A DNA stretch of 64,000 nt. Origin: a virus (lineage: Duplodnaviria > Heunggongvirae > Uroviricota > Caudoviricetes). Under the pieces are notes generated by a model. The model saw nothing but the letters and a program-made list of their open reading frames with translations. It had not been told where the DNA came from and did not search any database. Location of the stretch: the IMG/VR virus record IMGVR_UViG_2576861193_000002. One strand, written 5' to 3'. This document shows positions 1 through 64,000 of this stretch, piece after piece (position 1 is the first letter of the stretch; each line of letters starts with the position of its first letter). A program made the position numbers and the translations under genes.

Positions 1-69
1 AGCACCTCAAAAACACCATCATACACTAAATCAGTAAGTTGGCAGCATCACCATCGCGCCTGAGGCACA

Positions 70-1164
70 TTAAGCGTCGGAGAGATCATCTTCATCACTC
101 CTTACTCTGGCATCAACCACATTAATATTGATCGCCACAGGCTGGGGATGTTCATTATCTTCCACCGTTTCGATCTCTTTGCGCAGCTTCTGGTTTTCCA
201 TTCTGCGCCGTTCAATTTCCAGTTCCTGTAGCCGTTTATCTGCACATAAAGCCCCGCCAGCAGAAAACAAACGCAACAATTCACGCCGGGCGGCAGCCTT
301 ATCCTCCAGCAGGATCTCAACGCCGAATTTTCCGAATTTTGCCCCTGCATATAATTGCCGCGCATCCCCATCAAGCAGAGTGGTATCAGCCATATAAAGC
401 TGTCCCGTTCCCTCACCGCAGCACTTCGGGCAGTCCGGATTGGGTATGGCGTTATCAACAAAGCCGAGGCCTCCATATTCCGGTTCGGGTTTGCCATCTC
501 TGGAAGCCTGCGCCGCTGCCTTGTCGAATTCTGCTATATCGCGCCACTGGTAGAGATGATTCTCGCCCCAGCAATAACGGCAGTTAACACGGCGAAATTG
601 TGCAAGCTGATTGGGGTCGGCCAGGACAATAGCCATCAACTGACTCACTAGTAAATCCAGGTCTGCGGTATAGCGTTTCTGGTACTGATTGCGGAAGTAG
701 CTGATAGCGCGAAAAACCCTGGCATTTCTAAGCATACGACTGGCGTTGCTGTTAGCTGTCGCACCTTGCCCCTCATAACCGGCTAGTCGGTACGCCTCTG
801 TCGGCTTTTTACCCTGAGCAACAAGCATCGCAAACTTAGCCTGCTGGTCAGAAATGCCGAATTCATCGGGACAGAACGAAAATTCCTCCGCGTCGCCCTC
901 ATTCAGGCCCGCATCGAATACTGGCTTTTTTTCCTGAGATTTTTCGTTCCGCTTTTGTGCAGTCTGCGCAGATTTTTTCTGCGCACTTTTTTGCGCAGTT
1001 TTGCACATTTCTGTCTGCGCATTTTTCGGAGTTTTTTTGATGTAACGACGGGCTGTTGCGTAATTCAGTCCCCTTGCTTCACACCATGCCACCGGAGACA
1101 TACCGGAGCGGGTGTATTCAGCAATATACTCCTGCTGCAACGCCCCCCAGTCCGGTCTGCTCAT
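70..1164 (-). CDS. putative terminase small subunit / DNA-packaging protein (N-terminal HTH, Cys cluster, C-terminal coiled coil)
   Basis: 364 aa ORF; position downstream of lysis genes and trkG in the late operon; HTH-like N-terminus; CPKCCGEG motif. Confidence 0.45.
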   Translation of the reverse strand: MSRPDWGALQQEYIAEYTRSGMSPVAWCEARGLNYATARRYIKKTPKNAQTEMCKTAQKSAQKKSAQTAQKRNEKSQEKKPVFDAGLNEGDAEEFSFCPDEFGISDQQAKFAMLVAQGKKPTEAYRLAGYEGQGATANSNASRMLRNARVFRAISYFRNQYQKRYTADLDLLVSQLMAIVLADPNQLAQFRRVNCRYCWGENHLYQWRDIAEFDKAAAQASRDGKPEPEYGGLGFVDNAIPNPDCPKCCGEGTGQLYMADTTLLDGDARQLYAGAKFGKFGVEILLEDKAAARRELLRLFSAGGALCADKRLQELEIERRRMENQKLRKEIETVEDNEHPQPVAININVVDARVRSDEDDLSDA

Positions 1165-1167
1165 CAG

Positions 1168-1419
1168 TTAGTCCTGATTTTTATCCACCCTGAGTAGTTC
1201 GCGCAGAGCAAAGGCATCCCCTTTTCTGGCAAGCTTAAACAATGCCGCTCGTAACTCGGCTTCACCTTTCGCTCTGCCCTTACGGATGGCCGCATAAAAA
1301 TCTGTCATTGCTTCCCGATTTTCTTTCAGTCGGTTCAGATCAACATCCAGAACGTCAGCGATTTGTTGTGCAGTCATCCGGCACGCTGCCAGAGACTCGA
1401 CTTTCGAATACGGAATCAT
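1168..1419 (-). CDS. hypothetical phage protein, possible HTH
   Basis: 83 aa ORF upstream of putative small terminase; start uncertain (overlaps upstream ORF). Confidence 0.35.
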   Translation of the reverse strand: MIPYSKVESLAACRMTAQQIADVLDVDLNRLKENREAMTDFYAAIRKGRAKGEAELRAALFKLARKGDAFALRELLRVDKNQD

Positions 1420-2308
1420 TTGTCACCCCCATTGATATGCAGGGTGTCTTCTTCCTGTATTTTTCGTGAAGGATTTTTACTGCAGCGTTGTTCCAGGTGA
1501 CCTGATGGTGAATGCGTTTATGGCTGGCACCCATCAGTGAGATTTTTACGCACGACGGCGCATACATGACGGAGTAAAAACTTTTAACGTAGGTTCCGGA
1601 ATCCAGATACAGCTCGGTCATTCCGCCGCTGTTTTTCTGCGTCTGTTTCTGCCCTAACTGGACAGCACCGATCGTCATAAACAATTCACCACAGCGACCG
1701 AGATTCGTGTACGTATTCACATCCTCGTTAATGCGCCCCATGAATGAGAACGGTCGATCAACCGAACAGATAAAGCTGTTCATTGCCTTGCGTTTCACCC
1801 ACGAAGCATGGCCGCCATTGTCACCAAGAAAATCCCCGCCCTGCGACATAGCGATGGAAAGAGCAGGTATTGATTCGTAGTACGCCAGCATTTCAGAAAG
1901 GATCGCATCCAGTTTCCTTATCGGAAAATAGGCCTGGTCATAGTTGCGATCCACCCGAAACTGGAACTCGTGATAATCATCATCGAGCTGAATGAAGTAT
2001 TTACACCCGACCAGTTTTGCCAGGTCGAAACAGGCATTACGGGCGTAAAAAATTGAGCGGCGGTCACAGAAATTATCGGCTTCGTCAAAACGACTGGCGA
2101 TATCGGCTTTGGAAAACACCAGCACCTGTTCACCAAATTCAGCCATGTACTGATTTCGTGTCTTATCTTCATCATCAACAACGATAAAAATTTTCCCGGT
2201 ATAGCCAGCACGACGCAACGTCCGGTAAGTCAGAACTTTGTCCGGTCGCCCGTGAGTCAGAATAAAGGCGCAAAAATCATCACGCATATTCCTCCTCCTC
2301 ACCACCAT
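1355..2308 (-). CDS. uncharacterized phage protein (acidic DDED / LDDD motifs; possible nucleotide-sugar transferase-like fold)
   Basis: 317 aa ORF translationally coupled to ParB-like gene; not recognised as a known family. Confidence 0.5.
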   Translation of the reverse strand: MVVRRRNMRDDFCAFILTHGRPDKVLTYRTLRRAGYTGKIFIVVDDEDKTRNQYMAEFGEQVLVFSKADIASRFDEADNFCDRRSIFYARNACFDLAKLVGCKYFIQLDDDYHEFQFRVDRNYDQAYFPIRKLDAILSEMLAYYESIPALSIAMSQGGDFLGDNGGHASWVKRKAMNSFICSVDRPFSFMGRINEDVNTYTNLGRCGELFMTIGAVQLGQKQTQKNSGGMTELYLDSGTYVKSFYSVMYAPSCVKISLMGASHKRIHHQVTWNNAAVKILHEKYRKKTPCISMGVTNDSVFESRVSGSVPDDCTTNR

Positions 2309-3071
2309 GCATGATCTCCACCATGCGCTGCGTCATCCGGACAAATCCATTTTCAATAGCCTGCTGATAATCAATGATCACCAGCGCCGACTCCTCGAAA
2401 AAACACTGAATTTCAGAGGGGGCGTGAGCGTAATAGTCCGCAATTCTGCTGAAATTAAACACCGTGTGACGTTCTGCCGCACACAGGAGGAATTTCTCAA
2501 TATCAGGCTCAAGGGACGCCGAACGTATCCGGCTGATCAGCTCCTGAGTTTTCGTATCGTCGTACAGTTCACTGATATCCGGTTTACCGCCCGACGGCTC
2601 ATAAACAGGCGTATCAATTTTCGTCGTATACGGCTCCTCCTCATTTCCTGTACCGGGCAAAACATCCGTCAACAGTTCATCAATTTCTGTCGGGATGAAG
2701 CCTGTCAGGGAGACATCAAAATCAGCATTGATTAGGTCCGACAGCTCCATCCGCAACAGATCTTCATCCCAGCCAGCATTCATCGGCAGGCGATTATCTG
2801 CCAGGCGGTACGCCTTTTTCTGCTCATCCGTCAGGCCAGACAGAACAATGACCGGAACAGAATCCATTTTGAGCATTTCAGCCGCCATAACACGACCGTG
2901 ACCCGCAATAATTTCGCCCTTTTCGTCAATCAGCACCGGATTAGTCCAGCCGAATTGCTTAATACTTTCTACCAGTTGTGCCACCTGCTCAGGGCTGTGC
3001 GTCCTGGCGTTGTGCGCATACGGTGACAATTCTTGTAATGGGCGATAGACTATCTTTAATTTCTCGCTCAT
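2280..3071 (-). CDS. ParB-like nuclease domain protein
   Basis: 263 aa; N-terminal ParB/Srx-like motif (…EIIAGHGRVMAA…); phage late region between trkG and terminase. Confidence 0.7.
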   Translation of the reverse strand: MSEKLKIVYRPLQELSPYAHNARTHSPEQVAQLVESIKQFGWTNPVLIDEKGEIIAGHGRVMAAEMLKMDSVPVIVLSGLTDEQKKAYRLADNRLPMNAGWDEDLLRMELSDLINADFDVSLTGFIPTEIDELLTDVLPGTGNEEEPYTTKIDTPVYEPSGGKPDISELYDDTKTQELISRIRSASLEPDIEKFLLCAAERHTVFNFSRIADYYAHAPSEIQCFFEESALVIIDYQQAIENGFVRMTQRMVEIMHGGEEEEYA

Positions 3072-3208
3072 ACAGCCTTGCTTTATGAATAAAACGCACC
3101 CCAGCAGCCAGTGCTACTGGGGACGGAGGGGTTGCTGGTAAAGTTAGGTATTGGATCAATGAGTGAGTCAACATAATATTAAACTCACAATTATAAATCA
3201 GCCATATA

Positions 3209-4666
3209 TTAGGAGCGCCAAAAAAAACCTGAAAACAATATAATAACAGGATAAATTTCAAGGCGACCAAGAATCATAGCTATGCACATTAAACATTTTG
3301 CAATGTCATTAAGCACTCCGAATGACGATACAGTAGCCCCAAAACCTAATCCCATATTATTAATACATGCAGCCACTGTTGCAAATGATGTAAGAAAATC
3401 ATATCCCATACCATTTAACACCAGTATAAAAAACACCGTGAAGAGAGTATAAAGAAAAAAGAAACTCCATACAGACCTCATTACACGATCTGTAACTATC
3501 TTCCCTCCTACATTTACACTCAACAACGCTCTGGGATGAGAAAGCTGATTTATCTCGTGTTTGCTTTGTTTGAAAAGTATAAGAAATCGAAGTGACTTAA
3601 TTCCACCACAAGTTGAACCTATACATCCCCCAAAGAAACTTGACAACAGCAAAAACACTATCGTGTGCGTGGGCCAACTTGCATAATCCTGCGTAGCTAA
3701 ACCATTATCAGTGAGCATGGAGCTGGCAAGAAAAAACGAATGAATAAAACTTCCATGCAAGTCATACATACCTATATGCCAGACCTGGAAAGAGGTAACA
3801 ATGATCACCCCTAAGGCTATTAACAGAAAGAAACGAAGTTCAATATCTCTGATTAAAGGTTTTATCGTTTTCCTGCTAATAACAATATACCAAAGAGTGA
3901 AGTTGAAAGCCGATAGCAGGGAAAAAGAACCAGCCACCAGCTCAACCAAATAGTTATTAAAATATCCGATACTCTCGCTATGAGTTGAGAAACCACCAAG
4001 CGAAACTGTGGAAATCCCGTGACAAATAGCATCAAACAAAGGCATTCCTGCAAGTCTATAACAGACAATACAAGCAATACCTAATAAAGAATAAGTTATC
4101 CACAGTGTCCGTGACGTATCGGCCAGGCGGGGAGTGAGTTTGTCATCCTTAAATGGCCCCGGCATTTCTGACTGATAAAGCTTTGCACCACCAATACCCA
4201 ATAATGGCAATACAGCAACCGCCAGAACAATAACTCCTAAACCACCTATAAAATTTAACTGTGACCGATAGTACAAATATGCCCGAGGTAATGAACTAAC
4301 ATCATCAATTACAGTTGCTCCTGTTGTTGTTATTCCAGAAACCCCTTCAAACAGAGCATCAATGAACGTTAAATTAAGTTCTGAGTCAATCCATAAAGGG
4401 AATGCACTAATAACAGAAAACAAAATCCAAAACATTACAATTATAATAAACCCATCACGGGTACGTAATTGAATGCCAGATTTCTTAGTTGTATACCACG
4501 CTCCGCCACCAATGCAAAAAAATATAACGAAAGTTATAAAGAAAACGAACAGGCTTTTTTCTTTATAAAACAATGCTACAACCATTGGTGGCAACATTGA
4601 AAGACTATAGAGCCAAACCAGGAACCCACACATATGAGTAACAACTCTTACATGAGATGTATTCAT
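3209..4666 (-). CDS. trkG: Trk potassium uptake protein TrkG (prophage-borne TrkH paralog)
   Basis: Polytopic membrane protein; N-terminus MNTSHVRVVTHMCGFLVWLYSL recognised as TrkG; AT-rich gene inside Rac, as in E. coli K-12. Confidence 0.9.
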   Translation of the reverse strand: MNTSHVRVVTHMCGFLVWLYSLSMLPPMVVALFYKEKSLFVFFITFVIFFCIGGGAWYTTKKSGIQLRTRDGFIIIVMFWILFSVISAFPLWIDSELNLTFIDALFEGVSGITTTGATVIDDVSSLPRAYLYYRSQLNFIGGLGVIVLAVAVLPLLGIGGAKLYQSEMPGPFKDDKLTPRLADTSRTLWITYSLLGIACIVCYRLAGMPLFDAICHGISTVSLGGFSTHSESIGYFNNYLVELVAGSFSLLSAFNFTLWYIVISRKTIKPLIRDIELRFFLLIALGVIIVTSFQVWHIGMYDLHGSFIHSFFLASSMLTDNGLATQDYASWPTHTIVFLLLSSFFGGCIGSTCGGIKSLRFLILFKQSKHEINQLSHPRALLSVNVGGKIVTDRVMRSVWSFFFLYTLFTVFFILVLNGMGYDFLTSFATVAACINNMGLGFGATVSSFGVLNDIAKCLMCIAMILGRLEIYPVIILFSGFFWRS

Positions 4667-4803
4667 ATCTAAATATTCTTTCAATTATAACCACCTTGCT
4701 GCAATATTATGATTATACTGTATAAAATTTAACTCCTCTTAGATCTTACTTCACTGTTCCTTATGAAACAATCATCAAAATGAATCATATTGTAGTTAAG
4801 ATT

Positions 4804-5268
4804 TTACTTTAAACACTGCTCGGTTATGTATTGCTGAGCACCTTCAAGTTGGGCCTGCATCATTACCAGTCGTTCCCGGAGGGTGAAATAATCCCGTTCA
4901 GCGGTGTCTGCCAGTCGGGGGGAGGCTGCATTATCCACGCCGGAGGCGGTGGTGGCTTCACGCACTGACTGACAGACTGCTTTGATGTGCAACCGACGAC
5001 GACCAGCGGCAACATCATCACGCAGAACATCATTTTCAGCTTTCGCATCAGCTAACTCCTTCGTGTATTTTGCATCGAGCGCAGCAACATCACGCTGACG
5101 CATCTGCATGTCAGTAATTGCCGCGTTCGCCAGCTTCAGTTCTCTGGCATTTTTGTCGCGCTGTTCTTTGTAGGCGATGGCGTTATCACGGTAATGATTA
5201 ACACCCCATGACAGGCAGACGACGATGCAGATAACCAGAGCGGAGATAATCGCGGTTACTCTGTTCAT
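4804..5268 (-). CDS. Rz i-spanin (inner membrane spanin)
   Basis: Near-identical to lambda Rz by eye ([15 protein letters not shown]… [41 protein letters not shown]). Confidence 0.9.
4863..5048 (-). CDS. Rz1 o-spanin lipoprotein, embedded in Rz in another frame
   Basis: 61 aa, lipobox VVGC, proline-rich ([15 protein letters not shown]); classic embedded Rz1. Confidence 0.85.
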
Positions 5269-5762
5269 TGCTGACCCCACAAACAGATTTCACGCTCAAT
5301 CTCACGACGAGTCATGAGACCTTTCCATTGCTTACCGCCAGCATATGTCCAGCGACGTAGCTGATCACATGCGCCTTTGATATCGCCCTGGTTTATTTTG
5401 CGAAGAAGCGTCGATGTTCTGAAATTGCCAGCACCCACGTTGTAAACGAATGAGTAAAGAGCGCCGCGCGTTGTTTCCGGTATATCGACTTTGATGTACG
5501 GGTTAATTTGTCTGGCGACCGTGGCAAGGTCTTTATTCAGCAGGGCTTTGCATTCTGCTTTGGTATACGTTTTACCGAGCATGATGTCTTTTCCTGTATG
5601 CCCGTGACATACAGTCCATACACCAACAATATCTTTGTATGGTATGTAGCTGACACCTTCCAGACCATCGTTACCACTTGGGCCAGTGATTAACACTGAT
5701 GCTATAGCAATTGCTCCGCCACCAATAGCAGCAGCAACGACTTTTCGTAATGATGGAGGCAT
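5265..5762 (-). CDS. SAR endolysin (phage 21 R-like lysozyme)
   Basis: 165 aa; N-terminal SAR segment [16 protein letters not shown]; lysozyme-like core; directly downstream of holin. Confidence 0.9.
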
Positions 5763-5977
5763 TATTCACCTCTCGCAGCCTTGCGCTTATCTTCTTTAAT
5801 CTTGAAATAAAGGTTTGTCAGGTACGTCAGCAGGCCAAATACCAGACTACCCAGCACACCGATTGCAGCCCACTGTGACGGAGTTACTCTATCGAGCAAC
5901 TGTAAAAACCAGTAGCCAGCACTGCCTGCGGAGGTGCCGTAGGCAATGCCTGTTGAAATTTTGTCCATGGATTTCAT
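5762..5977 (-). CDS. pinholin (phage 21 S-like) with MKSM dual start
   Basis: [26 protein letters not shown]… matches S21; SD ggaggtga upstream; starts at 5977 and 5968. Confidence 0.85.
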
Positions 5978-6228
5978 AGCCTCACCTCCGCACGGAACGG
6001 ATGGCATAGTTATTATATGTAGGCTTTCAGACACATCAATCAGAGCCTTAATTGATATATATGCTGGAGACGATGCAATATAAAAAGCTCGCCGTAGCGA
6101 GCTAATAAAATGTATTTCTCTGATATTATGTTTATTTGTATTAGCTCAGACTTGACATCACAGGTTTCGTATATAGAACATCATCAAATCTGTCAGTTTG
6201 CTATGAATGAGATATAGTAATTGAAGAG

Positions 6229-6624
6229 CTAACCTCGCATGTCAAAGCCAGATTTCTGAAAATCTCTGTAGACTTCCGGATTGTTGAAGGCCGGAAATTT
6301 GGCTTTATGAGCTGCGGACTTTATCGCTTCGCAATAGGCTTTATCACCGTTACTGGTAGATATTTTTAACGCCGTGCCATCCTGAGAGAATTCCATATGC
6401 AACCTGCATTTTTTCCCTTTCCAGTTATGCGGCTCATCAAGTTTGGCATTAATTGCAGCTCTGATTCCCCGCGCTTGCGCCCCCCATTCATCCTGATCAT
6501 CCCAGCGTCCTGAACTGCAACTACCTGTAGCAGTAGTTTTGTGGCAATCTGAAGGGTGTAAAGGTGTGCATCCCGCAACAAAACCGACCCAAAAAGTCAA
6601 CATAACGATTTTCTTTAATCCCAC
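6229..6624 (-). CDS. prophage lipoprotein with divergent TolA domain III-like C-terminus
   Basis: 131 aa; signal peptide + lipobox (VAGC); C-terminal region alignable with the paralog at 6775-7203. Confidence 0.6.
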   Translation of the reverse strand: MGLKKIVMLTFWVGFVAGCTPLHPSDCHKTTATGSCSSGRWDDQDEWGAQARGIRAAINAKLDEPHNWKGKKCRLHMEFSQDGTALKISTSNGDKAYCEAIKSAAHKAKFPAFNNPEVYRDFQKSGFDMRG

Positions 6625-6774
6625 TTCTTGCTCCTCAATCCATTAAAATCTCAGCAATAGTAGTTGTTACGTCCGCCACTGGCTCAGAGCTGACTATCCG
6701 CTAAATTTAGCTCAGTGCCGTAGCTGTGTCAGAACAAACCTAAGCCGAAACCGTTTATTACAAAACAATAAATA

Positions 6775-7203
6775 TCAGGGTTTAAAATCCAGCACCCCAT
6801 TTTGAAATACTTTATATACTTCCGGCGAAGGGGGGGCAGGTATATCAGCATTCTTTATCGCATTCATCGCTTCACGACATAAATCGAGGTCTCCACTTTC
6901 TCTTTTAACCTCCAGTAGAAGGCCATTCGGGGCCATATGCATTCTCAGTGTACACTCTTTTCCTGAATACTTACTCGCATCCCCGAACTGTTTTTCGATG
7001 GCGCTCTTGATTTGATGGGCATACAGACGGATATCCTCACTAACATCAGAAGTACGTTCAGATGAACTCACATACTGTGTCTCTATTGCTTTATCGGAGT
7101 AATATGATGTACGGTCATGATAATTTGTCGATACAGCATCAGTGCACCCGATAATAATCCCACTAATAATCAACGTAAGAATTGATGCGCTACGAAAACC
7201 CAT
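6775..7203 (-). CDS. prophage lipoprotein carrying a TolA C-terminal domain (domain III)-like module
   Basis: 142 aa; lipobox IIGC; C-terminus …IKSAIEKQFGDASKYSGKECTLRMHMAPNGLLLEVKRESGDLDLCREAMNAIKNADIPAPPSPEVYKVFQNGVLDFKP closely resembles E. coli TolA C-terminus as recalled. Confidence 0.7.
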   Translation of the reverse strand: MGFRSASILTLIISGIIIGCTDAVSTNYHDRTSYYSDKAIETQYVSSSERTSDVSEDIRLYAHQIKSAIEKQFGDASKYSGKECTLRMHMAPNGLLLEVKRESGDLDLCREAMNAIKNADIPAPPSPEVYKVFQNGVLDFKP

Positions 7204-8140
7204 TTTTCCTCACATATGTCATATAGTAAAGGATTATATATACCGTTGTTTTGGACGCTCAAACAGCGAATCAGATCAAATAAAACGCACATTTGTTAAC
7301 ATTTACACAAAGTCTGCGTGGGATATTCTGAAAGAATATCCATAATGTGGAGAGAATCTATTGAAGTGCATGGTGCCGGGTGCCTCCCGGTGAACAAAAT
7401 GTTCGTGATACCTGTCGGCGACAGAAAAGGTTAATGGTATCACCCCACCGCACAGGGGGATTCACCATGCAGGAGTTTTCTTAGCAAACTCACTGCGCGC
7501 CCGGCAACTCCCAACCACATAAAATGCGGAGTTTGTGGTATTTATGCATATAACTCGCAGGAATTATCTTAAAAAACTGATGTCGATCCGGATTAAAAAG
7601 AAGCAGGTCATCATCAGATGACTGGAAAAAAGGAAAACAAAAAATACTCATCATACAGTTTTGATTGCAGGGATGAGCCTGCTATGCACAATATGCAGAA
7701 TATAAGCAAGATAAAAATATGCAGGCATATTATTTCGGATTTTGTTATTAACACAACCTTTTTAATAATCATTTGGCATACAATAAACCAGCCCAAAAAG
7801 AACCGCCTAAACAGGCGGTTGGTCAATACAAAGGATGCTTCGTCTTTATTATAGTAATCTGAGGCGTCGGGTGTCTTGTATCAGACAACATATTGTCCCG
7901 CTAAACAGCGAATTACAAACCACCCTGCAATGATCTCTCATCTCATTTTATATGAGTTGACGACATCAGGATAACGCATCATCAGCCCCTGCCAAGAAAT
8001 ATCAAAACTCCCGCCAGCAATGTGTTATCACAATAATGTAAAAAAAACACAGCACCGAAACTATAACTGGTCTCTGTTATAATTTGGAGCAGAAAGACCA
8101 GTTGCCCAACTAGCAGCATTCTCCCCTGCTTTCCTGACGT

Positions 8141-8167
8141 AAAAAAACCGCATTAAGCGGTTTTTTT
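8141..8167. terminator. bidirectional intrinsic terminator downstream of Q (tR'-like)
   Basis: A7-ccgc-attaa-gcgg-T7 perfect hairpin flanked by A and T runs. Confidence 0.6.
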
Positions 8168-8247
8168 ACGATGTCCATGTCTGCAATCCGCCTCGCGATA
8201 CAGCTTTGCGAAGCATAGCAAAATTGAAGCAGTTTATACGTAAGAAA

Positions 8248-8790
8248 TCAAGCCATTTTCTCAGCAAATGATTCACGCATGGGAATATATAGGGCATACT
8301 CAGCAACAGCTAACCAATTAGCAATCCGTTTTTCGCATGTGCTAAAACACCACTCTGGGTGTGCATCATTTAGCAATTCAGCCATTTTGCGCTTAGTCAT
8401 CCCCCGCCCTTCATAGCGTTGCCGGAGAATGCAAATCAATCCTGGATGCTCTGCCAGCACCTCACTTATGACTCGATCAATACATAACGCCTCTGCATCA
8501 GTACAATGCGCCAGCCAGCTCTTTTGCTTGCCGTTGATCATCTCTCGCAAAAACGCTTCCAGCTCAGCTTTCTCTATTCCCGCTTTTTTCATTCTGCGCA
8601 GGGCTTCATTAATGGCTGTTTTCGTCAGTTTTTTGGATGCCAACAACTGATTGAACATATTCCCTGACCTGCCACCGCCAATATACGACCAGCGCCCCCA
8701 CATACGTAGTTTTCCCTGAATCCAGACACTTTCCAGCGTGGTGAGGCGAAGGTGTTCTCCGCTTTTTCCTGTATTCGTTGGGTAAATCAT
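8248..8790 (-). CDS. late antiterminator Q-like protein
   Basis: 180 aa; position between nin-like genes and tR'/lysis cassette; Cys-containing Q-like C-terminus. Confidence 0.7.
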   Translation of the reverse strand: MIYPTNTGKSGEHLRLTTLESVWIQGKLRMWGRWSYIGGGRSGNMFNQLLASKKLTKTAINEALRRMKKAGIEKAELEAFLREMINGKQKSWLAHCTDAEALCIDRVISEVLAEHPGLICILRQRYEGRGMTKRKMAELLNDAHPEWCFSTCEKRIANWLAVAEYALYIPMRESFAEKMA

Positions 8791-9077
8791 AAATGACCTT
8801 TCTTTCTCCAGATTTCTTGTGTGCGAAAAACCCCTTCAGCATGCATCAGGCGCAATTCTTCTTTGGTGTAATCGCTGGTTTTTACCCGCCCGTCGATTAG
8901 ATCGTGGCATGAGCTACAGGCTATCGCCGCCTGCATATCGTGTGGTTTTGTCGCTGTTCCGCACGTCCCCGCCAGCCTGTAATGCGCCAGCACAGAGGTT
9001 TCGGGATTGTGATTGCAGTAGCCAGGGATTCTGATCTGGCACATCTGGCCTTTAGCCGCTTTACGTAAATTCACCAT
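8787..9077 (-). CDS. YbcO-like nin-region protein (DUF1364-like, Cys-rich)
   Basis: 96 aa with multiple CxxC/H motifs; translationally coupled to Q. Confidence 0.65.
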   Translation of the reverse strand: MVNLRKAAKGQMCQIRIPGYCNHNPETSVLAHYRLAGTCGTATKPHDMQAAIACSSCHDLIDGRVKTSDYTKEELRLMHAEGVFRTQEIWRKKGHL

Positions 9078-9676
9078 TACGCAAACTCCAGTAGTTGTGC
9101 GGCCACATTTTCAACTTCCTCCTGAGAGGAGAATTTACGGAACAGAATCCAGTTCCACAGCACATTCAGTACAGATTTATAAACCTGCTGAAACTCGACT
9201 TCGTCCACATTCGCAAAAGCGATGGATTTTGCCCGACGCCCACGGCTACCGTCCGGATAAATATGCTCGGTGTAAAATCCGGCCTGAATGGTTACCCACT
9301 CGCGGAAAGCCTCAAACGACTTTAGCAACGCCGTATCCCGGGTTCTACGAGTCGCAACGGTGTTAAGGTATTGCTCTGCGGCATCACTCAGGGCTGGCGT
9401 GTGTTCCCGACCAACTGATTCGCACAGGTAATCAACGAAACCAGACAGCAGTTCTCGTTCGCGAGGCGTGATCGCCCCACCGACCGGAGTCCAGTAATCG
9501 AATCCCAGTTGCAGGAGTTTGAAAAAACGCTTGTGGAATGCGTAGTTACGCACACGCTTAAAGTCTGCGTGTATCCACTCACCTATTTTGATTTGATGCA
9601 GAAAATCGCAACTCTCCGGCGTCGCCGGGAGAAGTAAACCAGAAGAAGTTTGTTTGACCAGTTGTATATGCGCCAT
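9077..9676 (-). CDS. YbcN-like nin-region protein (DUF1367-like)
   Basis: 199 aa; synteny with ybcN-ybcO-Q of lambdoid prophages. Confidence 0.65.
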   Translation of the reverse strand: MAHIQLVKQTSSGLLLPATPESCDFLHQIKIGEWIHADFKRVRNYAFHKRFFKLLQLGFDYWTPVGGAITPRERELLSGFVDYLCESVGREHTPALSDAAEQYLNTVATRRTRDTALLKSFEAFREWVTIQAGFYTEHIYPDGSRGRRAKSIAFANVDEVEFQQVYKSVLNVLWNWILFRKFSSQEEVENVAAQLLEFA

Positions 9677-9949
9677 TTCTCAATCTCTCGATGGCGCAGT
9701 GCAGCAGATGCCAGTTGTTCAGGCTGACGTATAAAGTATAAATAAACTGGTTCCAGTGTAAAGCCCCCACCTTAATGGAATAAAAACCAAACAACAGATT
9801 GCTGGGATACAAACAACGCTTATTATTAAAAGCGGTTAAACAAATTAAATTTTAATGTTATGCAAATTTGTCAGATCACCATAATATCTCATTTGAAAAC
9901 CGCTGAAATAACAATCCTATCAGGATTAATCATATTAAGGTGAGTAAAT

Positions 9950-10036
9950 ATGGAAAACAACAAATCTGCACATTACGCTCCTTTTTTATCTGTAATACTT
10001 TTTGTTTTTTGCTGTGTATGGGCATTATTTTTATAA
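9950..10036 (+). CDS. candidate 28-aa hydrophobic small protein
   Basis: ATG preceded by SD aaggtgag; MENNKSAHYAPFLSVILFVFCCVWALFL; AT-rich intergenic region next to hok. Confidence 0.3.
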   Translation: MENNKSAHYAPFLSVILFVFCCVWALFL

Positions 10037-10113
10037 AAATATTCACAGATAAAATAAACTCGCCGAATCAGGTTAAGTGTGGGTGCGTTGAGGATGCCTG
10101 ACACATCAGAGGC

Positions 10114-10135
10114 GGCGAGGGATTTCTCCCTCGCC
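10114..10135 (-). other. stable stem-loop at 3' end of hok transcript
   Basis: ggcgaggga-tttc-tccctcgcc perfect 9-bp stem just downstream of hok stop. Confidence 0.4.
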
Positions 10136-10144
10136 TAGTCACTC

Positions 10145-10300
10145 TTACTCCTCAGGTTCGTAAGCTGTGAAGACAGCGACCTCCGTCTGACCGGTTCGGA
10201 TTCGCACCTCGCAGAGGTCTTTCCTCGTTACCAGTGCCGTCACTATGACGGTTAAACAGATGACAATCAGTGCGACTAACATCGCCTTTTGCTGCTTCAT
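10145..10300 (-). CDS. hok: Hok/Gef family type I toxin (HokD/RelF-like)
   Basis: MKQQKAMLVALIVICLTVIVTALVTRKDLCEVRIRTGQTEVAVFTAYEPEE; SD aaggag upstream; in-frame upstream extension in the six-frame ORF. Confidence 0.85.
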   Translation of the reverse strand: MKQQKAMLVALIVICLTVIVTALVTRKDLCEVRIRTGQTEVAVFTAYEPEE

Positions 10301-10780
10301 AGCCTGCTTCTCCTTGCCTTCCGGCGCGTAAGAGGCTAACCTACATGTGCAAAGCATGAAATTGGCCTCAGATTAATGTTAAGCGTCTTGCCGGACGCGT
10401 AATGTTATCTGGGGCTTTTCTCTATCTGCCTTTGGTGTTCATGCCTGAGGCAGATAGCCTCAAGCACCCGCAGCAATTCTACTTAACTCCCGTCACCTCG
10501 CCAATATAAAATCAATCAGAAAGGCGATCCATAAGAACAACAGCAAGACAATAAATTGCCATTACAGCCGCAATAGCTAGCGCACATTTGAGAACCAGCA
10601 CGACAACCTCCTGTATTGGACGTACACCAGTTCTGATAAATATGAGGCTGTCTCATCATTGATTCAATATAACTATTGGGTATAGTTTCTGTGATTTTGT
10701 TCTGTAGAAATGGAACACAACAACCAGTCACCACCAGCACTTCTTTAAATACGCCAAGTCCGACGCAAGCTAACCTTCTA

Positions 10781-10804
10781 GTCCGCTTTGAGCGAGGAGC
10801 GGAC
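10781..10804. repeat. hairpin repeat R0 (GTCCGCT-10 nt-AGCGGAC)
   Basis: Same 7-bp stem as copies at 13847 and 17520. Confidence 0.55.
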
Positions 10805-11020
10805 CAAACCCGGCCAACTGACTCTTAAAGGGGCCGCAGGAATTTTTCGTCTGAACTTTCGAAGCTCCTCTCCCTGAAGACAGAAAACTTCTGTGTGCTG
10901 TGGGAATATTGAATCTTTGCCTTAGATATAAATAATTTTATCCCGCCTGAAGTTTACATTATTTTATTTATCTGTTTTTCTAAATCAGACTGCACTCCTT
11001 ACTTAAATCAGGAGCCAGTC

Positions 11021-12220
11021 ATGCCATTTGTTATTTATGTGTTTACTATCAGTGCCTTTGCGCTCGGACTCGCGGAATTTGTCCCCATTGGGCTGACAGA
11101 CGTTATGGCTCAGGGGTTGTGTGTGGGTGTGGAGCAGACCGGGGCAGCGGTTACAACCTATGCACTGGGGGCAACGTTCGCGGCACCCGTACTGTCTGCG
11201 CTGACAGCAAGCTGGAGCCGGAAAAATGTAATGCTTACAACTGCCGTTGTGTTTACTGCCGGTAGTCTGGCGGCCGCGTTTGCAGCCACATTACCTCAGC
11301 TCCTGTTAGCGCGGTTCATTGCTGGTCTGGGACACGGCCTGTTTCTGGCTGCGGCATCCAGTACCGCAGCTCGTCTTGCTGGACCGGGTAAAGCAGGCAG
11401 AGCGGTGGCTGTGGTATTTGGTGGCTTTACTCTGGCGATGGCAATCGGCGTACCGCTGAGTACATGGTTGGGGGGGGTGGTCTCATGGCGTCCAGTTCTC
11501 GGCGCTATTGCCGCTTTTGGCGCGTTCGGATTCCTTGGACTGTTGTTCGGTATGAAAGATCCCGTACGCAGCGTGCCCGGTGAACATAGTGACTCAGCAA
11601 TGCAGAATATCGGCATGCTGTTTAACCGTAAGTTGCTGGCCGGCGCGCTGGTTACGGTGCTGGCGTATGCAGGCTCGTTTACGGATTACACCTTTATCGC
11701 ACCTATTCTGACGCAGGTGACAGGGGTTACCGGAGCAACGGTGAGTCTGTTTATGCTGGTTTACGGTATTACAGCTGCGGTAGGTAATATTCTTGGTGGG
11801 AAACTTACCGACAGCATGGGGGTTAATCGTGCCAATATACTCATCATTAGCGGCATTGTTGTTGTCGTGCTTGGTATGTGGCTGCTGTCATCCTCACCGG
11901 TGAGCATGGGCATTCTGGTTGCGCTGCTGGGTATGGTGACATTTGCCGCAGTGCCGGCACTGCAGGCCCGTCTGATTGGTGTCGCTGAGCAACATGCTCC
12001 TCATGCGCATGGTGTTGCTGCCGGCCTGAATATTGCGGGCTTCAACTCAGGTATAGCGCTGGGATCAGTACTGGGCAGCATTACTATAAGCCACGCCGGT
12101 ATCGTGTATACCGGTATCAGCGGTGCGATTGTTTCTCTGCTCGGCCTGCTGTTGCTGCTTGCACAAATCCGTCGCAGCCACAGTCGTAAATTTCAACAGG
12201 TTAAAATCGTAGGCCAGTAA
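11021..12220 (+). CDS. MFS transporter (cargo gene)
   Basis: 399 aa, ~12 TM, Gly/Ala-rich MFS signature; GC-rich versus surrounding phage DNA. Confidence 0.85.
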   Translation: MPFVIYVFTISAFALGLAEFVPIGLTDVMAQGLCVGVEQTGAAVTTYALGATFAAPVLSALTASWSRKNVMLTTAVVFTAGSLAAAFAATLPQLLLARFIAGLGHGLFLAAASSTAARLAGPGKAGRAVAVVFGGFTLAMAIGVPLSTWLGGVVSWRPVLGAIAAFGAFGFLGLLFGMKDPVRSVPGEHSDSAMQNIGMLFNRKLLAGALVTVLAYAGSFTDYTFIAPILTQVTGVTGATVSLFMLVYGITAAVGNILGGKLTDSMGVNRANILIISGIVVVVLGMWLLSSSPVSMGILVALLGMVTFAAVPALQARLIGVAEQHAPHAHGVAAGLNIAGFNSGIALGSVLGSITISHAGIVYTGISGAIVSLLGLLLLLAQIRRSHSRKFQQVKIVGQ

Positions 12221-12231
12221 AGGGAGGTTAT

Positions 12232-12924
12232 ATGCTTACCCGTGAAAATATGCTTAATGGCACATTTGTCAGGGTGCATGAAGCGCTGCTCCCGGCGAAT
12301 ATGCTCTGGGACGCTGAAAAAATACGCGCATCAATGAACTCTACTCTGGAGGAGCGCCCGACGGGTGCTCCTGTCTGGATATTTGCCTACGGGTCATTGA
12401 TGTGGAATCCCGTGCTGGCGATTGAAGAAATGCAACGGGCCCGTCTGAAAGGATGGCAGCGCAGTTTCTGCATTCGTTTGATATCCGGACGAGCGACTCC
12501 TGATGTCCCCGGCAGGATGTTATCGCTCGACGAAGGTGGAATTACCGAAGGTATTGCGTTCAGACTGCCGGAATCGACTCTTATTAATGAGCTGGAAATT
12601 GTCTGGACGCGCGAGATGATAACCGGTCTTTACCGTCCGGTCTGGGCAGACGTTTCGCTAGGAAACGGTGAGGAAATTCAGGCGCTGGCTTTCGTATCAG
12701 ACAGACTGCATCCGCATTATGAACAGGACAATCTTACAGCGACCGTAGCGTTGAGCATCGCATCTGCCCGTGGAGACATTGGCACGAATGCAGATTATGT
12801 ATGGAAACTGCAGGCCACTCTGGGTGCGTTGGGAATACGGGATGATTACGTGAGTGAACTGGCCCTTGCTCTGCATGAGGCTCCCTGTAACGATAAACTT
12901 CATCAGCGAGGCGCTTCACTATGA
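12232..12924 (+). CDS. ChaC/gamma-glutamylcyclotransferase-like protein
   Basis: 230 aa; IFAYGSLMWNP motif typical of GGCT/ChaC fold. Confidence 0.7.
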   Translation: MLTRENMLNGTFVRVHEALLPANMLWDAEKIRASMNSTLEERPTGAPVWIFAYGSLMWNPVLAIEEMQRARLKGWQRSFCIRLISGRATPDVPGRMLSLDEGGITEGIAFRLPESTLINELEIVWTREMITGLYRPVWADVSLGNGEEIQALAFVSDRLHPHYEQDNLTATVALSIASARGDIGTNADYVWKLQATLGALGIRDDYVSELALALHEAPCNDKLHQRGASL

Positions 12925-13802
12925 GCCATCTGAGCCATCTGCGAACGTTTCTTGAGGCCTATCGCTCTGGCTCCTTTTCAAAGGCGGCAGAACTACTGGG
13001 CATCACTCAGCCCGCGGCGTCACAGCATATCCAGTCTCTTGAGACTCTGGTTGGTAAGCGTCTGTTTATCAGGCAGGCCAGAGGCGTGACGGCAACCGAA
13101 GCTGCGGATGAGCTTGCCCGCTCAGTTTCACCCTTCATTGATGGTCTGGAAGAAAAGCTGTCCTCTTTCCGGTCAGGCTCTGTACGCGGGGGAACAATTA
13201 ATCTGGCAGGACCGCCAGATTTTATTCATTCCCGGCTTGGGACAGTAATGGCTCCACTAATGAAGGAGGGGTATCGCCTACGCTTTCATACCGGCAATAA
13301 GCAACGTATTTATTCCCTTTTGCATGACGGGAGCGCCGATCTCGCTGTTACCGCATCTATGCCTGATGACCGTCTGTACGGCTATGCACATCTACTGACT
13401 GAACGCATGCTCCTTGTTCATGCTCCCGCCATGTCAGAGATCATCGGATCAGAACCTGGTGCTGAAACGCTTGCCTCATTACCGCTGATTGCTTATGACG
13501 AAGAGTTGCCACTGATTAGAGCGCTCTGGGCCTCCATGTTTCAGAGAGCCCCTGAGATGCAGGCTACATTCACCATTCCGGATTTACGTATTATCCGCGA
13601 CTTGGTCTGTGACGGCCACGGGTGGACAGTGCTGCCGGATTATCACTGTGACAATGACCTGAAAAGTGGTCGCCTGATTTCAGTGACACCTGCAGACCTC
13701 GCTCCGACTAATCATCTTTATCTGGTCTGGAACAAAAGGACGGCTAATAACAGCCGAACCGCCTATGTTCGGGATTACATTCTTAAAACGTTTCCGCGTT
13801 GA
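12921..13802 (+). CDS. LysR-family transcriptional regulator
   Basis: 293 aa; N-terminal HTH (…FSKAAELLGITQPAASQHIQSLE…); overlaps previous gene by 4 nt. Confidence 0.85.
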   Translation: MSHLSHLRTFLEAYRSGSFSKAAELLGITQPAASQHIQSLETLVGKRLFIRQARGVTATEAADELARSVSPFIDGLEEKLSSFRSGSVRGGTINLAGPPDFIHSRLGTVMAPLMKEGYRLRFHTGNKQRIYSLLHDGSADLAVTASMPDDRLYGYAHLLTERMLLVHAPAMSEIIGSEPGAETLASLPLIAYDEELPLIRALWASMFQRAPEMQATFTIPDLRIIRDLVCDGHGWTVLPDYHCDNDLKSGRLISVTPADLAPTNHLYLVWNKRTANNSRTAYVRDYILKTFPR

Positions 13803-13846
13803 TGTTTGAAACGGATGATTGGCGATGCGTATCATAAGTTACGTAT

Positions 13847-13870
13847 GTCCGCTTCTGGCACAAAGCAGAC
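13847..13870. repeat. hairpin repeat R1 (GTCCGCT-tctggcacaa-AGCAGAC)
   Basis: 24/30 identical to R2; sits between the LysR and DUF2254-like genes. Confidence 0.55.
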
Positions 13871-13932
13871 GCCCACTCTCACGCGAATGCTTTGCCCTTG
13901 ACTTGCCAACAACCGTATCGCTTGCTCCGCAA

Positions 13933-15225
13933 CTATGGTTTTTTATTAGAATCTTCGCCACTAAATAAATTATAATAAATTGATTTTATTAGATATCTGT
14001 CAGAATCTATATGGTCAGCACGAGTAGCATGCTCTAATGTTTCAAATGCTAGGGTTTGTGCGGCTTCAGCAAAAATTCCAGGCCAACCCTTACTCAGCAT
14101 CGACAGTCCTTTAAGTACCCTTATCTGAATTTCCCTCATACTGGCACCATCGCGCGCAACAGGTGAGAAAAAGTCTTCAAGTAGATCGTTATTCTGAAGT
14201 GGTGCAACATGTACAGAAGGATATTTCACTTCTATTTCATCAGATTTATTCTGCGCGTAAGCGGAAAGTATACGTACACCTCTGCCAATGACATCAATGG
14301 CGGTTCCAGGATCGTTCACTGCGGGGGAAAGGGCTCGGCAGGCTATTTCGGCCATGACGCTAAGACAAAATCGGGGGTCCTGAGCAAATGAACGTACATC
14401 CGAGACAATAATCGTCTCAAGTAAATCGGTGCTGATTGATGACTCCTGGCCCTGACTCAGGTACAAAACTGGCGTGGACGGATGTATGAAACTGCCCGGC
14501 TGCGCCACGAGGTATACATGACGGGGATCATTGGTCAGCAGCTTGCTGAGTTTCACCATATCAACATATTCAACATAGCCAATCTTTTTCGGATAAACTG
14601 CAACCGTTCCTTTCGGCTGTTCATTGTTCTCAAGCCATGGATATCCGCCGAGACAGGGATTTCTTGCTCTCGCAATAAATGTTTCGATGGCCGCCTGTTC
14701 TACTTTTGCCGTTGTCTCACCAACCCTCCCCAGAGAGGTCAAATGCTGTATCCAGCGAAGCAATGTGATGAGGATTAAGGCAATGACAACCAGTGTTACA
14801 ATGAATAAAATGACTCTCCCCCTTTCTCCATAAGCTCCCATATTGAGGGCAATAATCCCTACCAGACTGAAGAGAAAAGAACCGATGAAGGTGGCCAGTA
14901 CATTTTGTGTGGTGACGTCTTCAACAACTAAACGAGTAGCTCTGGGAGTCACATTAGTAGTGGCTGAACCGTAGGCTGTGACCATGATGCTCAGCGAAAA
15001 TGTGGTCACTGCCAGCATACTCGATGCCAGTATGTTCAGAATGTTATCGACTGCTTCCGCACCAACCTTCACGGAAACCGACTCAGGTATCATTGATTTA
15101 AAAAGAATTGATAAAAGGGCCGTTATTATTGCGACAATTGCGAATAACGTTGCCCTGAACCATAGTTTTTTAAATGTCTGCTTCAGCATCCATTTCCAGC
15201 GTGAAATCATTCTGCATTCCCTCAT
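13933..15225 (-). CDS. DUF2254-like membrane protein
   Basis: 430 aa; N-terminal TM helices then soluble domain. Confidence 0.55.
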   Translation of the reverse strand: MRECRMISRWKWMLKQTFKKLWFRATLFAIVAIITALLSILFKSMIPESVSVKVGAEAVDNILNILASSMLAVTTFSLSIMVTAYGSATTNVTPRATRLVVEDVTTQNVLATFIGSFLFSLVGIIALNMGAYGERGRVILFIVTLVVIALILITLLRWIQHLTSLGRVGETTAKVEQAAIETFIARARNPCLGGYPWLENNEQPKGTVAVYPKKIGYVEYVDMVKLSKLLTNDPRHVYLVAQPGSFIHPSTPVLYLSQGQESSISTDLLETIIVSDVRSFAQDPRFCLSVMAEIACRALSPAVNDPGTAIDVIGRGVRILSAYAQNKSDEIEVKYPSVHVAPLQNNDLLEDFFSPVARDGASMREIQIRVLKGLSMLSKGWPGIFAEAAQTLAFETLEHATRADHIDSDRYLIKSIYYNLFSGEDSNKKP

Positions 15226-15273
15226 ATTGCAGCCGGGATAAATAAATGCCGCCTCTGTGGCGGCATGTTGCTG

Positions 15274-17277
15274 TTAACGAACCAGATGCAGGAAGTGCAG
15301 GTGTTTTTCGTACTGGTCCAGTATGTCATTAATCAGCTGTTCCTGATTCCAGCCCATTACATCATAATTTTGGCCGCCCTCTTTGAGATAGACTTCAGCG
15401 CGATAATATCGATGTTGTTCACTCTGCTGCTCATCATTATCCAGCGCAGCGAGCGCGAAGGTCGGTGAGTTATACCCGCGAAGCCTCACTTCATATATAT
15501 AATTCAGCTCGTTGCCCAAATCGACTTCAAGGCGAATACGATCCTCGGCGGCGTCACTGATGTGGCTTATCGTTCCCTGCTTGTTAAGTTCCTCCTGAAC
15601 CAGCGTCATGGCGGGTTGGATAATGTCGTCCATAAAACGTTTCACAAGAGAGCGCTTCGGCAAATACGCGATATTGCGTAACCTTCTCTGCCAGGGAATT
15701 GGGTTACGTGCAGCCGTAGGAGCAATAGTCGCCATGCTAAGGCTTTCACGCTTGGTCAAATCCCGACGCAGGGCTTTTAACAGTCCGTATATGGATATTA
15801 ATAAGATAACTGAGAAGGGCAATGCACTCGCTATCGTTACGGTTTGCAACGCACTCAGCCCCCCTGCGATCAGCAGGGCAATAGCAACAACGCCCATGAG
15901 CGATGCCCAGAAAATTCGCTGCCAGACGGGCGTGTTTGCCACCCCACCTGATGCCAGAGTATCCACAACCATTGCCCCCGAATCAGCAGACGTTACAAAG
16001 AAGACGATGACCATCGCCATTGCAATGAATGACAGCACGGAAGAGAACGGGAAATGCTCCAGGAAATTAAACAGGGCAAGCGCAACATCCTGCTGAACGG
16101 TATTGGCGAGGTCAGTGGCGCCCTGGTTCATGATGAGATAGATGGCGCTGTTTCCAAACACCGTCATCCACATGAGCGTAAAGCCGGCGGGAACAAACAA
16201 CACGCCAGTCACGAACTCACGAATTGTCCTGCCGCGGGAAACGCGTGCAATGAACATACCTACAAACGGCGACCATGAAAGCCACCATCCCCAGTATAAT
16301 AATGTCCAGCCCCCCAGCCAGTTGCTCGACTTGGGTTCATACGCGTAAAGGTTGAACGTTTTACTCACCAGTTCCGACAGATAACCACCCGTATTTTCCA
16401 CAAATGACTTCAGCAGAAGCACAGTGGGACCCAGGCACAAGACCAGCGCCAGGAGCAACACCGCCAGGCCCAGATTAAGCTCAGACAGGATGCGTATTCC
16501 CTTGTCCAGGCCGGACACCACCGAAATCGTCGCTAACCCCGTGATGACCACGATCAAAATGACCTGTACCGTTTCATTGATGGGCACGCCGAAAAGATGG
16601 TTCAAACCGGCATTCACCTGCAATACACCGTAACCCAGCGATGTTGCAACGCCAAAGACAGTGCCTATCACGGCGAAGATATCAACCGCGTGGCCTATAG
16701 GCCCGTAAATGCGATCGCCGATAATGGGATAGAGCGCAGAACGCAGCGTTAAAGGCAGACCGTGACGGTAACTGAAAAAGGCCAGAATCAGCGCCACGAT
16801 GGCATAAATTGCCCATGCGTGCAGACCCCAGTGGAAGAACGTCAGGCGCATGGCTTCCTTCGCTGCCGCAACGGTCTCTGGAGTGCCGACAGGTGGCGAA
16901 AGATAATGCATCACAGGTTCGGCAACGCCAAAGAACATCAGGCCGATCCCCATCCCTGCCGAAAAAAGCATCGCGAACCAGGAGTGGTAGCTGAAATCAG
17001 GCTGCGCATGGTCTGGGCCCAGCTTTATATCACCGTAACGTGAGAGTCCAAGGAACGTGACGCTCAGTAAAATCAGGGCCACAGCAAGTATGTAGAACCA
17101 GCTGGCATTCGTGAAGATTTGTTGCTGAAGTAGTTTAAAATTTTTGTCGGCGACATCCGGGAATACGGCGGCAAAGGCGACAAGAAGGAAAATTAGCAAA
17201 GCAGATGTAAAGAATACCGCTTTGTTAATCTGGCTTGTAGACTTCTTTGGGGTTGTATCATTTTCACTCATAATCAT
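15274..17277 (-). CDS. BCCT-family (betaine/carnitine/choline) transporter
   Basis: 667 aa; 12-TM BCCT-like core with Trp-rich signature (…GGWTLLYWGWWLSWSPFVGMFIARVSRGRTIREF…). Confidence 0.85.
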   Translation of the reverse strand: MIMSENDTTPKKSTSQINKAVFFTSALLIFLLVAFAAVFPDVADKNFKLLQQQIFTNASWFYILAVALILLSVTFLGLSRYGDIKLGPDHAQPDFSYHSWFAMLFSAGMGIGLMFFGVAEPVMHYLSPPVGTPETVAAAKEAMRLTFFHWGLHAWAIYAIVALILAFFSYRHGLPLTLRSALYPIIGDRIYGPIGHAVDIFAVIGTVFGVATSLGYGVLQVNAGLNHLFGVPINETVQVILIVVITGLATISVVSGLDKGIRILSELNLGLAVLLLALVLCLGPTVLLLKSFVENTGGYLSELVSKTFNLYAYEPKSSNWLGGWTLLYWGWWLSWSPFVGMFIARVSRGRTIREFVTGVLFVPAGFTLMWMTVFGNSAIYLIMNQGATDLANTVQQDVALALFNFLEHFPFSSVLSFIAMAMVIVFFVTSADSGAMVVDTLASGGVANTPVWQRIFWASLMGVVAIALLIAGGLSALQTVTIASALPFSVILLISIYGLLKALRRDLTKRESLSMATIAPTAARNPIPWQRRLRNIAYLPKRSLVKRFMDDIIQPAMTLVQEELNKQGTISHISDAAEDRIRLEVDLGNELNYIYEVRLRGYNSPTFALAALDNDEQQSEQHRYYRAEVYLKEGGQNYDVMGWNQEQLINDILDQYEKHLHFLHLVR

Positions 17278-17519
17278 TTATTCCATTAATTAAATCCGCA
17301 CTGGATAGAAGGTACTACCTCTCACAGAGTAGCAAAGTTCAACTGGCTATGCGGGGTTAATCGGAATGCATGGTGGAATGAGTGCCGATACAAATCATCC
17401 TATATTCTAAGGAGTTTTAAGTTACTCAGCCTGCCAATTACTGGGGCATTTAATTTGTATGATCTGTATCAAAGCTGGGATATAAGTTAAGTGAAGTATA
17501 TTAGGCACGAATTACCAGC

Positions 17520-17543
17520 GTCTGCTCTTGGCACAAAGCGGAC
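17520..17543. repeat. hairpin repeat R2 (GTCTGCT-cttggcacaa-AGCGGAC)
   Basis: Related to R0/R1; lies just beyond the BCCT gene. Confidence 0.55.
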
Positions 17544-17611
17544 AACCACGCTAGCTCTACCCTGTGCCACAAAATGTCAATTTGCATCTGAACTAATGCA
17601 CTTTAATCTCG

Positions 17612-18034
17612 TCACTTCAATAAATACCGAACATCCCCCTGATAAAACGACAATATGCGCTGCATAACTTCGCTCTTCCGGCACTCGCGACAGATTATGT
17701 TTAGGCGACTGTCGTAGCGACGTATTTCTCCGTCAGGTAATGACCAGATAAGGTCCGGATCAACCACAACCGGTTTCTTCAGCTTTGCCCTCGATAATTT
17801 TTTGCGGGCATTTTGCCAGTCTTTACGAGCCTGTTCAGACGGGAATAACCCGTAGCCAGAATTGTATACATCGCCACTGGCAACCAGCTCTCTGGCCAGA
17901 ACGCTCATCAGATATCTTGTTGCCCCAGTTTTAGCTTCCAGTTGTCGTAACGTCTCGCGCCCACTCTGGCGTACGAGTTCAAGAACCTGCCCTTTAATTT
18001 TTTCCCGCTCTTCTTGTGTAAAAACTTTTGCCAC
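17612..18034 (-). CDS. hypothetical phage replication-region protein
   Basis: 140 aa ORF immediately downstream of O-like initiator; no recognised helicase-loader motifs. Confidence 0.45.
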   Translation of the reverse strand: MAKVFTQEEREKIKGQVLELVRQSGRETLRQLEAKTGATRYLMSVLARELVASGDVYNSGYGLFPSEQARKDWQNARKKLSRAKLKKPVVVDPDLIWSLPDGEIRRYDSRLNIICRECRKSEVMQRILSFYQGDVRYLLK

Positions 18035-18074
18035 AAGCCCTCCTGAAAATTACCTCATGACCAGAAATTAACAC

Positions 18075-19151
18075 TTACCCCCTGAAGCCCGGCGGAATTT
18101 CGTTATCCGGTTCAGAAATATGATTCACACAACGCTGGTTGTTCGTGCCGCTTACCGGGAGCAACCAGGGGTTCTCAAAATTCCGGTCCGGTCCAAAAAA
18201 CGTCGTCGCTCGCTGAACAAATTCCGTTCCCGTTTTCCCGGTAGCCGCCAAGTATCTTGCGTAACGCCTCACGCCATCCAGCATGGCCTCTGGTGGCACC
18301 CCCTCGCGTAATCTGGCCTTCCAGGCACTGAAAGCGGATTTCTTCGGGTTTGCCCCAGCACGCAACGGGTACTCCCGCCAGACCTGTTCGAACACATCCG
18401 GATAATCCACTCGTCCCACAGACTGCCCGGTGTTTTCCGGGACTACCCGATCGGCTTCCCGCTGAATGGCGGAATCGGCTTCAGGCTGCTGCAGTTGGTG
18501 TGATTGCTCCGCCCTTGCGGTCATCACCTGCTGCACAGCGCCCGAATCGGCTTTCAGCGCATACGCTGAATCGGCTTCCGGTGTCGTGCCTGCTGGCTGA
18601 CCAAGATTGACGGTCTGAACATCCCCTGCCTGGTTCGTGGCGTTTTTTACGCCATGGACCATAGTGTTTTGATCTTCTTGATCTGTATCTTTATCTGTAT
18701 CTTTATCTGTCGTGACTCGTCGTGACATGTGCGTGACATTTCGTGACGCGCCGTGACAATCGCCATTTTGTTCCCGCTTTCTTTCCCTCTCTCGCTGCGC
18801 CCTCTTGCGCTCTGCAGGAGATTTTGCGGTTTGCGAAATATTGCCGTTGTCCTCTTTAAGCACCTGGCGTTTTTCCCATCCAGTGATTAAATCACCATCA
18901 AGTACCCGCCCCTGCATCGTCTGCAAAATTGAATCAATTACCTCTTCTGTCACGTCGAGCGCACTTGCCAAATCTTCTGTCGTGACATCAATGTGACCTC
19001 GCGTGACATTTCGTGACGCGCTCACCAGGAGGTGGATATACACTGCCATCACTGTTGCAATTGGCTGTCCTGACACCCTGGCAATTGTTCGCCACTTAGG
19101 GTCATTTGGCATGTCATGCCATAATCTGAGCCAGGCGTTAGCCATACTCAC
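18075..19151 (-). CDS. replication initiator (O-like N-terminus, YdaU/DnaT-like DUF1376-type C-terminus)
   Basis: 358 aa; encloses two iteron clusters; acidic DKDTDKDTD linker; position after ydaS/ydaT. Confidence 0.65.
   Translation of the reverse strand: MSMANAWLRLWHDMPNDPKWRTIARVSGQPIATVMAVYIHLLVSASRNVTRGHIDVTTEDLASALDVTEEVIDSILQTMQGRVLDGDLITGWEKRQVLKEDNGNISQTAKSPAERKRAQRERERKREQNGDCHGASRNVTHMSRRVTTDKDTDKDTDQEDQNTMVHGVKNATNQAGDVQTVNLGQPAGTTPEADSAYALKADSGAVQQVMTARAEQSHQLQQPEADSAIQREADRVVPENTGQSVGRVDYPDVFEQVWREYPLRAGANPKKSAFSAWKARLREGVPPEAMLDGVRRYARYLAATGKTGTEFVQRATTFFGPDRNFENPWLLPVSGTNNQRCVNHISEPDNEIPPGFRG
18682..18757. repeat. candidate replication origin: AT-rich tandem repeats plus five CGTGAC iterons at ~10-bp spacing
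   Basis: CGTGAC at 18711, 18721, 18732, 18742, 18752 preceded by atctgtatcttt tandem repeats, inside the initiator gene. Confidence 0.55.
18981..19017. repeat. second iteron cluster (4 x C/TGTGAC at 10-bp spacing)
   Basis: Motif starts at 18981, 18992, 19002, 19012. Confidence 0.5.
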
Positions 19152-19216
19152 CTCTTTTGATACCGAATCTTTTTACTCACAAATTGCCGGAAGTGATCCG
19201 GTATGAATATTGCGAG

Positions 19217-19642
19217 TCAATGCACAGCCACAATATTTCCTGCAGGGCCACCACGATTCATCTGGTTGAAACCAGCGATCGCCACTGCGACAAAATCATC
19301 AGCGTCTCTCACCAGTCGTTCCCGCGTCTCCACTAGTTCCCGAAAATAGGCTGAGCTATGGCTGCGCATTCGGGCCACCAGCAGAGGTGGCATTGCTTTT
19401 TCGATAGCTGGTAACAACGCCTGAATTTTTTCAACTGCATCAGGGGTGTCTTTCTCTACCCAGCGGAAAATTTTCTGGGTATTGCGAGCCAGGGCTTCCG
19501 GATGGCTGTCGTCATACAGTTCTGGGAACGTCATACCCAGTTCAAAATAAGCCCTGGTTATTTCAGCTGCCGGAACTTTTTCACCGTCCGGATGCGCCCA
19601 GGCATTCATCGCCATGCGGATGTGTTCATGCTTGATTTTCAT
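19217..19642 (-). CDS. ydaT: YdaT-like protein (CII-like regulator / putative toxin domain)
   Basis: 141 aa; synteny racR - ydaS - ydaT - initiator as in Rac. Confidence 0.65.
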   Translation of the reverse strand: MKIKHEHIRMAMNAWAHPDGEKVPAAEITRAYFELGMTFPELYDDSHPEALARNTQKIFRWVEKDTPDAVEKIQALLPAIEKAMPPLLVARMRSHSSAYFRELVETRERLVRDADDFVAVAIAGFNQMNRGGPAGNIVAVH

Positions 19643-19907
19643 GAATCAAGCTCCTAGAAAGTGGTTGTGTTAACATTTTGGTATCTTCCAGCTCGGGCCA
19701 AATATTCATCCAATCAAAAGGCCTTAGTTGCTGACGTGTAACTTCACCATTACTGGCTCGCTCAATAAGGACACATAACGATGCCCCTAACACTTGACCT
19801 TTACTCAATGCCTTTCTTAGATAACCGATGCTGGTACCACACTCGCATGCAAACATACGCTGTTCATCTGACGAAAGAGAATTGAGAAATATTCTTAATT
19901 CTTCCAT
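19626..19907 (-). CDS. ydaS: YdaS-like Cro/C1-type HTH protein
   Basis: 93 aa; divergent from repressor gene; HTH (…ECGTSIGYLRKALSKGQ…). Confidence 0.65.
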   Translation of the reverse strand: MEELRIFLNSLSSDEQRMFACECGTSIGYLRKALSKGQVLGASLCVLIERASNGEVTRQQLRPFDWMNIWPELEDTKMLTQPLSRSLIHENQA

Positions 19908-20007
19908 AGCTACTCCTTAGTAAACACAGCAAAGAATACCCATAGGTAAACAAAAGTCAATACCCACAGGTTGTTTACCTTGCAGTAATCGCATCTATTA
20001 TTTACCT
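19908..20007. promoter_or_regulatory. divergent immunity promoter/operator region (pR/pRM-like)
   Basis: Three related dyad sites of the TACCCAT(A/G)GGTA family (aatacccataggtaaaca, tacccacaggttgtttacc, tttacctatgg). Confidence 0.55.
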
Positions 20008-20427
20008 ATGGACAAATATGAATTTAGACGACAGCAACTCATCAAAATTCGTGATGAGAAATGCGATGGTAAAGCGGTTAACGTGGCCAGAAAGATCGGG
20101 CGCGAGCCTTCTTATGTATCAAGAATGTTGTACCCAGAGGGGAAAAAGGGAAAAAAACGGATCGCTGATGATATGGTGGAGATTATCGAAGAGTCCTTTG
20201 GGTTACCCCGGGGATGGATGGATGGTATCGTTTCATCATCAACGAACACAGCCTCCAGTTATGAAACAAGGGTTCTAACGCCACGACAACGTATTTTTTT
20301 AGATCTCTTAGACGAACTGCCAGAAAGTGAAGCGGATAACTTATTAAAAACTCTTGAAGAGAAAAAACAGTATTACAATATGATCTACGAAGAAATCCGT
20401 AAAAAGAAAGCACAAAACGCATCATAG
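20008..20427 (+). CDS. racR: prophage repressor RacR-like
   Basis: 139 aa; N-terminal HTH (…AVNVARKIGREPSYVSRML…); divergent from cro-like ydaS. Confidence 0.7.
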   Translation: MDKYEFRRQQLIKIRDEKCDGKAVNVARKIGREPSYVSRMLYPEGKKGKKRIADDMVEIIEESFGLPRGWMDGIVSSSTNTASSYETRVLTPRQRIFLDLLDELPESEADNLLKTLEEKKQYYNMIYEEIRKKKAQNAS

Positions 20428-20468
20428 CTCACCAAACAACTAGTCACCAGTTAAGACACCGCAAAAAG

Positions 20469-20507
20469 TTACCCATGGGTATTTACCTTTTAAATACCTA
20501 TGGGTAT
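20469..20507. promoter_or_regulatory. oL-like operator pair
   Basis: Palindrome ttACCCATGGGTat and aaatACCTATGGGTAt, same family as sites at 19935-20012. Confidence 0.5.
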
Positions 20508-20681
20508 CCTTCTTTTCATACCAACCCACCCCGCCCCACAGAATGCAGGGCAATACTTCGAGTTACCAGGCAGTGGTCAGGGGTTAAGTAGCCAGCCCGA
20601 GGCGTAAGAACATGACGGCGGGATTCAAATTTTGCAGTGCAGCAGTTAGTTCCGCCACCCGGCGTTAAGGGGAGAGATAAG

Positions 20682-20816
20682 ATGGTGCATTACGAAGTAG
20701 TTCAGTATTTGATGGATTGTTGCGGTATCACTTACAACCAGGCTGTGCAGGCTTTACGCAGCAACGACTGGGATCTCTGGCAGGCAGAAGTCGCTATACG
20801 TAGCAACAAGATGTGA
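20682..20816 (+). CDS. ydaG: small Rac protein YdaG-like (44 aa)
   Basis: Below the ORF-track cutoff; MVHYEVVQYLMDCCGITYNQAVQALRSNDWDLWQAEVAIRSNKM; synteny. Confidence 0.55.
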   Translation: MVHYEVVQYLMDCCGITYNQAVQALRSNDWDLWQAEVAIRSNKM

Positions 20817-20826
20817 GATTCGCAAA

Positions 20827-20982
20827 ATGCAAAAAATCGACCTCGGCAACAACGAATCCCTGGTGTGCGGCGTGTTCCCCAACCAGGATGGAACGTTCAC
20901 TGCCATGACGTATACCAAAAGCAAAACATTTAAAACCGAAACTGGTGCGCGCCGATGGTTGGAGAAGCACACAGTAAGCTAA
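20827..20982 (+). CDS. ydaF: small Rac protein YdaF-like (51 aa)
   Basis: MQKIDLGNNESLVCGVFPNQDGTFTAMTYTKSKTFKTETGARRWLEKHTVS; synteny. Confidence 0.55.
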   Translation: MQKIDLGNNESLVCGVFPNQDGTFTAMTYTKSKTFKTETGARRWLEKHTVS

Positions 20983-21467
20983 CGATTAAAACGTCTACTC
21001 CTGCTGTTCCAGAATAACTTCATAAAATGGGAGTATTTTTCGGTGACGAGATAATAAGAACAGTTTGCGCTATCACTCTGATGTTGAATGATGCCCTTCC
21101 GTTCTAATTTTTTCATAACCGGGTTACGGCAAGGAGAAGTGATAATAAGATTTCCTGTTTTAAGGAAATCTTTAAATACAGCGATTTCTTTCTCAGATAA
21201 ACGAAGCAATACTCGTTGCTCTGGTAGTAATGAATAATGCTTTTGAATATGTGCTCGCAATCTTGAGAAGGAAATGGCGACCACGAAAGAAAAGGCAAAA
21301 ACGATAATCTGAAAGAGCCAAGGTATTTCAGTATAAGCATTGAATGCGTCAGTAAACTCTTTCGGTATCAGCCAGAGAGTGAGACCAAAAATGATAATCG
21401 TATACATAAGTCTTTCGAGTGGCTCGTTAGCAAAAAGTTTCAACAATGGAGTAAATACATCCAACAT
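20979..21467 (-). CDS. sieB: superinfection exclusion protein SieB
   Basis: 162 aa from internal Met (MLDVFTPLLKLF…); two TM helices; Rac synteny. Confidence 0.75.
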   Translation of the reverse strand: MLDVFTPLLKLFANEPLERLMYTIIIFGLTLWLIPKEFTDAFNAYTEIPWLFQIIVFAFSFVVAISFSRLRAHIQKHYSLLPEQRVLLRLSEKEIAVFKDFLKTGNLIITSPCRNPVMKKLERKGIIQHQSDSANCSYYLVTEKYSHFMKLFWNSRSRRFNR

Positions 21468-21908
21468 ATCAATAACTCTCAACTGTAAGGGTATTGAAAT
21501 GTTAACACAAGCTCTCGCTGTAGGGGTATAGCCGAGACCACCGAAGCCCGGAGGTGGTGAAATAAAACCGGGCACAACACGAAGGCGCATTTCCGATATC
21601 CATAAAGAGTCGGTCTTGTCTGTTAAATTTAAATGGTGGGAGTGCGCCTCCGGTTGTAAATAACGACATTGCTGTGTGTAGTCCTGGCGGCATCAGTTTT
21701 TTTCTTGAAGTTCGGCTGATGTCCGCCCTTTTTAAAGTGAATTTTGTGATGCGGTGAATGCGGCTAAGCGCACGTGGCACAGTTAAAAGTCATGTTAGTC
21801 CTTATTGGTTTGGGTGGGAAAGCCGACTGTAATTGTTAACTGGTTGCAGTCACCTGGAGGCACCAGGCACCGCATCAACAAAGTTCATTTGTAAAAATGG
21901 AGATAATT

Positions 21909-22130
21909 ATGATTGCACATCACTTCGGAACTGATGAAATACCACGTCAGTGTGTGACTCCTGGCGATTATGTTCTTCATGAAGGCCGGACATATATTGC
22001 CTCGGCAAACAATATTAAAAAGCGAAAACTATATATTCGTAACCTGACCACAAAAACATGCATTACTGACCGCATGATTAAAGTCTTCCTCGGTCGTGAT
22101 GGTTTACCTGTAAAGGCGGAGTCATGGTGA
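21909..22130 (+). CDS. kilR: FtsZ-inhibiting killing protein KilR
   Basis: 73 aa ([14 protein letters not shown]…); Rac synteny. Confidence 0.75.
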
Positions 22131-22300
22131 TGACTAAGAAAATAAAATGTGCTTACCACCTTTGCAAAAAAGACGTTGAAGAAAGCAAAGCTATTGAAAG
22201 AATGCTTCACTTCATGCACGGGATTTTATCAAAAGACGAACCGAGAAAATATTGCAGTGAAGCTTGTGCCGAAAAAGACCAGATGGCACATGAACTTTAA
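22130..22300 (+). CDS. ydaE: YdaE-like small Cys-rich protein (56 aa)
   Basis: [14 protein letters not shown]…CSEACAEKDQMAHEL; start overlaps kilR stop. Confidence 0.6.
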   Translation: MTKKIKCAYHLCKKDVEESKAIERMLHFMHGILSKDEPRKYCSEACAEKDQMAHEL

Positions 22301-22374
22301 TTAATTGACTATTCGAAACTGAATTTATGCCAGAAATGGCAGGTATTCGCTCAACCTTAATTAAGGAGAAAAAC

Positions 22375-22650
22375 ATGATTACCAATTATGAAGCCACTGT
22401 TGTAACTACCGATGACATTGTTCACGAGGTGAATCTGGAAGGAAAGCGCATTGGCTACGTAATTAAAACAGAAAATAAAGAAACCCCATTCACTGTGGTT
22501 GATATCGATGGTCCATCAGGCAACGTAAAAACACTTGATGAAGGTGTCAAAAAAATGTGCCTGGTGCATATCGGAAAGAATCTGCCCGCAGAAAAAAAAG
22601 CCGAATTTCTGGCAACTCTAATTGCAATGAAATTAAAAGGTGAAATCTGA
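22375..22650 (+). CDS. racC: RacC
   Basis: 91 aa from ATG with SD aaggag; precedes recE. Confidence 0.7.
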   Translation: MITNYEATVVTTDDIVHEVNLEGKRIGYVIKTENKETPFTVVDIDGPSGNVKTLDEGVKKMCLVHIGKNLPAEKKAEFLATLIAMKLKGEI

Positions 22651-22750
22651 AAGAAATAGCCTGCGTATGGCGCAGGCTATGAACAGTGTGTATCCGGCAA
22701 GATCATTCACTGAACAAAACGAATTTTAATCTGAGTTGAGGTTAAAAAAA

Positions 22751-25351
22751 ATGAGCACAAAACCACTCTTCCTGTTACGGAAAGCGAAAAAATCATCCGG
22801 TGAACCTGACGTCGTCCTGTGGGCAAGCAACGATTTTGAATCGACCTGTGCCACTCTGGACTACCTGATCGTTAAGTCAGGTAAAAAACTGAGCAGCTAT
22901 TTTAAAGCTGTTGCCACGAATTTTCCTGTCGTTAATGACCTGCCCGCTGAAGGTGAGATCGATTTTACCTGGAGTGAACGCTATCAACTCAGCAAAGACT
23001 CCATGACATGGGAACTAAAACCGGGAGCAGCACCAGACAACGCTCACTATCAAGGCAATACCAACGTCAACGGCGAAGACATGACTGAGATTGAGGAGAA
23101 TATGCTACTCCCAATTTCTGGCCAGGAACTGCCCATTCGTTGGCTTGCTCAACACGGCAGCGAAAAACCGGTAACGCACGTTTCACGCGACGGACTCCAG
23201 GCATTACACATTGCTCGGGCTGAAGAACTACCGGCTGTTACTGCCCTGGCTGTTTCCCACAAAACCAGCCTGCTCGACCCGCTGGAAATTCGCGAACTCC
23301 ACAAACTGGTTCGTGACACTGACAAAGTTTTCCCTAATCCTGGTAATTCAAACCTGGGACTGATAACTGCTTTTTTCGAAGCATACCTGAACGCTGACTA
23401 CACCGATCGAGGACTGCTGACAAAAGAGTGGATGAAGGGTAATCGTGTTTCACACATCACTCGCACGGCTTCCGGTGCTAATGCTGGCGGCGGAAACCTC
23501 ACCGATCGCGGCGAAGGTTTCGTACACGATCTGACGTCACTGGCGCGCGACGTAGCCACTGGCGTACTGGCCCGTTCAATGGATCTGGACATCTATAACC
23601 TTCATCCGGCACACGCTAAACGCATTGAGGAAATTATCGCTGAAAATAAACCGCCCTTTTCTGTTTTCCGCGACAAATTCATCACCATGCCTGGCGGGCT
23701 GGATTATTCCCGCGCCATCGTGGTTGCGTCCGTAAAAGAAGCACCAATTGGGATCGAGGTCATCCCCGCGCACGTCACTGAATATCTGAACAAAGTACTG
23801 ACTGAAACCGATCATGCCAACCCTGATCCGGAAATCGTGGATATTGCCTGCGGTCGCTCCTCTGCCCCGATGCCGCAGCGAGTAACAGAAGAAGGAAAAC
23901 AGGATGATGAAGAAAAACCGCAACCATCTGGAACAACGGCAGTTGAACAGGGAGAGGCTGAAACAATGGAACCGGACGCAACTGAACATCATCAGGACAC
24001 GCAGCCGCTGGATGCTCAGTCACAGGTAAATTCTGTTGATGCGAAATATCAGGAACTGCGGGCAGAACTCCATGAAGCCCGGAAAAACATTCCATCAAAA
24101 AATCCTGTCGATGCCGATAAATTGCTTGCTGCATCACGTGGTGAATTTGTTGACGGAATTAGCGACCCGAACGATCCGAAATGGGTAAAGGGGATCCAGA
24201 CTCGCGATTGTGTGTACCAGAACCAGCCAGAAACGGAAAAAACCAGCCCAGATATGAATCAACCTGAGCCAGTAGTGCAACAGGAACCGGAAATAGCCTG
24301 CAATGCCTGCGGCCAGACTGGCGGGGATAACTGCCCTGACTGTGGTGCGGTGATGGGCGACGCAACATACCAGGAAACATTCGCTGAAGAGAGTCAGGTT
24401 GAAGCTAAGGAAAATGATCCGGAGGAAATGGAAGGCGCTGAACATCCGCACAATGAGAATGCTGGCAGCGATCCGCATCGCGATTGCAGTGATGAAACTG
24501 GCGAAGTCGCAGATCCCGTAATCGTAGAAGACATAGAGCCAGGTATTTATTACGGAATTTCGAATGAGAATTACCACGCGGGTCCCGGTATCAGTAAGTC
24601 TCAGCTCGATGACATTGCTGATACTCCGGCACTATATTTGTGGCGTAAAAATGCCCCCGTGGACACCACAAAGACAAAAACGCTCGATTTAGGAACTGCT
24701 TTCCACTGCCGGGTACTTGAACCGGAAGAATTCAGTAACCGCTTTATCGTAGCACCTGAATTTAACCGCCGTACAAACGCCGGAAAAGAAGAAGAGAAAG
24801 CGTTTCTGATGGAATGCGCAAGCACAGGAAAAACGGTTATCACTGCGGAAGAAGGCCGGAAAATTGAACTCATGTATCAAAGCGTTATGGCTTTGCCGCT
24901 GGGGCAATGGCTTGTTGAAAGCGCCGGACACGCTGAATCATCAATTTACTGGGAAGATCCTGAAACAGGAATTTTGTGTCGGTGCCGTCCGGACAAAATT
25001 ATCCCTGAATTTCACTGGATCATGGACGTGAAAACTACGGCGGATATTCAACGATTCAAAACCGCTTATTACGACTACCGCTATCACGTTCAGGATGCAT
25101 TCTACAGTGACGGTTATGAAGCACAGTTTGGAGTGCAGCCAACTTTCGTTTTTCTGGTTGCCAGCACAACTATTGAATGCGGACGTTATCCGGTTGAAAT
25201 TTTCATGATGGGCGAAGAAGCAAAACTGGCAGGTCAACAGGAATATCACCGCAATCTGCGAACCCTGTCTGACTGCCTGAATACCGATGAATGGCCAGCT
25301 ATTAAGACATTATCACTGCCCCGCTGGGCTAAGGAATATGCAAATGACTAA
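22751..25351 (+). CDS. recE: exodeoxyribonuclease VIII RecE
   Basis: 866 aa from MSTKPLFLL; acidic middle region; C-terminal nuclease domain; followed by recT. Confidence 0.9.
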
Positions 25352-26153
25352 GCAACCACCAATCGCAAAAGCCGATCTGCAAAAAACTCAGGGAAACCGT
25401 GCACCAGCAGCAGTTAAAAATAGCGACGTGATTAGTTTTATTAACCAGCCATCAATGAAAGAGCAACTGGCAGCAGCTCTTCCACGCCATATGACGGCTG
25501 AACGTATGATCCGTATCGCCACCACAGAAATTCGTAAAGTTCCGGCGTTAGGAAACTGTGACACTATGAGTTTTGTCAGTGCGATCGTACAGTGTTCACA
25601 GCTCGGACTTGAGCCAGGTAGCGCCCTCGGTCATGCATATTTACTGCCTTTTGGTAATAAAAACGAAAAGAGCGGTAAAAAGAACGTTCAGCTAATCATT
25701 GGCTATCGCGGCATGATTGATCTGGCTCGCCGTTCTGGTCAAATCGCCAGCCTGTCAGCCCGTGTTGTCCGTGAAGGTGACGAGTTTAGCTTCGAATTTG
25801 GCCTTGATGAAAAGTTAATACACCGCCCGGGAGAAAACGAAGATGCCCCGGTTACCCACGTCTATGCTGTCGCAAGACTGAAAGACGGAGGTACTCAGTT
25901 TGAAGTTATGACGCGCAAACAGATTGAGCTGGTGCGCAGCCTGAGTAAAGCTGGTAATAACGGGCCGTGGGTAACTCACTGGGAAGAAATGGCAAAGAAA
26001 ACGGCTATTCGTCGCCTGTTCAAATATCTGCCCGTATCAATTGAGATCCAGCGTGCAGTATCAATGGATGAAAAGGAACCACTGACAATCGATCCTGCAG
26101 ATTCCTCTGTATTAACCGGGGAATACAGTGTAATCGATAATTCAGAGGAATAA
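25344..26153 (+). CDS. recT: recombinase RecT
   Basis: 269 aa from [12 protein letters not shown]; overlaps recE stop. Confidence 0.9.
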
Positions 26154-26209
26154 TTCAGGCTGGCGGTGTAATGCACCGCCAACTTGAAATATTTTTTATG
26201 AGAAAAATT

Positions 26210-26404
26210 ATGAGATATGACAATGTTAAACCATGTCCATTTTGTGGTTGTCCATCAGTAACGGTGAAAGCCATTTCAGGATATTACCGAGCGAAGTGTA
26301 ACGGATGCGAATCCCGAACCGGTTATGGTGGAAGTGAAAAAGAAGCACTCGAAAGATGGAATAAACGAACCACTGGAAATAATAATGGAGGTGTTCATGT
26401 ATAA
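26210..26404 (+). CDS. ralR: restriction alleviation protein RalR (Lar)
   Basis: 64 aa, MRYDNVKPCPFCGCPS… zinc ribbon. Confidence 0.8.
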   Translation: MRYDNVKPCPFCGCPSVTVKAISGYYRAKCNGCESRTGYGGSEKEALERWNKRTTGNNNGGVHV

Positions 26405-26606
26405 AATTACCGCCACTATTGAAAAGGAAGGTGGCACTCCTACTAACTGGACAAGATATTCAAAATCTAAACTAACGAAATCAGAATGCGAAAAAATGCT
26501 CTCAGGTAAAAAAGAAGCAGGCGTTTCCAGAGAGCAGAAAGTAAAACTGATAAATTTTAATTGCGAGAAACTTCAGTCCTCGAGAATTGCATTGTATTCA
26601 AATTAA
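26397..26606 (+). CDS. ydaC: YdaC-like protein
   Basis: 69 aa, MYKITATIEKEGG…; Rac synteny. Confidence 0.7.
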   Translation: MYKITATIEKEGGTPTNWTRYSKSKLTKSECEKMLSGKKEAGVSREQKVKLINFNCEKLQSSRIALYSN

Positions 26607-26684
26607 AACTTCATAGCTGATTATTAATAATCAACATCGGGCGTCAATTTCAGTCTAACATTGGCGCCTGCCAGAGGTGATGCG

Positions 26685-26900
26685 ATGGCACAAGTAATCT
26701 TTAATGAAGAGTGGATGGTTGAATACGGCCTGATGCTTCGCACTGGTCTGGGGGCCAGACAAATTGAAGCATACCGCCAGAACTGTTGGGTGGAGGGCTT
26801 CCACTTCAAACGAGTATCTCCTTTAGGTAAGCCAGACAGCAAACGAGGGATTATCTGGTACAACTATCCAAAGATAAATCAGTTTATCAAAGACTCATGA
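26685..26900 (+). CDS. xisR: excisionase XisR
   Basis: 71 aa immediately upstream of integrase. Confidence 0.75.
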
Positions 26901-26901
26901 T

Positions 26902-28137
26902 ATGTCTAAATTACCAACAGGTGTCGAGATTAGAGGTAGATACATTCGCATCTGGTTCATGTTTCGAGGAAAACGATGTCGGGAAACATTAAAAGGCTGG
27001 GAGATTACAAACAGTAATATTAAAAAGGCCGGAAATTTAAGAGTGCTGGTAGTTCATGAAATAAACTCCGGTGAATTTGAGTATTTAAGACGTTTTCCCC
27101 AGTCCAGCACTGGGGCAAAAATGGTGACAACGAGAGTCATAAAAACGTTCGGAGAGCTTTGTGATATCTGGACAAAAATTAAAGAGACAGAGTTAACAAC
27201 AAACACAATGAAGAAAACGAAATCACAATTAAAAACACTCAGAATAATAATTTGTGAAAGTACCCCGATATCACATATTCGTTATAGCGATATCTTAAAC
27301 TACCGGAATGAACTGCTGCATGGAGAAACGCTTTACCTGGATAATCCAAGATCCAACAAAAAAGGAAGAACCGTGCGCACAGTTGATAACTATATCGCCC
27401 TGCTCTGTTCGCTGTTGCGTTTTGCGTATCAGTCGGGATTTATATCAACCAAACCATTTGAAGGAGTAAAAAAATTACAGCGAAACAGAATAAAGCCTGA
27501 TCCGTTATCTAAAACAGAATTCAATGCATTAATGGAAAGTGAAAAAGGACAGAGCCAGAACTTGTGGAAATTTGCCGTTTACTCAGGACTTCGTCACGGG
27601 GAACTGGCAGCTCTGGCGTGGGAGGATGTGGATCTCGAAAAGGGAATAGTGAATGTCAGAAGAAACCTGACGATACTTGATATGTTCGGTCCCCCAAAAA
27701 CAAATGCCGGGATCCGAACAGTAACACTACTGCAGCCTGCTCTTGAAGCACTGAAGGAGCAATACAAACTGACCGGGCATCATCGCAAAAGCGAAATCAC
27801 CTTTTATCATCGGGAGTACGGCAGAACCGAAAAGCAAAAACTGCATTTTGTTTTCATGCCCAGGGTGTGTAACGGAAAACAAAAACCTTATTACTCGGTA
27901 AGCAGTTTGGGGGCAAGGTGGAATGCAGCAGTAAAACGTGCTGGTATTCGCCGCCGTAATCCGTACCATACGCGGCATACTTTTGCCTGCTGGCTGTTGA
28001 CGGCAGGAGCGAACCCGGCATTTATAGCCAGCCAAATGGGGCATGAAACTGCGCAGATGGTGTATGAAATTTACGGTATGTGGATTGATGACATGAACGA
28101 CGAACAGATAGCCATGTTGAATGCGCGGTTATCGTAG
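26902..28137 (+). CDS. intR: tyrosine integrase IntR
   Basis: 411 aa; C-terminal catalytic region; adjacent to ttcA. Confidence 0.9.
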   Translation: MSKLPTGVEIRGRYIRIWFMFRGKRCRETLKGWEITNSNIKKAGNLRVLVVHEINSGEFEYLRRFPQSSTGAKMVTTRVIKTFGELCDIWTKIKETELTTNTMKKTKSQLKTLRIIICESTPISHIRYSDILNYRNELLHGETLYLDNPRSNKKGRTVRTVDNYIALLCSLLRFAYQSGFISTKPFEGVKKLQRNRIKPDPLSKTEFNALMESEKGQSQNLWKFAVYSGLRHGELAALAWEDVDLEKGIVNVRRNLTILDMFGPPKTNAGIRTVTLLQPALEALKEQYKLTGHHRKSEITFYHREYGRTEKQKLHFVFMPRVCNGKQKPYYSVSSLGARWNAAVKRAGIRRRNPYHTRHTFACWLLTAGANPAFIASQMGHETAQMVYEIYGMWIDDMNDEQIAMLNARLS

Positions 28138-28188
28138 TTGCAAAGTTTGCCCCCAATTTGCCCCACTTAGTACCAGAGAACTGAAATA

Positions 28189-29124
28189 ATGCAAGAAAAT
28201 CAACAAATTACAAAGAAAGAACAATACAACCTGAACAAATTACAAAAACGTCTGCGTCGTAACGTGGGCGAAGCCATTGCTGACTTCAATATGATTGAAG
28301 AAGGCGATCGCATCATGGTTTGCCTCTCCGGGGGTAAAGACAGCTATACCATGCTGGAGATTCTGCGCAATTTGCAGCAAAGCGCGCCAATCAATTTTTC
28401 GCTGGTGGCTGTTAACCTCGATCAAAAGCAACCGGGCTTCCCGGAACACGTTCTGCCCGAGTATCTTGAAAAGCTGGGCGTTGAGTACAAGATTGTTGAA
28501 GAGAATACTTACGGTATCGTGAAAGAGAAGATTCCAGAGGGCAAAACCACTTGCTCACTGTGTTCTCGCCTTCGTCGCGGTATCCTTTATCGTACCGCAA
28601 CGGAACTGGGGGCGACGAAGATCGCGTTGGGTCACCATCGTGACGATATCCTGCAAACGTTGTTCTTAAATATGTTCTACGGCGGTAAGATGAAAGGTAT
28701 GCCTCCGAAACTGATGAGCGATGATGGCAAACATATCGTTATTCGTCCGCTGGCCTACTGCCGCGAGAAAGATATTCAGCGATTTGCCGATGCAAAAGCG
28801 TTCCCGATTATTCCGTGCAACCTGTGCGGTTCACAGCCTAACCTGCAACGTCAGGTGATTGCTGACATGTTGCGTGACTGGGATAAACGTTATCCAGGGC
28901 GTATCGAGACGATGTTCAGCGCGATGCAGAATGTGGTGCCGTCGCATCTGTGCGATACCAACCTGTTCGATTTCAAAGGCATCACCCACGGTTCTGAAGT
29001 GGTTAACGGGGGTGATCTGGCGTTTGATCGCGAAGAGATCCCACTACAACCGGCGTGCTGGCAGCCAGAAGAAGATGAAAATCAGTTGGATGAGTTACGG
29101 CTGAATGTGGTTGAAGTGAAATAA
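28189..29124 (+). CDS. ttcA: tRNA 2-thiocytidine(32) synthetase TtcA
   Basis: 311 aa; PP-loop SGGKDS; CxxC pairs; Rac attachment locus. Confidence 0.9.
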
Positions 29125-29252
29125 CCAGGATAGCGCCCGATGCGCAAGCGTATCGGGCTACTCTTATGGAGGCCGGATAAGACGCGGCCAGCGTCGCATC
29201 CGGCAATCCCGAATAAGATGTTTACTCTTGCACCCGGCAATTCAACATTTCA

Positions 29253-30626
29253 TTATTTTAATAACCGCACCCGGCACGTTTTTCCTTTAATCTTCCCGCC
29301 CTGTAACTGTTTCCATGCTTTATGAGCAACAGCCTGACGGACCGCGACATAGACATGCGCCGGATGCACGGCGATTTTGCCAATATCTGCGCCATCAAGC
29401 CCGATATCTCCTGTCAGTGCACCTAATACATCACCCGGGCGCATTTTGGCTTTTTTCCCGCCATCGATACACAACGTTGCCATTTCTGCTTCCAGCGTCG
29501 CAATGGAACTATTAGCTGGCGGCGTTTGCCAGTTAAGTTTTATCTGCAACATGTCAGAAATGATATTGGCCCGCTGTGCTTCTTCCGGAGCACAGAAACT
29601 GATCGCCAGACCGCTATTTCCTGCACGAGCTGTACGACCGATGCGATGTACATGAACTTCAGGGTCCCACGCCAGCTCAAAGTTCACCACCAGCTCAAGC
29701 GATTTAATATCCAGACCACGCGCAGCAACATCAGTCGCGACCAGTACACGGGCGCTACCGTTAGCAAAACGTACCAGGGTCTGATCGCGATCGCGTTGCT
29801 CCAAATCGCCGTGTAATGACAATGCACTTTGCCCTACTTCATTCAGCGCGTCGCAGACAGCCTGGCAATCTTTTTTGGTATTGCAAAACACCACGCAAGA
29901 GGATGGCTGATGCAAGCTTAATAACCGTTGCAACAGAGGAATTTTGCCTTTGCTGGATGTCTCATAAAATTGTTGTTCAATGGGTGGCAAAGCATCTGTT
30001 GAGTCAATTTCAATCGCCAAAGGATCGCGTTGCACTCGTCCGCTGATTGCAGCGATGGCTTCCGGCCAGGTTGCCGAAAACAGAAGCGTCTGTCGAGATG
30101 CAGGCGCAAAACGGATGACATCATCAATGGCATCGCTAAATCCCATATCCAGCATGCGGTCGGCCTCATCCATCACCAGCGTATTCAACGCATCCAGTGA
30201 TACCGTGCCTTTTTGCAGGTGATCCAGCAAACGCCCCGGCGTTGCCACGATAATATGCGGCGCATGTTGCAACGAATCACGCTGCATACCGAACGGTTGA
30301 CCACCGCACAACGTCAAAATTTTGGTATTTGGCAGAAAACGCGCCAGCCGACGCAATTCACCTGCCACCTGATCCGCCAGTTCACGCGTAGGACACAGCA
30401 CTAAAGCCTGGGTTTGAAATAGCGACGCATCAATTTGCTGTAACAAGCCGAGGCCAAAAGCCGCCGTTTTGCCGCTGCCGGTTTTCGCCTGCACGCGAAC
30501 ATCTTTTCCGGCAAGGATCGCCGGAAGCGCGGCGGCCTGCACCGGCGTCATGGTTAAATAACCCAACTCATTAAGGTTCGTGAGTTGGGCGGGAGGCAAA
30601 ACATTCAGGGTAGAAAAAGCGGTCAC
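29253..30626 (-). CDS. dbpA: ATP-dependent RNA helicase DbpA
   Basis: 457 aa DEAD-box helicase (Walker A GSGKT, DEAD motif); GTG start. Confidence 0.9.
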   Translation of the reverse strand: MTAFSTLNVLPPAQLTNLNELGYLTMTPVQAAALPAILAGKDVRVQAKTGSGKTAAFGLGLLQQIDASLFQTQALVLCPTRELADQVAGELRRLARFLPNTKILTLCGGQPFGMQRDSLQHAPHIIVATPGRLLDHLQKGTVSLDALNTLVMDEADRMLDMGFSDAIDDVIRFAPASRQTLLFSATWPEAIAAISGRVQRDPLAIEIDSTDALPPIEQQFYETSSKGKIPLLQRLLSLHQPSSCVVFCNTKKDCQAVCDALNEVGQSALSLHGDLEQRDRDQTLVRFANGSARVLVATDVAARGLDIKSLELVVNFELAWDPEVHVHRIGRTARAGNSGLAISFCAPEEAQRANIISDMLQIKLNWQTPPANSSIATLEAEMATLCIDGGKKAKMRPGDVLGALTGDIGLDGADIGKIAVHPAHVYVAVRQAVAHKAWKQLQGGKIKGKTCRVRLLK

Positions 30627-30655
30627 AATCTATTCTCGTGGTCATCGACGCAAAG

Positions 30656-30829
30656 TTAGCAGGCGCGTATCCTCGCAGATCTACGCTCACGATGCGACAA
30701 TTTAATCGGTTCTTCATCGGGTGGTGGGTCAGGCATGGGTTGCGGGCGAGGGATCGGATCGGGCACTGGAACAGGATCGCCAGGAATCGGTTCAGGGACA
30801 GGAATTTGCAAATAAATAAGTGTCGTCAT
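30656..30829 (-). CDS. candidate 57-aa proline-rich upstream ORF
   Basis: SD gaggga + ATG; MTTLIYLQIPVPEPIPGDPVPVPDPIPRPQPMPDPPPDEEPIKLSHRERRSARIRAC; ends 30 nt before dbpA start. Confidence 0.3.
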   Translation of the reverse strand: MTTLIYLQIPVPEPIPGDPVPVPDPIPRPQPMPDPPPDEEPIKLSHRERRSARIRAC

Positions 30830-30886
30830 ATTTCCCTCTGGTCATTGGGTGGACTCTTAAAGGGTAGACGCTGATAAATAACAGGC

Positions 30887-30998
30887 AAAAAAAAGCCGAC
30901 TCATCAAAGTCGGCGTCGTACGAATCAATTGTGCTATGCAGTAATTCAAAAAAGGAAGTAAGACAATATGGAGCGCAACGCCCATCGCTTGACGTTGC
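30887..30998 (-). ncRNA. fnrS: FnrS small RNA
   Basis: Reverse complement reads GCAGGTGAATGCAACGTCAAGCGATGGGCG…GCCGACTTTGATGAGTCGGCTTTTTTTT, matching FnrS as recalled; terminal hairpin + U-run. Confidence 0.8.
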
Positions 30999-31043
30999 AT
31001 TCACCTGCAAGAGAGATATTGCCCTGAATGGGTAGAGAGTTTA

Positions 31044-31057
31044 TTGACTTCGCTCAA
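31044..31057. promoter_or_regulatory. FNR box upstream of fnrS
   Basis: TTGAG-cgaa-GTCAA close to FNR consensus TTGAT-N4-ATCAA. Confidence 0.6.
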
Positions 31058-31103
31058 ACTTTGCGGCGTTTTTGTATACAGACAGCCGGAAAAATTGCTT
31101 TTG

Positions 31104-32108
<1,005 letters not shown>

Positions 32109-32482
32109 TTATTTTGTAGTCTAGCCTTCTGGCCCTGTTACGCAACATCTCATCACCCCATTACCCTGAAATGATTAATAAAATTCTGTCTAAATTGAAT
32201 ACAAAAAGCAAAATGCTTTTCCGTATACAAACCGTGTGAAGTGTTAAATAGCGTCTATCATTATCAGAATTATCTGATCATATGACGTGGCTTTTTTGCG
32301 ATCGGATAGCAACAAAAATTGATAAAAATAACGGGATCTCAATGATTACGCACAACTTCAATACCCTGGACTTACTCACCAGTCCTGTCTGGAATGGTTA
32401 GCACTATTAATAATAATTTATAAAACAGTATGTTATAGTGCTTTTGTTTTTGGTTTTGGATATTTGGTCACTATTTGGTACA

Positions 32483-32510
32483 CAAAAAGAAACGAGGCGT
32501 TAGCCTCGTT
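32483..32510 (-). terminator. intrinsic terminator after tail fibre gene
   Basis: Hairpin aacgaggc-gtta-gcctcgtt followed by U-run on minus strand. Confidence 0.55.
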
Positions 32511-32541
32511 TCGCGCGGCGATGTTCTTCGCACATCACCTC

Positions 32542-34731
32542 TTATTCTTCGCTTCCGGTCAACTGCCGGACAAGCTCTTCAAGTTTTGTGATCCGTTCAT
32601 CCATGACGGCAATGTTAGCTCGTAGGCTGGCATTCTCCCCTTCCAGTTCGGTGACGCGGTTATCTGTTTCGTGTGCCACCTGGACAAGTAAGCCAGTCAC
32701 TGCGGCATAATCAACATTGAGGTAACGCGATTCTTCGCGTAGCTCGTTGCCATCAATGGTCGGCCCCTGCAACTCTTTGCCGTAATGAGTAAACGATCCA
32801 ACAGCCTCCGGTAGCGCCTCCATAACCTCCTGAGCGATAACACCAGCGTAAGGCAGGCCGTTTTCCTTAAGGGTATAAGTGTACCCGTTCATTTTGCGGA
32901 TGGCTTCAGTTGCGTTATTTATAACCTGAATGTTGTCTTTAAGGTCGCGATCAGATGATTGATTTACTGATAAGCAAGTAACGCTTCCAGACGCTTTAAT
33001 ATTTGTCACATCAAGTCTGTCGTTTGCAAAATTATATGAGATTGCTGTGCTTGTGCTTCCGGCATCATCATAATTGCTTTTATGAATAAACCAGTTTCCG
33101 CCATTAGCAATAAGGGTATAAGCTGGCGTGTTAGCCGGGCGATCTGTTTCATCAAATCTTATTGCAGGGTTAGCACTATTTATTTGCAAAGGTTTTTCAA
33201 GCGTTGATTTCAGTATCGCACTATCTACAATTAAATTACCTTCTGAGTTAAGGTTTAGATATTTTGAATCACCAGTTGAACCATTGTATACAAACCTTAT
33301 TGTTAATTGACTTTTCCCTTCTGATAAAGTCTGAGCATACATATAAGCTGCAAGACGCAAATCGTCGTTAGTTGACAATAGTCTTGTGCGGAGGATTCCA
33401 CTAGATGTGCCTACGTCTGTCGAATCACTATATTTATCAAGAAATAGACTATTAAGCTGAGGGCTATTATCCCTGCCCAACCCTAGATTAGTTCTGGCAT
33501 TATCAAGGCTTGTCGCACCAGTGCCGCCTTGAGCAACGGCTAACGGTATCCATTTTTTTTGCGTATCGCTGTAACAACCCCACGATGAGGCAGATAAACC
33601 AAGTCGCATAGAGTTGTCAGCGTTATATATCCATGTTTCGCTGCCCCACTCACTAACCCTTTCGGTTGATACCATTTTTTTCCATGCGCTCCAACCTTGC
33701 CCGCCATACGACCTTCTGTAACTAATTTTCATATCGTTAAACAAATAATAGGTCTGCATGCACCCTTCTGAATCACCTGCGCCAGTTTTTTGCACTAACA
33801 ATGAACCAGCAATCTGTATGGGGTAATTTAATTCAGGTTTTGCGTTTGCTGATAATACTTGATGATAAAATCCTGCTGCGCTTCCTTTTAAGTCATCAAG
33901 ATTCTGTCTATCGCTAAGGGTAGTTTTTGCATCATGCATAACCATTAGGTTTTTTCTGGCTTCTGCTGCGTTTCCAGCACCAGTACCGCCATACATAACG
34001 CCTAACTTAAGTGCCCCGGCGGTTGAATAAGCACCCCACCCAGCGTTATTAACGAAGATGTAATTTTTATTTTCTCCGTCCCGCAACTGAGTTTCTTTTG
34101 AGGAACCACCATTTTGAAGCAAGCGATTTACTTCATCCTTGCGTGCGTGGCGTGTCCAGTTCTGGCCTGATGCTGCGACCCATGTATAAGTATAAAGTGA
34201 TCGCGTAGACCAACCGACAAAGACGCCAGCATATGAAGGCGACGCATCCCGCTGACAGATAAATCCACTCAAAAATGATTCGCCAGCCGCTACGGAAGGA
34301 AAGCCCTTAGTCGTTTCCTTTATGCGCAAAAAGCCAACGTAAGAAGACGGATCGCCTGATATATCGACGCAATCTCGCGGCTCTGGACCCAAGCCAATAT
34401 TGCTGCCATCTATTGCGCTTGATATTTCATCTTCCTTTTCCTGATAAAAACGAAGTGTTTCAGCTACATCCTGGGCAAGCCCATCAACTGAGATCGAATC
34501 AGAAAGCAGAATACTAAATTTTGTTCCGGCAGGGATGGCGGGGTTAGCCGCTGGCGTTACTGACAGTTCAGTACCGCTTTTAATTTCTGTGATGGTAAAG
34601 ATCTGCACCGGATTGCCGATTGCAATGAGCGTGCAACCTACACGAATGAGAGAAAGCGGCGCGGAAAAGTTTGTTCCCGTGCCTGTAACAGTATTGCCAT
34701 TAATGGCAATTGTTCCAGTTGTGTAAATCAT
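32542..34731 (-). CDS. tail fibre/tailspike with C-terminal intramolecular chaperone (peptidase S74-like) domain
   Basis: 729 aa; C-terminus …DLKDNIQVINNATEAIRKMNGYTYT… with coiled-coil tail, typical of autoproteolytic fibre chaperone domains. Confidence 0.75.
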   Translation of the reverse strand: MIYTTGTIAINGNTVTGTGTNFSAPLSLIRVGCTLIAIGNPVQIFTITEIKSGTELSVTPAANPAIPAGTKFSILLSDSISVDGLAQDVAETLRFYQEKEDEISSAIDGSNIGLGPEPRDCVDISGDPSSYVGFLRIKETTKGFPSVAAGESFLSGFICQRDASPSYAGVFVGWSTRSLYTYTWVAASGQNWTRHARKDEVNRLLQNGGSSKETQLRDGENKNYIFVNNAGWGAYSTAGALKLGVMYGGTGAGNAAEARKNLMVMHDAKTTLSDRQNLDDLKGSAAGFYHQVLSANAKPELNYPIQIAGSLLVQKTGAGDSEGCMQTYYLFNDMKISYRRSYGGQGWSAWKKMVSTERVSEWGSETWIYNADNSMRLGLSASSWGCYSDTQKKWIPLAVAQGGTGATSLDNARTNLGLGRDNSPQLNSLFLDKYSDSTDVGTSSGILRTRLLSTNDDLRLAAYMYAQTLSEGKSQLTIRFVYNGSTGDSKYLNLNSEGNLIVDSAILKSTLEKPLQINSANPAIRFDETDRPANTPAYTLIANGGNWFIHKSNYDDAGSTSTAISYNFANDRLDVTNIKASGSVTCLSVNQSSDRDLKDNIQVINNATEAIRKMNGYTYTLKENGLPYAGVIAQEVMEALPEAVGSFTHYGKELQGPTIDGNELREESRYLNVDYAAVTGLLVQVAHETDNRVTELEGENASLRANIAVMDERITKLEELVRQLTGSEE

Positions 34732-34865
34732 CGCAATGACTCCATTTTGTTAATTAACGGAATAATTCTACCATTTTGTGATCTGTGTTGCATTTTATGC
34801 TTATACAAAATGTATATTATAATAAACAAAGCAACAAATACACACAATCTGAGTGGGGTGTACTA

Positions 34866-35084
34866 ATGAAAATGGTAACAATTATCGCTGTTGCGGCTAT
34901 TCTGGTTGGTTGCGCTGACACTAATCGACACAACGGTCATTGTGCAACTAGCGCATACGGTGTCTGCTATGAAAGATGGGTTGATGGTGTAATGGTTCCT
35001 GCCGGGGAAATTTGTCGGGTGTATGATGGCACTGATGGCCATAGTGGCAAGACTAGAGATTGCGGAAGTAAGGAGTGGTATTAA
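34866..35084 (+). CDS. Cys-rich small lipoprotein (candidate receptor-masking / superinfection exclusion)
   Basis: 72 aa; signal peptide + lipobox LVGC; 6 Cys; counter-oriented between tail fibre and J. Confidence 0.55.
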   Translation: MKMVTIIAVAAILVGCADTNRHNGHCATSAYGVCYERWVDGVMVPAGEICRVYDGTDGHSGKTRDCGSKEWY

Positions 35085-36019
35085 TGGGTGCAGGTATATA
35101 TATTGGGCTGAATGACGGACGCCCTGCAATGGAAATAACAAGCGGGTTGCGTGCGTTCTCACACGCTGGAGATTTCAATATTCAAAAGGCCGGGTTTTTG
35201 CAAAGTTTTTCCATAAAGGATTTAACTGGCGGAGATAAGTTTTTAATCCCAAAGGCAGGCGCTTACGCGTTTGAGCTTGACCGGGGCGTTGAAACATATT
35301 TTATATCAGGCTTTAGTGCTTCTGGTGGCACGGCAAGGATTTCAATTAGTGGTGAGAACGCATATTCTGATAGGATCACTAATTTTAGCGGTAGCGTGTT
35401 TGAGATAGCAAAGGCGTCTACTGGTGAGGGTATATTAGTTGCAGATAGCACAGGTTTTGCATCGATAACGACTAACGATACATTGATGTCATGTTTATGG
35501 GTTGGAAGTGTTAGCTTTACTGGGTCTTACACTATGCCAGTTGCTGGCGTTCCTTTCGGTAACTGGAGCAATAGCGGAGTTTCAGTTGAGTTTGACGGAA
35601 ACAATAAATTGATCTGTACAAACACAAACACCTCTTCCACTGGTGACACATATGGATCTGTGGCGATGAATTTGGCTATTTTTAGCAAATCACCGCCATC
35701 ACCTGGCGACGGAATAACCATCATCAATAAAAATAATCAATGCGTGTTTTCAACAAAACAAAGGCCATTGGTTGTTAAGGGATTTATAACGTTATCTAAT
35801 AGTTATCAGAATATTGGTGACGCATTCTTCCCAATATTGAGATGCGGCTTTAATACCAGAGCCATTAAAGCATACAAGGAGCTAAGATACAAAGGCATTA
35901 TGATGTACAATGGGCAGGTGAAAAGCGGAACAGGATCAAGGATTGTCAGGTATGAAATAGGTAACAGGCCGGATTTCTGTATAGGTATGAAGCTACCTTA
36001 TTTGCCAGCAATTTATTAA
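35084..36019 (+). CDS. hypothetical Ser/Thr/Gly-rich protein
   Basis: ~311 aa; ATG overlaps lipoprotein stop, SD aaggag; no recognisable family. Confidence 0.5.
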   Translation: MGAGIYIGLNDGRPAMEITSGLRAFSHAGDFNIQKAGFLQSFSIKDLTGGDKFLIPKAGAYAFELDRGVETYFISGFSASGGTARISISGENAYSDRITNFSGSVFEIAKASTGEGILVADSTGFASITTNDTLMSCLWVGSVSFTGSYTMPVAGVPFGNWSNSGVSVEFDGNNKLICTNTNTSSTGDTYGSVAMNLAIFSKSPPSPGDGITIINKNNQCVFSTKQRPLVVKGFITLSNSYQNIGDAFFPILRCGFNTRAIKAYKELRYKGIMMYNGQVKSGTGSRIVRYEIGNRPDFCIGMKLPYLPAIY

Positions 36020-36059
36020 TAAAATTAGTTGCCCCAACCATTTGGCGGGGCAACAGTTA

Positions 36060-39000
36060 TTACCAAACACCAATAATAATTTTACCACCACTAGGAAGAT
36101 TTACCGTAATGCCGTTATTGTTAATAATTACCCGTCCGTCACTATTGCGTACATCGAAATTTTGATTGCCTTTAACAATGACGTTACCCCTTACGGTGAC
36201 TTCGTTGAATTGCGCCCATCCATCTTTGTTAATCATCCAACCTTTTGAGTCTTGAACAAATACGGTTGACTGGATTTGCTGCGCTATTTTTGCAGTACCG
36301 ATAGATCCGTCTTTAATAAACGCTTCTTTAACATACATTGCATCATTGGTGGTATAGAAAGGTGATGTGTATGTGCCGTTTGCTGCGGTCATCAACACGA
36401 AGCGGTCAACGAGGAAAATACACTGCGATTGAACGTTAGTGCCGCTACCAGTCAGCCCAAGAGACATACCTGTTGCATACTTCATGCCGTTGTTGTCGGT
36501 TGCCAGCTTGATAGAGTACGTCGCATCAACATTACCTTTGAAGTCGGTTAACGCTTTCGACGTCGTCTGTATCGCTGTTGTGTTCCCGTTAACGGTCACT
36601 GTTAGCTGATCGATTTTGCTTGATAATGCCTCGTCAGCCGTCGCCATTGCCTGCGACCATTCTGTAATATTTGAGTTTACAGAATCGAAAGACGCTGAGA
36701 TCTGGCCAAATTTTTCCGCGCTTGATGCTTCATGCGTAGAAAGTGCCGTTGACACCTCTGATACCTTCGAATTAATCGTACTGGTAAGCGATGAGTTAAG
36801 ACTACTGATTGCGTCAGTACGGGCCTTCGTTTCGTCTGCAATAGCCTTATCAATACGGGTTACGTTACTTGTCACCTTACTATCAAGCGTGGAAATTGAT
36901 GCGTTCACTCCGCTGATAGCCTGGGCGCGGGCGCTTGATTCGTCGGCAATAGCCTGATCCAGCCTGCTAACTTCAGATTCAGTGTTGTTTTCAAGCGTGC
37001 TAATACTTGCATTCACTCCACTGATAGCTTCAGTTCTTGCGCTTGTCTCATCTGCAATGGCTTTATCAAGACGGCTTATTCTTGAATCCGTTTTCTTGTC
37101 TAGCGCTGACACTGAGGCATTTACTCCGCTGATAGCCTCGCTGCGTGCGCTGGTTTCGTCTGCAATTGCCCTATCAAGGCGGTTGACGCTTGCTTCCGTC
37201 TTCCTATCAAGATCGGTGATCGATGCGTTTACGGAGCTAATGGCTTCCGCTGTGGCTTTTTTCTCCTCTGCTATAACATTGTCAATACGGTCAATTTGCG
37301 CGTTGGTTTCTTTGCGGCCTTTCTTGTATTGGGCCGTGAGAGTAACCCGCGTGTTGGTTTGAGCAATAGAGTTGTTGATAAGTGCGATTGAGGCGTTTTG
37401 CAGACTTGCTTTAGTCTGATTTATTTCGTCGCTGTTTTTGTCAACGTTATTTTCAACAGTGCCAAGCTCCGCGCTGATGCCCGATATTGCCTGTGCACGG
37501 GCGCTTGATTCATCTGCAATTGCCTGATCAAGACGTTTAACGCTGGCGTTTGTGCTATTTTCAAGCGTTGTTAAATCAGCTTTAACCTCTGTTATTGCGG
37601 CGCTTCTTGCCTGCGTTTCATCTGATATTGCTTTATCAAGACGGGAAACGCTCGCGTCAGTTTTGCTTTCAAGATTGCTTATTGAGGCGTTAACGTCGCT
37701 AATGGCCTGGGTGCGGGCACTGGTTTCATCTGCAACCGCTTGATCCAGTCTGCTTACTTCTGATTCTGTATTGTTTTCAAGTGTGCTAATACTTGCATTC
37801 ACGCTACTGATAGCGTCTGTGCGTGCTTTTGTTTCGTCTGCTATCGCTTTATCAATGCGGTTAATGTTGCTTGTAACTTTGCCGTCAAGCGTGGAAATTG
37901 AGGTATTCACGCCGCTGATGGCTTCAGTTCTTGCACTGGTTTCATCTGCAATTGCCTGATCCAAGCGTTTTACGCTGGCGTCAGTTTTCTTGTCTAGCGT
38001 TGAAATACTTGCATTTACGTCGCTGATGGCTTGAGTCCGCGCGCTAGTCTCGTCAGCGATTGCTTGATCAAGGCGGTTAACGCTTGCGTCAGTTTTCTTA
38101 TCAAGATTGCTTATTGAAGCGTTTACACCGTTAATAGCTTCAGCGCGGGCGCTGGCCTCGTCAGCTACTGCGCGCTGCACGTTAGAAATCTGACCTTTAA
38201 GGTTGGAGTCCATCGTATTCATTTCTGCTGTGATGGTTTCCAGTGATTCCGCTGTCGCTTTTTTCTCTTCAGCGATAACGTTGTCAATGCGGTCGATTTC
38301 CGCTTTAGTCTCTGTCCTGCCTTTCTTGTACTGAGCGGTAAGAGTTACGCGCGTGTTTGTCTGTGCAAGTGAGTTATTAATAAGAGCAAGTGACGCGTTT
38401 TGCAGGCTTGCTTTTGCTTGCGCCAGTTCGCTGCCAACTTTTTCGCTGGACACTTCTAATGAGTCAATTCTTGCCTCATGCTGTCCAATATCATCGGCGT
38501 TTTCCTCAACCTTTTTATAAAGATCTTCCGTTTCTTTTTTCAGTGTGTCCGTATCAGCTTTTATGGCCCCTGTTTCTGTGATTAGGCCGTCCGTATCAAT
38601 CCTCAAATCGTCAGTGATGTTTGTCAGGTTGTCCGTGTCAACCCTCAAATCGTCAGTGATGTTTGTCAGGTTATCAGTTGCAGTTTTGAGGTTGTCGGTA
38701 GCAGTTTTAAGGTCATTTGTAGCGCTTTCGATAAGATCAGCGCGGTCGCCAAGATCTTTAATGTCGCTAATCATCCCCTTAAACTGTTCTGAATTAATTA
38801 CGTCTTTTGTGACGTAGTCGCTAATTTCATCGAAGTTTTCAGTTGGTTTGCCTGATGCCTCAACGAAATCTGACACGCCAAAAGCGTTACGTGTACGAAT
38901 ATAAACGTAATAGGTGTGCCCCGTGTTCATGCCGCCAAAAGTCCACTGATAGCCGCGCCCGGTAAACTGCGCTGATGTGGTTACTTTTGATGGATCTGTG

Positions 39001-41243
39001 ATCTGGTTTTCACCTGCGAAGTAAAATTCGTATGCTGTATCAGTGGTCAGGGTTGTTTTGCTAATCGGATACACTGTTGCCTGGAAAACACCAGGAACCC
39101 AATTAACGCCGACCGGGGCCGCTGGTGCACCAATAACCAGGTCCACAATACTTTCCGCACCCTTCATGCCAGTGTCATTACGCCCGCGAATACCAAGCGT
39201 GTAGCTGCCAGTATCAAGGCCATAAAACTCATAGCGGTAATTCGTTGTTTCATAAGTTGCCACCACGCGGCCTTCGGCGTTATATACGCGTATTTCAAAG
39301 GTCAGGCGATGCGTTGTCGTCTGTGTTTCCCATGTAGCGCGACATTGAACAGTTTCAGAACCAACATTTAACACCTTCAGGTTTTCAATGTTCGGCACGC
39401 GGAAGTGATTAAGCGTGTCGTTGTTTACCTCAAAGATTGCGCCTTCATCGACTACAGCCTGTTTATGTGGGTCATGCTGTGCTGCCTCGATGGTGTACAC
39501 GCTGTTGTTTTCAGTTTCTGCTACGCTGATGATTCGGCACAGGACGGGTTTTGCTGCGTCAGTTGATACAGCAAAAACAGTTCCGTTACGAATCCACGCG
39601 GGGGCGGCTGCAAGGGTGATATTGTTTCCGTTAACTCCGGTGATCTGGTGTTTTTTAAACTTGCCATCACTATCAAGTAAACTAATGGTATCGCCTGCGG
39701 CGATGTATTCCGAATCAACCTTATCTACCGTTATCACCTTGCCATTATTCGCCACGATACGACCGCCAAAACGAGCGCCTGCGCGGTTATTGTCGAGTAT
39801 CTCGATAATATCCCCAGGGGTGAAGTGAATTGCGTCGCGGGCCATTTTAAACGTGAATTTTGATGGTTCGCGTTTTGCTGTTTCTATCAGCCACTTGCCA
39901 GCGCGGTATGCCTGCCCGCGTGAAGTGCAACCGAAAGCCTCTAGCGTGGTTTCGTTATAACCATCGCGGGCGATCAATTCATCATCTGCCACGTATTCTT
40001 TTGATTGCTCCCAACCGTTTTCCGGGTCAGTCCATGACACGATAACTGCGTTGTAAGATTCTGCACGGGCAATACTTGAACGAGTAAACGCGCCATCAAC
40101 AACGTTAGCATTCGTGATGGTAGCAATTGGATCTTGCGGTGCATCAATCATCACCGTAAGGCGCTGCCCATCCCATAACGCGATACCACGGAACATGCCT
40201 GCGATATTGTCCAGTAAGTCGCGGGCGCTCATTTGCTCAGTTATGTAAGCATTAAGCGTCATGCGAGGTTCAAAGCCGCCGTAACCGTCGTTTACCAACT
40301 GGTCGCAGTATTGAGAAAGCGTATATAATGCGCCGTCGTCAACATCAATGTAACCAGCATGACGTGCAAGCCCGAAACGTTCATTTTTAACCAGATACCG
40401 GAATAGCCACGCAGGGTTATTGGTGTACGCTTTTTTAAATCCACCTAGCCATAAACCTGAATACGTGCGCGTTTCAGGGTTATAGTTGTCAGGCACATCA
40501 ACAATCAGTCCGCGCAGATGATAGGTGCGGGTAGGTGTATCAGTATACTGGTCATGGTCAATTACAGCACCAGCTACAGCGGTATGAGGGTAAGACAGGT
40601 TATCGTCGATTATTTCGCTGTAGCTACTCCACCGCGTATCATTACGAAGAAGATCGCTTTTGCTGTCTGCTGTTACGCGACGAACGCGAATATCAAACGG
40701 CTTTTCATCCGGCGCTTTGATAATGTGAGCTTCCAGATATTCACCGCTTTGTTTACCGGGACCAATGTGTATACCTTTAACCGGCGACCACGTAGAAGAT
40801 GATGACGGTTTAACATCAACCACCAACATAACGGATGTATTATATTGATTGCCCTCATCATCTGACTGAACAAGAGCATCAACGCCAAGATTTAACCTTA
40901 CGCGGGTAACGTTTGGATCTGAAACAGTCCTTATTATTGGCGTGTCGTGAGTTACCTTTGCGTTGACAATAACGGTTGATTCGATGGCATTAAAACCATT
41001 AATCGGCGATTGGTCAGCCGTGCCGTTGCGCCAGGCTATACTAATCCCAGGAATTGATGTGTTTCCGTTTGCGTCAGTGATAGGCGTGTCATTAAGCATT
41101 ACGTTGTTTAATGGCGCATTCTGGTTAACTACTCCAAAAATTGGTCCTTCACTTAGAATATCTAAAACCCGATAAAATTGTTTATGAAACAAATTATCAT
41201 TAAGCAAAGTTGGTGTTTTTGCTTTACCGCCGCCACTAGACAT
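36060..41243 (-). CDS. J-like host specificity / central tail fibre protein with long coiled-coil repeat insert
   Basis: 1727 aa; follows L-K-I; middle third is tandem ~35-aa repeats (…DETSARTQAISDVNASISTLDKKTDASVKRLDQAIA…). Confidence 0.85.
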   Translation of the reverse strand: MSSGGGKAKTPTLLNDNLFHKQFYRVLDILSEGPIFGVVNQNAPLNNVMLNDTPITDANGNTSIPGISIAWRNGTADQSPINGFNAIESTVIVNAKVTHDTPIIRTVSDPNVTRVRLNLGVDALVQSDDEGNQYNTSVMLVVDVKPSSSSTWSPVKGIHIGPGKQSGEYLEAHIIKAPDEKPFDIRVRRVTADSKSDLLRNDTRWSSYSEIIDDNLSYPHTAVAGAVIDHDQYTDTPTRTYHLRGLIVDVPDNYNPETRTYSGLWLGGFKKAYTNNPAWLFRYLVKNERFGLARHAGYIDVDDGALYTLSQYCDQLVNDGYGGFEPRMTLNAYITEQMSARDLLDNIAGMFRGIALWDGQRLTVMIDAPQDPIATITNANVVDGAFTRSSIARAESYNAVIVSWTDPENGWEQSKEYVADDELIARDGYNETTLEAFGCTSRGQAYRAGKWLIETAKREPSKFTFKMARDAIHFTPGDIIEILDNNRAGARFGGRIVANNGKVITVDKVDSEYIAAGDTISLLDSDGKFKKHQITGVNGNNITLAAAPAWIRNGTVFAVSTDAAKPVLCRIISVAETENNSVYTIEAAQHDPHKQAVVDEGAIFEVNNDTLNHFRVPNIENLKVLNVGSETVQCRATWETQTTTHRLTFEIRVYNAEGRVVATYETTNYRYEFYGLDTGSYTLGIRGRNDTGMKGAESIVDLVIGAPAAPVGVNWVPGVFQATVYPISKTTLTTDTAYEFYFAGENQITDPSKVTTSAQFTGRGYQWTFGGMNTGHTYYVYIRTRNAFGVSDFVEASGKPTENFDEISDYVTKDVINSEQFKGMISDIKDLGDRADLIESATNDLKTATDNLKTATDNLTNITDDLRVDTDNLTNITDDLRIDTDGLITETGAIKADTDTLKKETEDLYKKVEENADDIGQHEARIDSLEVSSEKVGSELAQAKASLQNASLALINNSLAQTNTRVTLTAQYKKGRTETKAEIDRIDNVIAEEKKATAESLETITAEMNTMDSNLKGQISNVQRAVADEASARAEAINGVNASISNLDKKTDASVNRLDQAIADETSARTQAISDVNASISTLDKKTDASVKRLDQAIADETSARTEAISGVNTSISTLDGKVTSNINRIDKAIADETKARTDAISSVNASISTLENNTESEVSRLDQAVADETSARTQAISDVNASISNLESKTDASVSRLDKAISDETQARSAAITEVKADLTTLENSTNASVKRLDQAIADESSARAQAISGISAELGTVENNVDKNSDEINQTKASLQNASIALINNSIAQTNTRVTLTAQYKKGRKETNAQIDRIDNVIAEEKKATAEAISSVNASITDLDRKTEASVNRLDRAIADETSARSEAISGVNASVSALDKKTDSRISRLDKAIADETSARTEAISGVNASISTLENNTESEVSRLDQAIADESSARAQAISGVNASISTLDSKVTSNVTRIDKAIADETKARTDAISSLNSSLTSTINSKVSEVSTALSTHEASSAEKFGQISASFDSVNSNITEWSQAMATADEALSSKIDQLTVTVNGNTTAIQTTSKALTDFKGNVDATYSIKLATDNNGMKYATGMSLGLTGSGTNVQSQCIFLVDRFVLMTAANGTYTSPFYTTNDAMYVKEAFIKDGSIGTAKIAQQIQSTVFVQDSKGWMINKDGWAQFNEVTVRGNVIVKGNQNFDVRNSDGRVIINNNGITVNLPSGGKIIIGVW

Positions 41244-41802
41244 ATAGACCCCCTGTTTCGTGTAATTTCGTGTATCCTGCGCCAGCTTTATTTAGCTCTT
41301 CAATCATGAATGACCGCCACGCGACGGCGGCATTAATAGCCATTTCAAGTCCACCGCACGCTATAACGCTAAATGATTTACTAACTCTTTTGTCGTTATC
41401 AGCGGTGATACGTGCTCTAATAGATCTCCCTTCTGCGTGCCAACATATCCCAAATGGCAATCCGCTCTCCCTTGTCGCGCGACCTATGGTCATATTTCTG
41501 GCGTTACCTTTTTTATCTGTTACGCGTATGTTATTGAATTTATTATTAAGCCCATTACCATCAATGTGATCGATGATCTCACTGCGTTTTAATTTTCTGC
41601 CACTGCATAATTCGTAAACAATCCGGTGAGCATAATAGCGACGGCCCTTCCATGTGATTTTCCAGTACTTATTGCCGCTTTTTGCCGCTACTATTTTTCC
41701 TGCCGCATCGCCAGTCCTCGCCGTTCTGCTGTTAGCGGTGACTTTCCACCTTAAACATGAAGGAGAATCTTCATCATAAACAAACAATTCAGACCAGTTC
41801 AC
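41236..41802 (-). CDS. HNH homing endonuclease (HNH_3-type)
   Basis: 188 aa; motif IDHIDGNGLNNKFNNIR; inserted between tail genes I and J. Confidence 0.75.
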   Translation of the reverse strand: MNWSELFVYDEDSPSCLRWKVTANSRTARTGDAAGKIVAAKSGNKYWKITWKGRRYYAHRIVYELCSGRKLKRSEIIDHIDGNGLNNKFNNIRVTDKKGNARNMTIGRATRESGLPFGICWHAEGRSIRARITADNDKRVSKSFSVIACGGLEMAINAAVAWRSFMIEELNKAGAGYTKLHETGGLYV

Positions 41803-41814
41803 TGTAACCCCCTA

Positions 41815-42345
41815 TTAACTTACAACGTCTAAGGCGTCTCTGTTGTTACTTGTATCTATGCCTAACGATCCGACGTTTGAACCTATTTTCATTTCACCCA
41901 ACAGGATCGGCACTGGCCTACCCTGGCCTACCTTGTTTTCAATGCTGGTGTAGGTGTTGTTAGATATGGTGTTATCTTGTGCGCTTTCTGCTGATGTCTT
42001 TATCTTCATATTGCGAGACATGAAGATCGAGAACGCAACACTAACAACCGAAACACCGATCAAAATCCAGCCTACAACGCCAATTCCTGCAATACCACCT
42101 TCCACCACTGGCGCAACAATGACTGTAGTCCCATCCGGGTATTTACTGTTAACCGCTGCTGGCGCGGTCTTTTCGTCATAATCTTTCCCGGCAATTCGTA
42201 AGCGCAATGGTGTGTTTAAAAACGCCTTCTTGAACTCCTGATTCTGTGCGGTCAATAAGCCAAGTCCCTGCGCTGGCGTATCAACGTTTAAACACACCTT
42301 GCCGTAATATCTTCGAAGATTGCCCGTAAATCTAAATTTGAGCAT
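41815..42345 (-). CDS. tail assembly protein I-like
   Basis: 176 aa; position between K and J; hydrophobic central segment. Confidence 0.7.
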   Translation of the reverse strand: MLKFRFTGNLRRYYGKVCLNVDTPAQGLGLLTAQNQEFKKAFLNTPLRLRIAGKDYDEKTAPAAVNSKYPDGTTVIVAPVVEGGIAGIGVVGWILIGVSVVSVAFSIFMSRNMKIKTSAESAQDNTISNNTYTSIENKVGQGRPVPILLGEMKIGSNVGSLGIDTSNNRDALDVVS

Positions 42346-43019
42346 TTGTCAGATCTCCATATTGAATGCGTTTGTCTAACATAAGCGGGCCGCATTTGCT
42401 CGCGGCGGCTTAATAGTCCGGCATTGTCATGATGCAAAACGGTGTTATCTCCCAGGTAAATCATCGCGTGACATGGGTCAGCACCCTTAAACGGCTGACG
42501 GATAATCACGTCACCCGGCTGAATGCTTTGCGCGTCAACCATGAAAAACCCGTTCAATGGCAGGTTTTTTATATACAGGTTTTCCCCACGCAGCCACCAC
42601 CCATCGTGGCGTTCAAAGTCCGGTAGATCCACGCCGCAAAGGTGATAGGCGTCACGGAAAAGCGAGTAGCAGTCTGTTTTACCGTGCTCAAATTTACGAC
42701 CTAACAGGTGAGCTACAGGGCGGAACTTTCTTACCCTGCCACCGGAACATAAAAACCACGGCAGGCCGGAAATAACTTGCTGTTGTCGATCCCGTGCTGA
42801 CAATACTAATGAATTGTCAGTATGGGAGTGAAAAACTGCAGTTATAACGCCTAATTCGTCAGCTTTGATATAATCGTCAGGCGAGATTTTAAAGCTGTTG
42901 TGAGGCGTTTCAGACACGTTTAAGCATGGGTAAAAATAATCGTTATCTATCACCAGCCCGCACACCTCCTCTTCCTGGTGGGCTGCTGCATAGCGAATCA
43001 TTTTATCTTCAAGTGCCAT
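42288..43019 (-). CDS. tail assembly protein K-like (JAB/MPN + NlpC/P60-type)
   Basis: Start set at internal Met MALEDKMIRYAAAH; EVCGLV motif; C-terminal Cys/His region. Confidence 0.7.
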   Translation of the reverse strand: MALEDKMIRYAAAHQEEEVCGLVIDNDYFYPCLNVSETPHNSFKISPDDYIKADELGVITAVFHSHTDNSLVLSARDRQQQVISGLPWFLCSGGRVRKFRPVAHLLGRKFEHGKTDCYSLFRDAYHLCGVDLPDFERHDGWWLRGENLYIKNLPLNGFFMVDAQSIQPGDVIIRQPFKGADPCHAMIYLGDNTVLHHDNAGLLSRREQMRPAYVRQTHSIWRSDKCSNLDLRAIFEDITARCV

Positions 43020-43021
43020 AA

Positions 43022-43726
43022 TTAACCCACCTTGCTCGATCCAGGAAAACATGAAATTGGTAACGGATTCGGGCGCGGAAAACGCAAACGGCAACCGCTT
43101 AGGCGGTGGCTGCATTTGTCCATCCTTGGATCGTTGGTTGATTCGTCTTTATCGGTAGCTACAGGGCCGCCACTATATCCGCAACCGTCGCCGCGATACT
43201 GCCACTGGCAAACGTCAGCGAGAATTGTGCGCCCAGGGATAACAGCTTTATCAGCATCAATTGGCGTTGACAGTTCATATTGCACCTGGTCGGCTGTTTC
43301 TTCGCTCATCGCCTCAACGACGTAAAAAGATACAGCCTCAATAGATGGATCTGCATCTGGGTTGCCGTTGGGGAAGTTGATAGCGTCCAGGTATTTTACT
43401 TCCACCTGGCGGCGCGTAACCTTCATTCCTCGAAGGTCGTTAAAATCGTTATTCATCCCAGTGATTAGCCCGCCAATGTTGGCTACTACCATTTGGGGGC
43501 GTGAGTAAACGCCTTCGTTTTTCATTTCGAAGCCAGTCGCCTCGATTGGGTAGCTGTTGTAGGCCACTCCCTTCCAGATAACCGGGCCGTAATAGCCATT
43601 CGCGCCGGAATGGAAGCGGATAATCTCGCCACCCAGGGGCGTGAGGTCTAATTCAAACAAGTCAATTACCGCACCGACTCCGGCATCCACGGAATCAATA
43701 ATCATTTCTGTAGGTATGCTGCGCAT
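43022..43726 (-). CDS. minor tail protein L-like
   Basis: 234 aa; synteny M-L-K-I-J; C-terminal Cys cluster. Confidence 0.75.
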   Translation of the reverse strand: MRSIPTEMIIDSVDAGVGAVIDLFELDLTPLGGEIIRFHSGANGYYGPVIWKGVAYNSYPIEATGFEMKNEGVYSRPQMVVANIGGLITGMNNDFNDLRGMKVTRRQVEVKYLDAINFPNGNPDADPSIEAVSFYVVEAMSEETADQVQYELSTPIDADKAVIPGRTILADVCQWQYRGDGCGYSGGPVATDKDESTNDPRMDKCSHRLSGCRLRFPRPNPLPISCFPGSSKVG

Positions 43727-43743
43727 TTTATCACCTTGTAATT

Positions 43744-43807
43744 TGTGATCGACGTCACGCTAAATCATACCAAAACGGTTGATAGCGCTTTTTACAATAT
43801 GTATATT
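43744..43807 (+). promoter_or_regulatory. sigma70-type promoter with upstream CRP-like site for the moron cassette
   Basis: TGTGA-tcgacg-TCACg (43744-43759) centred ~62 bp upstream of predicted TSS; -35 TTGATA (43779-84), 17-bp spacer, -10 TATATT (43802-07). Confidence 0.5.
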
Positions 43808-43853
43808 GTACTCAAAAGGAAGCATGGTTAACAAAATGGCGCGGAGGTGTGAG

Positions 43854-44009
43854 ATGGTTGATAAGGTGTGGAGGTTGAAGGTATTCCTGGCGGATGGCAG
43901 GGAAATGACTGTAGCTCTGTATAAGGATGAAGGCGAGGCACTTACTGACGCGCTTTTACTCGCTGAAGACGAACGCGTTTTGGGGTACAGGATCGAACCC
44001 GTCAAATGA
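43854..44009 (+). CDS. hypothetical small protein (moron cassette gene 1)
   Basis: SD ggagg + ATG at 43854 (51 aa); the longer track ORF starts at 43779 inside the promoter. Confidence 0.45.
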   Translation: MVDKVWRLKVFLADGREMTVALYKDEGEALTDALLLAEDERVLGYRIEPVK

Positions 44010-44021
44010 GGGTTTAACAAA

Positions 44022-44372
44022 ATGCAAAAATACAGCTTAGATGTGTGGACTGATAAATGTGAATGGGAATGCATGGGCCTATTTGACACATATGCTGCGG
44101 CGCGTGATGAAGGTCGCGAATTACTTCTCTGTTGGTCTAACGCTCGTGATTTTGATATTACTCCGGTCCAAGTACCGGATAAGGTGGAAGAGATGAACCC
44201 TAAAGATATTGATGTTAGCTTCAATGTTAACTTTGCTGACTCTATGGATCAGTCTTGCCCTGGTGAAATACACGCAAAAGGTTTCCCCGCTGACGATCCA
44301 GAAGCAAAACGCGAATACGAAAAAGCGGCAAAAGATTTCTGTATCGACAATTTGTCTGCGTTCGATAAATAA
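44022..44372 (+). CDS. hypothetical acidic protein (moron cassette gene 2)
   Basis: 116 aa, rich in D/E, 5 Cys; no recognised family. Confidence 0.5.
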   Translation: MQKYSLDVWTDKCEWECMGLFDTYAAARDEGRELLLCWSNARDFDITPVQVPDKVEEMNPKDIDVSFNVNFADSMDQSCPGEIHAKGFPADDPEAKREYEKAAKDFCIDNLSAFDK

Positions 44373-44381
44373 GGCGGCAAC

Positions 44382-44630
44382 ATGGGGCGGCGCAATCACG
44401 GTGATTATGTGTACACGTTGAAACAGGCCGCCCGCCTCATCGGTTATCATGAGCACGAATTTATTGATTTGCTGATCGAGCGCGGGATTTTGTATCAGGT
44501 TTGTTTAACGCTGTACCCGAAAGCTAAGTACCTACAAGAAAAGTTATTCATCATTATGACGGATGAAAACCAGGTCAATCACTCATTCGTCACTGATAAA
44601 GGCGTTAATTATCTGCGTGATAACTTATAG
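44382..44630 (+). CDS. hypothetical protein with HTH-like segment (moron cassette gene 3)
   Basis: 82 aa; …YTLKQAARLIGYHEHEFIDLLIERGIL…. Confidence 0.5.
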   Translation: MGRRNHGDYVYTLKQAARLIGYHEHEFIDLLIERGILYQVCLTLYPKAKYLQEKLFIIMTDENQVNHSFVTDKGVNYLRDNL

Positions 44631-44781
44631 GTGACAGATTATAAAATAGAAGTTTTGGCGCTAATAATAATGGGACTGATAGTATTTGGCGTTCACGCTG
44701 TCGATTGGGACTGGGCGGCGATAGCCAATAACATGGCGCACGCTCACCCAATGAGTTTGATGTACATTAACTACTGACAAG

Positions 44782-44811
44782 AAAAACCCCGCACGAAGCG
44801 GGGTTGTTTTT
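44782..44811. terminator. bidirectional intrinsic terminator
   Basis: aaccccgc-acgaa-gcggggtt flanked by A-run and T-run. Confidence 0.65.
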
Positions 44812-44995
44812 ATACATCATCAACCAAAAATAAAACTTCCTTCCCTTCCCTGGATCTGCACCCCACGTACCCATCACCCATATCATGTAGATACCAGGTA
44901 TCGCCATTGTCAGCCTTTACAGTAAGGTCGTTGATCTCGTAGTCGTCAAATAATGTAAAAGCGTCAGTTTTGTCCACTACACAAGTCCCGTACAT
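44810..44995 (-). CDS. hypothetical small protein downstream of M
   Basis: 61 aa from MYGTCVV with SD gggggt; acidic. Confidence 0.4.
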   Translation of the reverse strand: MYGTCVVDKTDAFTLFDDYEINDLTVKADNGDTWYLHDMGDGYVGCRSREGKEVLFLVDDV

Positions 44996-45006
44996 ATTAA
45001 CCCCCA

Positions 45007-45360
45007 CTAGCTGACAACTTGCTCAAATGTTGCGTTTAGCGTGTATACAGGCCCGTCCTTTGTCATACTCCAGCTACGGCAAACAAAAAGCCTTTGCACG
45101 CCATCCATAGACGGCGACCAGTAAAAAGCCTCGACAGCGCCGCGCGCCCTCAAGAATGCTTCTGCCTGGATCGCTACGTTCCCACCATCACCGCATCCTG
45201 CACTACTGCCTTTAAAGACCAGGGTGTAGCTATCAAGCAACGTGTTAATCCCTTTCGCCTGGCGCTGTTCATAACCATCACCAAGTTTAATGACAGATAC
45301 GTTTGGTTCCCTGGTCACGCTGTAGCTTCTTTGCGGCGTCCATCTGAAAACTTCTGGCAT
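45007..45360 (-). CDS. minor tail protein M-like
   Basis: 117 aa; between tape measure and L. Confidence 0.65.
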   Translation of the reverse strand: MPEVFRWTPQRSYSVTREPNVSVIKLGDGYEQRQAKGINTLLDSYTLVFKGSSAGCGDGGNVAIQAEAFLRARGAVEAFYWSPSMDGVQRLFVCRSWSMTKDGPVYTLNATFEQVVS

Positions 45361-45529
45361 GATTCCCCCTATAAGTTACATATTGCATACATCTTTACGC
45401 GCTTCTACGCGAAAAATGAGAAATTCATCACAAGAATTATAACCAGTTTACAAAATGGCTTCACATAAGGCGTGACAAGATGTATATAGTAAGCAAGAAG
45501 AAAAAGCAGTACCGACAAAGGGGGGCAAT

Positions 45530-45685
45530 ATGGAACGCTATGTGGTTGTGATGCTGAACAAAGCATTCGAACAGGTGGAAGTTGCGATTGTGAAGGGCTT
45601 TGATGATGCATTCAAATACGGTCAATTTATGATGAATGCGAAGGAAAATGAGTACCGTGATTTCTTCCTAAAAGTAGTCAACTGA
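45530..45685 (+). CDS. hypothetical 51-aa protein (first gene of T5orf172 cassette)
   Basis: Strong SD aaagggggg then ATG; MERYVVVMLNKAFEQVEVAIVKGFDDAFKYGQFMMNAKENEYRDFFLKVVN. Confidence 0.45.
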   Translation: MERYVVVMLNKAFEQVEVAIVKGFDDAFKYGQFMMNAKENEYRDFFLKVVN

Positions 45686-45705
45686 TTGATTGCGTGGGGT
45701 GAGTT

Positions 45706-45960
45706 ATGAAATTGGTAATGATTGGCAAAAACCTGAAAGCTCAGAAAAACGCGCCGGAACATGTAGTTAAAAAAGCAAAGGAACTTTTGAACGCGTTTTT
45801 AAACAAGAATGCGTCACCCAAAAAATTGAAAGACGGTTACGGCTACGCCTTCCGCGCCAATTTAGACTGGCGAGTCTATAGCCAGGATCTGAAGGAGTGG
45901 GTGATTGTTGAACACCATAAATTCAATGAATTGTCTGGCGTTCGCGGTTGCCATAAGTAA
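45706..45960 (+). CDS. hypothetical 84-aa basic protein (weak RelE/ParE-like C-terminal pattern)
   Basis: SD ggggtgag; …GYGYAFRANLDWRVYSQDLKEWVIVEHHKF… is reminiscent of RelE-fold toxins but unconfirmed. Confidence 0.45.
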   Translation: MKLVMIGKNLKAQKNAPEHVVKKAKELLNAFLNKNASPKKLKDGYGYAFRANLDWRVYSQDLKEWVIVEHHKFNELSGVRGCHK

Positions 45961-46047
45961 GGCGGGATATGGATGACGATAAATTCACCCGGCGGGAGAT
46001 CTGGAATATTTAGTTGGTGATTTTCGTGAGGGGATATATCTCGCGGA

Positions 46048-47007
46048 ATGGTCGGATATAAAATGGGTGTGATTATGGCGCGAAAAATGACACATGAAGA
46101 ACATATTGCAGATATAGCAAATGTCAATCCTCGTGTTGATATTTTAGGAGAAATTACAGGCTGCAATGATAAGGTGTCGTGTCGTTGCAGAGTTTGTAAC
46201 CACAAATGGCGTACTACGCCGCACAGCCTTAAGGCTGGCAGGGGCTGCCCCGAATGTAAAAGAACAAAGATAGCACGAATAAAACAACTATCACATAACG
46301 ATCATGTTGCTGCAATTGCTAATGTTAATCCATTTGTTGAAGTGCTAGAAAAAATTGTTAATGTAAAGAAAAAGATCGCATGTCGTTGTAATAATTGCAA
46401 AAACATATGGATGACTACGCCAAATGATCTCAAAAACGGTCACGGCTGTCCGAAATGCTCTGGCGTAGCGAAGCTGTCACATGAAGAGCAGATTGCAGCT
46501 ATTGCGAAAGTTAACCAAAATGTTGATGTAATAGGCAATATTGTTAATGACAAAACAAAAGTATCATGCCGCTGCAAGGCTTGCGGTCATGTGTGGTCGG
46601 CTACGCCTAACGACCTTAAAAATGGGCGCGGCTGCCCGAAATGCGCGAAACGAGGGTTTTTATCCCACGAACACGGAAAACTTTACATCATGGTTGATGA
46701 TCTTGAAGTGCCAACAATGATGAAAATCGGCGTGAGCGTTAAGGAGAACGAGCGAAGAAATAAAGTATTAAAAAGCGCACATAAAGCAGGTGTCAGAATC
46801 CCTGATTTGTATGTCGTGAAAACGTGGGTGGGGCCAACTGAAAAAGTACAAGAATTAGAAAGCACGATGCATAAGGCTTTTAGCAATTATAAAATTAACT
46901 TCCCTGTAAAATTTGATGGCAGTAATGAATTTTTCTACTACAGGCCGGAAGTATTCAGCATGGTAGAAAGTACATACAGTGATATTGTAAATAAAAATGC
47001 GGCATGA
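46048..47007 (+). CDS. T5orf172 / GIY-YIG-like domain protein with three tandem zinc-ribbon repeats
   Basis: 319 aa; three ~60-aa repeats each with CRCxxC…GCPxC; C-terminal LYIMVDD…MMKIGVS GIY-YIG-like motif. Confidence 0.6.
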   Translation: MVGYKMGVIMARKMTHEEHIADIANVNPRVDILGEITGCNDKVSCRCRVCNHKWRTTPHSLKAGRGCPECKRTKIARIKQLSHNDHVAAIANVNPFVEVLEKIVNVKKKIACRCNNCKNIWMTTPNDLKNGHGCPKCSGVAKLSHEEQIAAIAKVNQNVDVIGNIVNDKTKVSCRCKACGHVWSATPNDLKNGRGCPKCAKRGFLSHEHGKLYIMVDDLEVPTMMKIGVSVKENERRNKVLKSAHKAGVRIPDLYVVKTWVGPTEKVQELESTMHKAFSNYKINFPVKFDGSNEFFYYRPEVFSMVESTYSDIVNKNAA

Positions 47008-47047
47008 ATATTCAGCCCACCACCATTAGTGACGGGCTTATTCTTAG

Positions 47048-49255
47048 TTATCTTTTTCGTGGCTGTATAATCCCCCCGGGGCGCGTGCTCTGCTCCCTCA
47101 CAACACCCATAGCAACCTTCTTCATCGTCTCTTGCAGTTTGGCGCTGTCCTGCTCGGTCCATCCGTTCTCGGCTGTTATGTTGATGGTAACAGGCATGTT
47201 GATGCCGCCACCGCCGCCAATGTCGCGATTTGGTATTACCCTGCCGTTGTCACCCGGAATCATGTACTGCTCGCCGTTTCGAGATTGGAAGATCTCTGGC
47301 TTGCCGTGCTCGCCAACCCTATAAAGATTATTGCTATTAACCGCACCGCCGTTATAACGAGCGCCAGCAAGCCCAAGCGCCTTAGCCCCAGCCACACCAG
47401 TGGCAAGACTCGTGCCCCCCACGGTCGCCGCTCCGCCCATCGTGGCAACGTTTGCCAGGTATGCAGGAGTGGCCCACGCAGATCCTAATGCAGTAGCCTC
47501 GGCTAGTGCTTTAGCTGTTGCCGCAGCGCTGGCGGCCTCACCGATCAATTGCTGTTTAACCCATTCAGCCCCCATTTGAACAAGTGTACCGATAACGGAG
47601 GAAAGGATTGTATTGCCAATGTTAGCCAGCGCCTGCTGCCAACTTTGAGTGCCGTTAACCAGGCCCACAAGCGCATTTGTTGCAGATCCTCCCATTGCAT
47701 CAACGGTATCACCCAATAGTTTGTAGCTCATTGACTGTGCTTTATATCGCTCCCATTCAATGGAGATCATTTCTTGTGCGTGCGCTCTTTCTTGCTCCTT
47801 CATGTATTGCTCGGTAGCGCCAAGATCTTCCAGCATTTGCTTGCGTATGGTCCATTCATTTTGCGCCTGCTGTATTGGGTCCAGCTCGCCGCGCTTCTGA
47901 TCCAGTGATGAAATCATTTTGTCCCATTTTTCTTGCAGCCTATTGATCGGGTCGTTAATTTCTGCTAGAGTTTCGCGCAATTCATCACCAATTCCCTTCA
48001 TTGCGCCTTTGTATTCAAGCATGGTTATTTTCCCGGCTTTAAAGGCTGCATCTATGGCTTTTTGTGATTCAAGCGCTTTGCGCATTGCTGCTGAATCTTC
48101 GTTGTATGCATCTGAAATGCGCACACCCTGTTCCGCAAGGCGCTCGGCTTCTGATTTGCCGGATTTTTTACCTTTGCCTTTATTACCCTTGCCACCAGGT
48201 TGAGGCTTAAATGTTATGCGACTTACACCAGCTTGCCCCGTGGGGAGAGTGGAAACAAATGGCTGTTCTCCATCGCCAAACCATCCAACCTGTTTTGCTT
48301 GAGCGCGGAACAAACTAAGCCCAGGCACTATACCCTCAAACGCCCCAGCCAATAGCCACAATTTGTCAGTTAATGACGTGCTGTCGCTCGCCAGGGACTT
48401 AAACCAGCCGGATAATATTTGGACTTCACTAGAGATAGCTTGTATACCAGTAACCACCAAATCGGACACGCCAAGCGTTTGATTTAGCGTGTCGATTAGC
48501 AGATCGAAGTTGTTTTTTAGCTCGTTAAATGCCTGATCTGTTGTTGTTGGCAGCTTTGCGAAGTCCTTCTCTATGTCTTCTGCGCCAGCAAGAATTGCGT
48601 TGGTAACATCCTCAGCGGTGAGCTTACCATCAAGCATTCTTGCGCGAAGTTCACCCATCGAGATTCCCATTTGTTTGGATACGCGCCGCCACACCTCTGG
48701 CATGTTTTCAAGTACAGAGTTGTATTCTTCCGCGCGAACAATGCCGCCCGTCAGTGACTGCCCTAACTGGCGAAGTGCGTTTGACATTTCATCTGATGAG
48801 CTACCACCGATACGCCCTATTTTTTGAAGCGAGTCGGTAAGCTGCAATACCTGCTGACTTGTCGCACTGGTATCCTGAAGGCTGGCCTTCAGGCTTTCCC
48901 ACAGCTTCCCGGTGCTTTGAACGCTCATCCCTGTACGATTCGATATCTGAATAATCCCGTCAAAATTCGATTTTGCGTCAGCAATGCCACTCGACAGGCG
49001 CGTCACCCTGGCACGAAGCAGATTTACGTTATCCGCGATCTCCAGGAATTTTTTTGCAGCCATAACCATCATCCCAATGTTCACAGCTTTAGATAAATTA
49101 CTTATTGTGGTGTTAAGTGACTTTACTGATTTATCGGTGCGTTTAGCGCCTTGCTCGATTTTATCAAACGAGTCTTCAGCCTTGCGTTGAGCTACAAGTA
49201 ACCGTTCGGTTTTTGCGTCAACGGTATATTCGATCGTGCCTACATTTGTGGTCAT
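47048..49255 (-). CDS. tail tape measure protein
   Basis: 735 aa, coiled-coil rich, Gly-rich C-terminal region; between tail chaperone and M. Confidence 0.85.
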   Translation of the reverse strand: MTTNVGTIEYTVDAKTERLLVAQRKAEDSFDKIEQGAKRTDKSVKSLNTTISNLSKAVNIGMMVMAAKKFLEIADNVNLLRARVTRLSSGIADAKSNFDGIIQISNRTGMSVQSTGKLWESLKASLQDTSATSQQVLQLTDSLQKIGRIGGSSSDEMSNALRQLGQSLTGGIVRAEEYNSVLENMPEVWRRVSKQMGISMGELRARMLDGKLTAEDVTNAILAGAEDIEKDFAKLPTTTDQAFNELKNNFDLLIDTLNQTLGVSDLVVTGIQAISSEVQILSGWFKSLASDSTSLTDKLWLLAGAFEGIVPGLSLFRAQAKQVGWFGDGEQPFVSTLPTGQAGVSRITFKPQPGGKGNKGKGKKSGKSEAERLAEQGVRISDAYNEDSAAMRKALESQKAIDAAFKAGKITMLEYKGAMKGIGDELRETLAEINDPINRLQEKWDKMISSLDQKRGELDPIQQAQNEWTIRKQMLEDLGATEQYMKEQERAHAQEMISIEWERYKAQSMSYKLLGDTVDAMGGSATNALVGLVNGTQSWQQALANIGNTILSSVIGTLVQMGAEWVKQQLIGEAASAAATAKALAEATALGSAWATPAYLANVATMGGAATVGGTSLATGVAGAKALGLAGARYNGGAVNSNNLYRVGEHGKPEIFQSRNGEQYMIPGDNGRVIPNRDIGGGGGINMPVTINITAENGWTEQDSAKLQETMKKVAMGVVREQSTRPGGIIQPRKR

Positions 49256-49381
49256 GATTGCTACTCCAGTTTTGTGATCTGTGTCTCTATTTTATACAAA
49301 ATGGCTTTACTTCAGCGACTCCATTTTGTATAAGGAAGCCATAGGGAACAGTTAAGAAATCAAACAAAAACGAGGTGAATT

Positions 49382-49561
49382 ATGAAAAGTTTAATCAACA
49401 AAATTCTGGTGGTTGCCATTGCTCTTGCAATCTGTGTGCACATGACCGTGCTTTACTGGCAAGCTCCAAATGCAATGCTCATGATGCAGATCGCAGGTCA
49501 AAAGGCGTTCATCCCTGGCTGGGGTGCGCTGGATGCTTTAATCCGCTGGTTTATGGCTTAA
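49382..49561 (+). CDS. small membrane protein (59 aa)
   Basis: SD gaggtg + ATG; MKSLINKILVVAIALAICVH… with one TM helix. Confidence 0.5.
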   Translation: MKSLINKILVVAIALAICVHMTVLYWQAPNAMLMMQIAGQKAFIPGWGALDALIRWFMA

Positions 49562-49572
49562 AGGTGCTAATT

Positions 49573-49947
49573 ATGAAAAACGTATTAAAAGCCGCGCTGA
49601 TTGGTGTTATTGCTCTGTCGCTCGCTGGGTGTGCAAGATCAACTGATTTTGTTAGGTTGGCTGATAATAAGTTGCAGGCTGGAATGACTTGCGAGCAGGT
49701 TACTAAAATCATGGGTGAGCCTCAAAGGATTGAGTATGACGGTAAGTACAGCTATCACGTATGGTGGTCGGTAACAAGTACGGTAGGTTTTACATACATG
49801 GATGTTGAAGAGTTATCCCCTTCAAGGGTTATAGCGAAGTTTGATAATTGTATTCTGAAAGAATGGAAAGATCGCAGCAAGGCGAAGACTGTATATGGCA
49901 CAATTACTCACAGCTCACCAGGCGCTGCCGTCAAAGATTTCAATTAA
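49573..49947 (+). CDS. lipoprotein (124 aa)
   Basis: Signal peptide + lipobox LAGC; translationally coupled to preceding small ORF. Confidence 0.6.
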   Translation: MKNVLKAALIGVIALSLAGCARSTDFVRLADNKLQAGMTCEQVTKIMGEPQRIEYDGKYSYHVWWSVTSTVGFTYMDVEELSPSRVIAKFDNCILKEWKDRSKAKTVYGTITHSSPGAAVKDFN

Positions 49948-49976
49948 AGAAAGGCCCGGCTAATTCCGGGCTTTTT
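49948..49976. terminator. bidirectional intrinsic terminator
   Basis: gcccgg-ctaatt-ccgggc followed by T5, preceded by A-rich run. Confidence 0.55.
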
Positions 49977-50652
49977 GTTCTTTGGATTTTTTTAGTCTTT
50001 CCAGCACCTCCATAGCCTCCCTCATTCCATCGTCATAAGCCTTTTTATCAAGCAATACATTTGGTCGTTTTTGTTTGTTTCTTGCTTCTTGCGGCGTTTT
50101 GGCGCGTACTGCGGCCCTGTATCCGGTCATTGTCATGCCCCATGCTTCTGATTCAGATAGCCCCAGGTGAGCAACGGCGGAGTAAACATATTCAAGGATG
50201 TCGAATGTTGGCTTGTACTCGCCTTCCTGGGTTGTGACCGTGTCTTCTTCTGGACCGTCACCAATTAAACCGTGATACATACAGTGTTGCGCCAGTGTGA
50301 TAACGTCGCTGGTGGGCATCAACCCAGGTTTTAGTCTCAACTTACCCGAAGGAGTGAAGCTGCATTCGCCCAATAACGGGCCTATTTCGTCCTCTGAGCA
50401 ACATTTCAGGACGTGGATGGACGTTTGCACTAACTCACCATAACAACGCGCCATAATGCGATTGCGGAGGTCTGGATCCGTTGGCAAACGCTGTGGGTAT
50501 TTACCACCGTGCACAGTTGCGAAGTATTCAACTAATTCCCTGTCACTGCCGACCTTAGCCATTGCAGCAAAGCAGGGGTTAAACACATACCGCCTGCCAT
50601 CAACCACAACCGCAAATTGTCCTGTTCGAACATGGATCATAACTGTCACCAT
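49960..50652 (-). CDS. tail assembly chaperone (G/GT-like)
   Basis: 230 aa between major tail and tape measure genes. Confidence 0.5.
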   Translation of the reverse strand: MVTVMIHVRTGQFAVVVDGRRYVFNPCFAAMAKVGSDRELVEYFATVHGGKYPQRLPTDPDLRNRIMARCYGELVQTSIHVLKCCSEDEIGPLLGECSFTPSGKLRLKPGLMPTSDVITLAQHCMYHGLIGDGPEEDTVTTQEGEYKPTFDILEYVYSAVAHLGLSESEAWGMTMTGYRAAVRAKTPQEARNKQKRPNVLLDKKAYDDGMREAMEVLERLKKSKEQKARN

Positions 50653-50693
50653 AAAATAAAGGGGCCAAATGGCCCCGATGTTAATATTTACTG

Positions 50694-51170
50694 TTACACT
50701 GACGGAACGTCACCTACCGTGACCTTGCCAGCGCTTTCGCATTCAATGGACCAGGTGGACACATCATCGTTAGGGTCTTCTTCTTTGAATGAAGTGCAAA
50801 GGAACGGACCCTCAGTTACGTCAACCGGGGAAACAAGTTTAAGCCACACATAAGGTTGTGATCCGGTAGTTTCACCGGGGCTGACAACGTGGCGCTTCAG
50901 TTCTTTTTGGTTGTGGATTGCTTCGGTGCGGGATACGCCGTCACCAGAGAAAGAAACAGATTTGTAAGTTACCAATGATTCTTTCGTGTAGTCTGCTGAT
51001 TTGTCAGCGGTGGCGTCTGCGGTTTCCCATTCTACGGAAAGCGATTTACCACGCATCATGCCTAACGCTTTATATGCTTCGTCATTAGGTTTCGCATTAG
51101 GGCAAGCGATAGCAAAGAATACAGCCACGTCGCGGCCCAAGAATGCGCCTTTTTCGCAAGTCTGAGACAT
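50694..51170 (-). CDS. major tail (tube) protein
   Basis: 158 aa; position upstream of chaperone and tape measure. Confidence 0.65.
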   Translation of the reverse strand: MSQTCEKGAFLGRDVAVFFAIACPNAKPNDEAYKALGMMRGKSLSVEWETADATADKSADYTKESLVTYKSVSFSGDGVSRTEAIHNQKELKRHVVSPGETTGSQPYVWLKLVSPVDVTEGPFLCTSFKEEDPNDDVSTWSIECESAGKVTVGDVPSV

Positions 51171-51182
51171 GTTTGTTACCTC

Positions 51183-51569
51183 TTATCTGGATATAATGGT
51201 TTGGAAAGCTACGGTAAAAATAAAGCGCCCTTCTCTCGTCTGCATTGCAGGAATAGCGCCAACTGGCTTCATGTGTGTAATTTTATCAGTTTTATACTCT
51301 GTTATCATACTTTGCCGTATTGCGTCGGCGAGATCTTCCACTTCACTGATATTTGCGTCATTGCGCGCTGAAATAACCAGGATGCGGAAGTAGTCACGGG
51401 TTACCGCTTCTTCACCAGCCGCGCCGCCGTTTTGCTGTATGACAATATATCTGCTGTTATTCGAATTGGATCGCTCATTCCAGAAACGGGCCTGCAAAAT
51501 ATAACCTTCGTCGTACCCGTGGGATTTAATCCAATCCCTTATTTCGTCGTATACTTCGCTGCGTTTCAT
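51183..51569 (-). CDS. tail terminator / tail completion protein
   Basis: 128 aa, synteny. Confidence 0.5.
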   Translation of the reverse strand: MKRSEVYDEIRDWIKSHGYDEGYILQARFWNERSNSNNSRYIVIQQNGGAAGEEAVTRDYFRILVISARNDANISEVEDLADAIRQSMITEYKTDKITHMKPVGAIPAMQTREGRFIFTVAFQTIISR

Positions 51570-52045
51570 GATTGTTTCGTCCAGTACCCAAGTTTAATCG
51601 TGTTCCAGATTTCATTGAAATTATCTGGTTCCTCGAACGCCTTGCGCAAAAATTCCGGTTCCGCGTTCGGATCCCAGTAATAACCTTTCCCAGTACCGCC
51701 GCCGAACTCAATTACCTGTTTCGGTCCGAAATCTGAAAGGTTATTGGTTTTCCCGAAATGCTCGCGCGGCTGTCCCATTAATGTACCTGGCATGTCATGC
51801 ACCCACTCAGCATAGCGGGCGGTATATCCAACCCTGAGACAAAGGCCGTTACCGTTTTTCTCAACTGTCTGGTACATACTGTTAATTAAAAACCCTGTAT
51901 CAACTGGAGTCATTCCAGACGCAAGGCCAGAGGCAACATTGCCAACCATCCATAGCACTTCATAAGTTTTTTTATCTGCTATATTCCTGATCTCTTCCGT
52001 CATTTTCATGCGGACGCGCCTGACGCCTTTTAGCGGCATAATCAA
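51566..52045 (-). CDS. HK97 gp10-like neck protein
   Basis: 159 aa, synteny. Confidence 0.5.
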   Translation of the reverse strand: MIMPLKGVRRVRMKMTEEIRNIADKKTYEVLWMVGNVASGLASGMTPVDTGFLINSMYQTVEKNGNGLCLRVGYTARYAEWVHDMPGTLMGQPREHFGKTNNLSDFGPKQVIEFGGGTGKGYYWDPNAEPEFLRKAFEEPDNFNEIWNTIKLGYWTKQS

Positions 52046-52431
52046 CCCCCTGTCACGATCTTATAATCCGGCGTGTCGTTAAACATGCTCATGTCCCATT
52101 CAACGACTCCGGTTATAAAGTTGGCCCCAGCCGCCAGCGGGTCAGCAATAGTAGTGGTGTCACCAGTGGCAAGCATCCAGCCTTTTTCCGGGCGCTGTAC
52201 TGGCTGCATATCGTGAAGCAGTTCGGTATATACGGTTATTGTGTTGCTAACCTCATTCCCGTTTGCGTCTGTTGCGGTTCCGTCAGTGCGTTCCCATGCA
52301 CAATCAATCAGGTATGGCGTTCCGTATACGTCGGAGTTTGTCCAGTCGTCACGCGTCACGGGGTAAATGGTGGCCAACGCTTTGTAGCTGAATCTCGCGA
52401 TCTTACTCATAGCCATAGCTCCATTTAACAA
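52042..52431 (-). CDS. head closure / head-tail adaptor protein
   Basis: 129 aa, synteny. Confidence 0.5.
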   Translation of the reverse strand: MLNGAMAMSKIARFSYKALATIYPVTRDDWTNSDVYGTPYLIDCAWERTDGTATDANGNEVSNTITVYTELLHDMQPVQRPEKGWMLATGDTTTIADPLAAGANFITGVVEWDMSMFNDTPDYKIVTGG

Positions 52432-52588
52432 TTTTCGGATGGGTTTTCGCCACGCGCGGGCAAAGAATCACCCATTCTCCAGCGTCATTAAGATATGCCG
52501 CCACCTGTCGCCCGGTATCAGTCTGCACCCATACGCGGGTAAACAGTTTTGGTAATAGCGGATCCGGTAATGTCAGGTCATTCCACAT
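52403..52588 (-). CDS. hypothetical small protein
   Basis: 61 aa ORF between connector genes. Confidence 0.3.
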   Translation of the reverse strand: MWNDLTLPDPLLPKLFTRVWVQTDTGRQVAAYLNDAGEWVILCPRVAKTHPKIVKWSYGYE

Positions 52589-52590
52589 TG

Positions 52591-52977
52591 TTACATCCTC
52601 CCGCTTTTACCTATCCACAGCCCAGCGTGTGCGGTGTTTTCTGGATCCGGCGGAATCAGTTCTGCTGTGCAATGGTGTTTGTCCAGTGAGTAAAGCAACG
52701 AATAGGCTGCCTTCCATTTCTTATTGAAATCGACATAGCGGTAAGACTGGCTTGCACCGTTCGTGCCTGTGTGTGAGGAAACGTATTTATTCGCCTGTGT
52801 GAGTCCTAACAGTCCGATCAGATAAAGTTGAATTAATGTTGCAGTGGGGGCCGGATAGTTAGCATCAAGGCATTCGTTAACGCTGTTTGCCTGCTCCACC
52901 AGCAAGGATAAAACCACGTCTGGTATTTCAATTCCCTGACTTTCAAGATATTCCCGCGCCTGTTGTGTAGTAACCAT
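52591..52977 (-). CDS. head-tail connector (gp6-like) protein
   Basis: Start at MVTTQQAREYL; directly downstream of major capsid gene. Confidence 0.55.
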   Translation of the reverse strand: MVTTQQAREYLESQGIEIPDVVLSLLVEQANSVNECLDANYPAPTATLIQLYLIGLLGLTQANKYVSSHTGTNGASQSYRYVDFNKKWKAAYSLLYSLDKHHCTAELIPPDPENTAHAGLWIGKSGRM

Positions 52978-53042
52978 TTTGTTTTCTCCACATACAAAAA
53001 AAATCCCCGGCATTGCGCCGGGGAGTTACAGGAAACGTTATA

Positions 53043-54095
53043 TTAGGAATTTTTGCCGTAAACGACTCCGGAACGGCCCAGCATGTCGCAGGTGATTTGT
53101 AAACCTTCGGCAGACATGATTTTGAAATTGTAGTTATCGGTAGGCATGGTGCGCGGTACAGGTACTACGCCAGTAGTCATACCGATCAGCGGGGTGATAA
53201 CGTCACGACGGCGCTGATAAGCAATGATTTCGTTGCCTTTCAGTGCAAAGGTCTGGCGGATTTCACCAACCGGGGCGAACGGCATAACCGTATTGAGCAC
53301 GCTGCCAACTACAGCACCGTTAACGATGTGCGGGCGGGCCAGGTTAGCCATGATTTCAGGTGATACCCACATAACATCATATTTAGCAACGAAGTTATTG
53401 CGGGCCAGAACACCAAATTCACCAATGGTGAAGAAGTCGATCAGTGCGTCAAATTTTGCAGTGGTCAGGTCAGTGGTCATGGTTAGTTGTTGGGTGTTTT
53501 TGTGGTTTTTAATACCCATAGCTTTATGACCATCAACCGCGATGTTTTCGTTACCTTCCAGGTAGAAGTTAACGCGTTTTTTGTTGAATTTTTTCAGTTT
53601 CAGGCGCTGACTGTCCAGGGCGAGGTCAATACCTACAGTATTTAAGCCCTGAGCTAAACGCCAGTTAACACCGTAACCAGCTGCGAACATCGGGATCGGG
53701 TCGCCATCGCTGCCGTATTCGGTGTGATCAAAGCCGTGTGGCGCCTGACCATCCATAGACATTACGACTTCATCGTTGATGTCGCCGGATACGCTGTACA
53801 TTTTCAGCGTTTTACCGATAGGCAGTACGGTTTGCACACCCATCAGGTCGTTGACGATCTCAATACCGATTTCCTCGGTGTTCAGTTCGATGATCTGGTT
53901 ATCAATTTCTTTCCAGAACTCTTTTGCGAAGCCACCAACAGCGTTACAGGCAAGCATTTCAGAAGTCATGTTTGCTTTGTTTGCTGCAATCATGGCGTCA
54001 TGCTGAGCGTTGAAGATATTGCGCTGCGCCCACAGTTCGCTCCAATGACCCTGCATACGGGCGTTGGTAGCAAGGTTTTCTTTAGTAAAGTACAT
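53043..54095 (-). CDS. major capsid protein (lambda E-like)
   Basis: 350 aa; preceded by decoration protein gene. Confidence 0.8.
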   Translation of the reverse strand: MYFTKENLATNARMQGHWSELWAQRNIFNAQHDAMIAANKANMTSEMLACNAVGGFAKEFWKEIDNQIIELNTEEIGIEIVNDLMGVQTVLPIGKTLKMYSVSGDINDEVVMSMDGQAPHGFDHTEYGSDGDPIPMFAAGYGVNWRLAQGLNTVGIDLALDSQRLKLKKFNKKRVNFYLEGNENIAVDGHKAMGIKNHKNTQQLTMTTDLTTAKFDALIDFFTIGEFGVLARNNFVAKYDVMWVSPEIMANLARPHIVNGAVVGSVLNTVMPFAPVGEIRQTFALKGNEIIAYQRRRDVITPLIGMTTGVVPVPRTMPTDNYNFKIMSAEGLQITCDMLGRSGVVYGKNS

Positions 54096-54112
54096 GTTTT
54101 TCCCCTTTTAAA

Positions 54113-54535
54113 TTAAGCGACGCGAACGCGGATAAAGTCTTCCGCTTCCAGTCTTACGTCTTCCTGGCAGAATGCAATGGTTTTTGCCGATCCGCCGTCC
54201 ACAGCAGAAGACAATTTAGCGCCATCTGACGCAAGGGCAATGGCTGCGCCTTTGGTGTAGGTTGCAGCAGGAACACGAAGAGCAAACTCACGCCCCTGTT
54301 CCACATAATCAGCAACAACCGTAGCATTAGCTGCGATTGCATCTGCAATGGTTTTACCTTCATGGAATGCTGGGTTAACGATATACAACTGCTCATTGTC
54401 AACATCAGCAGTGACCGCTTTAACGAATTTACCGCCCTGCAGTTTAACCAGTTCACCTGGTTTTAATTCAGCACCAGCGAGGCGGGTTTCGGTGATGGAC
54501 TTGCCATCAATATTTACACGACGAAAACGAAACAT
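54113..54535 (-). CDS. head decoration protein (gpD-like)
   Basis: 140 aa immediately upstream of major capsid gene. Confidence 0.65.
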   Translation of the reverse strand: MFRFRRVNIDGKSITETRLAGAELKPGELVKLQGGKFVKAVTADVDNEQLYIVNPAFHEGKTIADAIAANATVVADYVEQGREFALRVPAATYTKGAAIALASDGAKLSSAVDGGSAKTIAFCQEDVRLEAEDFIRVRVA

Positions 54536-54551
54536 TGTGATCCCCTTTTAA

Positions 54552-55835
54552 TTAGAAATAAGTGTTAAAGTCCGGGACTTCGCCTTTTTTACCTTCGCTT
54601 GCTGCGTTGGCTGCCATCGGCGCGGCTTTGCCCAGGGATTTAAACATTGCTTCTAACGCTTCACCATTTAATGCGTTAGCAACAATTTCGCCGTGAACTT
54701 TTGCTACTGCGGCGCGTTTTTCTGCTTCTTCTTTATTTGCGTTTGCTGCGATCTCTTCTTTGATCGCTTTCTGGTTGGTCTGTAATTCTTCAACGCTTGC
54801 CTGTACTGGTTTTAATGCCTCTGCTACTGCATTAGCGATATTAGCGGCTAAACCTTCGTTAATTTCTTTTACCAGTTCGGCGCGTTCTTCTTTGGTCAAA
54901 GGCATGGGTTCACCCTCCGATTTATTGGCCTTAATTTTTTCATTCAGGGAGAAAAGATTAGATAAGTGTTCAGCGAACTGAGCGAACCACGATTTGCTTT
55001 CCTCATTGGTTGCAAGCTCGCCATTATTGAGAACAATTTTATCAGCCTGTTTTTGGTAGTTGTATTTTTCCGCGTAATTTTTATTGGTGGCGATCGTCAC
55101 TTCTTTATCAGTGAAGTCCACGACATAGACATAATCGGCATCAGGAAGCAATTCACGCGCAGCTTCAGCAAGTTGTCTTTCAAGCGTGCGATAGCTGTTT
55201 TCTTTCATTGCCACCGCCATTAACGGTTTTGCCTGGTCAGTGTTAACCATCAGGCCAACGCCCTGCTCTGGTGATGCGGCTGGCGGCTCATGCAGCAAAA
55301 TAGCGTCATGATCAATCGACATGATTTTGACAACGCTGTCAGCACCCTGGGCTTTCATCTCTTCAGTAGCTGGCATACGTTGACGGTATACGGCTACGGA
55401 TGACCAGATCGGATCTTTGCTTTCGCCTTTTTCCAGCGCTTCCAGTCGGCTTAATAATTCGCGTCCTTGTTCTGAATGGCTGGCAGTTTCAACATCCACC
55501 CATTTTTCCACATAAACACGGTTCCCACGCAATTCAACATTCCTGTTCCATGCACCACAAAAACCAATATTTAGTCCTTCAGGGCTAAATGCGGAAACAA
55601 ATTCACCGTCAACCGTAGGATGGCCCAACGGTGCGAGTGTTCCTTCCAGCGACTGATAATTAGCGATAATTTCAGCTTCCGGGTAATATTCCCGATTCAT
55701 AACGATATTGAAGGGCAACGTATAGGACGGGACTACAATGTGTTCACGCCCGTTATATGTTTCCCGACGGATGGTATTAGCGGTTAATTTGGTATTAACC
55801 TGAATCAATTCTTTATTCACGGTTTTTACTCCCAA
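54552..55835 (-). CDS. prohead protease / scaffolding protein
   Basis: 427 aa; C-terminal half Ala/Glu/Lys-rich coiled coil typical of scaffold. Confidence 0.55.
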   Translation of the reverse strand: MGVKTVNKELIQVNTKLTANTIRRETYNGREHIVVPSYTLPFNIVMNREYYPEAEIIANYQSLEGTLAPLGHPTVDGEFVSAFSPEGLNIGFCGAWNRNVELRGNRVYVEKWVDVETASHSEQGRELLSRLEALEKGESKDPIWSSVAVYRQRMPATEEMKAQGADSVVKIMSIDHDAILLHEPPAASPEQGVGLMVNTDQAKPLMAVAMKENSYRTLERQLAEAARELLPDADYVYVVDFTDKEVTIATNKNYAEKYNYQKQADKIVLNNGELATNEESKSWFAQFAEHLSNLFSLNEKIKANKSEGEPMPLTKEERAELVKEINEGLAANIANAVAEALKPVQASVEELQTNQKAIKEEIAANANKEEAEKRAAVAKVHGEIVANALNGEALEAMFKSLGKAAPMAANAASEGKKGEVPDFNTYF

Positions 55836-56770
55836 TCTTCGCCATATTTAGCGTGCGCAACCTTATAATTTTCTTGCGCTCGCTCTAATATTCGTTTGTT
55901 TAATATGTTACCAGACTCATCAACCATCACGGTAATAGTGCTACATTTGCAGTTAATTGAATTTGGCGATCTGCTCCACCATTCGCGCTGCTCTTCTATG
56001 GTGTACGTTTTCCCGTGCCGCTGTGCGTGTGACAGCCTGGTAGTCGGTGACAATGCTGAAATGTGCATTTGCATAGTGCGCAAATTAAGCTCTTCCGTCG
56101 CCGCTTCTGCCTCATCCATACGCGCTGTGCGTAACGCTGTGCATATTTCAGTGCGGGCAATACGTTTGCACCTGTATAGCGGTAATTGCGTTTCCTGCTG
56201 CAATGTGCGCGCTATTTCAAGTGGATTTAAACCACGGGCCATGCCTTCAGTTAATCGGCGGGCCATATCCTTCTTGATCTGTGCGGTCAGCCCGCGCATC
56301 TCTTCAAATACACGGGTACGGACCAGGGCAAGGCGCGTGCGATAGGTCTGGCTGGTTAATACCGCCGACACTTCAGGGTAAGCCCTGGAATATGTGACTG
56401 ACTGATTAGCGAGGTTGGCGTATTCCTGAGAAGTGCCGCGTTGATATGCCACCTTTACATATTCTTGCCAGAACCAGAAGTTTTCCGGGTCTGTTAACTC
56501 GAATATTTCATCAATCATGTCGCTGGCGTCTTCCAGCAAGTCATGTAATTCGTCAATGTAGATCTGAAAGGTGTATTTTTTATTAACAGCCAGGCTATAT
56601 TGCATTCTGTCCAGTATGGCAATATACGGATCCGCAACTTTCTTCAGGCAGGCTTTAAAACGCTTGATAGCGCCAGACCGTAACTTCCCTGTCATGGTCG
56701 GGTCTTCGGTGTTAGATGGCATTATCGCGGCGGGAGGTATTCGCCTGATTATTTTCTTCACCTTCATCAT
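55826..56770 (-). CDS. head morphogenesis protein (SPP1 gp7 / Mu F-like)
   Basis: 314 aa immediately after portal. Confidence 0.65.
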   Translation of the reverse strand: MMKVKKIIRRIPPAAIMPSNTEDPTMTGKLRSGAIKRFKACLKKVADPYIAILDRMQYSLAVNKKYTFQIYIDELHDLLEDASDMIDEIFELTDPENFWFWQEYVKVAYQRGTSQEYANLANQSVTYSRAYPEVSAVLTSQTYRTRLALVRTRVFEEMRGLTAQIKKDMARRLTEGMARGLNPLEIARTLQQETQLPLYRCKRIARTEICTALRTARMDEAEAATEELNLRTMQMHISALSPTTRLSHAQRHGKTYTIEEQREWWSRSPNSINCKCSTITVMVDESGNILNKRILERAQENYKVAHAKYGEDWE

Positions 56771-58085
56771 CGTTTTCCTCGTCTTCCAGTTCTACTTCAC
56801 TAGCTGGGCCATCGTATCCGGCAGCTTCGCGGATCTCGTCACCGCTAAATATTTCCTCACCAGTAGCAAGACAAGCCTGATTGATTTGCGCCATTTTGTG
56901 TGCCGCTTCCAGTAGCTCGGCTTTTGTCATGGCGTTAAGGTCATCCCATAAAACTGATACATCGACTGGCATACTGATAAGGCGGAGATCTGCCATCTTG
57001 CGGAATAGTTCCTCAAGCTCGCCTCCAATTTCCTCACGGCGGGTCATACAGCGATTATTGAAGTAGCGTAGGTCTTCAGTTGATGCGCGTTCGCCCTGCT
57101 GATTCCCTACCAGGATACGCGTCGGAATGTCGATACCAGCGGCGGCAGTTTGCAGGTTGACGTCATAGGTTGCAGATGGATCGGCTACGGCAGTTACCAG
57201 CGGGCTAACACTTGCCCCTTGTAATGCCATCATCACATCATTACCCCTATTCATTTCTGCTGCTGCCTCGTTGAATTTCTCGCGTAGCTCTGTAACGTCG
57301 CAATCGTATGTTGCAGCCAGGGAACGGAAATCAATCTCTTTATCGAACGAGATAGCCAGTTGACGAGCGGCATTTTTCAGGAATGACTCACCGCTACCGC
57401 CTTCCACTTTCTCCAGCGAAACGAAAGCGTTATAGGACGGCTCAAGGAAAGCGATAGCATCATCAGAATAATCACCGAAAATAAAGATACGGTCTGGATG
57501 AATCTTTCTTGCTATGGTCTTACTGTTGATGCGCTCCTTGTATTCCCACCATGTCGGCAGGCCATAGTTTTCTTTATCCGGGTTTTCTTCGAAGTCCTTC
57601 GGCGTAAGAGCACCAGCCCACACAGGGGTGAATTTGGCAATGCCTACGCCTTTTGTTACTGGCTGATCCCACGGCTGATTATCTCTGACATGAATTAACA
57701 GGCCCGCATAACGACCGATGAGGCGGCGGCGATCGCATTCAGCTATGACGCGCCAGAAACGATTATCAAATTGCTTTTTAATTTCTCTTTCCCACGGCGT
57801 TTCCGTTTCTGCTTTCTCGTCTTCCGTACCTTCAATCAGCGTTGGCCTGGTGCGCCAGCACGTAGTGATGATCTTCTCAATGGCACCGTGAGCGATACCA
57901 CCGCGACGATACAGCTTGTAAAGATCTTCATAGGTGATTTCTTCTTTGAATCCGTATTCACTCCACGCAGCGTCACGTTTTGCGTCAATACCCATTGAGA
58001 ATGGGTTAGCGGCTGCATAGCGGGCAAAGGCCGCCTGGCGTTGTGACAAGGCAGCATTAACCGCCAATTCTAAATTGGATGGCAT
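56712..58085 (-). CDS. portal protein
   Basis: Start at MPSNLE with SD aggag; acidic C-terminus; downstream of large terminase. Confidence 0.75.
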   Translation of the reverse strand: MPSNLELAVNAALSQRQAAFARYAAANPFSMGIDAKRDAAWSEYGFKEEITYEDLYKLYRRGGIAHGAIEKIITTCWRTRPTLIEGTEDEKAETETPWEREIKKQFDNRFWRVIAECDRRRLIGRYAGLLIHVRDNQPWDQPVTKGVGIAKFTPVWAGALTPKDFEENPDKENYGLPTWWEYKERINSKTIARKIHPDRIFIFGDYSDDAIAFLEPSYNAFVSLEKVEGGSGESFLKNAARQLAISFDKEIDFRSLAATYDCDVTELREKFNEAAAEMNRGNDVMMALQGASVSPLVTAVADPSATYDVNLQTAAAGIDIPTRILVGNQQGERASTEDLRYFNNRCMTRREEIGGELEELFRKMADLRLISMPVDVSVLWDDLNAMTKAELLEAAHKMAQINQACLATGEEIFSGDEIREAAGYDGPASEVELEDEENDDEGEENNQANTSRRDNAI

Positions 58086-58163
58086 AATGTTTACTCCTGA
58101 ATACATGTTTACGCGTTGCTACGCGAAAAATAGAAAAATTCGTGATGGGTTGTGAGGCAGATT

Positions 58164-59648
58164 TTAAAATCCGCGCAGGCGCTTAGGTAACATAAGGCCT
58201 ATAGCTTGAGGCTGACTCAATTCAGTGATGCCCCACACCATAGCGTCGAGTCGGTCCGGGGATTTTTTGGCGGTAGCTGGCACGTATTCCATCATTTGAT
58301 TTTCCAGCGTGTACAGTTCGCCAGTGTGAGCGACCTTGCCTTGCGCATACAATGCGGATATTGGTTCCGCGCGGGCAAACTTACCCTTACTGGCGTGAAC
58401 CTTAACGATACGACCATCAAAGCGAGCATTGCGTAAGGTTGCCTCCGCCATGTCGCCGCCCTGGTTGGTTTCGATAACTATCGCATCAGCTTCGTGGATC
58501 TTGTAAGCGCGTATTGCAGTTTGCGCCCAATCGTTAGGCGACATGCGGCCTGAATAGTCACCATCAACAGAATACTGAGCATTCTTGCCGCCACCATAGG
58601 CGGAACATGCCACGATCCCGGTTTCGTCAGACTCATCAGATGACGTTGTCGCCGGGTCGATGGCTATCACAGTGCGGATCTTGTCCTGCGTTATCTGCAT
58701 CCGGTGCGCTGCGGTTATCATGGCTTCAGTCCACAATGCACCATCTTCGTCGAATTTACGCGGGCGCTGCATGTACTGGGCTTCAAATGACCGCCTGTGT
58801 GCTTTCAGTCCAGCTTCATGGGCGTCATTGTGCTTTTTAGGCCATAGCCAGCCATCTGGCAGGTTGTGAGCGATAGGGATGGCGAACTCGTTTTCAGGGT
58901 ACAGATCCCAGTAGTCCAGGCTATTGTCTATCTTCACTGGCAGGTTAAGGTGATACCATTTCTCACCACTCCCACCGCGTAGCAGGTAGCCGGACAAATC
59001 ATCATAGTGGATGCGCTGCATGATGACGATGACAGGCGTTGTTTGCACTGCCAGACGTGAAGCAAGTGTGTCGTTATAATTGGTGTTTACCTGCTTTCTC
59101 ACCACGTCAGAGTAAGCGTCAGCGGGTTTCAATGGGTCGTCTATGATTAACGCGCCGTTAAATCCTGATTCCATGTACCCAGCACGGAACCCAGTTACCT
59201 GGCCAAGCGATGACGTTGCATACACGCCGCCACCGTATTCAGTCCACCACATCGATTTACTGTTGGCATCGTTGCGGATCTTCATGGGCCACATTGCCTG
59301 ATATTCAGGCGTACAGATCATGTTTCTTACAGTCGAGGAGTTGAGTAGCGCCAGGTTGTTGGAATAGGAAACGTGAAGGAATCTTGTGCGGGGATTTATT
59401 GCGAGGGACCGCGCCATCATGTTGATAGTCGCGATCATGGTTTTACCGTACCCTGGGGGAATATTAATGATGAGGCGGGTGATCTCACCATTAATAACGC
59501 GTTGCAGTGCATCACGGATGGCTAAATGATGGCCTGAGATTAACATCTTCGTTCCGTTCGCTTGTTTATAGAAATAGCGATTGAAAAACAGGCCATCGTT
59601 TTCACATTTGGACTGAATAACTCGTTCTTTGATTGTCAGCATAATCAC
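58164..59648 (-). CDS. terminase large subunit
   Basis: 494 aa; Walker A-like PPGYGKT; C-terminal nuclease acidic motifs. Confidence 0.9.
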   Translation of the reverse strand: MIMLTIKERVIQSKCENDGLFFNRYFYKQANGTKMLISGHHLAIRDALQRVINGEITRLIINIPPGYGKTMIATINMMARSLAINPRTRFLHVSYSNNLALLNSSTVRNMICTPEYQAMWPMKIRNDANSKSMWWTEYGGGVYATSSLGQVTGFRAGYMESGFNGALIIDDPLKPADAYSDVVRKQVNTNYNDTLASRLAVQTTPVIVIMQRIHYDDLSGYLLRGGSGEKWYHLNLPVKIDNSLDYWDLYPENEFAIPIAHNLPDGWLWPKKHNDAHEAGLKAHRRSFEAQYMQRPRKFDEDGALWTEAMITAAHRMQITQDKIRTVIAIDPATTSSDESDETGIVACSAYGGGKNAQYSVDGDYSGRMSPNDWAQTAIRAYKIHEADAIVIETNQGGDMAEATLRNARFDGRIVKVHASKGKFARAEPISALYAQGKVAHTGELYTLENQMMEYVPATAKKSPDRLDAMVWGITELSQPQAIGLMLPKRLRGF

Positions 59649-60130
59649 ACCTCATCTTCTACTTCCTGAACGATGCGGGCGATCTCTTCTTTCGTGACTT
59701 CAACCCGGACGGGTGCTTCTTCCCTGTTGCCGACGATCTCCTGTGTGACGCGTTCACCATATTTACGCGGTTGCAGTTTTGCCAGTAGCCATTTACGCGT
59801 TTCAATCATCAGTTGATGGCGGCGGCACTCATCTTTGTCGATGTTCTCCGCTGCGTCGGCTATGTCGATAATCTCATCAGCTAATACCTCAAAACCGATC
59901 TCTTTCGCGCGTATGTACATGTCCGAGAACTCTGGCACGTCTCTGAACCATTTAAGAATTGTTGAACGCGCAGGCATATCAGGCATCTTAGAAATTTTGT
60001 TAATGCTCTGACCGTCCGCAACCAGCTCACAGATCTCTAATGCCTTTTCTTCGGTATAACCATGCGGACGGCCCACCTTTTTAGCTGCTGGCTTTTTATC
60101 GTCAGCCTTTGCCTTTTTAGTGCGGGCCAT
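59645..60130 (-). CDS. terminase small subunit
   Basis: 161 aa; N-terminal HTH (…LEICELVADGQSINKISKM…); overlaps large subunit start. Confidence 0.7.
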   Translation of the reverse strand: MARTKKAKADDKKPAAKKVGRPHGYTEEKALEICELVADGQSINKISKMPDMPARSTILKWFRDVPEFSDMYIRAKEIGFEVLADEIIDIADAAENIDKDECRRHQLMIETRKWLLAKLQPRKYGERVTQEIVGNREEAPVRVEVTKEEIARIVQEVEDEV

Positions 60131-60293
60131 AATTCACCTCTTAAAATTTATTCACTATATATAAACACTCGATTAATGTTGCGAAGTATATTGATACACC
60201 CAACCAACTTGATGGATATTTCATTGTCTGCCATTCTCTTTCTTTGGCTTACTAAGTTTAGGAAGCGCATAAAATGCGCGTCCAAGCCATAAC

Positions 60294-60362
60294 CTATTGA
60301 GTCAGCGCGGCCATGGTAAGAACAATCGCAACGATCAGGAAAAAGAAATCAAGCCATTTCAT
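60294..60362 (-). CDS. mini-ORF 1 (22 aa hydrophobic peptide)
   Basis: MKWLDFFFLIVAIVLTMAALTQ; SD aggtga. Confidence 0.4.
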   Translation of the reverse strand: MKWLDFFFLIVAIVLTMAALTQ

Positions 60363-60378
60363 TTTAATCACCTGCGAT

Positions 60379-60450
60379 TCAACTAAGATTTAAAATCACC
60401 GCAATAACAACGATCACTACAATCATGCAAAAGAAGTCTGCTTCTTTCAT
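60379..60450 (-). CDS. mini-ORF 2 (23 aa hydrophobic peptide)
   Basis: MKEADFFCMIVVIVVIAVILNLS; SD gaggg. Confidence 0.4.
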   Translation of the reverse strand: MKEADFFCMIVVIVVIAVILNLS

Positions 60451-60455
60451 CTTTT

Positions 60456-60527
60456 TAACCCTCGATAGAAATCAACGGCAATGACTGCAATAACAGCCAC
60501 CAGCAAAAGCATTTCGTATGCGTTCAT
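60456..60527 (-). CDS. mini-ORF 3 (23 aa hydrophobic peptide)
   Basis: MNAYEMLLLVAVIAVIAVDFYRG; SD gaagg. Confidence 0.4.
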
Positions 60528-60537
60528 GTGAATACCT

Positions 60538-60612
60538 TCAGCTTTCGATGAATATCATTATCGCCAGCCATACAGCGACGCATAAAGAAAGGATAACGAG
60601 CGGGTCAATCAT
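60538..60612 (-). CDS. mini-ORF 4 (24 aa hydrophobic peptide)
   Basis: MIDPLVILSLCVAVWLAIMIFIES; starts 2 nt after stop of HExxH gene. Confidence 0.4.
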   Translation of the reverse strand: MIDPLVILSLCVAVWLAIMIFIES

Positions 60613-60614
60613 AA

Positions 60615-61157
60615 TCAGCCTCGTTTAAAGCTCATAACACGCGGTACAAGCGCCTCTTTTGCTTTCTGCTTACGTTTGCCTTTCTTCGCTGGTTTTTCTT
60701 CTTCCTTCGGCTGCTCTGCCTGCTCTAATGCCTGATCGACGACTTCAGCCGCCTGCATTGCCGCCACCCGTGCTTCATTTGATTCTGCCAGGATGGGGAA
60801 GAAAGCATCAAAGATACGGCCTACCATGTAAGCGTATGTCTCATTTGCAGGGTGGCTCGGATCTGTAGTGGCAACGACGCCTACATCACTTAATACGTGA
60901 AACGTCGTGTGGGCCGCCTCATGTACCAGCGTTCCTAACTCATTGTCGAATACTGCGATCACGTAGAAGTTACCGCCTTTCTCGCCAGTGCAAGTAAGCG
61001 TCAATCCTCCTGCCAGTTCGAAATCAGGTTCGATTGGTACTCCTGCCTTTTCGCAAAATTCATAAAACATCTCGCGGGTCGGGCAAAAGAAAACTGTTGT
61101 ATGCTCAAAGAGCGGGACTTTGAATTGAGGCAACTTAATGCCTTTAGCCTTAGCCAT
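60615..61157 (-). CDS. hypothetical protein with HExxH motif (putative zinc metallopeptidase-like)
   Basis: 180 aa; …GTLVHEAAHTTFHVL…; Lys-rich C-terminal tail. Confidence 0.5.
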   Translation of the reverse strand: MAKAKGIKLPQFKVPLFEHTTVFFCPTREMFYEFCEKAGVPIEPDFELAGGLTLTCTGEKGGNFYVIAVFDNELGTLVHEAAHTTFHVLSDVGVVATTDPSHPANETYAYMVGRIFDAFFPILAESNEARVAAMQAAEVVDQALEQAEQPKEEEKPAKKGKRKQKAKEALVPRVMSFKRG

Positions 61158-61436
61158 CAGAATATTCCTCTATCCTGAAAAATATAACCCCCGCAAAACT
61201 CGACACCGCAGGGAGTGAAAACAGCTATAAAACACTGAAAACGGCGCTGTGTGAGTACCGTTTACAGAATTTTATAAAACTGTAGAATGGCGCTTTCTTC
61301 TACCCAGGTAGCGCCTGACCTGTTAATGGGACTGTTGATCCGGTATTACGTGTTTTTGACTTTTCCGCCGTCGCTCGCGGGAAGGATTGGCCCGGTTATG
61401 GCTGGCTGGCAGAAACGGCGACACGTCCACGCGCTG

Positions 61437-61907
61437 TTATTCTTTGCGTAAGCACTGCGTTTTGATGTAGTCCTGTAGCCCTACGATCTGAGCGTCTTTC
61501 GTTTTTAGTTGTTCTCTGAGGGATAGATAAGCCGATTCAGCGTCGGGAGTGAGTCTACAGGCGGCTCTATCAATGCTGCTGGCGGTTCCGGAGGAGTCTG
61601 ACACTCGCACGGGTATTGCGTTGACGCGCAGCCTGATAGTGCCGTTATCAATGCCAGTGCGCAGATCGGCAATGTCAGATCTGATAGCTTTAATCTCATC
61701 GTGATACCTCTTATCAAGTTTTGACAGTTCGGCGTTTCGCTCCTTCATCTGCTGAATAGTGTTACTTGCTGTTTTCAGTGCGCCTTGCGTGGTCGTTAAT
61801 TCTTCCTGTAACCTTGTCGCCTCACTCTGGTAATGGCATGTCACGGCTGTAAGACTGGCAATGATGCAAACAACAGCGGCGATAATTAACGCCTTCACCT
61901 TGTCCAT
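61437..61907 (-). CDS. Rz-like i-spanin
   Basis: N-terminal TM + coiled coil periplasmic domain; embedded Rz1. Confidence 0.75.
   Translation of the reverse strand: MDKVKALIIAAVVCIIASLTAVTCHYQSEATRLQEELTTTQGALKTASNTIQQMKERNAELSKLDKRYHDEIKAIRSDIADLRTGIDNGTIRLRVNAIPVRVSDSSGTASSIDRAACRLTPDAESAYLSLREQLKTKDAQIVGLQDYIKTQCLRKE
61505..61699 (-). CDS. Rz1-like o-spanin lipoprotein (embedded)
   Basis: Lipobox LSGC; proline-rich (PPEPPAALIEPP). Confidence 0.7.
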   Translation of the reverse strand: MRLKLSDLTLPICALALITALSGCASTQYPCECQTPPEPPAALIEPPVDSLPTLNRLIYPSENN

Positions 61908-62416
61908 GTTCCCCCCTCGCAACCCATCGAAGGTGCATATTCACCATAGAAAAAGTTTTCCGCCAAAATGCGAGCCGCGATCGCTTCGTCCAGTGAATAA
62001 AACAAGCCAATACATATGCGTTTACCGTCATTGTCGGTAATCCTTACCCGCCATTTAGGCTTGCTCCGCTCTGTTTTGTGGTAGGTAACACCCCTAAATC
62101 CAGATGATGTATGAGGGGTAAGGTGTTTTTTATTCATGCTGTTATGCGTATCGTCTACTTCTCGCAAGTTTATAATCCTGTTATCGTGTTTTATCCCATT
62201 GATATGATCGATATCCTTTTCAGGCCATACTCCATAATGGAAAAACCACGCAAGGCGATGCGCTTTATATCTTCCTATGTATATATATCCGCTTTTATGC
62301 TTAAACCCTGCCACACTACCAGCCTTAATCCTCCCGTGAGGACTAATCTTATAGGTAAAAACACCTGTTTCTGGATCATAGTGCAGCTTTCGTTTTAGCT
62401 CATCATCACTTTTCAT
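61895..62416 (-). CDS. HNH homing endonuclease (HNH_3-type), paralog of 41236-41802
   Basis: 173 aa; motif IDHINGIKHDNRIINLR; inserted between endolysin and Rz. Confidence 0.75.
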   Translation of the reverse strand: MKSDDELKRKLHYDPETGVFTYKISPHGRIKAGSVAGFKHKSGYIYIGRYKAHRLAWFFHYGVWPEKDIDHINGIKHDNRIINLREVDDTHNSMNKKHLTPHTSSGFRGVTYHKTERSKPKWRVRITDNDGKRICIGLFYSLDEAIAARILAENFFYGEYAPSMGCEGGTWTR

Positions 62417-62897
62417 TAGTTACGCCCCATTCACAAACAGCGCGTTCAATATCGCGTCGATTTTTTAATCCCTGTATATATCGCCCATTATCATATACCC
62501 AGCGATCCAACTCCTTACACGCCCCCATAAAGTCGCCTTTATTTATTTTTTTTAACAAGGTTGATTTTTTGAAAGCGTCAACCCCGATATTGTATGAAAA
62601 GCTAATTAGCGCGGCGCGTTGGTAGTCATTCATGTCAACTTTTACATAACGATCGACCGCCTTTTTGTAAACGGCTAAGTGTTTTTGTAAAAGTCTCTCG
62701 CATTCATCAGGTGTGTATCTCTTACCAGGGACAACATCAGGGCCGGTTATGCCATTGCATACAGTTAGCACGCCTCCGGTATCGTAATAAGGCTCGTAAG
62801 CCGTACCCTCAACCCATACAAGCAAAACAGATGCAATGGCTAACGTTCCACCAGCCGCCGCCTTAGTTAGTCGGTTTTTCAGCGATTGGCTAATCAT
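62406..62897 (-). CDS. endolysin (lysozyme-like, N-terminal signal-anchor)
   Basis: 163 aa from MISQSLKN; hydrophobic N-terminus then lysozyme-like core resembling the prophage-1 endolysin. Confidence 0.8.
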   Translation of the reverse strand: MISQSLKNRLTKAAAGGTLAIASVLLVWVEGTAYEPYYDTGGVLTVCNGITGPDVVPGKRYTPDECERLLQKHLAVYKKAVDRYVKVDMNDYQRAALISFSYNIGVDAFKKSTLLKKINKGDFMGACKELDRWVYDNGRYIQGLKNRRDIERAVCEWGVTNEK

Positions 62898-62898
62898 G

Positions 62899-63099
62899 TT
62901 ACTTATTCCCCATTCGCGCGTCGTGTTCCTCTTGCGCTCGCTTGTTCTCCTGTGATTTGAAATAATAGTTAACGGCAAATGTGCCAATGGTTGATAAGAT
63001 ACCCACAAAGACGGCAACGTCATTGATGGTTATCGCGCCGAAAAAAGCAGTTACGGCCCCAGTCACATACGCACACGCCGCCCGTATTCTGTCGAACAT
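62899..63099 (-). CDS. holin
   Basis: 66 aa, two TM segments, charged C-terminus; SD ggagg; stop overlaps endolysin start. Confidence 0.7.
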   Translation of the reverse strand: MFDRIRAACAYVTGAVTAFFGAITINDVAVFVGILSTIGTFAVNYYFKSQENKRAQEEHDARMGNK

Positions 63100-63113
63100 A
63101 GATTTACCTCCAA

Positions 63114-63141
63114 CAAAGCAAAAACCCGGCGCGGGGCCGGG
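63114..63141 (-). terminator. intrinsic terminator just upstream of holin (tR'-like)
   Basis: acccggc-gcgg-gccgggt hairpin followed by U-rich run on minus strand. Confidence 0.5.
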
Positions 63142-63565
63142 TAGTTACAGTTTCGCATTGTTAGATAATATTTTAATCTGTTTGTTTACGCCCTACAAAT
63201 ACGGCTTTACGGCTTTCTATATATCAGGCCATTATCAAGCAATCTTTGCATATGCCACCGATCCATGTCGCTTGATTCCCAATACGGAACATCATCAGGT
63301 CTTATCATCACCGCTTCACCTCTAACCAAATAAGCGATGTTGAATACCTTGTGTAAATAGATACCGTCTTCAATCTCGTTCATAGGTCGCTAACCTTCAC
63401 CAGCCATCTTCCGCCACATAGGGATAGATTCATCAAAATATGTATTTTCCATTCCATCATTGTATGCCAGTTCATAAAAACGCCCACGATTTACATCTTC
63501 AATCACGCGGCTGTACGTGCCATCGGTACGACTAACACCGCGCCATAGCCTGAACACAACCATAA

Positions 63566-63865
63566 TTAAAACTCCGCACCAGGTAAGCTACGCGCTTTAT
63601 TTACCGCATCGTGCTTTAAACATAGGCAGGCGTGGTAGTTCATAATCCCCATATTACCAACTGGTATTTCATTATTTTCTGCCTTTATTCTTAACAACTG
63701 GTTTTTAGTGAAGATCCTGTCACCATCAGTGATATATAACCAGTCGCCGCGCTTGCCAACTACAACATGAGTTCCGCCCCAACTGTCTTTAAATTCATAA
63801 TTGTAGAAAACATCATCATTAGGAACTTCGACAAAACAGCACGCAATGAATTTATCGCTTTTCAT
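63566..63865 (-). CDS. hypothetical phage protein
   Basis: 99 aa ORF upstream of lysis cassette. Confidence 0.35.
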   Translation of the reverse strand: MKSDKFIACCFVEVPNDDVFYNYEFKDSWGGTHVVVGKRGDWLYITDGDRIFTKNQLLRIKAENNEIPVGNMGIMNYHACLCLKHDAVNKARSLPGAEF

Positions 63866-64000
63866 GATCCCACCCCTTCTGGTTTAATGGGGCCATTTGG
63901 CCCCTGTTTCGCGCATCTTCCAGGAAAGTAACATTAATCAGAAAACCCCTTTATAATCGACCGTGTATTTTGCTACTAATTTCCATTCACAATAGTTTTC

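What the first reader, a model, noticed from the sequence alone, without database searches (positions are those of the whole stretch)
30656..30829. Proline-rich 57-aa upstream ORF directly preceding dbpA
An ORF with SD gaggga encodes a peptide dominated by PxP/PPP motifs and ends 30 nt before the dbpA start. Polyproline stretches need EF-P for efficient translation, so this could be a leader peptide coupling dbpA expression to translation capacity. I am not certain it is annotated in reference genomes.
Basis: inference. Interest (0 to 1): 0.4.

Follow-up and report, generated by a model that had tools for sequence, protein, structure and literature searches.

The report
Known small-protein gene ynaL before dbpA
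The proline-rich 57-codon reading frame just upstream of the RNA helicase gene dbpA is real and translated, but it is the already annotated E. coli small-protein gene ynaL, and whether it tunes dbpA through the proline-rescue factor EF-P is still untested.

Summary
The ORF exists as described, but on the minus strand (window 30829..30656). It has a strong GAGGG Shine-Dalgarno, is 16/57 proline, and stops 29 nt before the dbpA GTG.

It is not new. It is ynaL (b4743, "proline-rich small protein YnaL", Pfam PF23677). It is annotated in K-12 MG1655 and in every sampled row of 5393/5426 complete E. coli genomes holding the region. It was first mistaken for the sRNA C0343, then shown to be coding, ribosome-covered and detectable as a tagged protein.

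My comparison of 80 Enterobacteriaceae dbpA loci found it in all 80.
- A 29-residue core (DPVPxPDPIPRPQPMPDPPPDEEPIKLSH) is under strong protein-level selection (dN/dS about 0.03).
- The N-terminus is unconstrained.
- The C-terminal tail is dispensable as peptide.
- Two 3' nucleotide blocks are invariant even at wobble positions, which I could not explain.
- PPP is kept in 73/80 loci.

The EF-P leader-peptide idea is plausible, but nothing I found in the literature or computed shows it. No conserved RNA switch or terminator was found. The conservation also extends far beyond a stall motif.

Verdict: already known gene, function open, low interest.

The parts
30656..30829 (-). ynaL coding sequence (57 aa, ATG..TAA), the 'proline-rich small protein YnaL'
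   Evidence: ORF list and sequence. RefSeq annotation ynaL/WP_001296046.1 and b4743. Pfam PF23677 at 136.9 bits against a cutoff of 27. Identical 57-aa sequence SPA-tagged and detected in PMC6001520.
30834..30838 (-). ynaL Shine-Dalgarno GAGGG, 4 nt upstream of the ATG (between the last G of the SD and the ATG)
   Evidence: Sequence. A GGAGG-type SD was present before the ATG in 8 of the 11 representative genera inspected; the farthest-ATG calls of L050, L061 and L081 show none.
30692..30778 (-). Conserved proline-rich core, codons D18-H46 (DPVPVPDPIPRPQPMPDPPPDEEPIKLSH)
   Evidence: For codons D18-P41 (window 30778..30707), codon-position diversity is 0.087/0.052/0.520 and all 24 third positions vary. 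Median dN/dS over the whole 29-codon core D18-H46 is 0.033. AF2 gives an extended chain with no secondary structure and pLDDT about 90 for residues 21-40.
30716..30730 (-). DPPPD motif (PPP codons CCA CCA CCC at 30727..30719), the predicted EF-P-dependent stall site
   Evidence: Sequence. DPPPD in 69, DPPPN in 4, DPSPD in 4 and DPPQ/DPPA in 3 of 80 loci. EF-P dependence is inferred from established knowledge of X-PP-X motifs, not measured here.
30692..30709 (-). Block A, CCGATTAAA(T/A)TGTCGCAT (codons P41-H46): nucleotide-level invariant. Its GUCGCA (30698..30693) is complementary to UGUGAC at the dbpA start (30627..30622).
   Evidence: Third-position diversity is 0.029 against 0.52 in the neighbouring core. 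It forms the only consensus helix found by RNAalifold, but that helix is invariant, so there is no covariation test.
30662..30682 (-). Block B, AGATCTG(C/A)GAGGATACGCGCC (codons R50-A56): nucleotide-level invariant element of unknown function
   Evidence: Third-position diversity is 0.011. It is retained unchanged in 13 loci where an in-frame stop codon lies upstream of it. It is single copy in E. coli genomes.
30627..30655 (-). 29-nt ynaL-dbpA spacer, with the weak dbpA SD-like GAGA at 30637..30634
   Evidence: Sequence. GAGA and the GTG start are invariant and the rest is variable. No terminator-like site was found.
29253..30626 (-). dbpA (ATP-dependent RNA helicase DbpA, 457 aa, GTG start)
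   Evidence: ORF list. RefSeq annotation. GTG start in all 80 loci: 79 were read directly as GTG and L041, mis-indexed by 6 nt, was checked by eye.
30887..31008 (-). FnrS sRNA with its intrinsic terminator (stem 30914..30895, U-tract to 30887), immediately upstream of ynaL
   Evidence: Rfam RF01796 at 134.8 bits. Terminator scan. K-12 annotation b4699.
30861..30888 (-). Candidate weak sigma-70 promoter for ynaL-dbpA (TTGCCT, 16 nt, TACCCT), overlapping the end of the FnrS terminator. Inference only.
   Evidence: Read by eye from the sequence. The region is conserved. It falls below the threshold of the promoter scan, which found nothing in 30500-31200. No TSS data could be obtained.

Best explanation
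Identity (about 0.98): the feature is ynaL, an already annotated and experimentally detected small-protein gene. It lies in the conserved Enterobacteriaceae arrangement zntB - fnrS - ynaL - dbpA.

Mechanism (much less certain, inferred; the confidence value given refers to this part): ynaL is the first cistron of a ynaL-dbpA transcript and acts mainly in cis.
- It has a strong SD, whereas dbpA has a GTG start and only a GAGA SD. The ynaL stop lies 14-63 nt upstream of the dbpA start in 77 of 80 loci; in 3 loci the ORF runs past the dbpA start.
- dbpA output therefore probably depends on ribosomes completing ynaL. Two routes are possible: translational coupling, or protection of the C-rich, rut-like proline-codon tract from Rho.
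- Because the invariant core contains DPPPD, completion of ynaL should need EF-P. That would tie DbpA, a late 50S-assembly helicase, to elongation performance.

Shown: the gene is real, translated, under strong peptide-level selection, and always linked to dbpA.
Inferred: co-transcription, coupling or polarity, and EF-P dependence.
The peptide core itself, nascent or released, must also matter, because 29 residues rather than 3 are conserved.
For: Identity:
- RefSeq and K-12 annotation.
- Pfam PF23677 full-length hit at 136.9 bits.
- The identical 57-aa protein was SPA-tagged and detected, and noted as adjacent to dbpA and possibly in an operon (PMC6001520).
- RIBOseq coverage, with earlier RNAcode evidence that 'sRNA C0343' encodes this 57-aa protein (PMC5331693; PMC4152356).

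Linkage:
- A ynaL ORF precedes dbpA in 80/80 loci selected through DbpA.
- Conversely, YnaL homologues from Klebsiella, Salmonella and an endosymbiont all lie between a CorA-family gene (zntB) and dbpA.
- The family is confined to Enterobacteriaceae: 206 hits in 5.8 billion proteins, with all named hits enterobacterial.

Selection: core codon-position diversity 0.087/0.052/0.520 and dN/dS 0.033.

Cis features:
- Strong ynaL SD against an invariant weak dbpA GAGA plus GTG.
- No terminator-like site and no sigma-70 promoter-like site between the two genes.
- PPP kept in 73/80 loci.
- The core has a C/G ratio up to 2.6 per 78 nt, the 99th percentile of the window.
- Polyproline stalling without EF-P is known to uncouple transcription from translation and cause Rho polarity (PMC5021804).
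- Invariant nucleotide blocks at the ynaL 3' end persist whether or not they are translated, which points to a cis element upstream of dbpA.

Circumstantial: DbpA and EF-P are both more abundant in exponential phase (PMC13393375).
Against: - There is no direct evidence for co-transcription, coupling or EF-P dependence, and no paper in the held library links ynaL or dbpA expression to EF-P.
- The only consensus helix (GUCGCA:UGUGAC) is invariant, so it cannot be tested by covariation.
- Masking the mRNA at the PPP or at the LSH codons gives no consistent change in predicted accessibility of the dbpA start across 15 species.
- The stop position relative to dbpA is not fixed: -63 to -14, and overlapping in 3 loci.
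- Four of 80 species have DPSPD, with no PP.
- Peptide-level selection over 29 residues, and accumulation of the tagged protein, fit a trans-acting product equally well.
- A zntB-to-dbpA-start fragment fused to lacZ in pRW50 gave only low activity (PMC1802558). Transcription reaching dbpA is therefore weak, and its origin is unknown.
Confidence: 0.4

Rival explanations
1. YnaL is a trans-acting small protein. Its extended, acidic polyproline-II-like core (residues about 18-46) would act as a linear ligand for a partner such as DbpA, a ribosome-assembly intermediate or another protein. It would sit upstream of dbpA simply as an operon partner. Any EF-P dependence would be incidental.
For: - Strong purifying selection on 29 consecutive residues, far more than a stall motif needs.
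- The SPA-tagged protein accumulates to detectable levels (PMC6001520).
- AF2 predicts a confident extended segment with no secondary structure (pLDDT about 90 for residues 21-40, pTM 0.22), as expected for a PPII ligand.
- There is compositional resemblance to the TonB proline-rich rod, though it is sub-threshold (NF008084 at 20.8 bits against a cutoff of 315; PF16031 E=0.68).
- A Salmonella allele with a 10-residue internal duplication of the PxP repeat is widespread (181 contigs), suggesting the rod length can vary.
Against: - No partner is known, and no fold or domain was found.
- The N-terminal third is unconstrained, and the C-terminal tail is untranslated in 13/80 loci.
- The invariant nucleotide blocks and the strict adjacency to a weakly initiating dbpA are not explained by a purely trans role.
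- The tag may stabilise an otherwise short-lived peptide.
Confidence: 0.35
2. YnaL is a nascent-peptide sensor of ribosome state that does not depend on EF-P. In this reading the conserved 29 residues lie in the exit tunnel. The alternating Pro/Asp/Glu sequence (PDPPPDEEP) would cause arrest or intrinsic ribosome destabilisation. That would respond to Mg2+, bL31 or peptidyl-transferase-centre quality and would set dbpA expression, in the manner of SecM, MgtL or MgtQ.
For: - The pattern of a variable N-terminus followed by a conserved block of about 30 residues is what tunnel-acting arrest peptides show (inference).
- Proline combined with acidic residues drives pausing or destabilisation in MgtL and MgtQ (PMC12856214; PMC8092293).
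- In 13 loci the peptide ends 1-3 codons after the conserved core.
- The downstream gene is a helicase that acts on the 23S region forming the peptidyl-transferase centre (established knowledge).
Against: - No conserved alternative RNA structure was detected that would transduce a stall.
- The motif lies after about 33 residues. Published work indicates that a filled tunnel counteracts destabilisation (my own knowledge, not tested here).
- The full-length tagged protein is made, so arrest is not absolute.
Confidence: 0.12
3. The region is a non-coding RNA (the former sRNA candidate C0343), or the ORF is a chance or antisense-derived frame without a functional product.
For: - It was historically listed as the ncRNA C0343.
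- The 3' blocks are conserved at the nucleotide level.
Against: - There is no Rfam hit.
- The three-base periodicity of substitutions, with dN/dS 0.033 in the sense frame.
- The wobble-compatible antisense frame carries stops in 35/76 loci and has no conserved start.
- The start codon is kept, a GGAGG-type SD is present in most genera inspected, and ribosome coverage and tagged protein are reported.
Confidence: 0.02

Closest known systems
YnaL (E. coli K-12 b4743; Pfam PF23677 'Protein YnaL-like'; formerly sRNA candidate C0343)
   Same: The 57-aa sequence, position (fnrS / dbpA) and orientation are identical to the published and annotated gene.
   Different: Nothing differs; this is the same gene. 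What I add is the comparative anatomy: an unconstrained N-terminus, a selected 29-aa core, a dispensable tail and invariant nucleotide blocks.
Salmonella mgtP / mgtL proline-codon leader ORFs of mgtCBR and mgtA (responsive to EF-P, Pro-tRNA and Mg2+)
   Same: Both are short ORFs upstream of the regulated gene containing (consecutive) proline codons, whose translation speed depends on EF-P or proline supply (PMC5299641 and PMC6460261, listed; PMC5021804; PMC12856214).
   Different: Those leaders sit in long 5' UTRs with defined alternative stem-loops, attenuators and Rho sites, and only the Pro codons matter. ynaL has no detectable conserved switch or terminator. It encodes a much longer peptide under strong selection, and it yields a detectable protein.
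mgtQ, the 8-codon intergenic ORF that promotes mgtB translation (PMC8092293)
   Same: Both are small ORFs directly upstream of a gene, where translation of the small ORF is proposed to free the downstream start region. Acidic, ribosome-destabilising residues lie next to Pro in both.
   Different: mgtQ has an experimentally defined inhibitory stem-loop. For ynaL only a 6-bp invariant complementarity to the dbpA start is seen, and it is unsupported by folding across species.
SecM-secA and TnaC-tnaA arrest peptides
   Same: Each is an upstream ORF with a variable N-terminal part and a conserved C-proximal peptide segment ending in or near proline. The downstream gene has a weak or masked start (established knowledge; PMC12856214).
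   Different: No arrest has been shown for YnaL. There is no signal sequence or ligand logic, and no conserved SD-sequestering hairpin.
TonB proline-rich rod and other PPII spacers
   Same: Both have an alternating X-Pro acidic/basic repeat predicted to be extended.
   Different: Only sub-threshold compositional matches were found. YnaL has no TonB N-terminal anchor or C-terminal domain.

Membership tests
YnaL family (Pfam PF23677 / PGAP 'proline-rich small protein YnaL') | Full-length match to the family HMM above the gathering score | tested here: met
   PF23677.1 at 136.9 bits (cutoff 27), residues 1-57 matching profile positions 1-57.
YnaL family (Pfam PF23677 / PGAP 'proline-rich small protein YnaL') | Position between fnrS/zntB and dbpA, in the same orientation as dbpA | tested here: met
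   Window layout. K-12 annotation. 80/80 dbpA loci. Reverse check from YnaL homologues.
YnaL family (Pfam PF23677 / PGAP 'proline-rich small protein YnaL') | Evidence that the ORF is translated | tested here: met
   Codon-periodic substitution pattern with dN/dS 0.033. Published SPA-tag immunoblot and ribosome-profiling support.
EF-P / proline-responsive regulatory leader ORF (mgtP/mgtL type) | Short ORF immediately upstream of, and co-oriented with, the regulated gene | tested here: met
   The ynaL stop lies 29 nt before the dbpA GTG.
EF-P / proline-responsive regulatory leader ORF (mgtP/mgtL type) | Consecutive proline codons that are conserved | tested here: met
   PPP in 73/80 loci and PP in 76/80. 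Four loci have DPSPD.
EF-P / proline-responsive regulatory leader ORF (mgtP/mgtL type) | Alternative RNA structures, a terminator or a masked RBS whose state depends on ribosome position in the leader ORF | tested here: not met
   No terminator-like site between ynaL and dbpA. RNAalifold finds only one invariant 6-bp helix. The extended model shows weak covariation, with helix 3 only 68% paired. Masking ribosome footprints gives no consistent effect on the dbpA start across 15 species.
EF-P / proline-responsive regulatory leader ORF (mgtP/mgtL type) | Downstream gene expression changes with EF-P or with mutation of the Pro codons | not testable with these tools
   This needs reporter or ribosome-profiling experiments. 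Nothing was found in the literature.
Ribosome arrest peptide (SecM/TnaC/MifM type) | Conserved peptide segment of tunnel length next to a defined arrest point, with a variable N-terminus | tested here: inconclusive
   The conservation pattern fits, with a 29-aa core and a variable N-terminus. No arrest point can be defined from sequence.
Ribosome arrest peptide (SecM/TnaC/MifM type) | Demonstrated elongation or termination arrest | not testable with these tools
   Requires toeprinting or peptidyl-tRNA assays.
Small non-coding RNA (C0343) | Conserved secondary structure or a match to an RNA family, with no coding signal | tested here: not met
   No Rfam match in 29000-32500 other than FnrS and two sub-threshold (29 and 25 bits against a gathering score of 59.5) naRNA4 matches at 29171-29209. 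No consensus structure. Clear coding periodicity.
TonB-type proline-rich region | Match above the curated cutoff to the TonB models | tested here: not met
   NF008084 at 20.8 bits against a cutoff of 315. PF16031 at 11 bits against a cutoff of 33.

The most novel reading that the evidence does not exclude
ynaL could be a dedicated cis-acting 'translation-quality' leader for the 50S-assembly helicase DbpA. Under this reading, ribosomes must push a strongly conserved Pro/Asp/Glu-rich nascent chain (DPPPDEEP, needing EF-P and a competent peptidyl-transferase centre) through the tunnel in order to reach, and act on, an invariant 21-nt plus 18-nt RNA element just upstream of dbpA. DbpA synthesis would then report on elongation or PTC performance. 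The invariant blocks would be a new, family-specific regulatory element whose ligand is unknown.
Probability: 0.2. Interest if true: 0.55.

Novelty: already known. Interest (0 to 1): 0.2.

Why it matters
As an observation it adds nothing: ynaL is in the reference annotation, and its translation was published in 2011-2018. Its function, however, is still unknown.

The comparative picture here sharpens what an experiment should test.
- A 29-residue proline-rich core is conserved as tightly as DbpA itself.
- A predicted strong EF-P motif sits inside that core.
- Two nucleotide-invariant blocks lie between that core and a weakly initiating dbpA.

If ynaL does gate dbpA through elongation performance, it would be a rare example of a ribosome-assembly factor regulated by a readout of ribosome function. 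It would also be a natural EF-P-responsive leader in E. coli itself. If it acts in trans, it would be a conserved polyproline-II ligand with an unknown partner.

Tried and rejected
1. Mimicry of 23S rRNA hairpin 92 (the DbpA target) by the ynaL-dbpA leader. The local alignment score was no better than shuffles: 132/200 shuffles reached it against the whole 23S, and 342/500 against domain V. Rejected.
2. Complementarity of blocks A and B to 16S or 23S rRNA. Duplex energies fell within the shuffle range. Rejected.
3. Pairing of FnrS with the leader. The duplex energy was worse than most shuffles (277/300). A by-eye complementarity turned out to be topologically inconsistent. Rejected.
4. A stall-dependent or transit-dependent RNA switch unmasking the dbpA start. 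Only an invariant 6-bp helix was found. Covariation was weak. Footprint masking had no consistent effect. Not supported.
5. A CsrA site at GCGAGGAUACGC in block B.
   - The hairpin's middle pair is broken in Kosakonia and Pseudescherichia.
   - The GGA is lost in two Klebsiella species.
   - The Potts 2017 supplement lists dbpA with no CLIP peak and no significant change.
   - Rejected.
6. An internal sigma-70 promoter for dbpA in blocks A and B. No hexamer arrangement fits, and the scan found none on either strand.
7. Overlapping genes as the cause of wobble invariance.
   - The wobble-compatible antisense Gly-rich frame has stops in 35/76 loci.
   - The third antisense frame has stops in 76/76 loci.
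   - The codon-aligned antisense frame is mostly open, but its wobble would fall on sense position 1, which is conserved.
   - The sense +1-frame ORF (30717..30571, 48 aa) lacks a conserved ATG.
   - Rejected.
8. A repeated regulatory motif elsewhere in the genome. The 55-nt element is single copy in all 5393 genomes.
9. A fold for YnaL. AF2 gives no secondary structure and pTM 0.22, so no fold search was run.
10. Literature and supplement searches for ynaL in EF-P ribosome profiling (PMC11611912), 3'-end mapping (PMC7815308) and small-protein profiling (bioRxiv 511675) found nothing usable. The Thomason dRNA-seq paper is not held, so no TSS was obtained.
Full report
**1. What is in the sequence**

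The ORF lies on the minus strand, from the ATG at 30829 to the TAA at 30658..30656. It encodes MTTLIYLQIPVPEPIPGDPVPVPDPIPRPQPMPDPPPDEEPIKLSHRERRSARIRAC, which is 57 aa with 16 prolines and one PPP.

- It is preceded by AGAGGGAAAT, with GAGGG at 30838..30834.
- It ends 29 nt before the GTG start of dbpA (30626; dbpA spans 29253..30626).
- Directly upstream is the sRNA FnrS (Rfam RF01796, 134.8 bits, 31008..30891) with its intrinsic terminator.
- Upstream of that is zntB (32087..31104).

**2. It is an annotated, published gene**

- A megablast of the region against complete E. coli genomes finds it in 5393 of 5426. Every row sampled across the ranking carries the feature 'ynaL: (proline-rich small) protein YnaL'.
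- The CDS coordinates correspond exactly.
- K-12 MG1655 lists ynaL as b4743 / YP_009518775.1 at 1409308-1409481, between fnrS (b4699) and dbpA (b1343).
- The protein matches Pfam PF23677 'YnaL' end to end at 136.9 bits.
- VanOrsdel et al. 2018 (PMC6001520) list the identical 57-aa sequence. They detected the chromosomally SPA-tagged protein by immunoblot, noted it as a positive in an earlier tetracycline ribosome-profiling screen, and remarked that it sits next to dbpA, possibly in an operon.
- Neuhaus et al. 2017 (PMC5331693) report a ribosomal coverage value of 2.49 for the locus in EHEC. They state that the former 'ncRNA C0343' encodes a 57-aa protein, as first shown with RNAcode.

**3. Comparative anatomy (new analysis)**

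Using DbpA as bait I fetched 80 loci from one genome per species. These cover Escherichia, Citrobacter, Enterobacter, Leclercia, Lelliottia, Klebsiella, Raoultella, Salmonella, Kosakonia, Pseudescherichia and others.

- All 80 carry a proline-rich ORF ending near the dbpA start. The six that my first scan missed have it too.
- The converse also holds. YnaL homologues from Klebsiella, Salmonella and an endosymbiont all lie between a CorA-family gene (zntB) and dbpA.
- Sequence and profile searches of 5.8 billion proteins return only 164 and 206 hits. All carry PF23677, and all named ones are from Enterobacteriaceae.

Within the ORF there are four zones:

- (a) About 17 N-terminal codons have diversity 0.48/0.46/0.62 at codon positions 1/2/3, plus indels. 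They are essentially unconstrained, though often hydrophobic.
- (b) The core. Over D18-P41 diversity is 0.087/0.052/0.520 and every third position varies. Over the whole 29-codon core D18-H46, median dN/dS versus E. coli is 0.033 at dS about 1.2. This is strong selection on the peptide DPVPxPDPIPRPQPMPDPPPDEEPIK(L/M)SH.
- (c) Three variable codons (R47-R49). In 13 loci from several genera an in-frame TAG or TAA ends the ORF here.
- (d) The tail RSARIRAC. Its DNA is invariant at all three codon positions.

The wobble-compatible antisense frame is interrupted in 35/76 loci, so it is the sense frame that is under selection. AlphaFold2 with a 29-sequence alignment gives an extended chain with no secondary structure (pTM 0.22, pLDDT about 90 for residues 21-40). 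This indicates a polyproline-type rod rather than a fold.

**4. The EF-P motif**

Residues 34-38 are DPPPD in 69 loci, DPPPN in 4, DPSPD in 4, and DPPQ or DPPA in 3. From established work on X-PP-X motifs (Ude, Doerfel, Peil, Starosta; cited in PMC12856214), D-PP-P and P-PP-D are strong EF-P-dependent contexts. A strong SD raises that dependence further. EF-P dependence of YnaL synthesis is therefore a good prediction, but it is not measured anywhere I could search. The EfpL/EF-P profiling supplement lists only the weak PPI motif of dbpA itself.

**5. Is there a device that would transmit ynaL translation to dbpA?**

In favour:
- dbpA has an invariant GTG start and only GAGA as an SD.
- No terminator-like site and no sigma-70-like promoter separates the two genes.
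- The proline-codon tract is C-rich, with a C/G ratio up to 2.6 per 78 nt, the 99th percentile of this window. This is the composition of Rho-loading sites.
- Loss of EF-P is known to uncouple translation from transcription at polyproline motifs and to cause Rho-dependent polarity (PMC5021804).

Against a specific switch:
- RNAalifold finds only one consensus helix, GUCGCA (codons L44-H46, 30698..30693) with UGUGAC at the dbpA start (30627..30622). It is invariant, so it offers no covariation.
- An extended model taken from the E. coli minimum-free-energy fold is 88% paired, against 35-52% for slid controls. However, it was derived from one of the sequences, and its only covarying helix is just 68% paired.
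- Masking the mRNA under a ribosome placed at the PPP or at the LSH codons does not consistently change predicted accessibility of the dbpA start in 15 species.
- The ynaL stop ranges from -63 to -14 relative to dbpA, and in three Klebsiella species the ORF overlaps dbpA.

Generic coupling or polarity is therefore plausible. A dedicated attenuator or unmasking switch is not supported.

**6. An unexplained element**

Two blocks are invariant across genera even at wobble positions:
- Block A: CCGATTAAA(T/A)TGTCGCAT, window 30709..30692.
- Block B: AGATCTG(C/A)GAGGATACGCGCC, window 30682..30662.

Their third-position diversity is 0.03 and 0.01, against 0.52 next door. Block B stays invariant where it lies after a stop codon. 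This is nucleotide-level constraint on something 36-83 nt upstream of the dbpA start.

I could not assign it. It is not explained by any of the following:
- an Rfam family;
- a conserved structure;
- rRNA mimicry or complementarity;
- pairing with FnrS;
- a CsrA site;
- a promoter;
- an overlapping ORF;
- a repeated motif.

Codon 44 is only ever TTG or ATG.

**7. Transcription**

I could not obtain TSS data. A weak promoter-like TTGCCT-16-TACCCT overlaps the end of the FnrS terminator (30888..30861) and is conserved, but it falls below the scan threshold. Read-through from the FNR-activated fnrS promoter is the alternative. A cloned fragment running from inside zntB to the dbpA start gave low lacZ activity with little FNR effect (PMC1802558).

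**8. Explanation and rivals**

The identity is secure: this is ynaL. For function I weigh the options as follows.

- **Cis-acting first cistron (about 0.4).** Completion of ynaL would be predicted to need EF-P and would support dbpA expression by coupling or anti-polarity.
- **Trans-acting polyproline ligand (about 0.35).** Selection on 29 residues and accumulation of the tagged protein fit this equally well.
- **Nascent-chain arrest or ribosome-destabilisation sensor of the SecM/MgtL/MgtQ kind (about 0.12).** This fits the variable N-terminus, the tunnel-length conserved block and the Pro plus Asp/Glu chemistry. It has no structural transducer.
- **A non-coding or chance reading.** This is excluded for practical purposes.

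These roles are not mutually exclusive.

**9. Comparison with known systems, and novelty**

The gene is a member of the YnaL family, and all three defining features I tested are met. It resembles proline-codon leaders (mgtP, mgtL) and the coupling ORF mgtQ in position and chemistry. It fails the one structural criterion I could test, a ribosome-position-dependent RNA structure or terminator. It should therefore not be filed as a member of that class, although it may still work like one.

The feature is already known. The EF-P idea does not appear in the held literature, but it is untested, and by itself it does not account for the breadth of conservation.

Interest is low (0.2). The most novel reading still open is a translation-quality leader acting through an unknown invariant RNA element on a ribosome-assembly helicase. 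I give it about a 0.2 probability, and it would be of moderate interest if true.

Noticed in passing
window 30709..30692 and 30682..30662 (minus strand): Two blocks at the 3' end of ynaL are invariant across about 80 enterobacterial species even at wobble positions. Block B stays invariant in 13 species where a stop codon lies upstream of it. This is a nucleotide-level element 36-83 nt before the dbpA start, and I could not assign its function.
   Followed up: partly
window 32542..41243 (minus strand ORFs of 729 and 1727 aa) and onward: Phage tail-fibre / 'pyocin knob S74 peptidase' type genes abut ynaN-zntB, where K-12 and many strains have dgcM. No complete E. coli genome in the collection covers 80% or more of 32088-37000; the best covers 63% at 91.6% identity. 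This points to an uncommon prophage or tail-fibre mosaic at this site.
   Followed up: partly
window 32148..32101 (minus strand): A 15-codon [18 protein letters not shown], ends 13 nt before the zntB start. It corresponds to the annotated micro-protein YnaN (b4773), seen. This is a second annotated upstream small ORF in the same neighbourhood.
   Followed up: partly
L002 (CP169086.1, titled Enterobacter hormaechei strain B17-3), 2798-4371: This record's ynaL and the upstream region analysed (-330..+30) are 100% identical at the DNA level, and its DbpA is 100% identical at the protein level, to the E. coli window. Genuine Enterobacter loci are about 91% identical at the DbpA protein level and carry a different YnaL N-terminus. 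The record title looks like a species mislabel or contamination.
   Followed up: no
P0053 / L088-L090 (Salmonella enterica), gene at 2501-2713: A 70-aa YnaL allele, seen on 181 contigs, carries a 10-residue internal duplication of the PxP repeat (…PIPDPRPHPQPMPDPRPHPQPMPDPPPDEEP…). The length of the proline rod can therefore vary while the DPPPDEEPIK end is kept.
   Followed up: no
window 30717..30571 (minus strand): A 48-aa ORF lies in the +1 frame relative to ynaL (MKNRLNCRIVSVDLRGYAPANFASMTTRIDCD…). It starts at the ATG inside GAT GAA (D38-E39) and runs across the dbpA start. Its ATG is absent wherever D38 is encoded by GAC, so it is probably not a gene.
   Followed up: partly
window 26902..29124 (plus strand): A 411-aa ORF and a 311-aa ORF lie downstream of dbpA. 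They match the sizes and order of the Rac-type integrase intR and of ttcA in K-12. The dbpA-ynaL-fnrS-zntB block in this window is therefore flanked by prophage-related DNA on both sides.
   Followed up: no
window 29171..29209: There are weak, sub-threshold Rfam matches to naRNA4 on both strands, between dbpA and ttcA (29.1 bits against a gathering score of 59.5). This is probably a REP-like palindrome.
   Followed up: no

What the first reader, a model, noticed from the sequence alone, without database searches (positions are those of the whole stretch)
34738..36019. Cys-rich lipoprotein and coupled 311-aa protein wedged between J and the side tail fibre
A 72-aa lipoprotein with six cysteines and a translationally coupled Ser/Thr/Gly-rich protein lie on the opposite strand between the two receptor-binding genes. 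Receptor-masking lipoproteins (T5 Llp, phi80/N15 Cor) are typically encoded next to the receptor-binding gene, so this pair is a candidate receptor-blocking system.
Basis: inference. Interest (0 to 1): 0.6.

Follow-up and report, generated by a model that had tools for sequence, protein, structure and literature searches.

The report
Phage receptor-binding protein plus blocking lipoprotein
The two genes are a known prophage module: the 311-residue protein is most likely the tail-tip protein that binds the host receptor (predicted to be the LPS exporter LptD), and the small lipoprotein blocks that receptor from inside, so only half of the "blocking pair" idea holds.

Summary
The two genes exist as described: a 72-aa lipoprotein (34866..35084, +) overlapping by TAATG a 311-aa ORF (35084..36019, +), convergent with J and divergent from the side tail fibre of an E. 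coli prophage. One detail is wrong: the lipoprotein has five cysteines, not six.

Both have solved homologues. The 311-aa protein (Pfam DUF6453) matches the receptor-binding protein (RBP) of phage Oekolampad bound to LptDE (PDB 9RPT; E 1.2e-44; model TM 0.71/0.86). It is 62-64% identical to the RBPs of the LptD-dependent phages Bas02 and Bas01. The lipoprotein (PF24052) matches Rtp45, the superinfection-exclusion lipoprotein solved on the periplasmic face of LptD (PDB 9RPS; E 5.4e-20).

The pair is 96% identical to gp80/gp81 of temperate phage mEp021. Published work shows gp81 (Lpp021) excludes mEp021.

J here has no lambda-type receptor domain. Its last 74 codons, the RBP and the lipoprotein form one exchangeable cassette (34816..36283).

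The 311-aa protein is not a blocker; it is almost certainly the RBP.

The unresolved point is that mEp021 was reported to depend on OmpA, while homology predicts LptD. This is a new member of a known kind, of modest interest.

The parts
34732..34865 (+). AT-rich (31% GC) intergenic region between the divergent side-fibre gene and the lipoprotein gene. 34732..34815 is shared with LamB-type relatives. 34816..34865 is specific to this cassette and carries the lipoprotein ribosome-binding site (GGGGTG).
   Evidence: No sigma-70 consensus promoter was found on the + strand by the scan. A perfect TATAAT at 34818..34823 with a poor -35 was seen by eye only.
34866..35084 (+). Superinfection-exclusion lipoprotein, 72 aa. 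Signal peptide, lipobox LVGC, lipidated Cys16, Ala at +2 (outer-membrane sorting). Cys26 and Cys34 correspond to the Rtp45 Cys30-Cys38 disulfide. An extra Cys50/Cys66 pair flanks the hairpin.
   Evidence: PF24052 at 3.9e-30. PDB 9rps_D (Rtp45) at 5.4e-20. 96% identical to mEp021 gp81/Lpp021. Alignment A2.
35084..36019 (+). Receptor-binding protein, 311 aa, all-beta, DUF6453. Translationally coupled to the lipoprotein gene (TAATG).
   Evidence: PF20051 at 2.5e-103. PDB 9rpt_C at 1.2e-44. AF2 model pLDDT 79, pTM 0.81. Its only significant PDB fold match is 9rpt_C, TM 0.71/0.86. 62% identical to the Bas02 RBP, 64% to the Bas01 RBP, 96% to mEp021 gp80.
36028..36054 (.). Inverted repeat GTTGCCCC...GGGGCAAC between the convergent RBP and J genes. 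It is a likely bidirectional terminator.
   Evidence: Sequence. The homologous site in mEp021 is annotated as a terminator. It is not reported by the T-run-dependent scan.
36060..36283 (-). Last 74 codons of J. This is the tip that travels with the RBP and lipoprotein as one cassette, and is the presumed docking site for the RBP.
   Evidence: Homology to LamB-type mEp010 stops at 34815 and resumes at 36284. The last 45 aa retrieve J tips of Oekolampad, TheodorHerzl, Rtp, Bas84, DTL and XT34, all carriers of the DUF6453 module. J ends 36 aa after its Phage_Tail_Tip domain.
36060..41243 (-). Central tail fibre J, 1727 aa. It has a long coiled-coil repeat region and no lambda-type C-terminal receptor-binding domain.
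32542..34731 (-). Side (lateral) tail fibre, 729 aa, with a C-terminal Peptidase_S74 intramolecular chaperone. Only the first 108 aa are shared with mEp021 gp82.

Best explanation
This is the receptor-specificity cassette of a temperate mEp021-like (mEpimmI group) prophage of E. coli.

The 311-aa protein is a detachable receptor-binding protein (RBP). It is made in the cytoplasm and mounted on the short C-terminal tip of J. It binds the terminal outer-membrane receptor, which by homology is the LPS translocon LptDE. Its solved homologue inserts into an open state of the LptD barrel.

The 72-aa lipoprotein is exported, lipidated and sorted to the inner leaflet of the outer membrane. There it binds the periplasmic face of LptD and pushes a hairpin up the barrel lumen. 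This displaces extracellular loop 4, so the RBP can no longer bind. Lysogens or infected cells, and their debris, then stop adsorbing the same phage.

The TAATG overlap makes the blocker and the binder in one operon.

Shown here: gene structure, homology, fold, cassette boundaries and the absence of a receptor domain in J. Shown by others on 96% identical or homologous proteins: exclusion by Lpp021, and the cryo-EM structures RBP-LptDE and Rtp45-LptDE. Inferred: that this allele binds LptD, that the RBP docks on the J tip, and that the operon is expressed in the lysogen.

The confidence of 0.7 is for the full statement including LptD as the receptor. The RBP-plus-exclusion-lipoprotein identity alone I put above 0.9.
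For: 1. The RBP is homologous to solved and experimentally characterised RBPs.
- PDB 9RPT chain C, E 1.2e-44.
- The AF2 model has one significant PDB match, 9rpt_C: E 2.3e-15, TM 0.71/0.86.
- 62% identity over 311/311 residues to the RBP of Bas02, and 64% to that of Bas01. Both phages become unable to infect lptD loop mutants (PMC8594841).
- These values exceed the family criterion of >30% identity and >99% coverage used in bioRxiv 10.64898/2026.04.02.716166.

2. The lipoprotein is homologous to Rtp45.
- PDB 9RPS chain D, E 5.4e-20.
- The lipobox and the Cys30-Cys38 disulfide pair are conserved. The strand that pairs with LptD beta-6 is CATSAY here and CATQAS in Rtp45. The hairpin is also conserved.
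- Mechanism: PMC12685063.

3. The pair is 96% identical to mEp021 gp81 and gp80. Lpp021 excludes mEp021 and mEp515 (PMC11893012). gp80 is annotated as a virion structural protein in a record whose labels appear to follow virion mass spectrometry.

4. The gene order is the same in Oekolampad, Bas02 and two other E. coli prophages: fibre(-) / lipoprotein(+) / RBP(+) / J(-).

5. A natural experiment exists inside the same phage group. LamB-dependent mEp010 lacks the DUF6453 gene and has an unrelated lipoprotein. Its J carries about 124 extra C-terminal residues that align with lambda J through its C-terminal 300 residues, which include the receptor-binding region. The window's J stops 36 aa after the Tail_Tip domain. 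The breakpoints define one cassette, 34816..36283.

6. The J tip co-occurs with the module in other phages.

7. The RBP has no signal peptide or transmembrane segment. Ala at +2 of the mature lipoprotein fits outer-membrane sorting (sequence; Lol sorting rule).
Against: - PMC11893012 reports that mEp021 and mEp515 plate about 10^2 PFU/mL on a Keio ompA mutant. The authors name OmpA as the main receptor and J as the binder. LptD was not tested, because it is essential and absent from the Keio set.
- LptD-type BASEL phages showed no ompA dependence (PMC8594841). The OmpA requirement is therefore specific to mEp021 and still has to be explained.
- The receptor-contacting loops of this RBP family are poorly conserved (PMC13035648), so sequence alone cannot prove LptD specificity.
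- No promoter was found by the consensus scan, so expression in the lysogen is unproven.
- The virion location of gp80 is read from a GenBank product name, not from a table I could see.
Confidence: 0.7

Rival explanations
1. Same module, switched receptor. The mEp021-clade DUF6453 protein has been retargeted from LptD to OmpA, and the lipoprotein blocks OmpA rather than LptD.
For: - mEp021 and mEp515 are strongly inhibited on an ompA knockout, and Lpp021 excludes exactly these two phages (PMC11893012).
- The OmpA requirement must be encoded in something that differs from LamB-type mEp010. The candidates are this cassette or the side fibre.
- Receptor-contact loops in the family vary (PMC13035648).
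- The temperate-clade lipoproteins carry an extra cysteine pair not seen in Rtp45, Bas02 or Oekolampad.
Against: - RBPs only 33-36% identical to each other all use LptD, while this one is 62-64% identical to proven LptD binders (PMC12685063).
- The Rtp45 mechanism needs a wide barrel lumen for the hairpin. OmpA is an 8-stranded barrel without one (established structure).
- The LptD-pairing strand and the hairpin of Rtp45 are conserved here.
- There is a precedent for a dual requirement: Bas01 needs both NupG and LptD (bioRxiv 10.64898/2026.04.02.716166).
Confidence: 0.15
2. Both proteins together form a receptor-masking system expressed by the prophage, and the 311-aa protein is a membrane or periplasmic partner of the lipoprotein.
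For: - The genes are translationally coupled and lie on the strand opposite to the tail operon.
- PHROG 1265 and several GenBank records label homologues 'membrane protein'.
Against: - The protein has no signal peptide and no hydrophobic segment: maximum Kyte-Doolittle over 19 residues is 0.96.
- It is homologous in sequence and fold to a solved RBP that binds the extracellular face of LptD.
- The same pair occurs in about 300-400 mostly virulent phage records, where it correlates with receptor use (PMC8594841).
- J lacks a receptor domain of its own.
- The lipoprotein alone is enough for exclusion (PMC11893012).
Confidence: 0.03
3. The 311-aa protein is a tail-fibre assembly chaperone or another non-receptor virion accessory protein.
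For: - Its position next to a fibre gene.
- The mEp021 record notes 'putative flagellar hook-associated protein FlgL'.
- A very weak NCBIfam hit to a flagellar rod protein, E 0.069, 12 bits against a cut-off of 258.
Against: - No chaperone family matched in Pfam, PHROGs or NCBIfam.
- The side fibre carries its own intramolecular chaperone, Peptidase_S74.
- The match to a solved RBP is strong.
Confidence: 0.02

Closest known systems
mEp021 gp80 / gp81 (Lpp021), temperate coliphage of the mEpimmI group (MH706966; PMC11893012)
   Same: 95.5% nucleotide identity across the finding and 96% amino-acid identity for both proteins. Same order, same TAATG coupling, same J with a 100% identical last 45 aa. 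Lpp021 was shown experimentally to exclude mEp021 and mEp515.
   Different: The side fibre differs after residue 108. The lipoprotein differs at 3 residues and the RBP at 12. The paper assigns receptor binding to J and names OmpA as receptor. It does not discuss gp80 or LptD.
Rtp44 / Rtp45 of phage Rtp and the near-identical Bas01 AugustePiccard pair (Drexlerviridae, Braunvirinae)
   Same: Same two families, order and position downstream of J. The RBP is 64% identical to Bas01's, which is 96% identical to Rtp44 (PMC12685063). The lipoprotein is 57% identical to Rtp45, and the disulfide and hairpin are conserved. The Rtp45-LptDE structure gives the exclusion mechanism.
   Different: Those phages are virulent, whereas here the host is a temperate prophage with a 1727-aa coiled-coil J. 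The lipoprotein has an extra Cys50/Cys66 pair.
Oekolampad (Bas18) RBP and SE lipoprotein (PDB 9RPT/9RPW/9RQI)
   Same: Same fold (TM 0.71/0.86). 36% identity for the RBP and 47% for the lipoprotein. Identical gene order including the lateral fibre.
   Different: More distant in sequence, with a 2-nt gap instead of a TAATG overlap. It is a Dhillonvirus and virulent.
T5 pb5 / Llp, and Cor of T1, phi80 and N15
   Same: Same logic: an RBP on the central fibre tip, plus a small periplasmic lipoprotein that makes the receptor unusable.
   Different: No detectable homology. The target there is FhuA. Llp acts by long-range allostery, whereas Rtp45 acts by steric displacement of LptD loop 4 (PMC12685063).
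Lambda J and mEp010 J (receptor domain fused to J)
   Same: Same J scaffold. mEp010's J is 82% identical to the window's J until about 25-35 aa from the end.
   Different: Those J proteins carry a C-terminal receptor domain of about 124-150 aa and have no separate RBP gene. Here that domain is replaced by a short tip plus a separate 311-aa RBP.

Membership tests
LptDE-type detachable RBP of small siphoviruses (Pfam PF20051 / DUF6453; RBP_Oeko, Rtp44) | Sequence membership in PF20051 above the gathering score | tested here: met
   345.9 bits against a cut-off of 25, covering residues 4-291 of 311.
LptDE-type detachable RBP of small siphoviruses (Pfam PF20051 / DUF6453; RBP_Oeko, Rtp44) | Homology and shared fold with the solved RBP_Oeko | tested here: met
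   phmmer E 1.2e-44 to 9rpt_C. AF2 model against PDB: E 2.3e-15, TM 0.71/0.86, the only significant hit.
LptDE-type detachable RBP of small siphoviruses (Pfam PF20051 / DUF6453; RBP_Oeko, Rtp44) | >30% identity and >99% coverage to RBPs of experimentally LptD-dependent phages (criterion of bioRxiv 10.64898/2026.04.02.716166) | tested here: met
   62% over 311/311 residues to Bas02. 64% with 100% coverage to Bas01.
LptDE-type detachable RBP of small siphoviruses (Pfam PF20051 / DUF6453; RBP_Oeko, Rtp44) | Encoded directly downstream of gpJ on the opposite strand, next to a small lipoprotein gene | tested here: met
LptDE-type detachable RBP of small siphoviruses (Pfam PF20051 / DUF6453; RBP_Oeko, Rtp44) | The partner J lacks its own receptor domain and carries the matching C-terminal tip | tested here: met
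   J ends 36 aa after the Tail_Tip domain, whereas mEp010 and lambda J continue. The tip retrieves J of carriers of the module. The overlap was checked only on the listed rows.
LptDE-type detachable RBP of small siphoviruses (Pfam PF20051 / DUF6453; RBP_Oeko, Rtp44) | Present in the virion | not testable with these tools
   Indirect only. mEp021_80 is labelled 'virion structural protein' in a record from a study that ran mass spectrometry on virions.
LptDE-type detachable RBP of small siphoviruses (Pfam PF20051 / DUF6453; RBP_Oeko, Rtp44) | Binds LptD, and infection is lost on lptD loop mutants | not testable with these tools
   No experiment was possible. Published data for mEp021 point to OmpA dependence, and LptD was not examined (PMC11893012).
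Rtp45-type superinfection-exclusion lipoprotein (Pfam PF24052) | Signal peptide with a lipobox and an outer-membrane sorting residue | tested here: met
   MKMVTIIAVAAILVG|C with Ala at +2.
Rtp45-type superinfection-exclusion lipoprotein (Pfam PF24052) | Sequence membership and homology to solved Rtp45 | tested here: met
   PF24052 at 104 bits against a cut-off of 27. 9rps_D at E 5.4e-20.
Rtp45-type superinfection-exclusion lipoprotein (Pfam PF24052) | Conserved Cys30-Cys38 disulfide pair and C-terminal hairpin | tested here: met
   Cys26 and Cys34 are invariant in alignment A2, and the hairpin segment is conserved. The disulfide itself is inferred.
Rtp45-type superinfection-exclusion lipoprotein (Pfam PF24052) | Excludes the cognate phage when expressed alone | not testable with these tools
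   Published for the 96% identical Lpp021 (PMC11893012).
Rtp45-type superinfection-exclusion lipoprotein (Pfam PF24052) | Binds the periplasmic face of LptDE | not testable with these tools
   Shown only for Rtp45 (PMC12685063).
Cor (T1/phi80/N15) superinfection-exclusion lipoprotein | Sequence similarity beyond the signal peptide | tested here: not met
   PHROG 1119 at E 0.011, matching residues 1-31 only.
T5 Llp | Sequence similarity to Llp | tested here: not met
   phmmer against all PDB chains at E up to 10 returned only Rtp45. No Llp family appeared in Pfam or PHROGs.
Tail fibre assembly chaperone | Match to a known chaperone family | tested here: not met
   None in Pfam, PHROGs or NCBIfam.
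Known anti-phage defence systems (PADLOC) | Match to a PADLOC model | tested here: not met
   0 families for both proteins.

The most novel reading that the evidence does not exclude
The mEp021-clade RBP has switched receptor from the 26-stranded LptD barrel to the small 8-stranded OmpA, and its Rtp45-like lipoprotein, stapled by an extra disulfide, now blocks OmpA.

This would be a new specificity and a new exclusion mechanism within a family whose solved mechanism depends on a wide barrel lumen.

The milder and more likely novelty is a temperate phage with a dual OmpA plus LptD requirement, whose prophage keeps a lipoprotein plug on the essential LPS translocon of its host.
Probability: 0.15. 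Interest if true: 0.55.

Novelty: new member of a known kind. Interest (0 to 1): 0.3.

Why it matters
It assigns a mechanism and a testable receptor (LptD) to two genes still labelled 'DUF6453' and 'hypothetical' in E. coli genomes.

It also shows that the receptor module studied in virulent T1-like phages occurs in temperate gut coliphages, as one portable cassette made of the J tip, the RBP and the blocker.

It flags a conflict with the published OmpA/J assignment for mEp021. A few platings on existing lptD mutants would settle it.

If the lipoprotein is expressed in lysogens, it would sit on the essential LPS exporter. It could then give cross-immunity to the many LptD-dependent phages considered for therapy, and might affect outer-membrane biogenesis.

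Tried and rejected
- NCBIfam and PADLOC gave nothing meaningful.
- The consensus scan found no + strand promoter upstream of the lipoprotein and no T-run terminator. The hairpin at 36028..36054 and a TATAAT at 34818 were seen only by eye.
- The mass-spectrometry list of mEp021 virion proteins is in a figure that is not held. The supplements mention only gp81 primers. Virion location of gp80 therefore rests on the GenBank label.
- Residue-level contact tables for RBP_Oeko-LptD and Rtp45-LptD are images in the PNAS supplement. Contact-residue conservation could not be scored.
- The original Rtp paper (PMC1367250) is not held.
- The in-frame GTG at 34785 would give a 99-aa product. I rejected it in favour of ATG 34866, on the ribosome-binding site, the position of the signal peptide and the mEp021 annotation.
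- The minus-strand ORFs inside the region (34863..35162, 35263..35451, 35527..35727) have no support and were treated as shadow ORFs.
- I did not attempt co-folding of the J tip with the RBP. The structure tool takes single chains of window sequence only.
Full report
**Observation**

The window carries E. coli chromosomal genes (dbpA, ynaL, zntB; 100% identical to several E. coli genomes). After them comes the right end of a prophage that runs from about 32542 to beyond the end of the window.

On the minus strand lie a 729-aa side tail fibre (32542..34731; Peptidase_S74 at residues 593-644) and a 1727-aa central fibre J (36060..41243; FNIII-A_GpJ, Phage-tail_3, Ig_J, Phage_Tail_Tip). Between them, on the plus strand, are two ORFs.
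- A 72-aa ORF at 34866..35084.
- A 311-aa ORF at 35084..36019. Its ATG shares a base with the stop of the first (TAATG), and an AAGGAG sits 8 nt upstream.

The first ORF has a textbook lipoprotein signal (MKMVTIIAVAAILVG|C). The second ORF is 30% Ser+Thr+Gly. It has no signal peptide and no hydrophobic segment (maximum Kyte-Doolittle over 19 residues is 0.96).

**What the two genes are**

Both fall in curated families. The lipoprotein is in PF24052 'Phage_lipoprotein' (104 bits, cut-off 27). The 311-aa protein is in PF20051 'DUF6453' (346 bits, cut-off 25). NCBIfam and PADLOC give nothing.

Both also have solved homologues.
- The 311-aa protein matches PDB 9RPT chain C at E 1.2e-44. That chain is the RBP of phage Oekolampad (Bas18) bound to the LptDE lipopolysaccharide translocon.
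- The lipoprotein matches PDB 9RPS chain D at E 5.4e-20. That chain is Rtp45, the superinfection-exclusion lipoprotein of phage Rtp bound to LptDE.

I built an AlphaFold2 model of the 311-aa protein from 22 homologues (pLDDT 79, pTM 0.81, all-beta). Its only significant match in the whole PDB is 9rpt_C (E 2.3e-15, TM 0.71/0.86).

**Closest relatives**

The region is 95.5% identical in DNA to temperate coliphages mEp021 and mEp515. The proteins are 96% identical to mEp021 gp81 and gp80.

Negrete-Mendez et al. (PMC11893012) cloned gp81 as 'Lpp021'. They showed that it excludes mEp021 and mEp515. gp80 is not discussed in that paper, but its GenBank product is 'virion structural protein'. In that record such labels also sit on otherwise unplaceable proteins such as gp41, and gp20 carries a 'Structural phage Protein' note. 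The study identified 16 virion proteins by mass spectrometry. I therefore infer, but could not verify, that gp80 was detected in virions.

Outside the mEp group, the RBP is 64% identical to that of AugustePiccard/Bas01 (P0005). Bas01's RBP is itself 96% identical to Rtp44 (PMC12685063). The RBP is 62% identical over its full length to that of JeanPiccard/Bas02 and 36% identical to Oekolampad's. The lipoprotein is 56% identical to Bas02's, 57% to Rtp45 and 47% to Oekolampad's.

Bas01, Bas02, Bas14 and Bas18 lose infectivity on lptD loop mutants (PMC8594841). The gene order fibre(-) / lipoprotein(+) / RBP(+) / J(-) is identical in Oekolampad. In Bas02 the same lipoprotein(+) / RBP(+) pair lies directly downstream of J(-). 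[quoted passage not shown]

About 400 phage records hold an RBP homologue and 319 a lipoprotein homologue. Most are virulent T1-like, Dhillonvirus, Queuovirinae and Klebsiella siphoviruses.

**J has no receptor domain of its own, and the module is a cassette**

The mEpimmI group contains an internal control. mEp010 depends on LamB (PMC11893012). Between its J and its fibre it has only an 82-aa lipoprotein that does not match PF24052 and a 42-aa ORF. It has no DUF6453 gene.

Its J is 82% identical to the window's J up to about 25-35 residues from the window protein's end. It then continues for about 124 more residues. The C-terminal 300 aa of mEp010 J align with the C-terminal 300 aa of lambda J almost end to end (E 1e-15). 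The window's J aligns with lambda J only in the Tail_Tip domain and stops 36 aa after it.

At the DNA level, homology to mEp010 ends at 34815 and resumes at 36284. The exchangeable unit is therefore 34816..36283. It contains a 50-nt leader, the lipoprotein, the RBP, a hairpin (36028..36054) and the last 74 codons of J.

The last 45 aa of J retrieve, weakly because the query is short, the J tips of Oekolampad, TheodorHerzl, Rtp, Bas84, DTL, XT34, PEC9, EK99P-1 and others. These phages also appear in the RBP or lipoprotein hit lists. This agrees with a recent preprint, which found the GpJ C-terminal tip to be specificity-associated and suggested it mediates compatibility with the RBP.

Two other E. 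coli prophages, at different chromosomal sites, have RBPs 80-81% identical to this one. They show the same order with J proteins of 1144 and 1229 aa.

**Mechanism**

Taking the solved homologues as the guide (PMC12685063), the RBP is mounted on the J tip and inserts into an open state of the LptD barrel. It contacts extracellular loops 3-5 and 11.

In the model, residues 111-127 are the least confident part, yet they are among the most conserved in sequence. The N-terminus is nearly invariant. This fits published observations that the conserved 'base' faces the tail and is disordered when the RBP is not on the tail (PMC13035648; PMC12685063). That link is inference.

The lipoprotein has Ala at +2 and so is sorted to the outer membrane. 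By homology it would bind between LptE and LptM on the periplasmic side, pair a strand (CATSAY here, CATQAS in Rtp45) with LptD beta-6, and push a hairpin up the lumen. That displaces loop 4 by up to 20 angstroms, so the RBP cannot bind.

The four temperate-clade lipoproteins (window, mEp021, L005, L006) all carry an additional cysteine pair, positions 50 and 66, at the base of that hairpin. Rtp45 and the Bas02 and Oekolampad lipoproteins lack both. A second disulfide stapling the hairpin is a reasonable inference, but it reflects one evolutionary event and is untested.

The TAATG overlap is conserved in mEp021, Bas02 and both other prophages. It implies co-expression of the binder and the blocker.

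**The open problem**

The mEp021 paper reports OmpA as the main receptor, with about 10^2 PFU/mL remaining on a Keio ompA mutant. It attributes recognition to J. LptD is essential and was not tested.

LptD-type BASEL phages were not affected by ompA deletion (PMC8594841). The OmpA requirement is therefore specific to mEp021. It must be encoded by something that differs from mEp010: this cassette or the side fibre.

I favour a dual requirement, with LptD as the terminal receptor via the RBP and OmpA via another determinant. The most plausible determinant is the distal side fibre gp82. The window's prophage does not share that part: only the first 108 aa are conserved. There is a precedent in Bas01, which needs both NupG and LptD. 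The alternative, that the RBP itself now binds OmpA, cannot be excluded by sequence. I give it about 15%.

**Comparison and novelty**

It is not homologous to them. It is a member of the Rtp44/Rtp45 (RBP_Oeko/SE_Oeko) module.

The kind is known and structurally explained. The near-identical mEp021 lipoprotein has been tested.

What I did not find in the papers read is the recognition that mEp021-type temperate phages carry the LptD-type module. The PNAS paper does not mention temperate phages or prophages, and the mEp021 paper mentions neither gp80 nor LptD.

The module is rare in E. coli chromosomes, at 3 of 5,426 complete genomes. The verdict is a new member of a known kind, of modest interest, with one concrete and cheaply testable discrepancy.

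Noticed in passing
window 36800..38750 (within J, - strand): J carries a long coiled-coil region built from degenerate 108-nt (36-aa) repeats of the type 'ADETSAR..AISGVNASIS.LD.KT...V.RLD.AI', plus 42-nt and 21-nt repeats. J length varies among relatives with the same cassette: 1144, 1229, 1707 and 1727 aa. The central fibre length appears to be evolving by repeat gain and loss.
   Followed up: partly
window 32542..34731 (-): The side tail fibre shares only its first 108 aa (92%) with mEp021 gp82. The rest is a different, longer distal part ending in a Peptidase_S74 intramolecular chaperone. The primary-receptor cassette has therefore been swapped independently of the RBP cassette.
   Followed up: partly
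window 41236..41802 (-): A 188-aa ORF overlaps the start of J and sits between tail assembly gene I and J. Its positional counterpart in mEp021 is annotated as an HNH endonuclease, suggesting a homing-type insertion inside the tail operon. The window ORF itself was not checked.
   Followed up: no
window 34738..34820: The 80 nt upstream of the side-fibre start codon are conserved (88-97%) in at least 13 other E. coli prophages that lack this RBP/lipoprotein allele. They mark the left recombination boundary of the cassette, and possibly a shared divergent promoter region.
   Followed up: partly
phage records H95-H103 and H140-H143: Weak but significant homologues (23-38% identity) of both the DUF6453 protein and the lipoprotein occur in 67-78-kb E. 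coli phages. Some of the listed names (for example vB_EcoP_EcoN5, vB_EcoP_DE5, vB-EcoP-XT32) carry the podovirus 'P' tag. The module family may reach beyond siphoviruses.
   Followed up: no
L007 9272..9520 (mEp010 gp116): The LamB-type exclusion lipoprotein of mEp010 has no Pfam family at all, although it is reported to exclude lambda. It is an uncharacterised family of LamB-directed exclusion proteins.
   Followed up: no
NZ_CP036177.1 (H31/H270): In E. coli WCHEC025970 the match to the cassette stops about 50 nt before the end of the RBP gene. This suggests a recombination junction inside the C-terminus of the RBP.
   Followed up: no
window 32088..32541: The prophage end abuts zntB with about 450 nt of intergenic DNA. 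Related prophages with the same cassette sit at other sites (near ynaI/uspE in L005, near abgT in L006). This is consistent with the several integrase types reported for the group.
   Followed up: no

What the first reader, a model, noticed from the sequence alone, without database searches (positions are those of the whole stretch)
34738..34812. Shared CCATTTTGT / TTTTGTGATCTGTGT motif set at three moron junctions
The 15-mer TTTTGTGATCTGTGT occurs at 34774-34788 and 49270-49284, each followed by ATTTTAT and ACAAAATG(G). GACTCCATTTTGT occurs at 34738-34750 and 49317-49329, and ACAAAATGGCTT recurs at 45450-45461. These lie in the intergenic regions where plus-strand cassettes meet minus-strand tail genes, so they may be a common operator or the footprint of a shared insertion mechanism. 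TGTGATC is also a CRP-like half-site, as in the cassette at 43744.
Basis: seen in the sequence. Interest (0 to 1): 0.5.

Follow-up and report, generated by a model that had tools for sequence, protein, structure and literature searches.

The report
Repeated promoter blocks at prophage cassettes
The repeated words are real: they are pieces of a conserved regulatory block in front of each of four accessory-gene cassettes that lie backwards inside the tail operon of an mEp021-type E. coli prophage, most likely host-RNA-polymerase promoters with CRP-type activator sites, which is useful to know but not surprising.

Summary
The window from about 32.4 to 64 kb is the late half of an mEp021-type (mEpimmI) prophage. 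Its minus-strand late operon is interrupted by four plus-strand cargo cassettes, not three. In about 44 related phages the same words sit at the same junctions, while a more distant phage group has neither the cassettes at positions B and C nor the motif. The pieces fit one layout in the cassette direction: a TGTGA-N6-TCACA (CRP-type) site, TATACAAAATGG, a -35, 17 bp ending in TG, and a TATAWW -10, followed by a 35-41 nt leader. The -35 and -10 hexamers and the CRP-like half-sites are invariant while spacers vary. Cargo differs downstream of the conserved block. So a shared regulatory element is supported, and an insertion footprint is not. In complete mEp021 the core CATTTTGT also marks about 14 intergenic sites, including the presumptive early promoter PR, so it is phage-wide rather than junction-specific. 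What binds the core is not established. This is a new example of a known kind, of modest interest.

The parts
34732..34865 (.). Junction D: divergent region between the 729-aa tail gene (32542-34731, minus) and the Lpp exclusion lipoprotein cassette (34866-36019, plus)
   Evidence: ORFs; Pfam Phage_lipoprotein and DUF6453; 98% identical to mEp021 gp82/gp81 intergenic; nearly invariant over 6 phages up to 34812, after which homology breaks
34777..34792 (+). CRP-type dyad TGTGATCTGTGTTGCA.
   Evidence: 2 mismatches to TGTGA-N6-TCACA; in relatives TGTGATCT..GTTACA has 1 mismatch in 17 of 28 loci, with halves fixed and centre variable; centre is at -40.5 from a start inferred from TATATT
34801..34812 (-). 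Box TTATACAAAATG (minus strand reads CATTTTGTATAA). It ends in TG directly 5' of the predicted cassette -10
   Evidence: the core is invariant in relatives while following bases vary
34813..34818 (+). Predicted -10 TATATT of the cassette D promoter (inferred start about 34825, 41-nt leader to ATG at 34866)
   Evidence: inference, no transcript data
34738..34750 (-). GACTCCATTTTGT: on the minus strand ACAAAATGGAGTC, where GGAG is the ribosome-binding site of the tail gene. This box copy is degenerate (CCATTATGT) in relatives
43727..43853 (.). Junction C: divergent region between the tail protein L homolog (43022-43726, minus) and cassette C (43854-44630, plus; small proteins plus a KilAC/ANT-domain protein)
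43744..43759 (+). CRP-type dyad TGTGATCGACGTCACG
   Evidence: 1 mismatch; both halves invariant and the central 3-4 nt variable in 36 distinct relatives; centre at -62.5 of the inferred start
43769..43807 (+). Cassette C promoter: degenerate box ACCAAAACGG, -35 TTGATA (43779-43784), 17-bp spacer, -10 TATATT (43802-43807)
   Evidence: 10/12 in the sigma-70 scan; hexamers invariant and spacer partly variable
43827..43839 (-). Box CCATTTTGTTAAC. Its TTGTTA is the -35 of the only good late-direction sigma-70 candidate (TTGTTA-18-TACAAT, 43834..43805)
   Evidence: the L042 deletion ends at CAT|TTTG and keeps this part
45361..45529 (.). Junction B: divergent region between the tail protein M-like gene (45007-45360, minus) and cassette B (45530-47007, plus; 51-aa protein, ParE-like domain protein, zinc-finger/T5orf172 protein)
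45417..45432 (+). CRP-type dyad TGAGAAATTCATCACA
   Evidence: 1 mismatch; TCACA invariant, the other half TGAGA or TAAGA, centre variable; centre at -70.5
45450..45488 (+). Cassette B promoter: box ACAAAATGG (45450-45458), -35 TTCACA (45460-45465), 17-bp spacer ending ATG, -10 TATATA (45483-45488)
   Evidence: both hexamers invariant and mid-spacer variable in 27 distinct relatives; not called by the scan tool because the -10 lacks the final T
45384..45417 (-). Hairpin-containing 34-nt element in the leader of the M-like gene, repeated at 58098-58131 (between terL and portal)
   Evidence: 88% identity; fold -11.8 kcal/mol, z -1.9
49256..49381 (.). Junction A: divergent region between the tape measure gene (47048-49255, minus) and cassette A (49382-49947, plus; small membrane protein plus a lipoprotein-like protein)
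49270..49288 (+). Only the TGTGATC half is conserved
   Evidence: GATCACA invariant in 32 distinct relatives, the partner half has 2-4 mismatches; centre at -60.5
49292..49333 (.). Perfect 13-bp inverted repeat TTATACAAAATGG-N16-CCATTTTGTATAA. It encloses the cassette A -35 TTTACT (49306-49311), and the cassette A -10 TATAAG (49329-49334) overlaps the right arm and runs one base past it
   Evidence: arms invariant and loop variable; folds as a hairpin of -14.5 kcal/mol, z -3.0

Best explanation
The repeated words are paralogous copies of one compact regulatory block that drives each of the four plus-strand accessory cassettes (A at 49.4 kb, B at 45.5 kb, C at 43.9 kb, D at 34.9 kb) embedded antisense in the late tail operon of an mEp021-type prophage.

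Read in the cassette direction, the block has these parts in order:
- the A/T-rich box TATACAAAATGG, lying directly against the -35 at about -45 to -37, where the alpha C-terminal domain of RNA polymerase sits at class I CRP promoters;
- a -35 hexamer;
- a 17-bp spacer ending in CAWWWTG;
- a TATAWW -10;
- a 35-41 nt leader.

In junction D the CRP-type site is about 22 bp closer to the -10, giving a class II geometry. Host RNA polymerase with sigma-70 would therefore transcribe the cargo in the lysogen, modulated by cAMP-CRP. In relatives with another lipoprotein cargo, an FNR box would do the modulating.

The block is resident: cargo is exchanged downstream of it. Because each block lies back-to-back with the leader of the next late gene, the box also appears in the late direction, where it may contribute weak restart promoters.

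Shown: the repeats, their synteny, their clade restriction, and the conservation pattern. Inferred: promoter activity, transcription start points, CRP binding, and the role of the box.
For: (1) Context. The window from about 32.4 to 64 kb is an mEp021-type prophage. The four cassettes carry typical lysogen or defence cargo, including the experimentally shown Lpp exclusion protein (PMC11893012).

(2) The core 8-mer occurs 5-11 times per 20 kb at syntenic positions in all of about 44 relatives, and 0-2 times in a more distant phage group that lacks cassettes B and C.

(3) Footprints over 23-36 distinct sequences show the classic promoter and operator signature. The -35 and -10 hexamers of cassettes B and C are invariant with variable mid-spacers. 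The CRP-like half-sites at B, C and D are invariant with variable centres.

(4) All four blocks and mEp021 PR align to one layout, with an invariant G-TATA at the -10. PR is the best sigma-70 match in the immunity region (TTGACT-17-TATATT, 10/12), with the box at -45 to -37.

(5) One CRP-consensus hit (2 mismatches or fewer) lies in each junction. About 0.25 hits would be expected in the 556 bp of junction DNA. The inferred centres are at -40.5, -60.5, -62.5 and -70.5, compared with the canonical -41.5, -61.5 and -71.5 (PMC2859248).

(6) The predicted leaders are uniform in length: 41, 35, 40 and 41 nt.

(7) At least three different cargoes at slot A and two at slot D share the block and diverge 0-20 nt beyond it.

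(8) 24 relatives carry a perfect FNR box at slot D, against 0.8 expected. This shows that these slots are wired to CRP/FNR-family regulators.
Against: - There are no transcript or binding data. Start points were inferred after the fact from the -10 hexamers.
- The -10 hexamers of cassettes A (TATAAG) and B (TATATA) lack the usually conserved final T and are not called by the scan tool.
- TG lies directly 5' of the -10, one base off the canonical extended -10.
- CRP-consensus matches are not enriched window-wide (26 against 30 expected).
- Junction A keeps only one CRP half-site.
- In most relatives the C site is 1 bp further from the -35 than in this window.
- The box is used at different positions in different places: next to the -35, as the end of the spacer, as a -35 hexamer, or just before a ribosome-binding site. 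It is also more strictly conserved than an alpha-CTD contact would require, so a separate, unidentified binding factor is not excluded.
Confidence: 0.55

Rival explanations
1. The core (C)CATTTTGT(A) is the operator of a dedicated DNA-binding protein, either phage-encoded (for example one of the HTH proteins of the early region, which lies outside this window) or a host factor other than CRP. Pairs of sites 26-33 bp apart, inverted at A and direct or inverted at D, would be bound cooperatively to set the balance between cassette and late-gene transcription. Single sites at PR, in the repressor leader, and around the nutR2 terminator would tie early control into the same circuit. This is compatible with the promoter-block reading and could be an additional layer on it.
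For: - mEp021 has 17 copies against 2.3 expected, 14 of them intergenic, in both the early and late regions.
- The core is invariant while immediate flanks vary, in both orientations and at variable distance from the predicted promoters.
- The motif is restricted to the mEpimmI clade, which shares one immunity type (PMC11893012).
- There are regular 26-33 bp spacings and a perfect 13-bp inverted pair at junction A.
Against: - No candidate protein was identified.
- OL and OR carry one copy each, not an operator array.
- Orientation relative to transcription is mixed, unlike stoperators.
- Pairs of copies share 13-17 nt beyond the core in a patchwork. That points to paralogy or gene conversion rather than selection on contact bases alone.
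- Some copies have decayed in some lineages: 34742 in relatives, and the second B copy in this window.
Confidence: 0.25
2. The conserved words are recombination linkers: short shared sequences at module boundaries at which homologous or relaxed homologous recombination (the phages encode an Erf-type recombinase) swaps cargo between phages. Alternatively they are scars of a common insertion mechanism.
For: - Homology between phages with different cargo breaks at or within 20 nt of the box.
- Cargo length at slots B and C varies by 0.7-0.9 kb.
- The L042 deletion ends inside the box.
- Extended identity between copies at different loci is patchy.
Against: - The box is only on the promoter side of each cassette, and there are no flanking direct repeats.
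- The L042 joint has 2-nt microhomology and no box at its other end.
- Copies also lie where no variable cargo is evident, for example at PR and in the repressor leader.
- 8-13 bp of identity is short for homologous exchange.
- Invariance of the core with variable flanks across about 44 genomes indicates selection on the sequence itself.
Confidence: 0.1
3. The inverted copies act in RNA: as hairpins in the late or cassette transcripts (processing, stabilisation or attenuation), or through short leader peptides that start at the ATG inside ACAAAATGG.
For: - The junction A repeat folds into a 13-bp stem of -14.5 kcal/mol, z -3.0, on either strand.
- A 5-codon ORF (M-x-S-L-K/R-stop) in the A loop is kept in most relatives with some synonymous changes, and a similar one overlaps the start of the 729-aa tail gene.
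Against: - D and B folds are unremarkable (z -1.1 to -1.9).
- The arms never vary, so there is no covariation.
- Copies occur on both strands relative to transcription.
- The mini-ORF has no ribosome-binding site and is broken or extended in several relatives.
- No Rfam family matches at any junction.
Confidence: 0.05

Closest known systems
Morons of lambdoid phages (promoter-gene-terminator units inserted between late genes; Juhala/Hendrix concept, from my own knowledge)
   Same: Accessory genes with their own promoter and terminator sit between tail genes and are expressed from the prophage. The cargo includes an exclusion lipoprotein and defence-like proteins.
   Different: Here the four units are all antisense to the late operon, sit at fixed positions across a whole phage family, and share one paralogous promoter block. 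That block stays in place while the cargo downstream changes.
[quoted passage not shown]
   Same: There is a dyad TGTGA-N6-TCACA with conserved halves. Inferred centres lie within 1 bp of -41.5, -61.5 and -71.5. An A-tract lies between the site and the -35, where alpha-CTD binds at class I promoters.
   Different: Binding and cAMP dependence are untested. Junction A has only one good half-site. The -10 hexamers of A and B lack the final T. Start points are inferred, not measured.
UP-element proximal subsite (AAAAAARNR at -46 to -38; Estrem et al. 1999, from my own knowledge)
   Same: ACAAAATGG matches 7 of 9 positions and lies at -45 to -37 at mEp021 PR and at cassettes A and B, with a degenerate copy at C.
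   Different: The C at position 2 and the TGG are strictly conserved. The same word also occurs in the opposite orientation and at other positions relative to promoters. An alpha-CTD contact does not explain either fact.
Stoperators of mycobacteriophage L5 and cluster A phages (many asymmetric repressor sites in short intergenic regions; from my own knowledge)
   Same: A short asymmetric word is repeated about 14 times in intergenic regions across the whole genome of a temperate phage, including next to the early promoter.
   Different: Stoperators share one orientation relative to transcription and match the repressor's operator at the early promoter. Here the orientation is mixed and there is no operator array at OL or OR.
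PeSL mobile regulatory cassettes of T4-type phages (early promoter plus stem-loop flanking variable genes; Arbiol et al. 2010, from my own knowledge)
   Same: A repeated promoter-containing sequence marks the borders of variable accessory genes, and the copies are paralogous.
   Different: PeSLs flank cargo on both sides and are thought to mediate its excision and exchange. Here the repeat is on one side only, and the other border is a bidirectional terminator.

Membership tests
CRP-dependent promoter (class I / class II) | 16-bp dyad TGTGA-N6-TCACA within the 22-bp consensus AAATGTGATCTAGATCACATTT | tested here: met
   C has 1 mismatch, B has 1, D has 2 (1 in most relatives), and A has 2 in this window (2-4 in relatives, with only one half conserved). 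The consensus is from PMC2859248.
CRP-dependent promoter (class I / class II) | Half-sites conserved and central 6 bp free to vary among orthologous sites | tested here: met
   Met at B, C and D in 23-36 distinct relatives. At A only TGTGATC is fixed.
CRP-dependent promoter (class I / class II) | Site centred at -41.5 (class II), or at -61.5, -71.5 and further upstream in helical steps (class I), from the transcript start | tested here: inconclusive
   Centres are at -40.5 (D), -60.5 (A), -62.5 (C) and -70.5 (B), counted from starts placed 7 nt after the predicted -10. The starts are inferred, not measured, and most relatives have C 1 bp further away.
CRP-dependent promoter (class I / class II) | CRP binds the site and activity depends on cAMP-CRP | not testable with these tools
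   Needs EMSA or footprinting, and reporters in crp/cya mutants.
Sigma-70 promoter | -35 and -10 hexamers resembling TTGACA and TATAAT, 16-18 bp apart, with A at position 2 and T at position 6 of the -10 | tested here: inconclusive
   C has TTGATA-17-TATATT, 10/12. D has TATATT with the CRP-type site over the -35. A (TTTACT-17-TATAAG) and B (TTCACA-17-TATATA) score 9/12 but lack the final T. Conservation of hexamers against spacers supports B and C.
Extended -10 promoter | TG at -15/-14, one base upstream of the -10 hexamer (TGnTATAAT) | tested here: not met
   TG is directly adjacent to TATAWW in all blocks, and the scan tool reports no TG for the C promoter.
UP element, proximal subsite | A-tract AAAAAARNR at -46 to -38, directly upstream of the -35 | tested here: inconclusive
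   ACAAAATGG matches 7/9 at -45 to -37 at PR, A and B. The consensus is recalled from memory, and the same word occurs in other positions and orientations.
Stoperator-type repressor sites | All copies in one orientation relative to the direction of transcription | tested here: not met
   Orientation is mixed at the 14 intergenic copies of mEp021.
Nut site (boxA/boxB) of the mEp021 Gp17 antitermination system | boxA-like sequence followed by a boxB hairpin with an A-rich loop | tested here: not met
   boxA in mEp021 is GCTCTTTAAAAA, a different sequence. Box copies merely lie near nutL, nutR1 and nutR2 (PMC11893012).
Site-specific cassette insertion (integron-like, or a transposon with target duplication) | Repeats at both ends of the cargo and an associated recombinase | tested here: not met
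   The box is on the promoter side only, and the other end is a terminator. The L042 joint shows 2-nt microhomology. There is no recombinase in the cassettes.
Known structured RNA family (Rfam) | Match to a covariance model at the junctions | tested here: not met
   The only hit at E<=1 is a sub-threshold rimP-leader match at 49917-49993, on the cassette A terminator.

The most novel reading that the evidence does not exclude
The core CCATTTTGT(A) is the recognition site of a dedicated factor of the mEpimmI phage family, so far unidentified. Through about 14 sites it would couple the early promoter, the repressor leader, the third nut region and all four antisense cargo slots into one switch. 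Bound in pairs at the junctions, it would decide whether polymerase leaves towards the cargo (in the lysogen) or towards the next late segment (in lytic growth). Each late segment would then be a separately restartable unit. The four positions would be fixed expression slots whose resident promoter is kept while cargo is exchanged.
Probability: 0.2. Interest if true: 0.6.

Novelty: new member of a known kind. Interest (0 to 1): 0.35.

Why it matters
mEpimmI phages are reported to be as common in human gut E. coli as lambdoid phages, and their transcriptional control outside the N-like antitermination system is undescribed (PMC11893012).

If the reading is right, it gives four things:
- It locates the promoters of four accessory-gene slots, which hold exclusion and defence-type cargo.
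- It predicts that this cargo responds to carbon source (CRP) and, in many relatives, to oxygen (FNR).
- It gives a simple sequence signature, TTATACAAAATGG next to a -35, for finding such slots and their cargo in new genomes.
- It flags a family-wide 9-mer whose binding partner is unknown.

None of this overturns current ideas about morons. It refines them for one phage family.

Tried and rejected
- **Uniform sigma-70 -10 reading of the box.** Scores were uneven, 9/12 at a few copies and poor at many, so I rejected it as the sole explanation.
- **Box as -35.** This works only for the late-direction candidate at junction C.
- **Nut/boxA identity.** Rejected, because boxA is a different sequence.
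- **Repressor operator array.** OL and OR share only one box each plus an A/T tract.
- **Analogous repeat in the distant phage group.** Nothing found.
- **Intermediate relatives in other species.** The genome-collection scan returned only the distant group, so co-evolution of motif and factor could not be tested.
- **Literature search for the motif strings.** It returned only unrelated primer sequences.
- **The 2023 Gp17/nut paper.** It is not held in the library.
- **Resemblances recalled from memory.** IHF, Fis, DnaA box, LexA box, OmpR, ArcA, the P2 Ogr dyad and the sigma-S -10 were compared by eye. None explains the conserved positions CATTTTGT, so I did not pursue them.
- **Rfam.** No family matches at the junctions.
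- **RNA hairpin as a common function.** Only junction A folds well.

Full report
**1. The observation**

The 15-mer TTTTGTGATCTGTGT occurs only at 34774 and 49270, even when 2 mismatches are allowed; 0.16 matches are expected and 2 of 100 shuffles reach two. The shared core CCATTTTGT occurs 10 times against 0.89 expected, and no shuffle reaches that. Its 8-mer, ACAAAATG/CATTTTGT, is the second most frequent 8-mer of the window.

Four corrections apply:
- There are four junctions, not three.
- Three of the ten 9-mer hits are coincidences with coding sequence or start codons.
- The copy at 34742 is a private variant that overlaps a ribosome-binding site.
- The exact 15-mer identity is lineage-specific, whereas TGTGATCTRTGT is shared clade-wide.

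**2. Context**

Positions 1 to about 28 kb are the Rac prophage side of the E. coli chromosome. These are followed by ttcA, dbpA, zntB and the 5' end of dgcM (ydaM), which is cut at about 32.40 kb. From there to the end of the window lies the late half of a prophage of the mEp021 / mEpimmI group, a family described in 2025 (PMC11893012).

Its late operon is on the minus strand. Four plus-strand cassettes interrupt it, at the same places as mEp021 gp63, gp65-68, gp71-74 and gp80-81:
- A, 49382-49947: a small membrane protein and a lipoprotein-like protein.
- B, 45530-47007: a 51-aa protein, a ParE-like domain protein, and a zinc-finger/T5orf172 protein.
- C, 43854-44630: small proteins and a KilAC/ANT-domain protein.
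- D, 34866-36019: the Lpp exclusion lipoprotein and a DUF6453 membrane protein.

Lpp exclusion was shown experimentally from plasmids. Each cassette ends at a bidirectional terminator.

**3. Comparative evidence**

Anchoring on the tail protein L homolog retrieved about 44 close relatives and about 36 members of a more distant group with about 70% L identity.
- Every close relative has 5-11 copies of CATTTTGT per 20 kb, at syntenic positions.
- The distant group, and ten loci from other genera, have 0-2 copies, which is the chance level.
- The distant group has a contiguous TMP-M-L-K-I-J operon without cassettes B and C.

Footprints over 23-36 distinct sequences show the following.
- **Junction A:** the two arms TTATACAAAATG and CATTTTGTATA(A)AATAG, and GATCACA, are invariant, while the loop and neighbouring bases vary.
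- **Junctions B and C:** the predicted cassette -35 and -10 hexamers (TTCACA/TATATA and TTGATA/TATATT) are invariant with variable mid-spacers.
- **Junctions B, C and D:** the two halves of a TGTGA-N6-TCACA-type dyad are fixed while its centre varies.

**4. Anatomy**

In the cassette direction, the four blocks and the presumptive early promoter PR of mEp021 align to one layout: a CRP-type dyad, TATACAAAATGG, a -35, ten bases, CAWWWTG, and TATAWW.
- PR (TTGACT-17-TATATT) is the best sigma-70 match in the mEp021 immunity region and has the box at -45 to -37.
- With starts placed 7 nt after the -10, the CRP-type centres fall at -60.5 (A), -70.5 (B), -62.5 (C) and -40.5 (D).
- The leaders are 41, 35, 40 and 41 nt long.
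- The canonical CRP positions are -61.5 and further upstream for class I, with alpha-CTD sandwiched between CRP and sigma region 4, and -41.5 for class II (PMC2859248).
- Junction D differs from A by the absence of about 22 bp between the dyad and the -10, which is the class I to class II distance.

One CRP-consensus hit lies in each junction, where about 0.25 would be expected in 556 bp. There is no window-wide enrichment, however: 26 hits against 30 expected.

In 24 relatives whose slot D holds another lipoprotein type, a perfect FNR box (TTGAT-N4-ATCAA) sits in the same region, against 0.8 expected over all loci.

**5. The block is resident and the cargo is not**
- Phages with different cargo at slot D are almost identical up to ACAAAATGTAT and unrelated beyond it.
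- At slot A at least three cargo types share the block to about 15-20 nt past the box.
- Cargo length at B and C varies by 0.7-0.9 kb.
- One relative (L042) has lost the gp70 homolog, the terminator and cassette C. The joint is GGGGGGTTGTTAT|TTTGTTAAC: the right end is inside the box, there is 2-nt microhomology, and the junction C block is retained.

This fits retention of a functional block and ordinary illegitimate recombination. It does not fit a site-specific insertion mechanism.

**6. The core is phage-wide**

In complete mEp021 the 8-mer occurs 17 times against 2.3 expected, and 14 copies are intergenic. Eight of those are in the early region:
- between gp03 and gp04;
- before the helicase ribosome-binding site;
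- in the repressor leader;
- against the -35 of PR;
- after gp17;
- between gp25 and gp26;
- on both sides of the hairpin upstream of nutR2 (two copies).

The published boxA is a different sequence.

Copies fall into subfamilies that share 13-17 nt around the core: ATCCATTTTGTATACTT at PR and before nutR2, GTGAAGCCATTTTGTA at A and B, and ATACATTTTGTATAA at A and D. This indicates paralogy.

The box is used at different positions relative to predicted promoters and in both orientations. A pure RNA-polymerase contact does not explain this, so a dedicated factor remains possible.

**7. The late direction**

Each late segment ends in a terminator and begins after a junction, so restart promoters are conceivable.
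- Only junction C has a good late-direction candidate: TTGTTA-18-TACAAT, with conserved hexamers and a variable spacer.
- B has a conserved perfect TATAAT with a poor -35.
- A and D have only TATAAA/TAAAAT or TATAAG.

Whether these candidates fire is unknown. The family is thought to use a Q-like late antiterminator.

**8. Rivals**
- A dedicated operator is compatible with the data and is given 0.25.
- A recombination-linker or insertion-scar role is given 0.1. It is disfavoured by the one-sided placement, the microhomology joint, and copies at places without variable cargo.
- An RNA role is given 0.05. It is weak because only junction A folds well (z -3.0, against -1.1 to -1.9 elsewhere), the arms never vary, the 5-codon mini-ORF is broken in several relatives, and Rfam finds nothing.

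**9. Verdict**

The finding is real and is best read as paralogous, clade-conserved promoter blocks with CRP-type sites that drive four antisense cargo slots. The insertion-footprint idea is not.

Promoter activity, start points, CRP dependence and the role of the 9-mer core are inferences. This is a new example of moron-type regulation with one unexplained feature, the family-wide core. It is of modest interest unless a dedicated factor is found.

Noticed in passing
Relatives L010-L050, junction D (about +6600 to +7700 from the L start); absent from the window: A perfect FNR-consensus box TTGAT-N4-ATCAA occurs in 24 relatives that carry the other (lpp010-type) lipoprotein cargo, against 0.8 expected. 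It is flanked by two ACAAAATG boxes and lies about 25 nt downstream of the CRP-type dyad.
   Followed up: partly
window 45384-45417 and 58098-58131: A 34-nt hairpin-containing element (TTTACGCG..CGCGAAAAAT) is 88% identical between the leader of the M-like tail gene and the terL-portal intergenic region. Both copies abut a start codon followed by TAT.
   Followed up: partly
window 49304-49287 (minus strand) and 34745-34728 (minus strand): There are five-codon mini-ORFs starting at the ATG inside the box: MESLK-stop in the junction A loop, and MESLR-stop overlapping the start of the 729-aa tail gene. The first is kept in most relatives, with some synonymous changes, but is broken or extended in several.
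   Followed up: partly
L042, -120 to -100 from the L start (equivalent to window about 45001 to 43837): A natural 1.16-kb deletion removes the gp70 homolog, the terminator and cassette C. The joint has 2-nt microhomology and its right end lies inside the box, leaving the junction C promoter/CRP block now facing the M-like gene.
   Followed up: yes
mEp021 (L089) 20079-20151: Two box copies bracket the imperfect 15-bp hairpin annotated as TERM_4. The downstream copy forms TTGTTC-16-TATACT just upstream of the nutR2 boxA, a possible extra promoter feeding the third nut site. The hairpin shares about 20 nt with junction D.
   Followed up: partly
window 34748-34758: TGTTAATTAAC is invariant in all relatives. 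It matches the ArcA-box consensus WGTTAATTAW as I recall it, but no second repeat is present and this was not tested.
   Followed up: no
window 32344-32400: The 5' end of host dgcM (ydaM) is truncated at about 32398, marking the prophage end. This agrees with the ydaM integration site reported for type I integrases of this phage family.
   Followed up: partly
window 36775-38275 and 46088-46542: There are coding tandem repeats: a 108-nt period (9 or more copies) in the J-type tail tip gene, and three repeats of about 200 nt in the cassette B protein, corresponding to treble-clef zinc-finger modules ahead of a T5orf172 domain.
   Followed up: no
window 18723-18762: There are four closely spaced GTGACA/CGTGAC repeats next to a CCATTTTGT copy inside a 358-aa minus-strand ORF of the Rac region. 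They are unrelated to the prophage junctions.
   Followed up: no
window 41236-41802: An HNH endonuclease gene sits inside the late operon between the tail assembly protein I and J homologs, as in mEp021 gp78.
   Followed up: no
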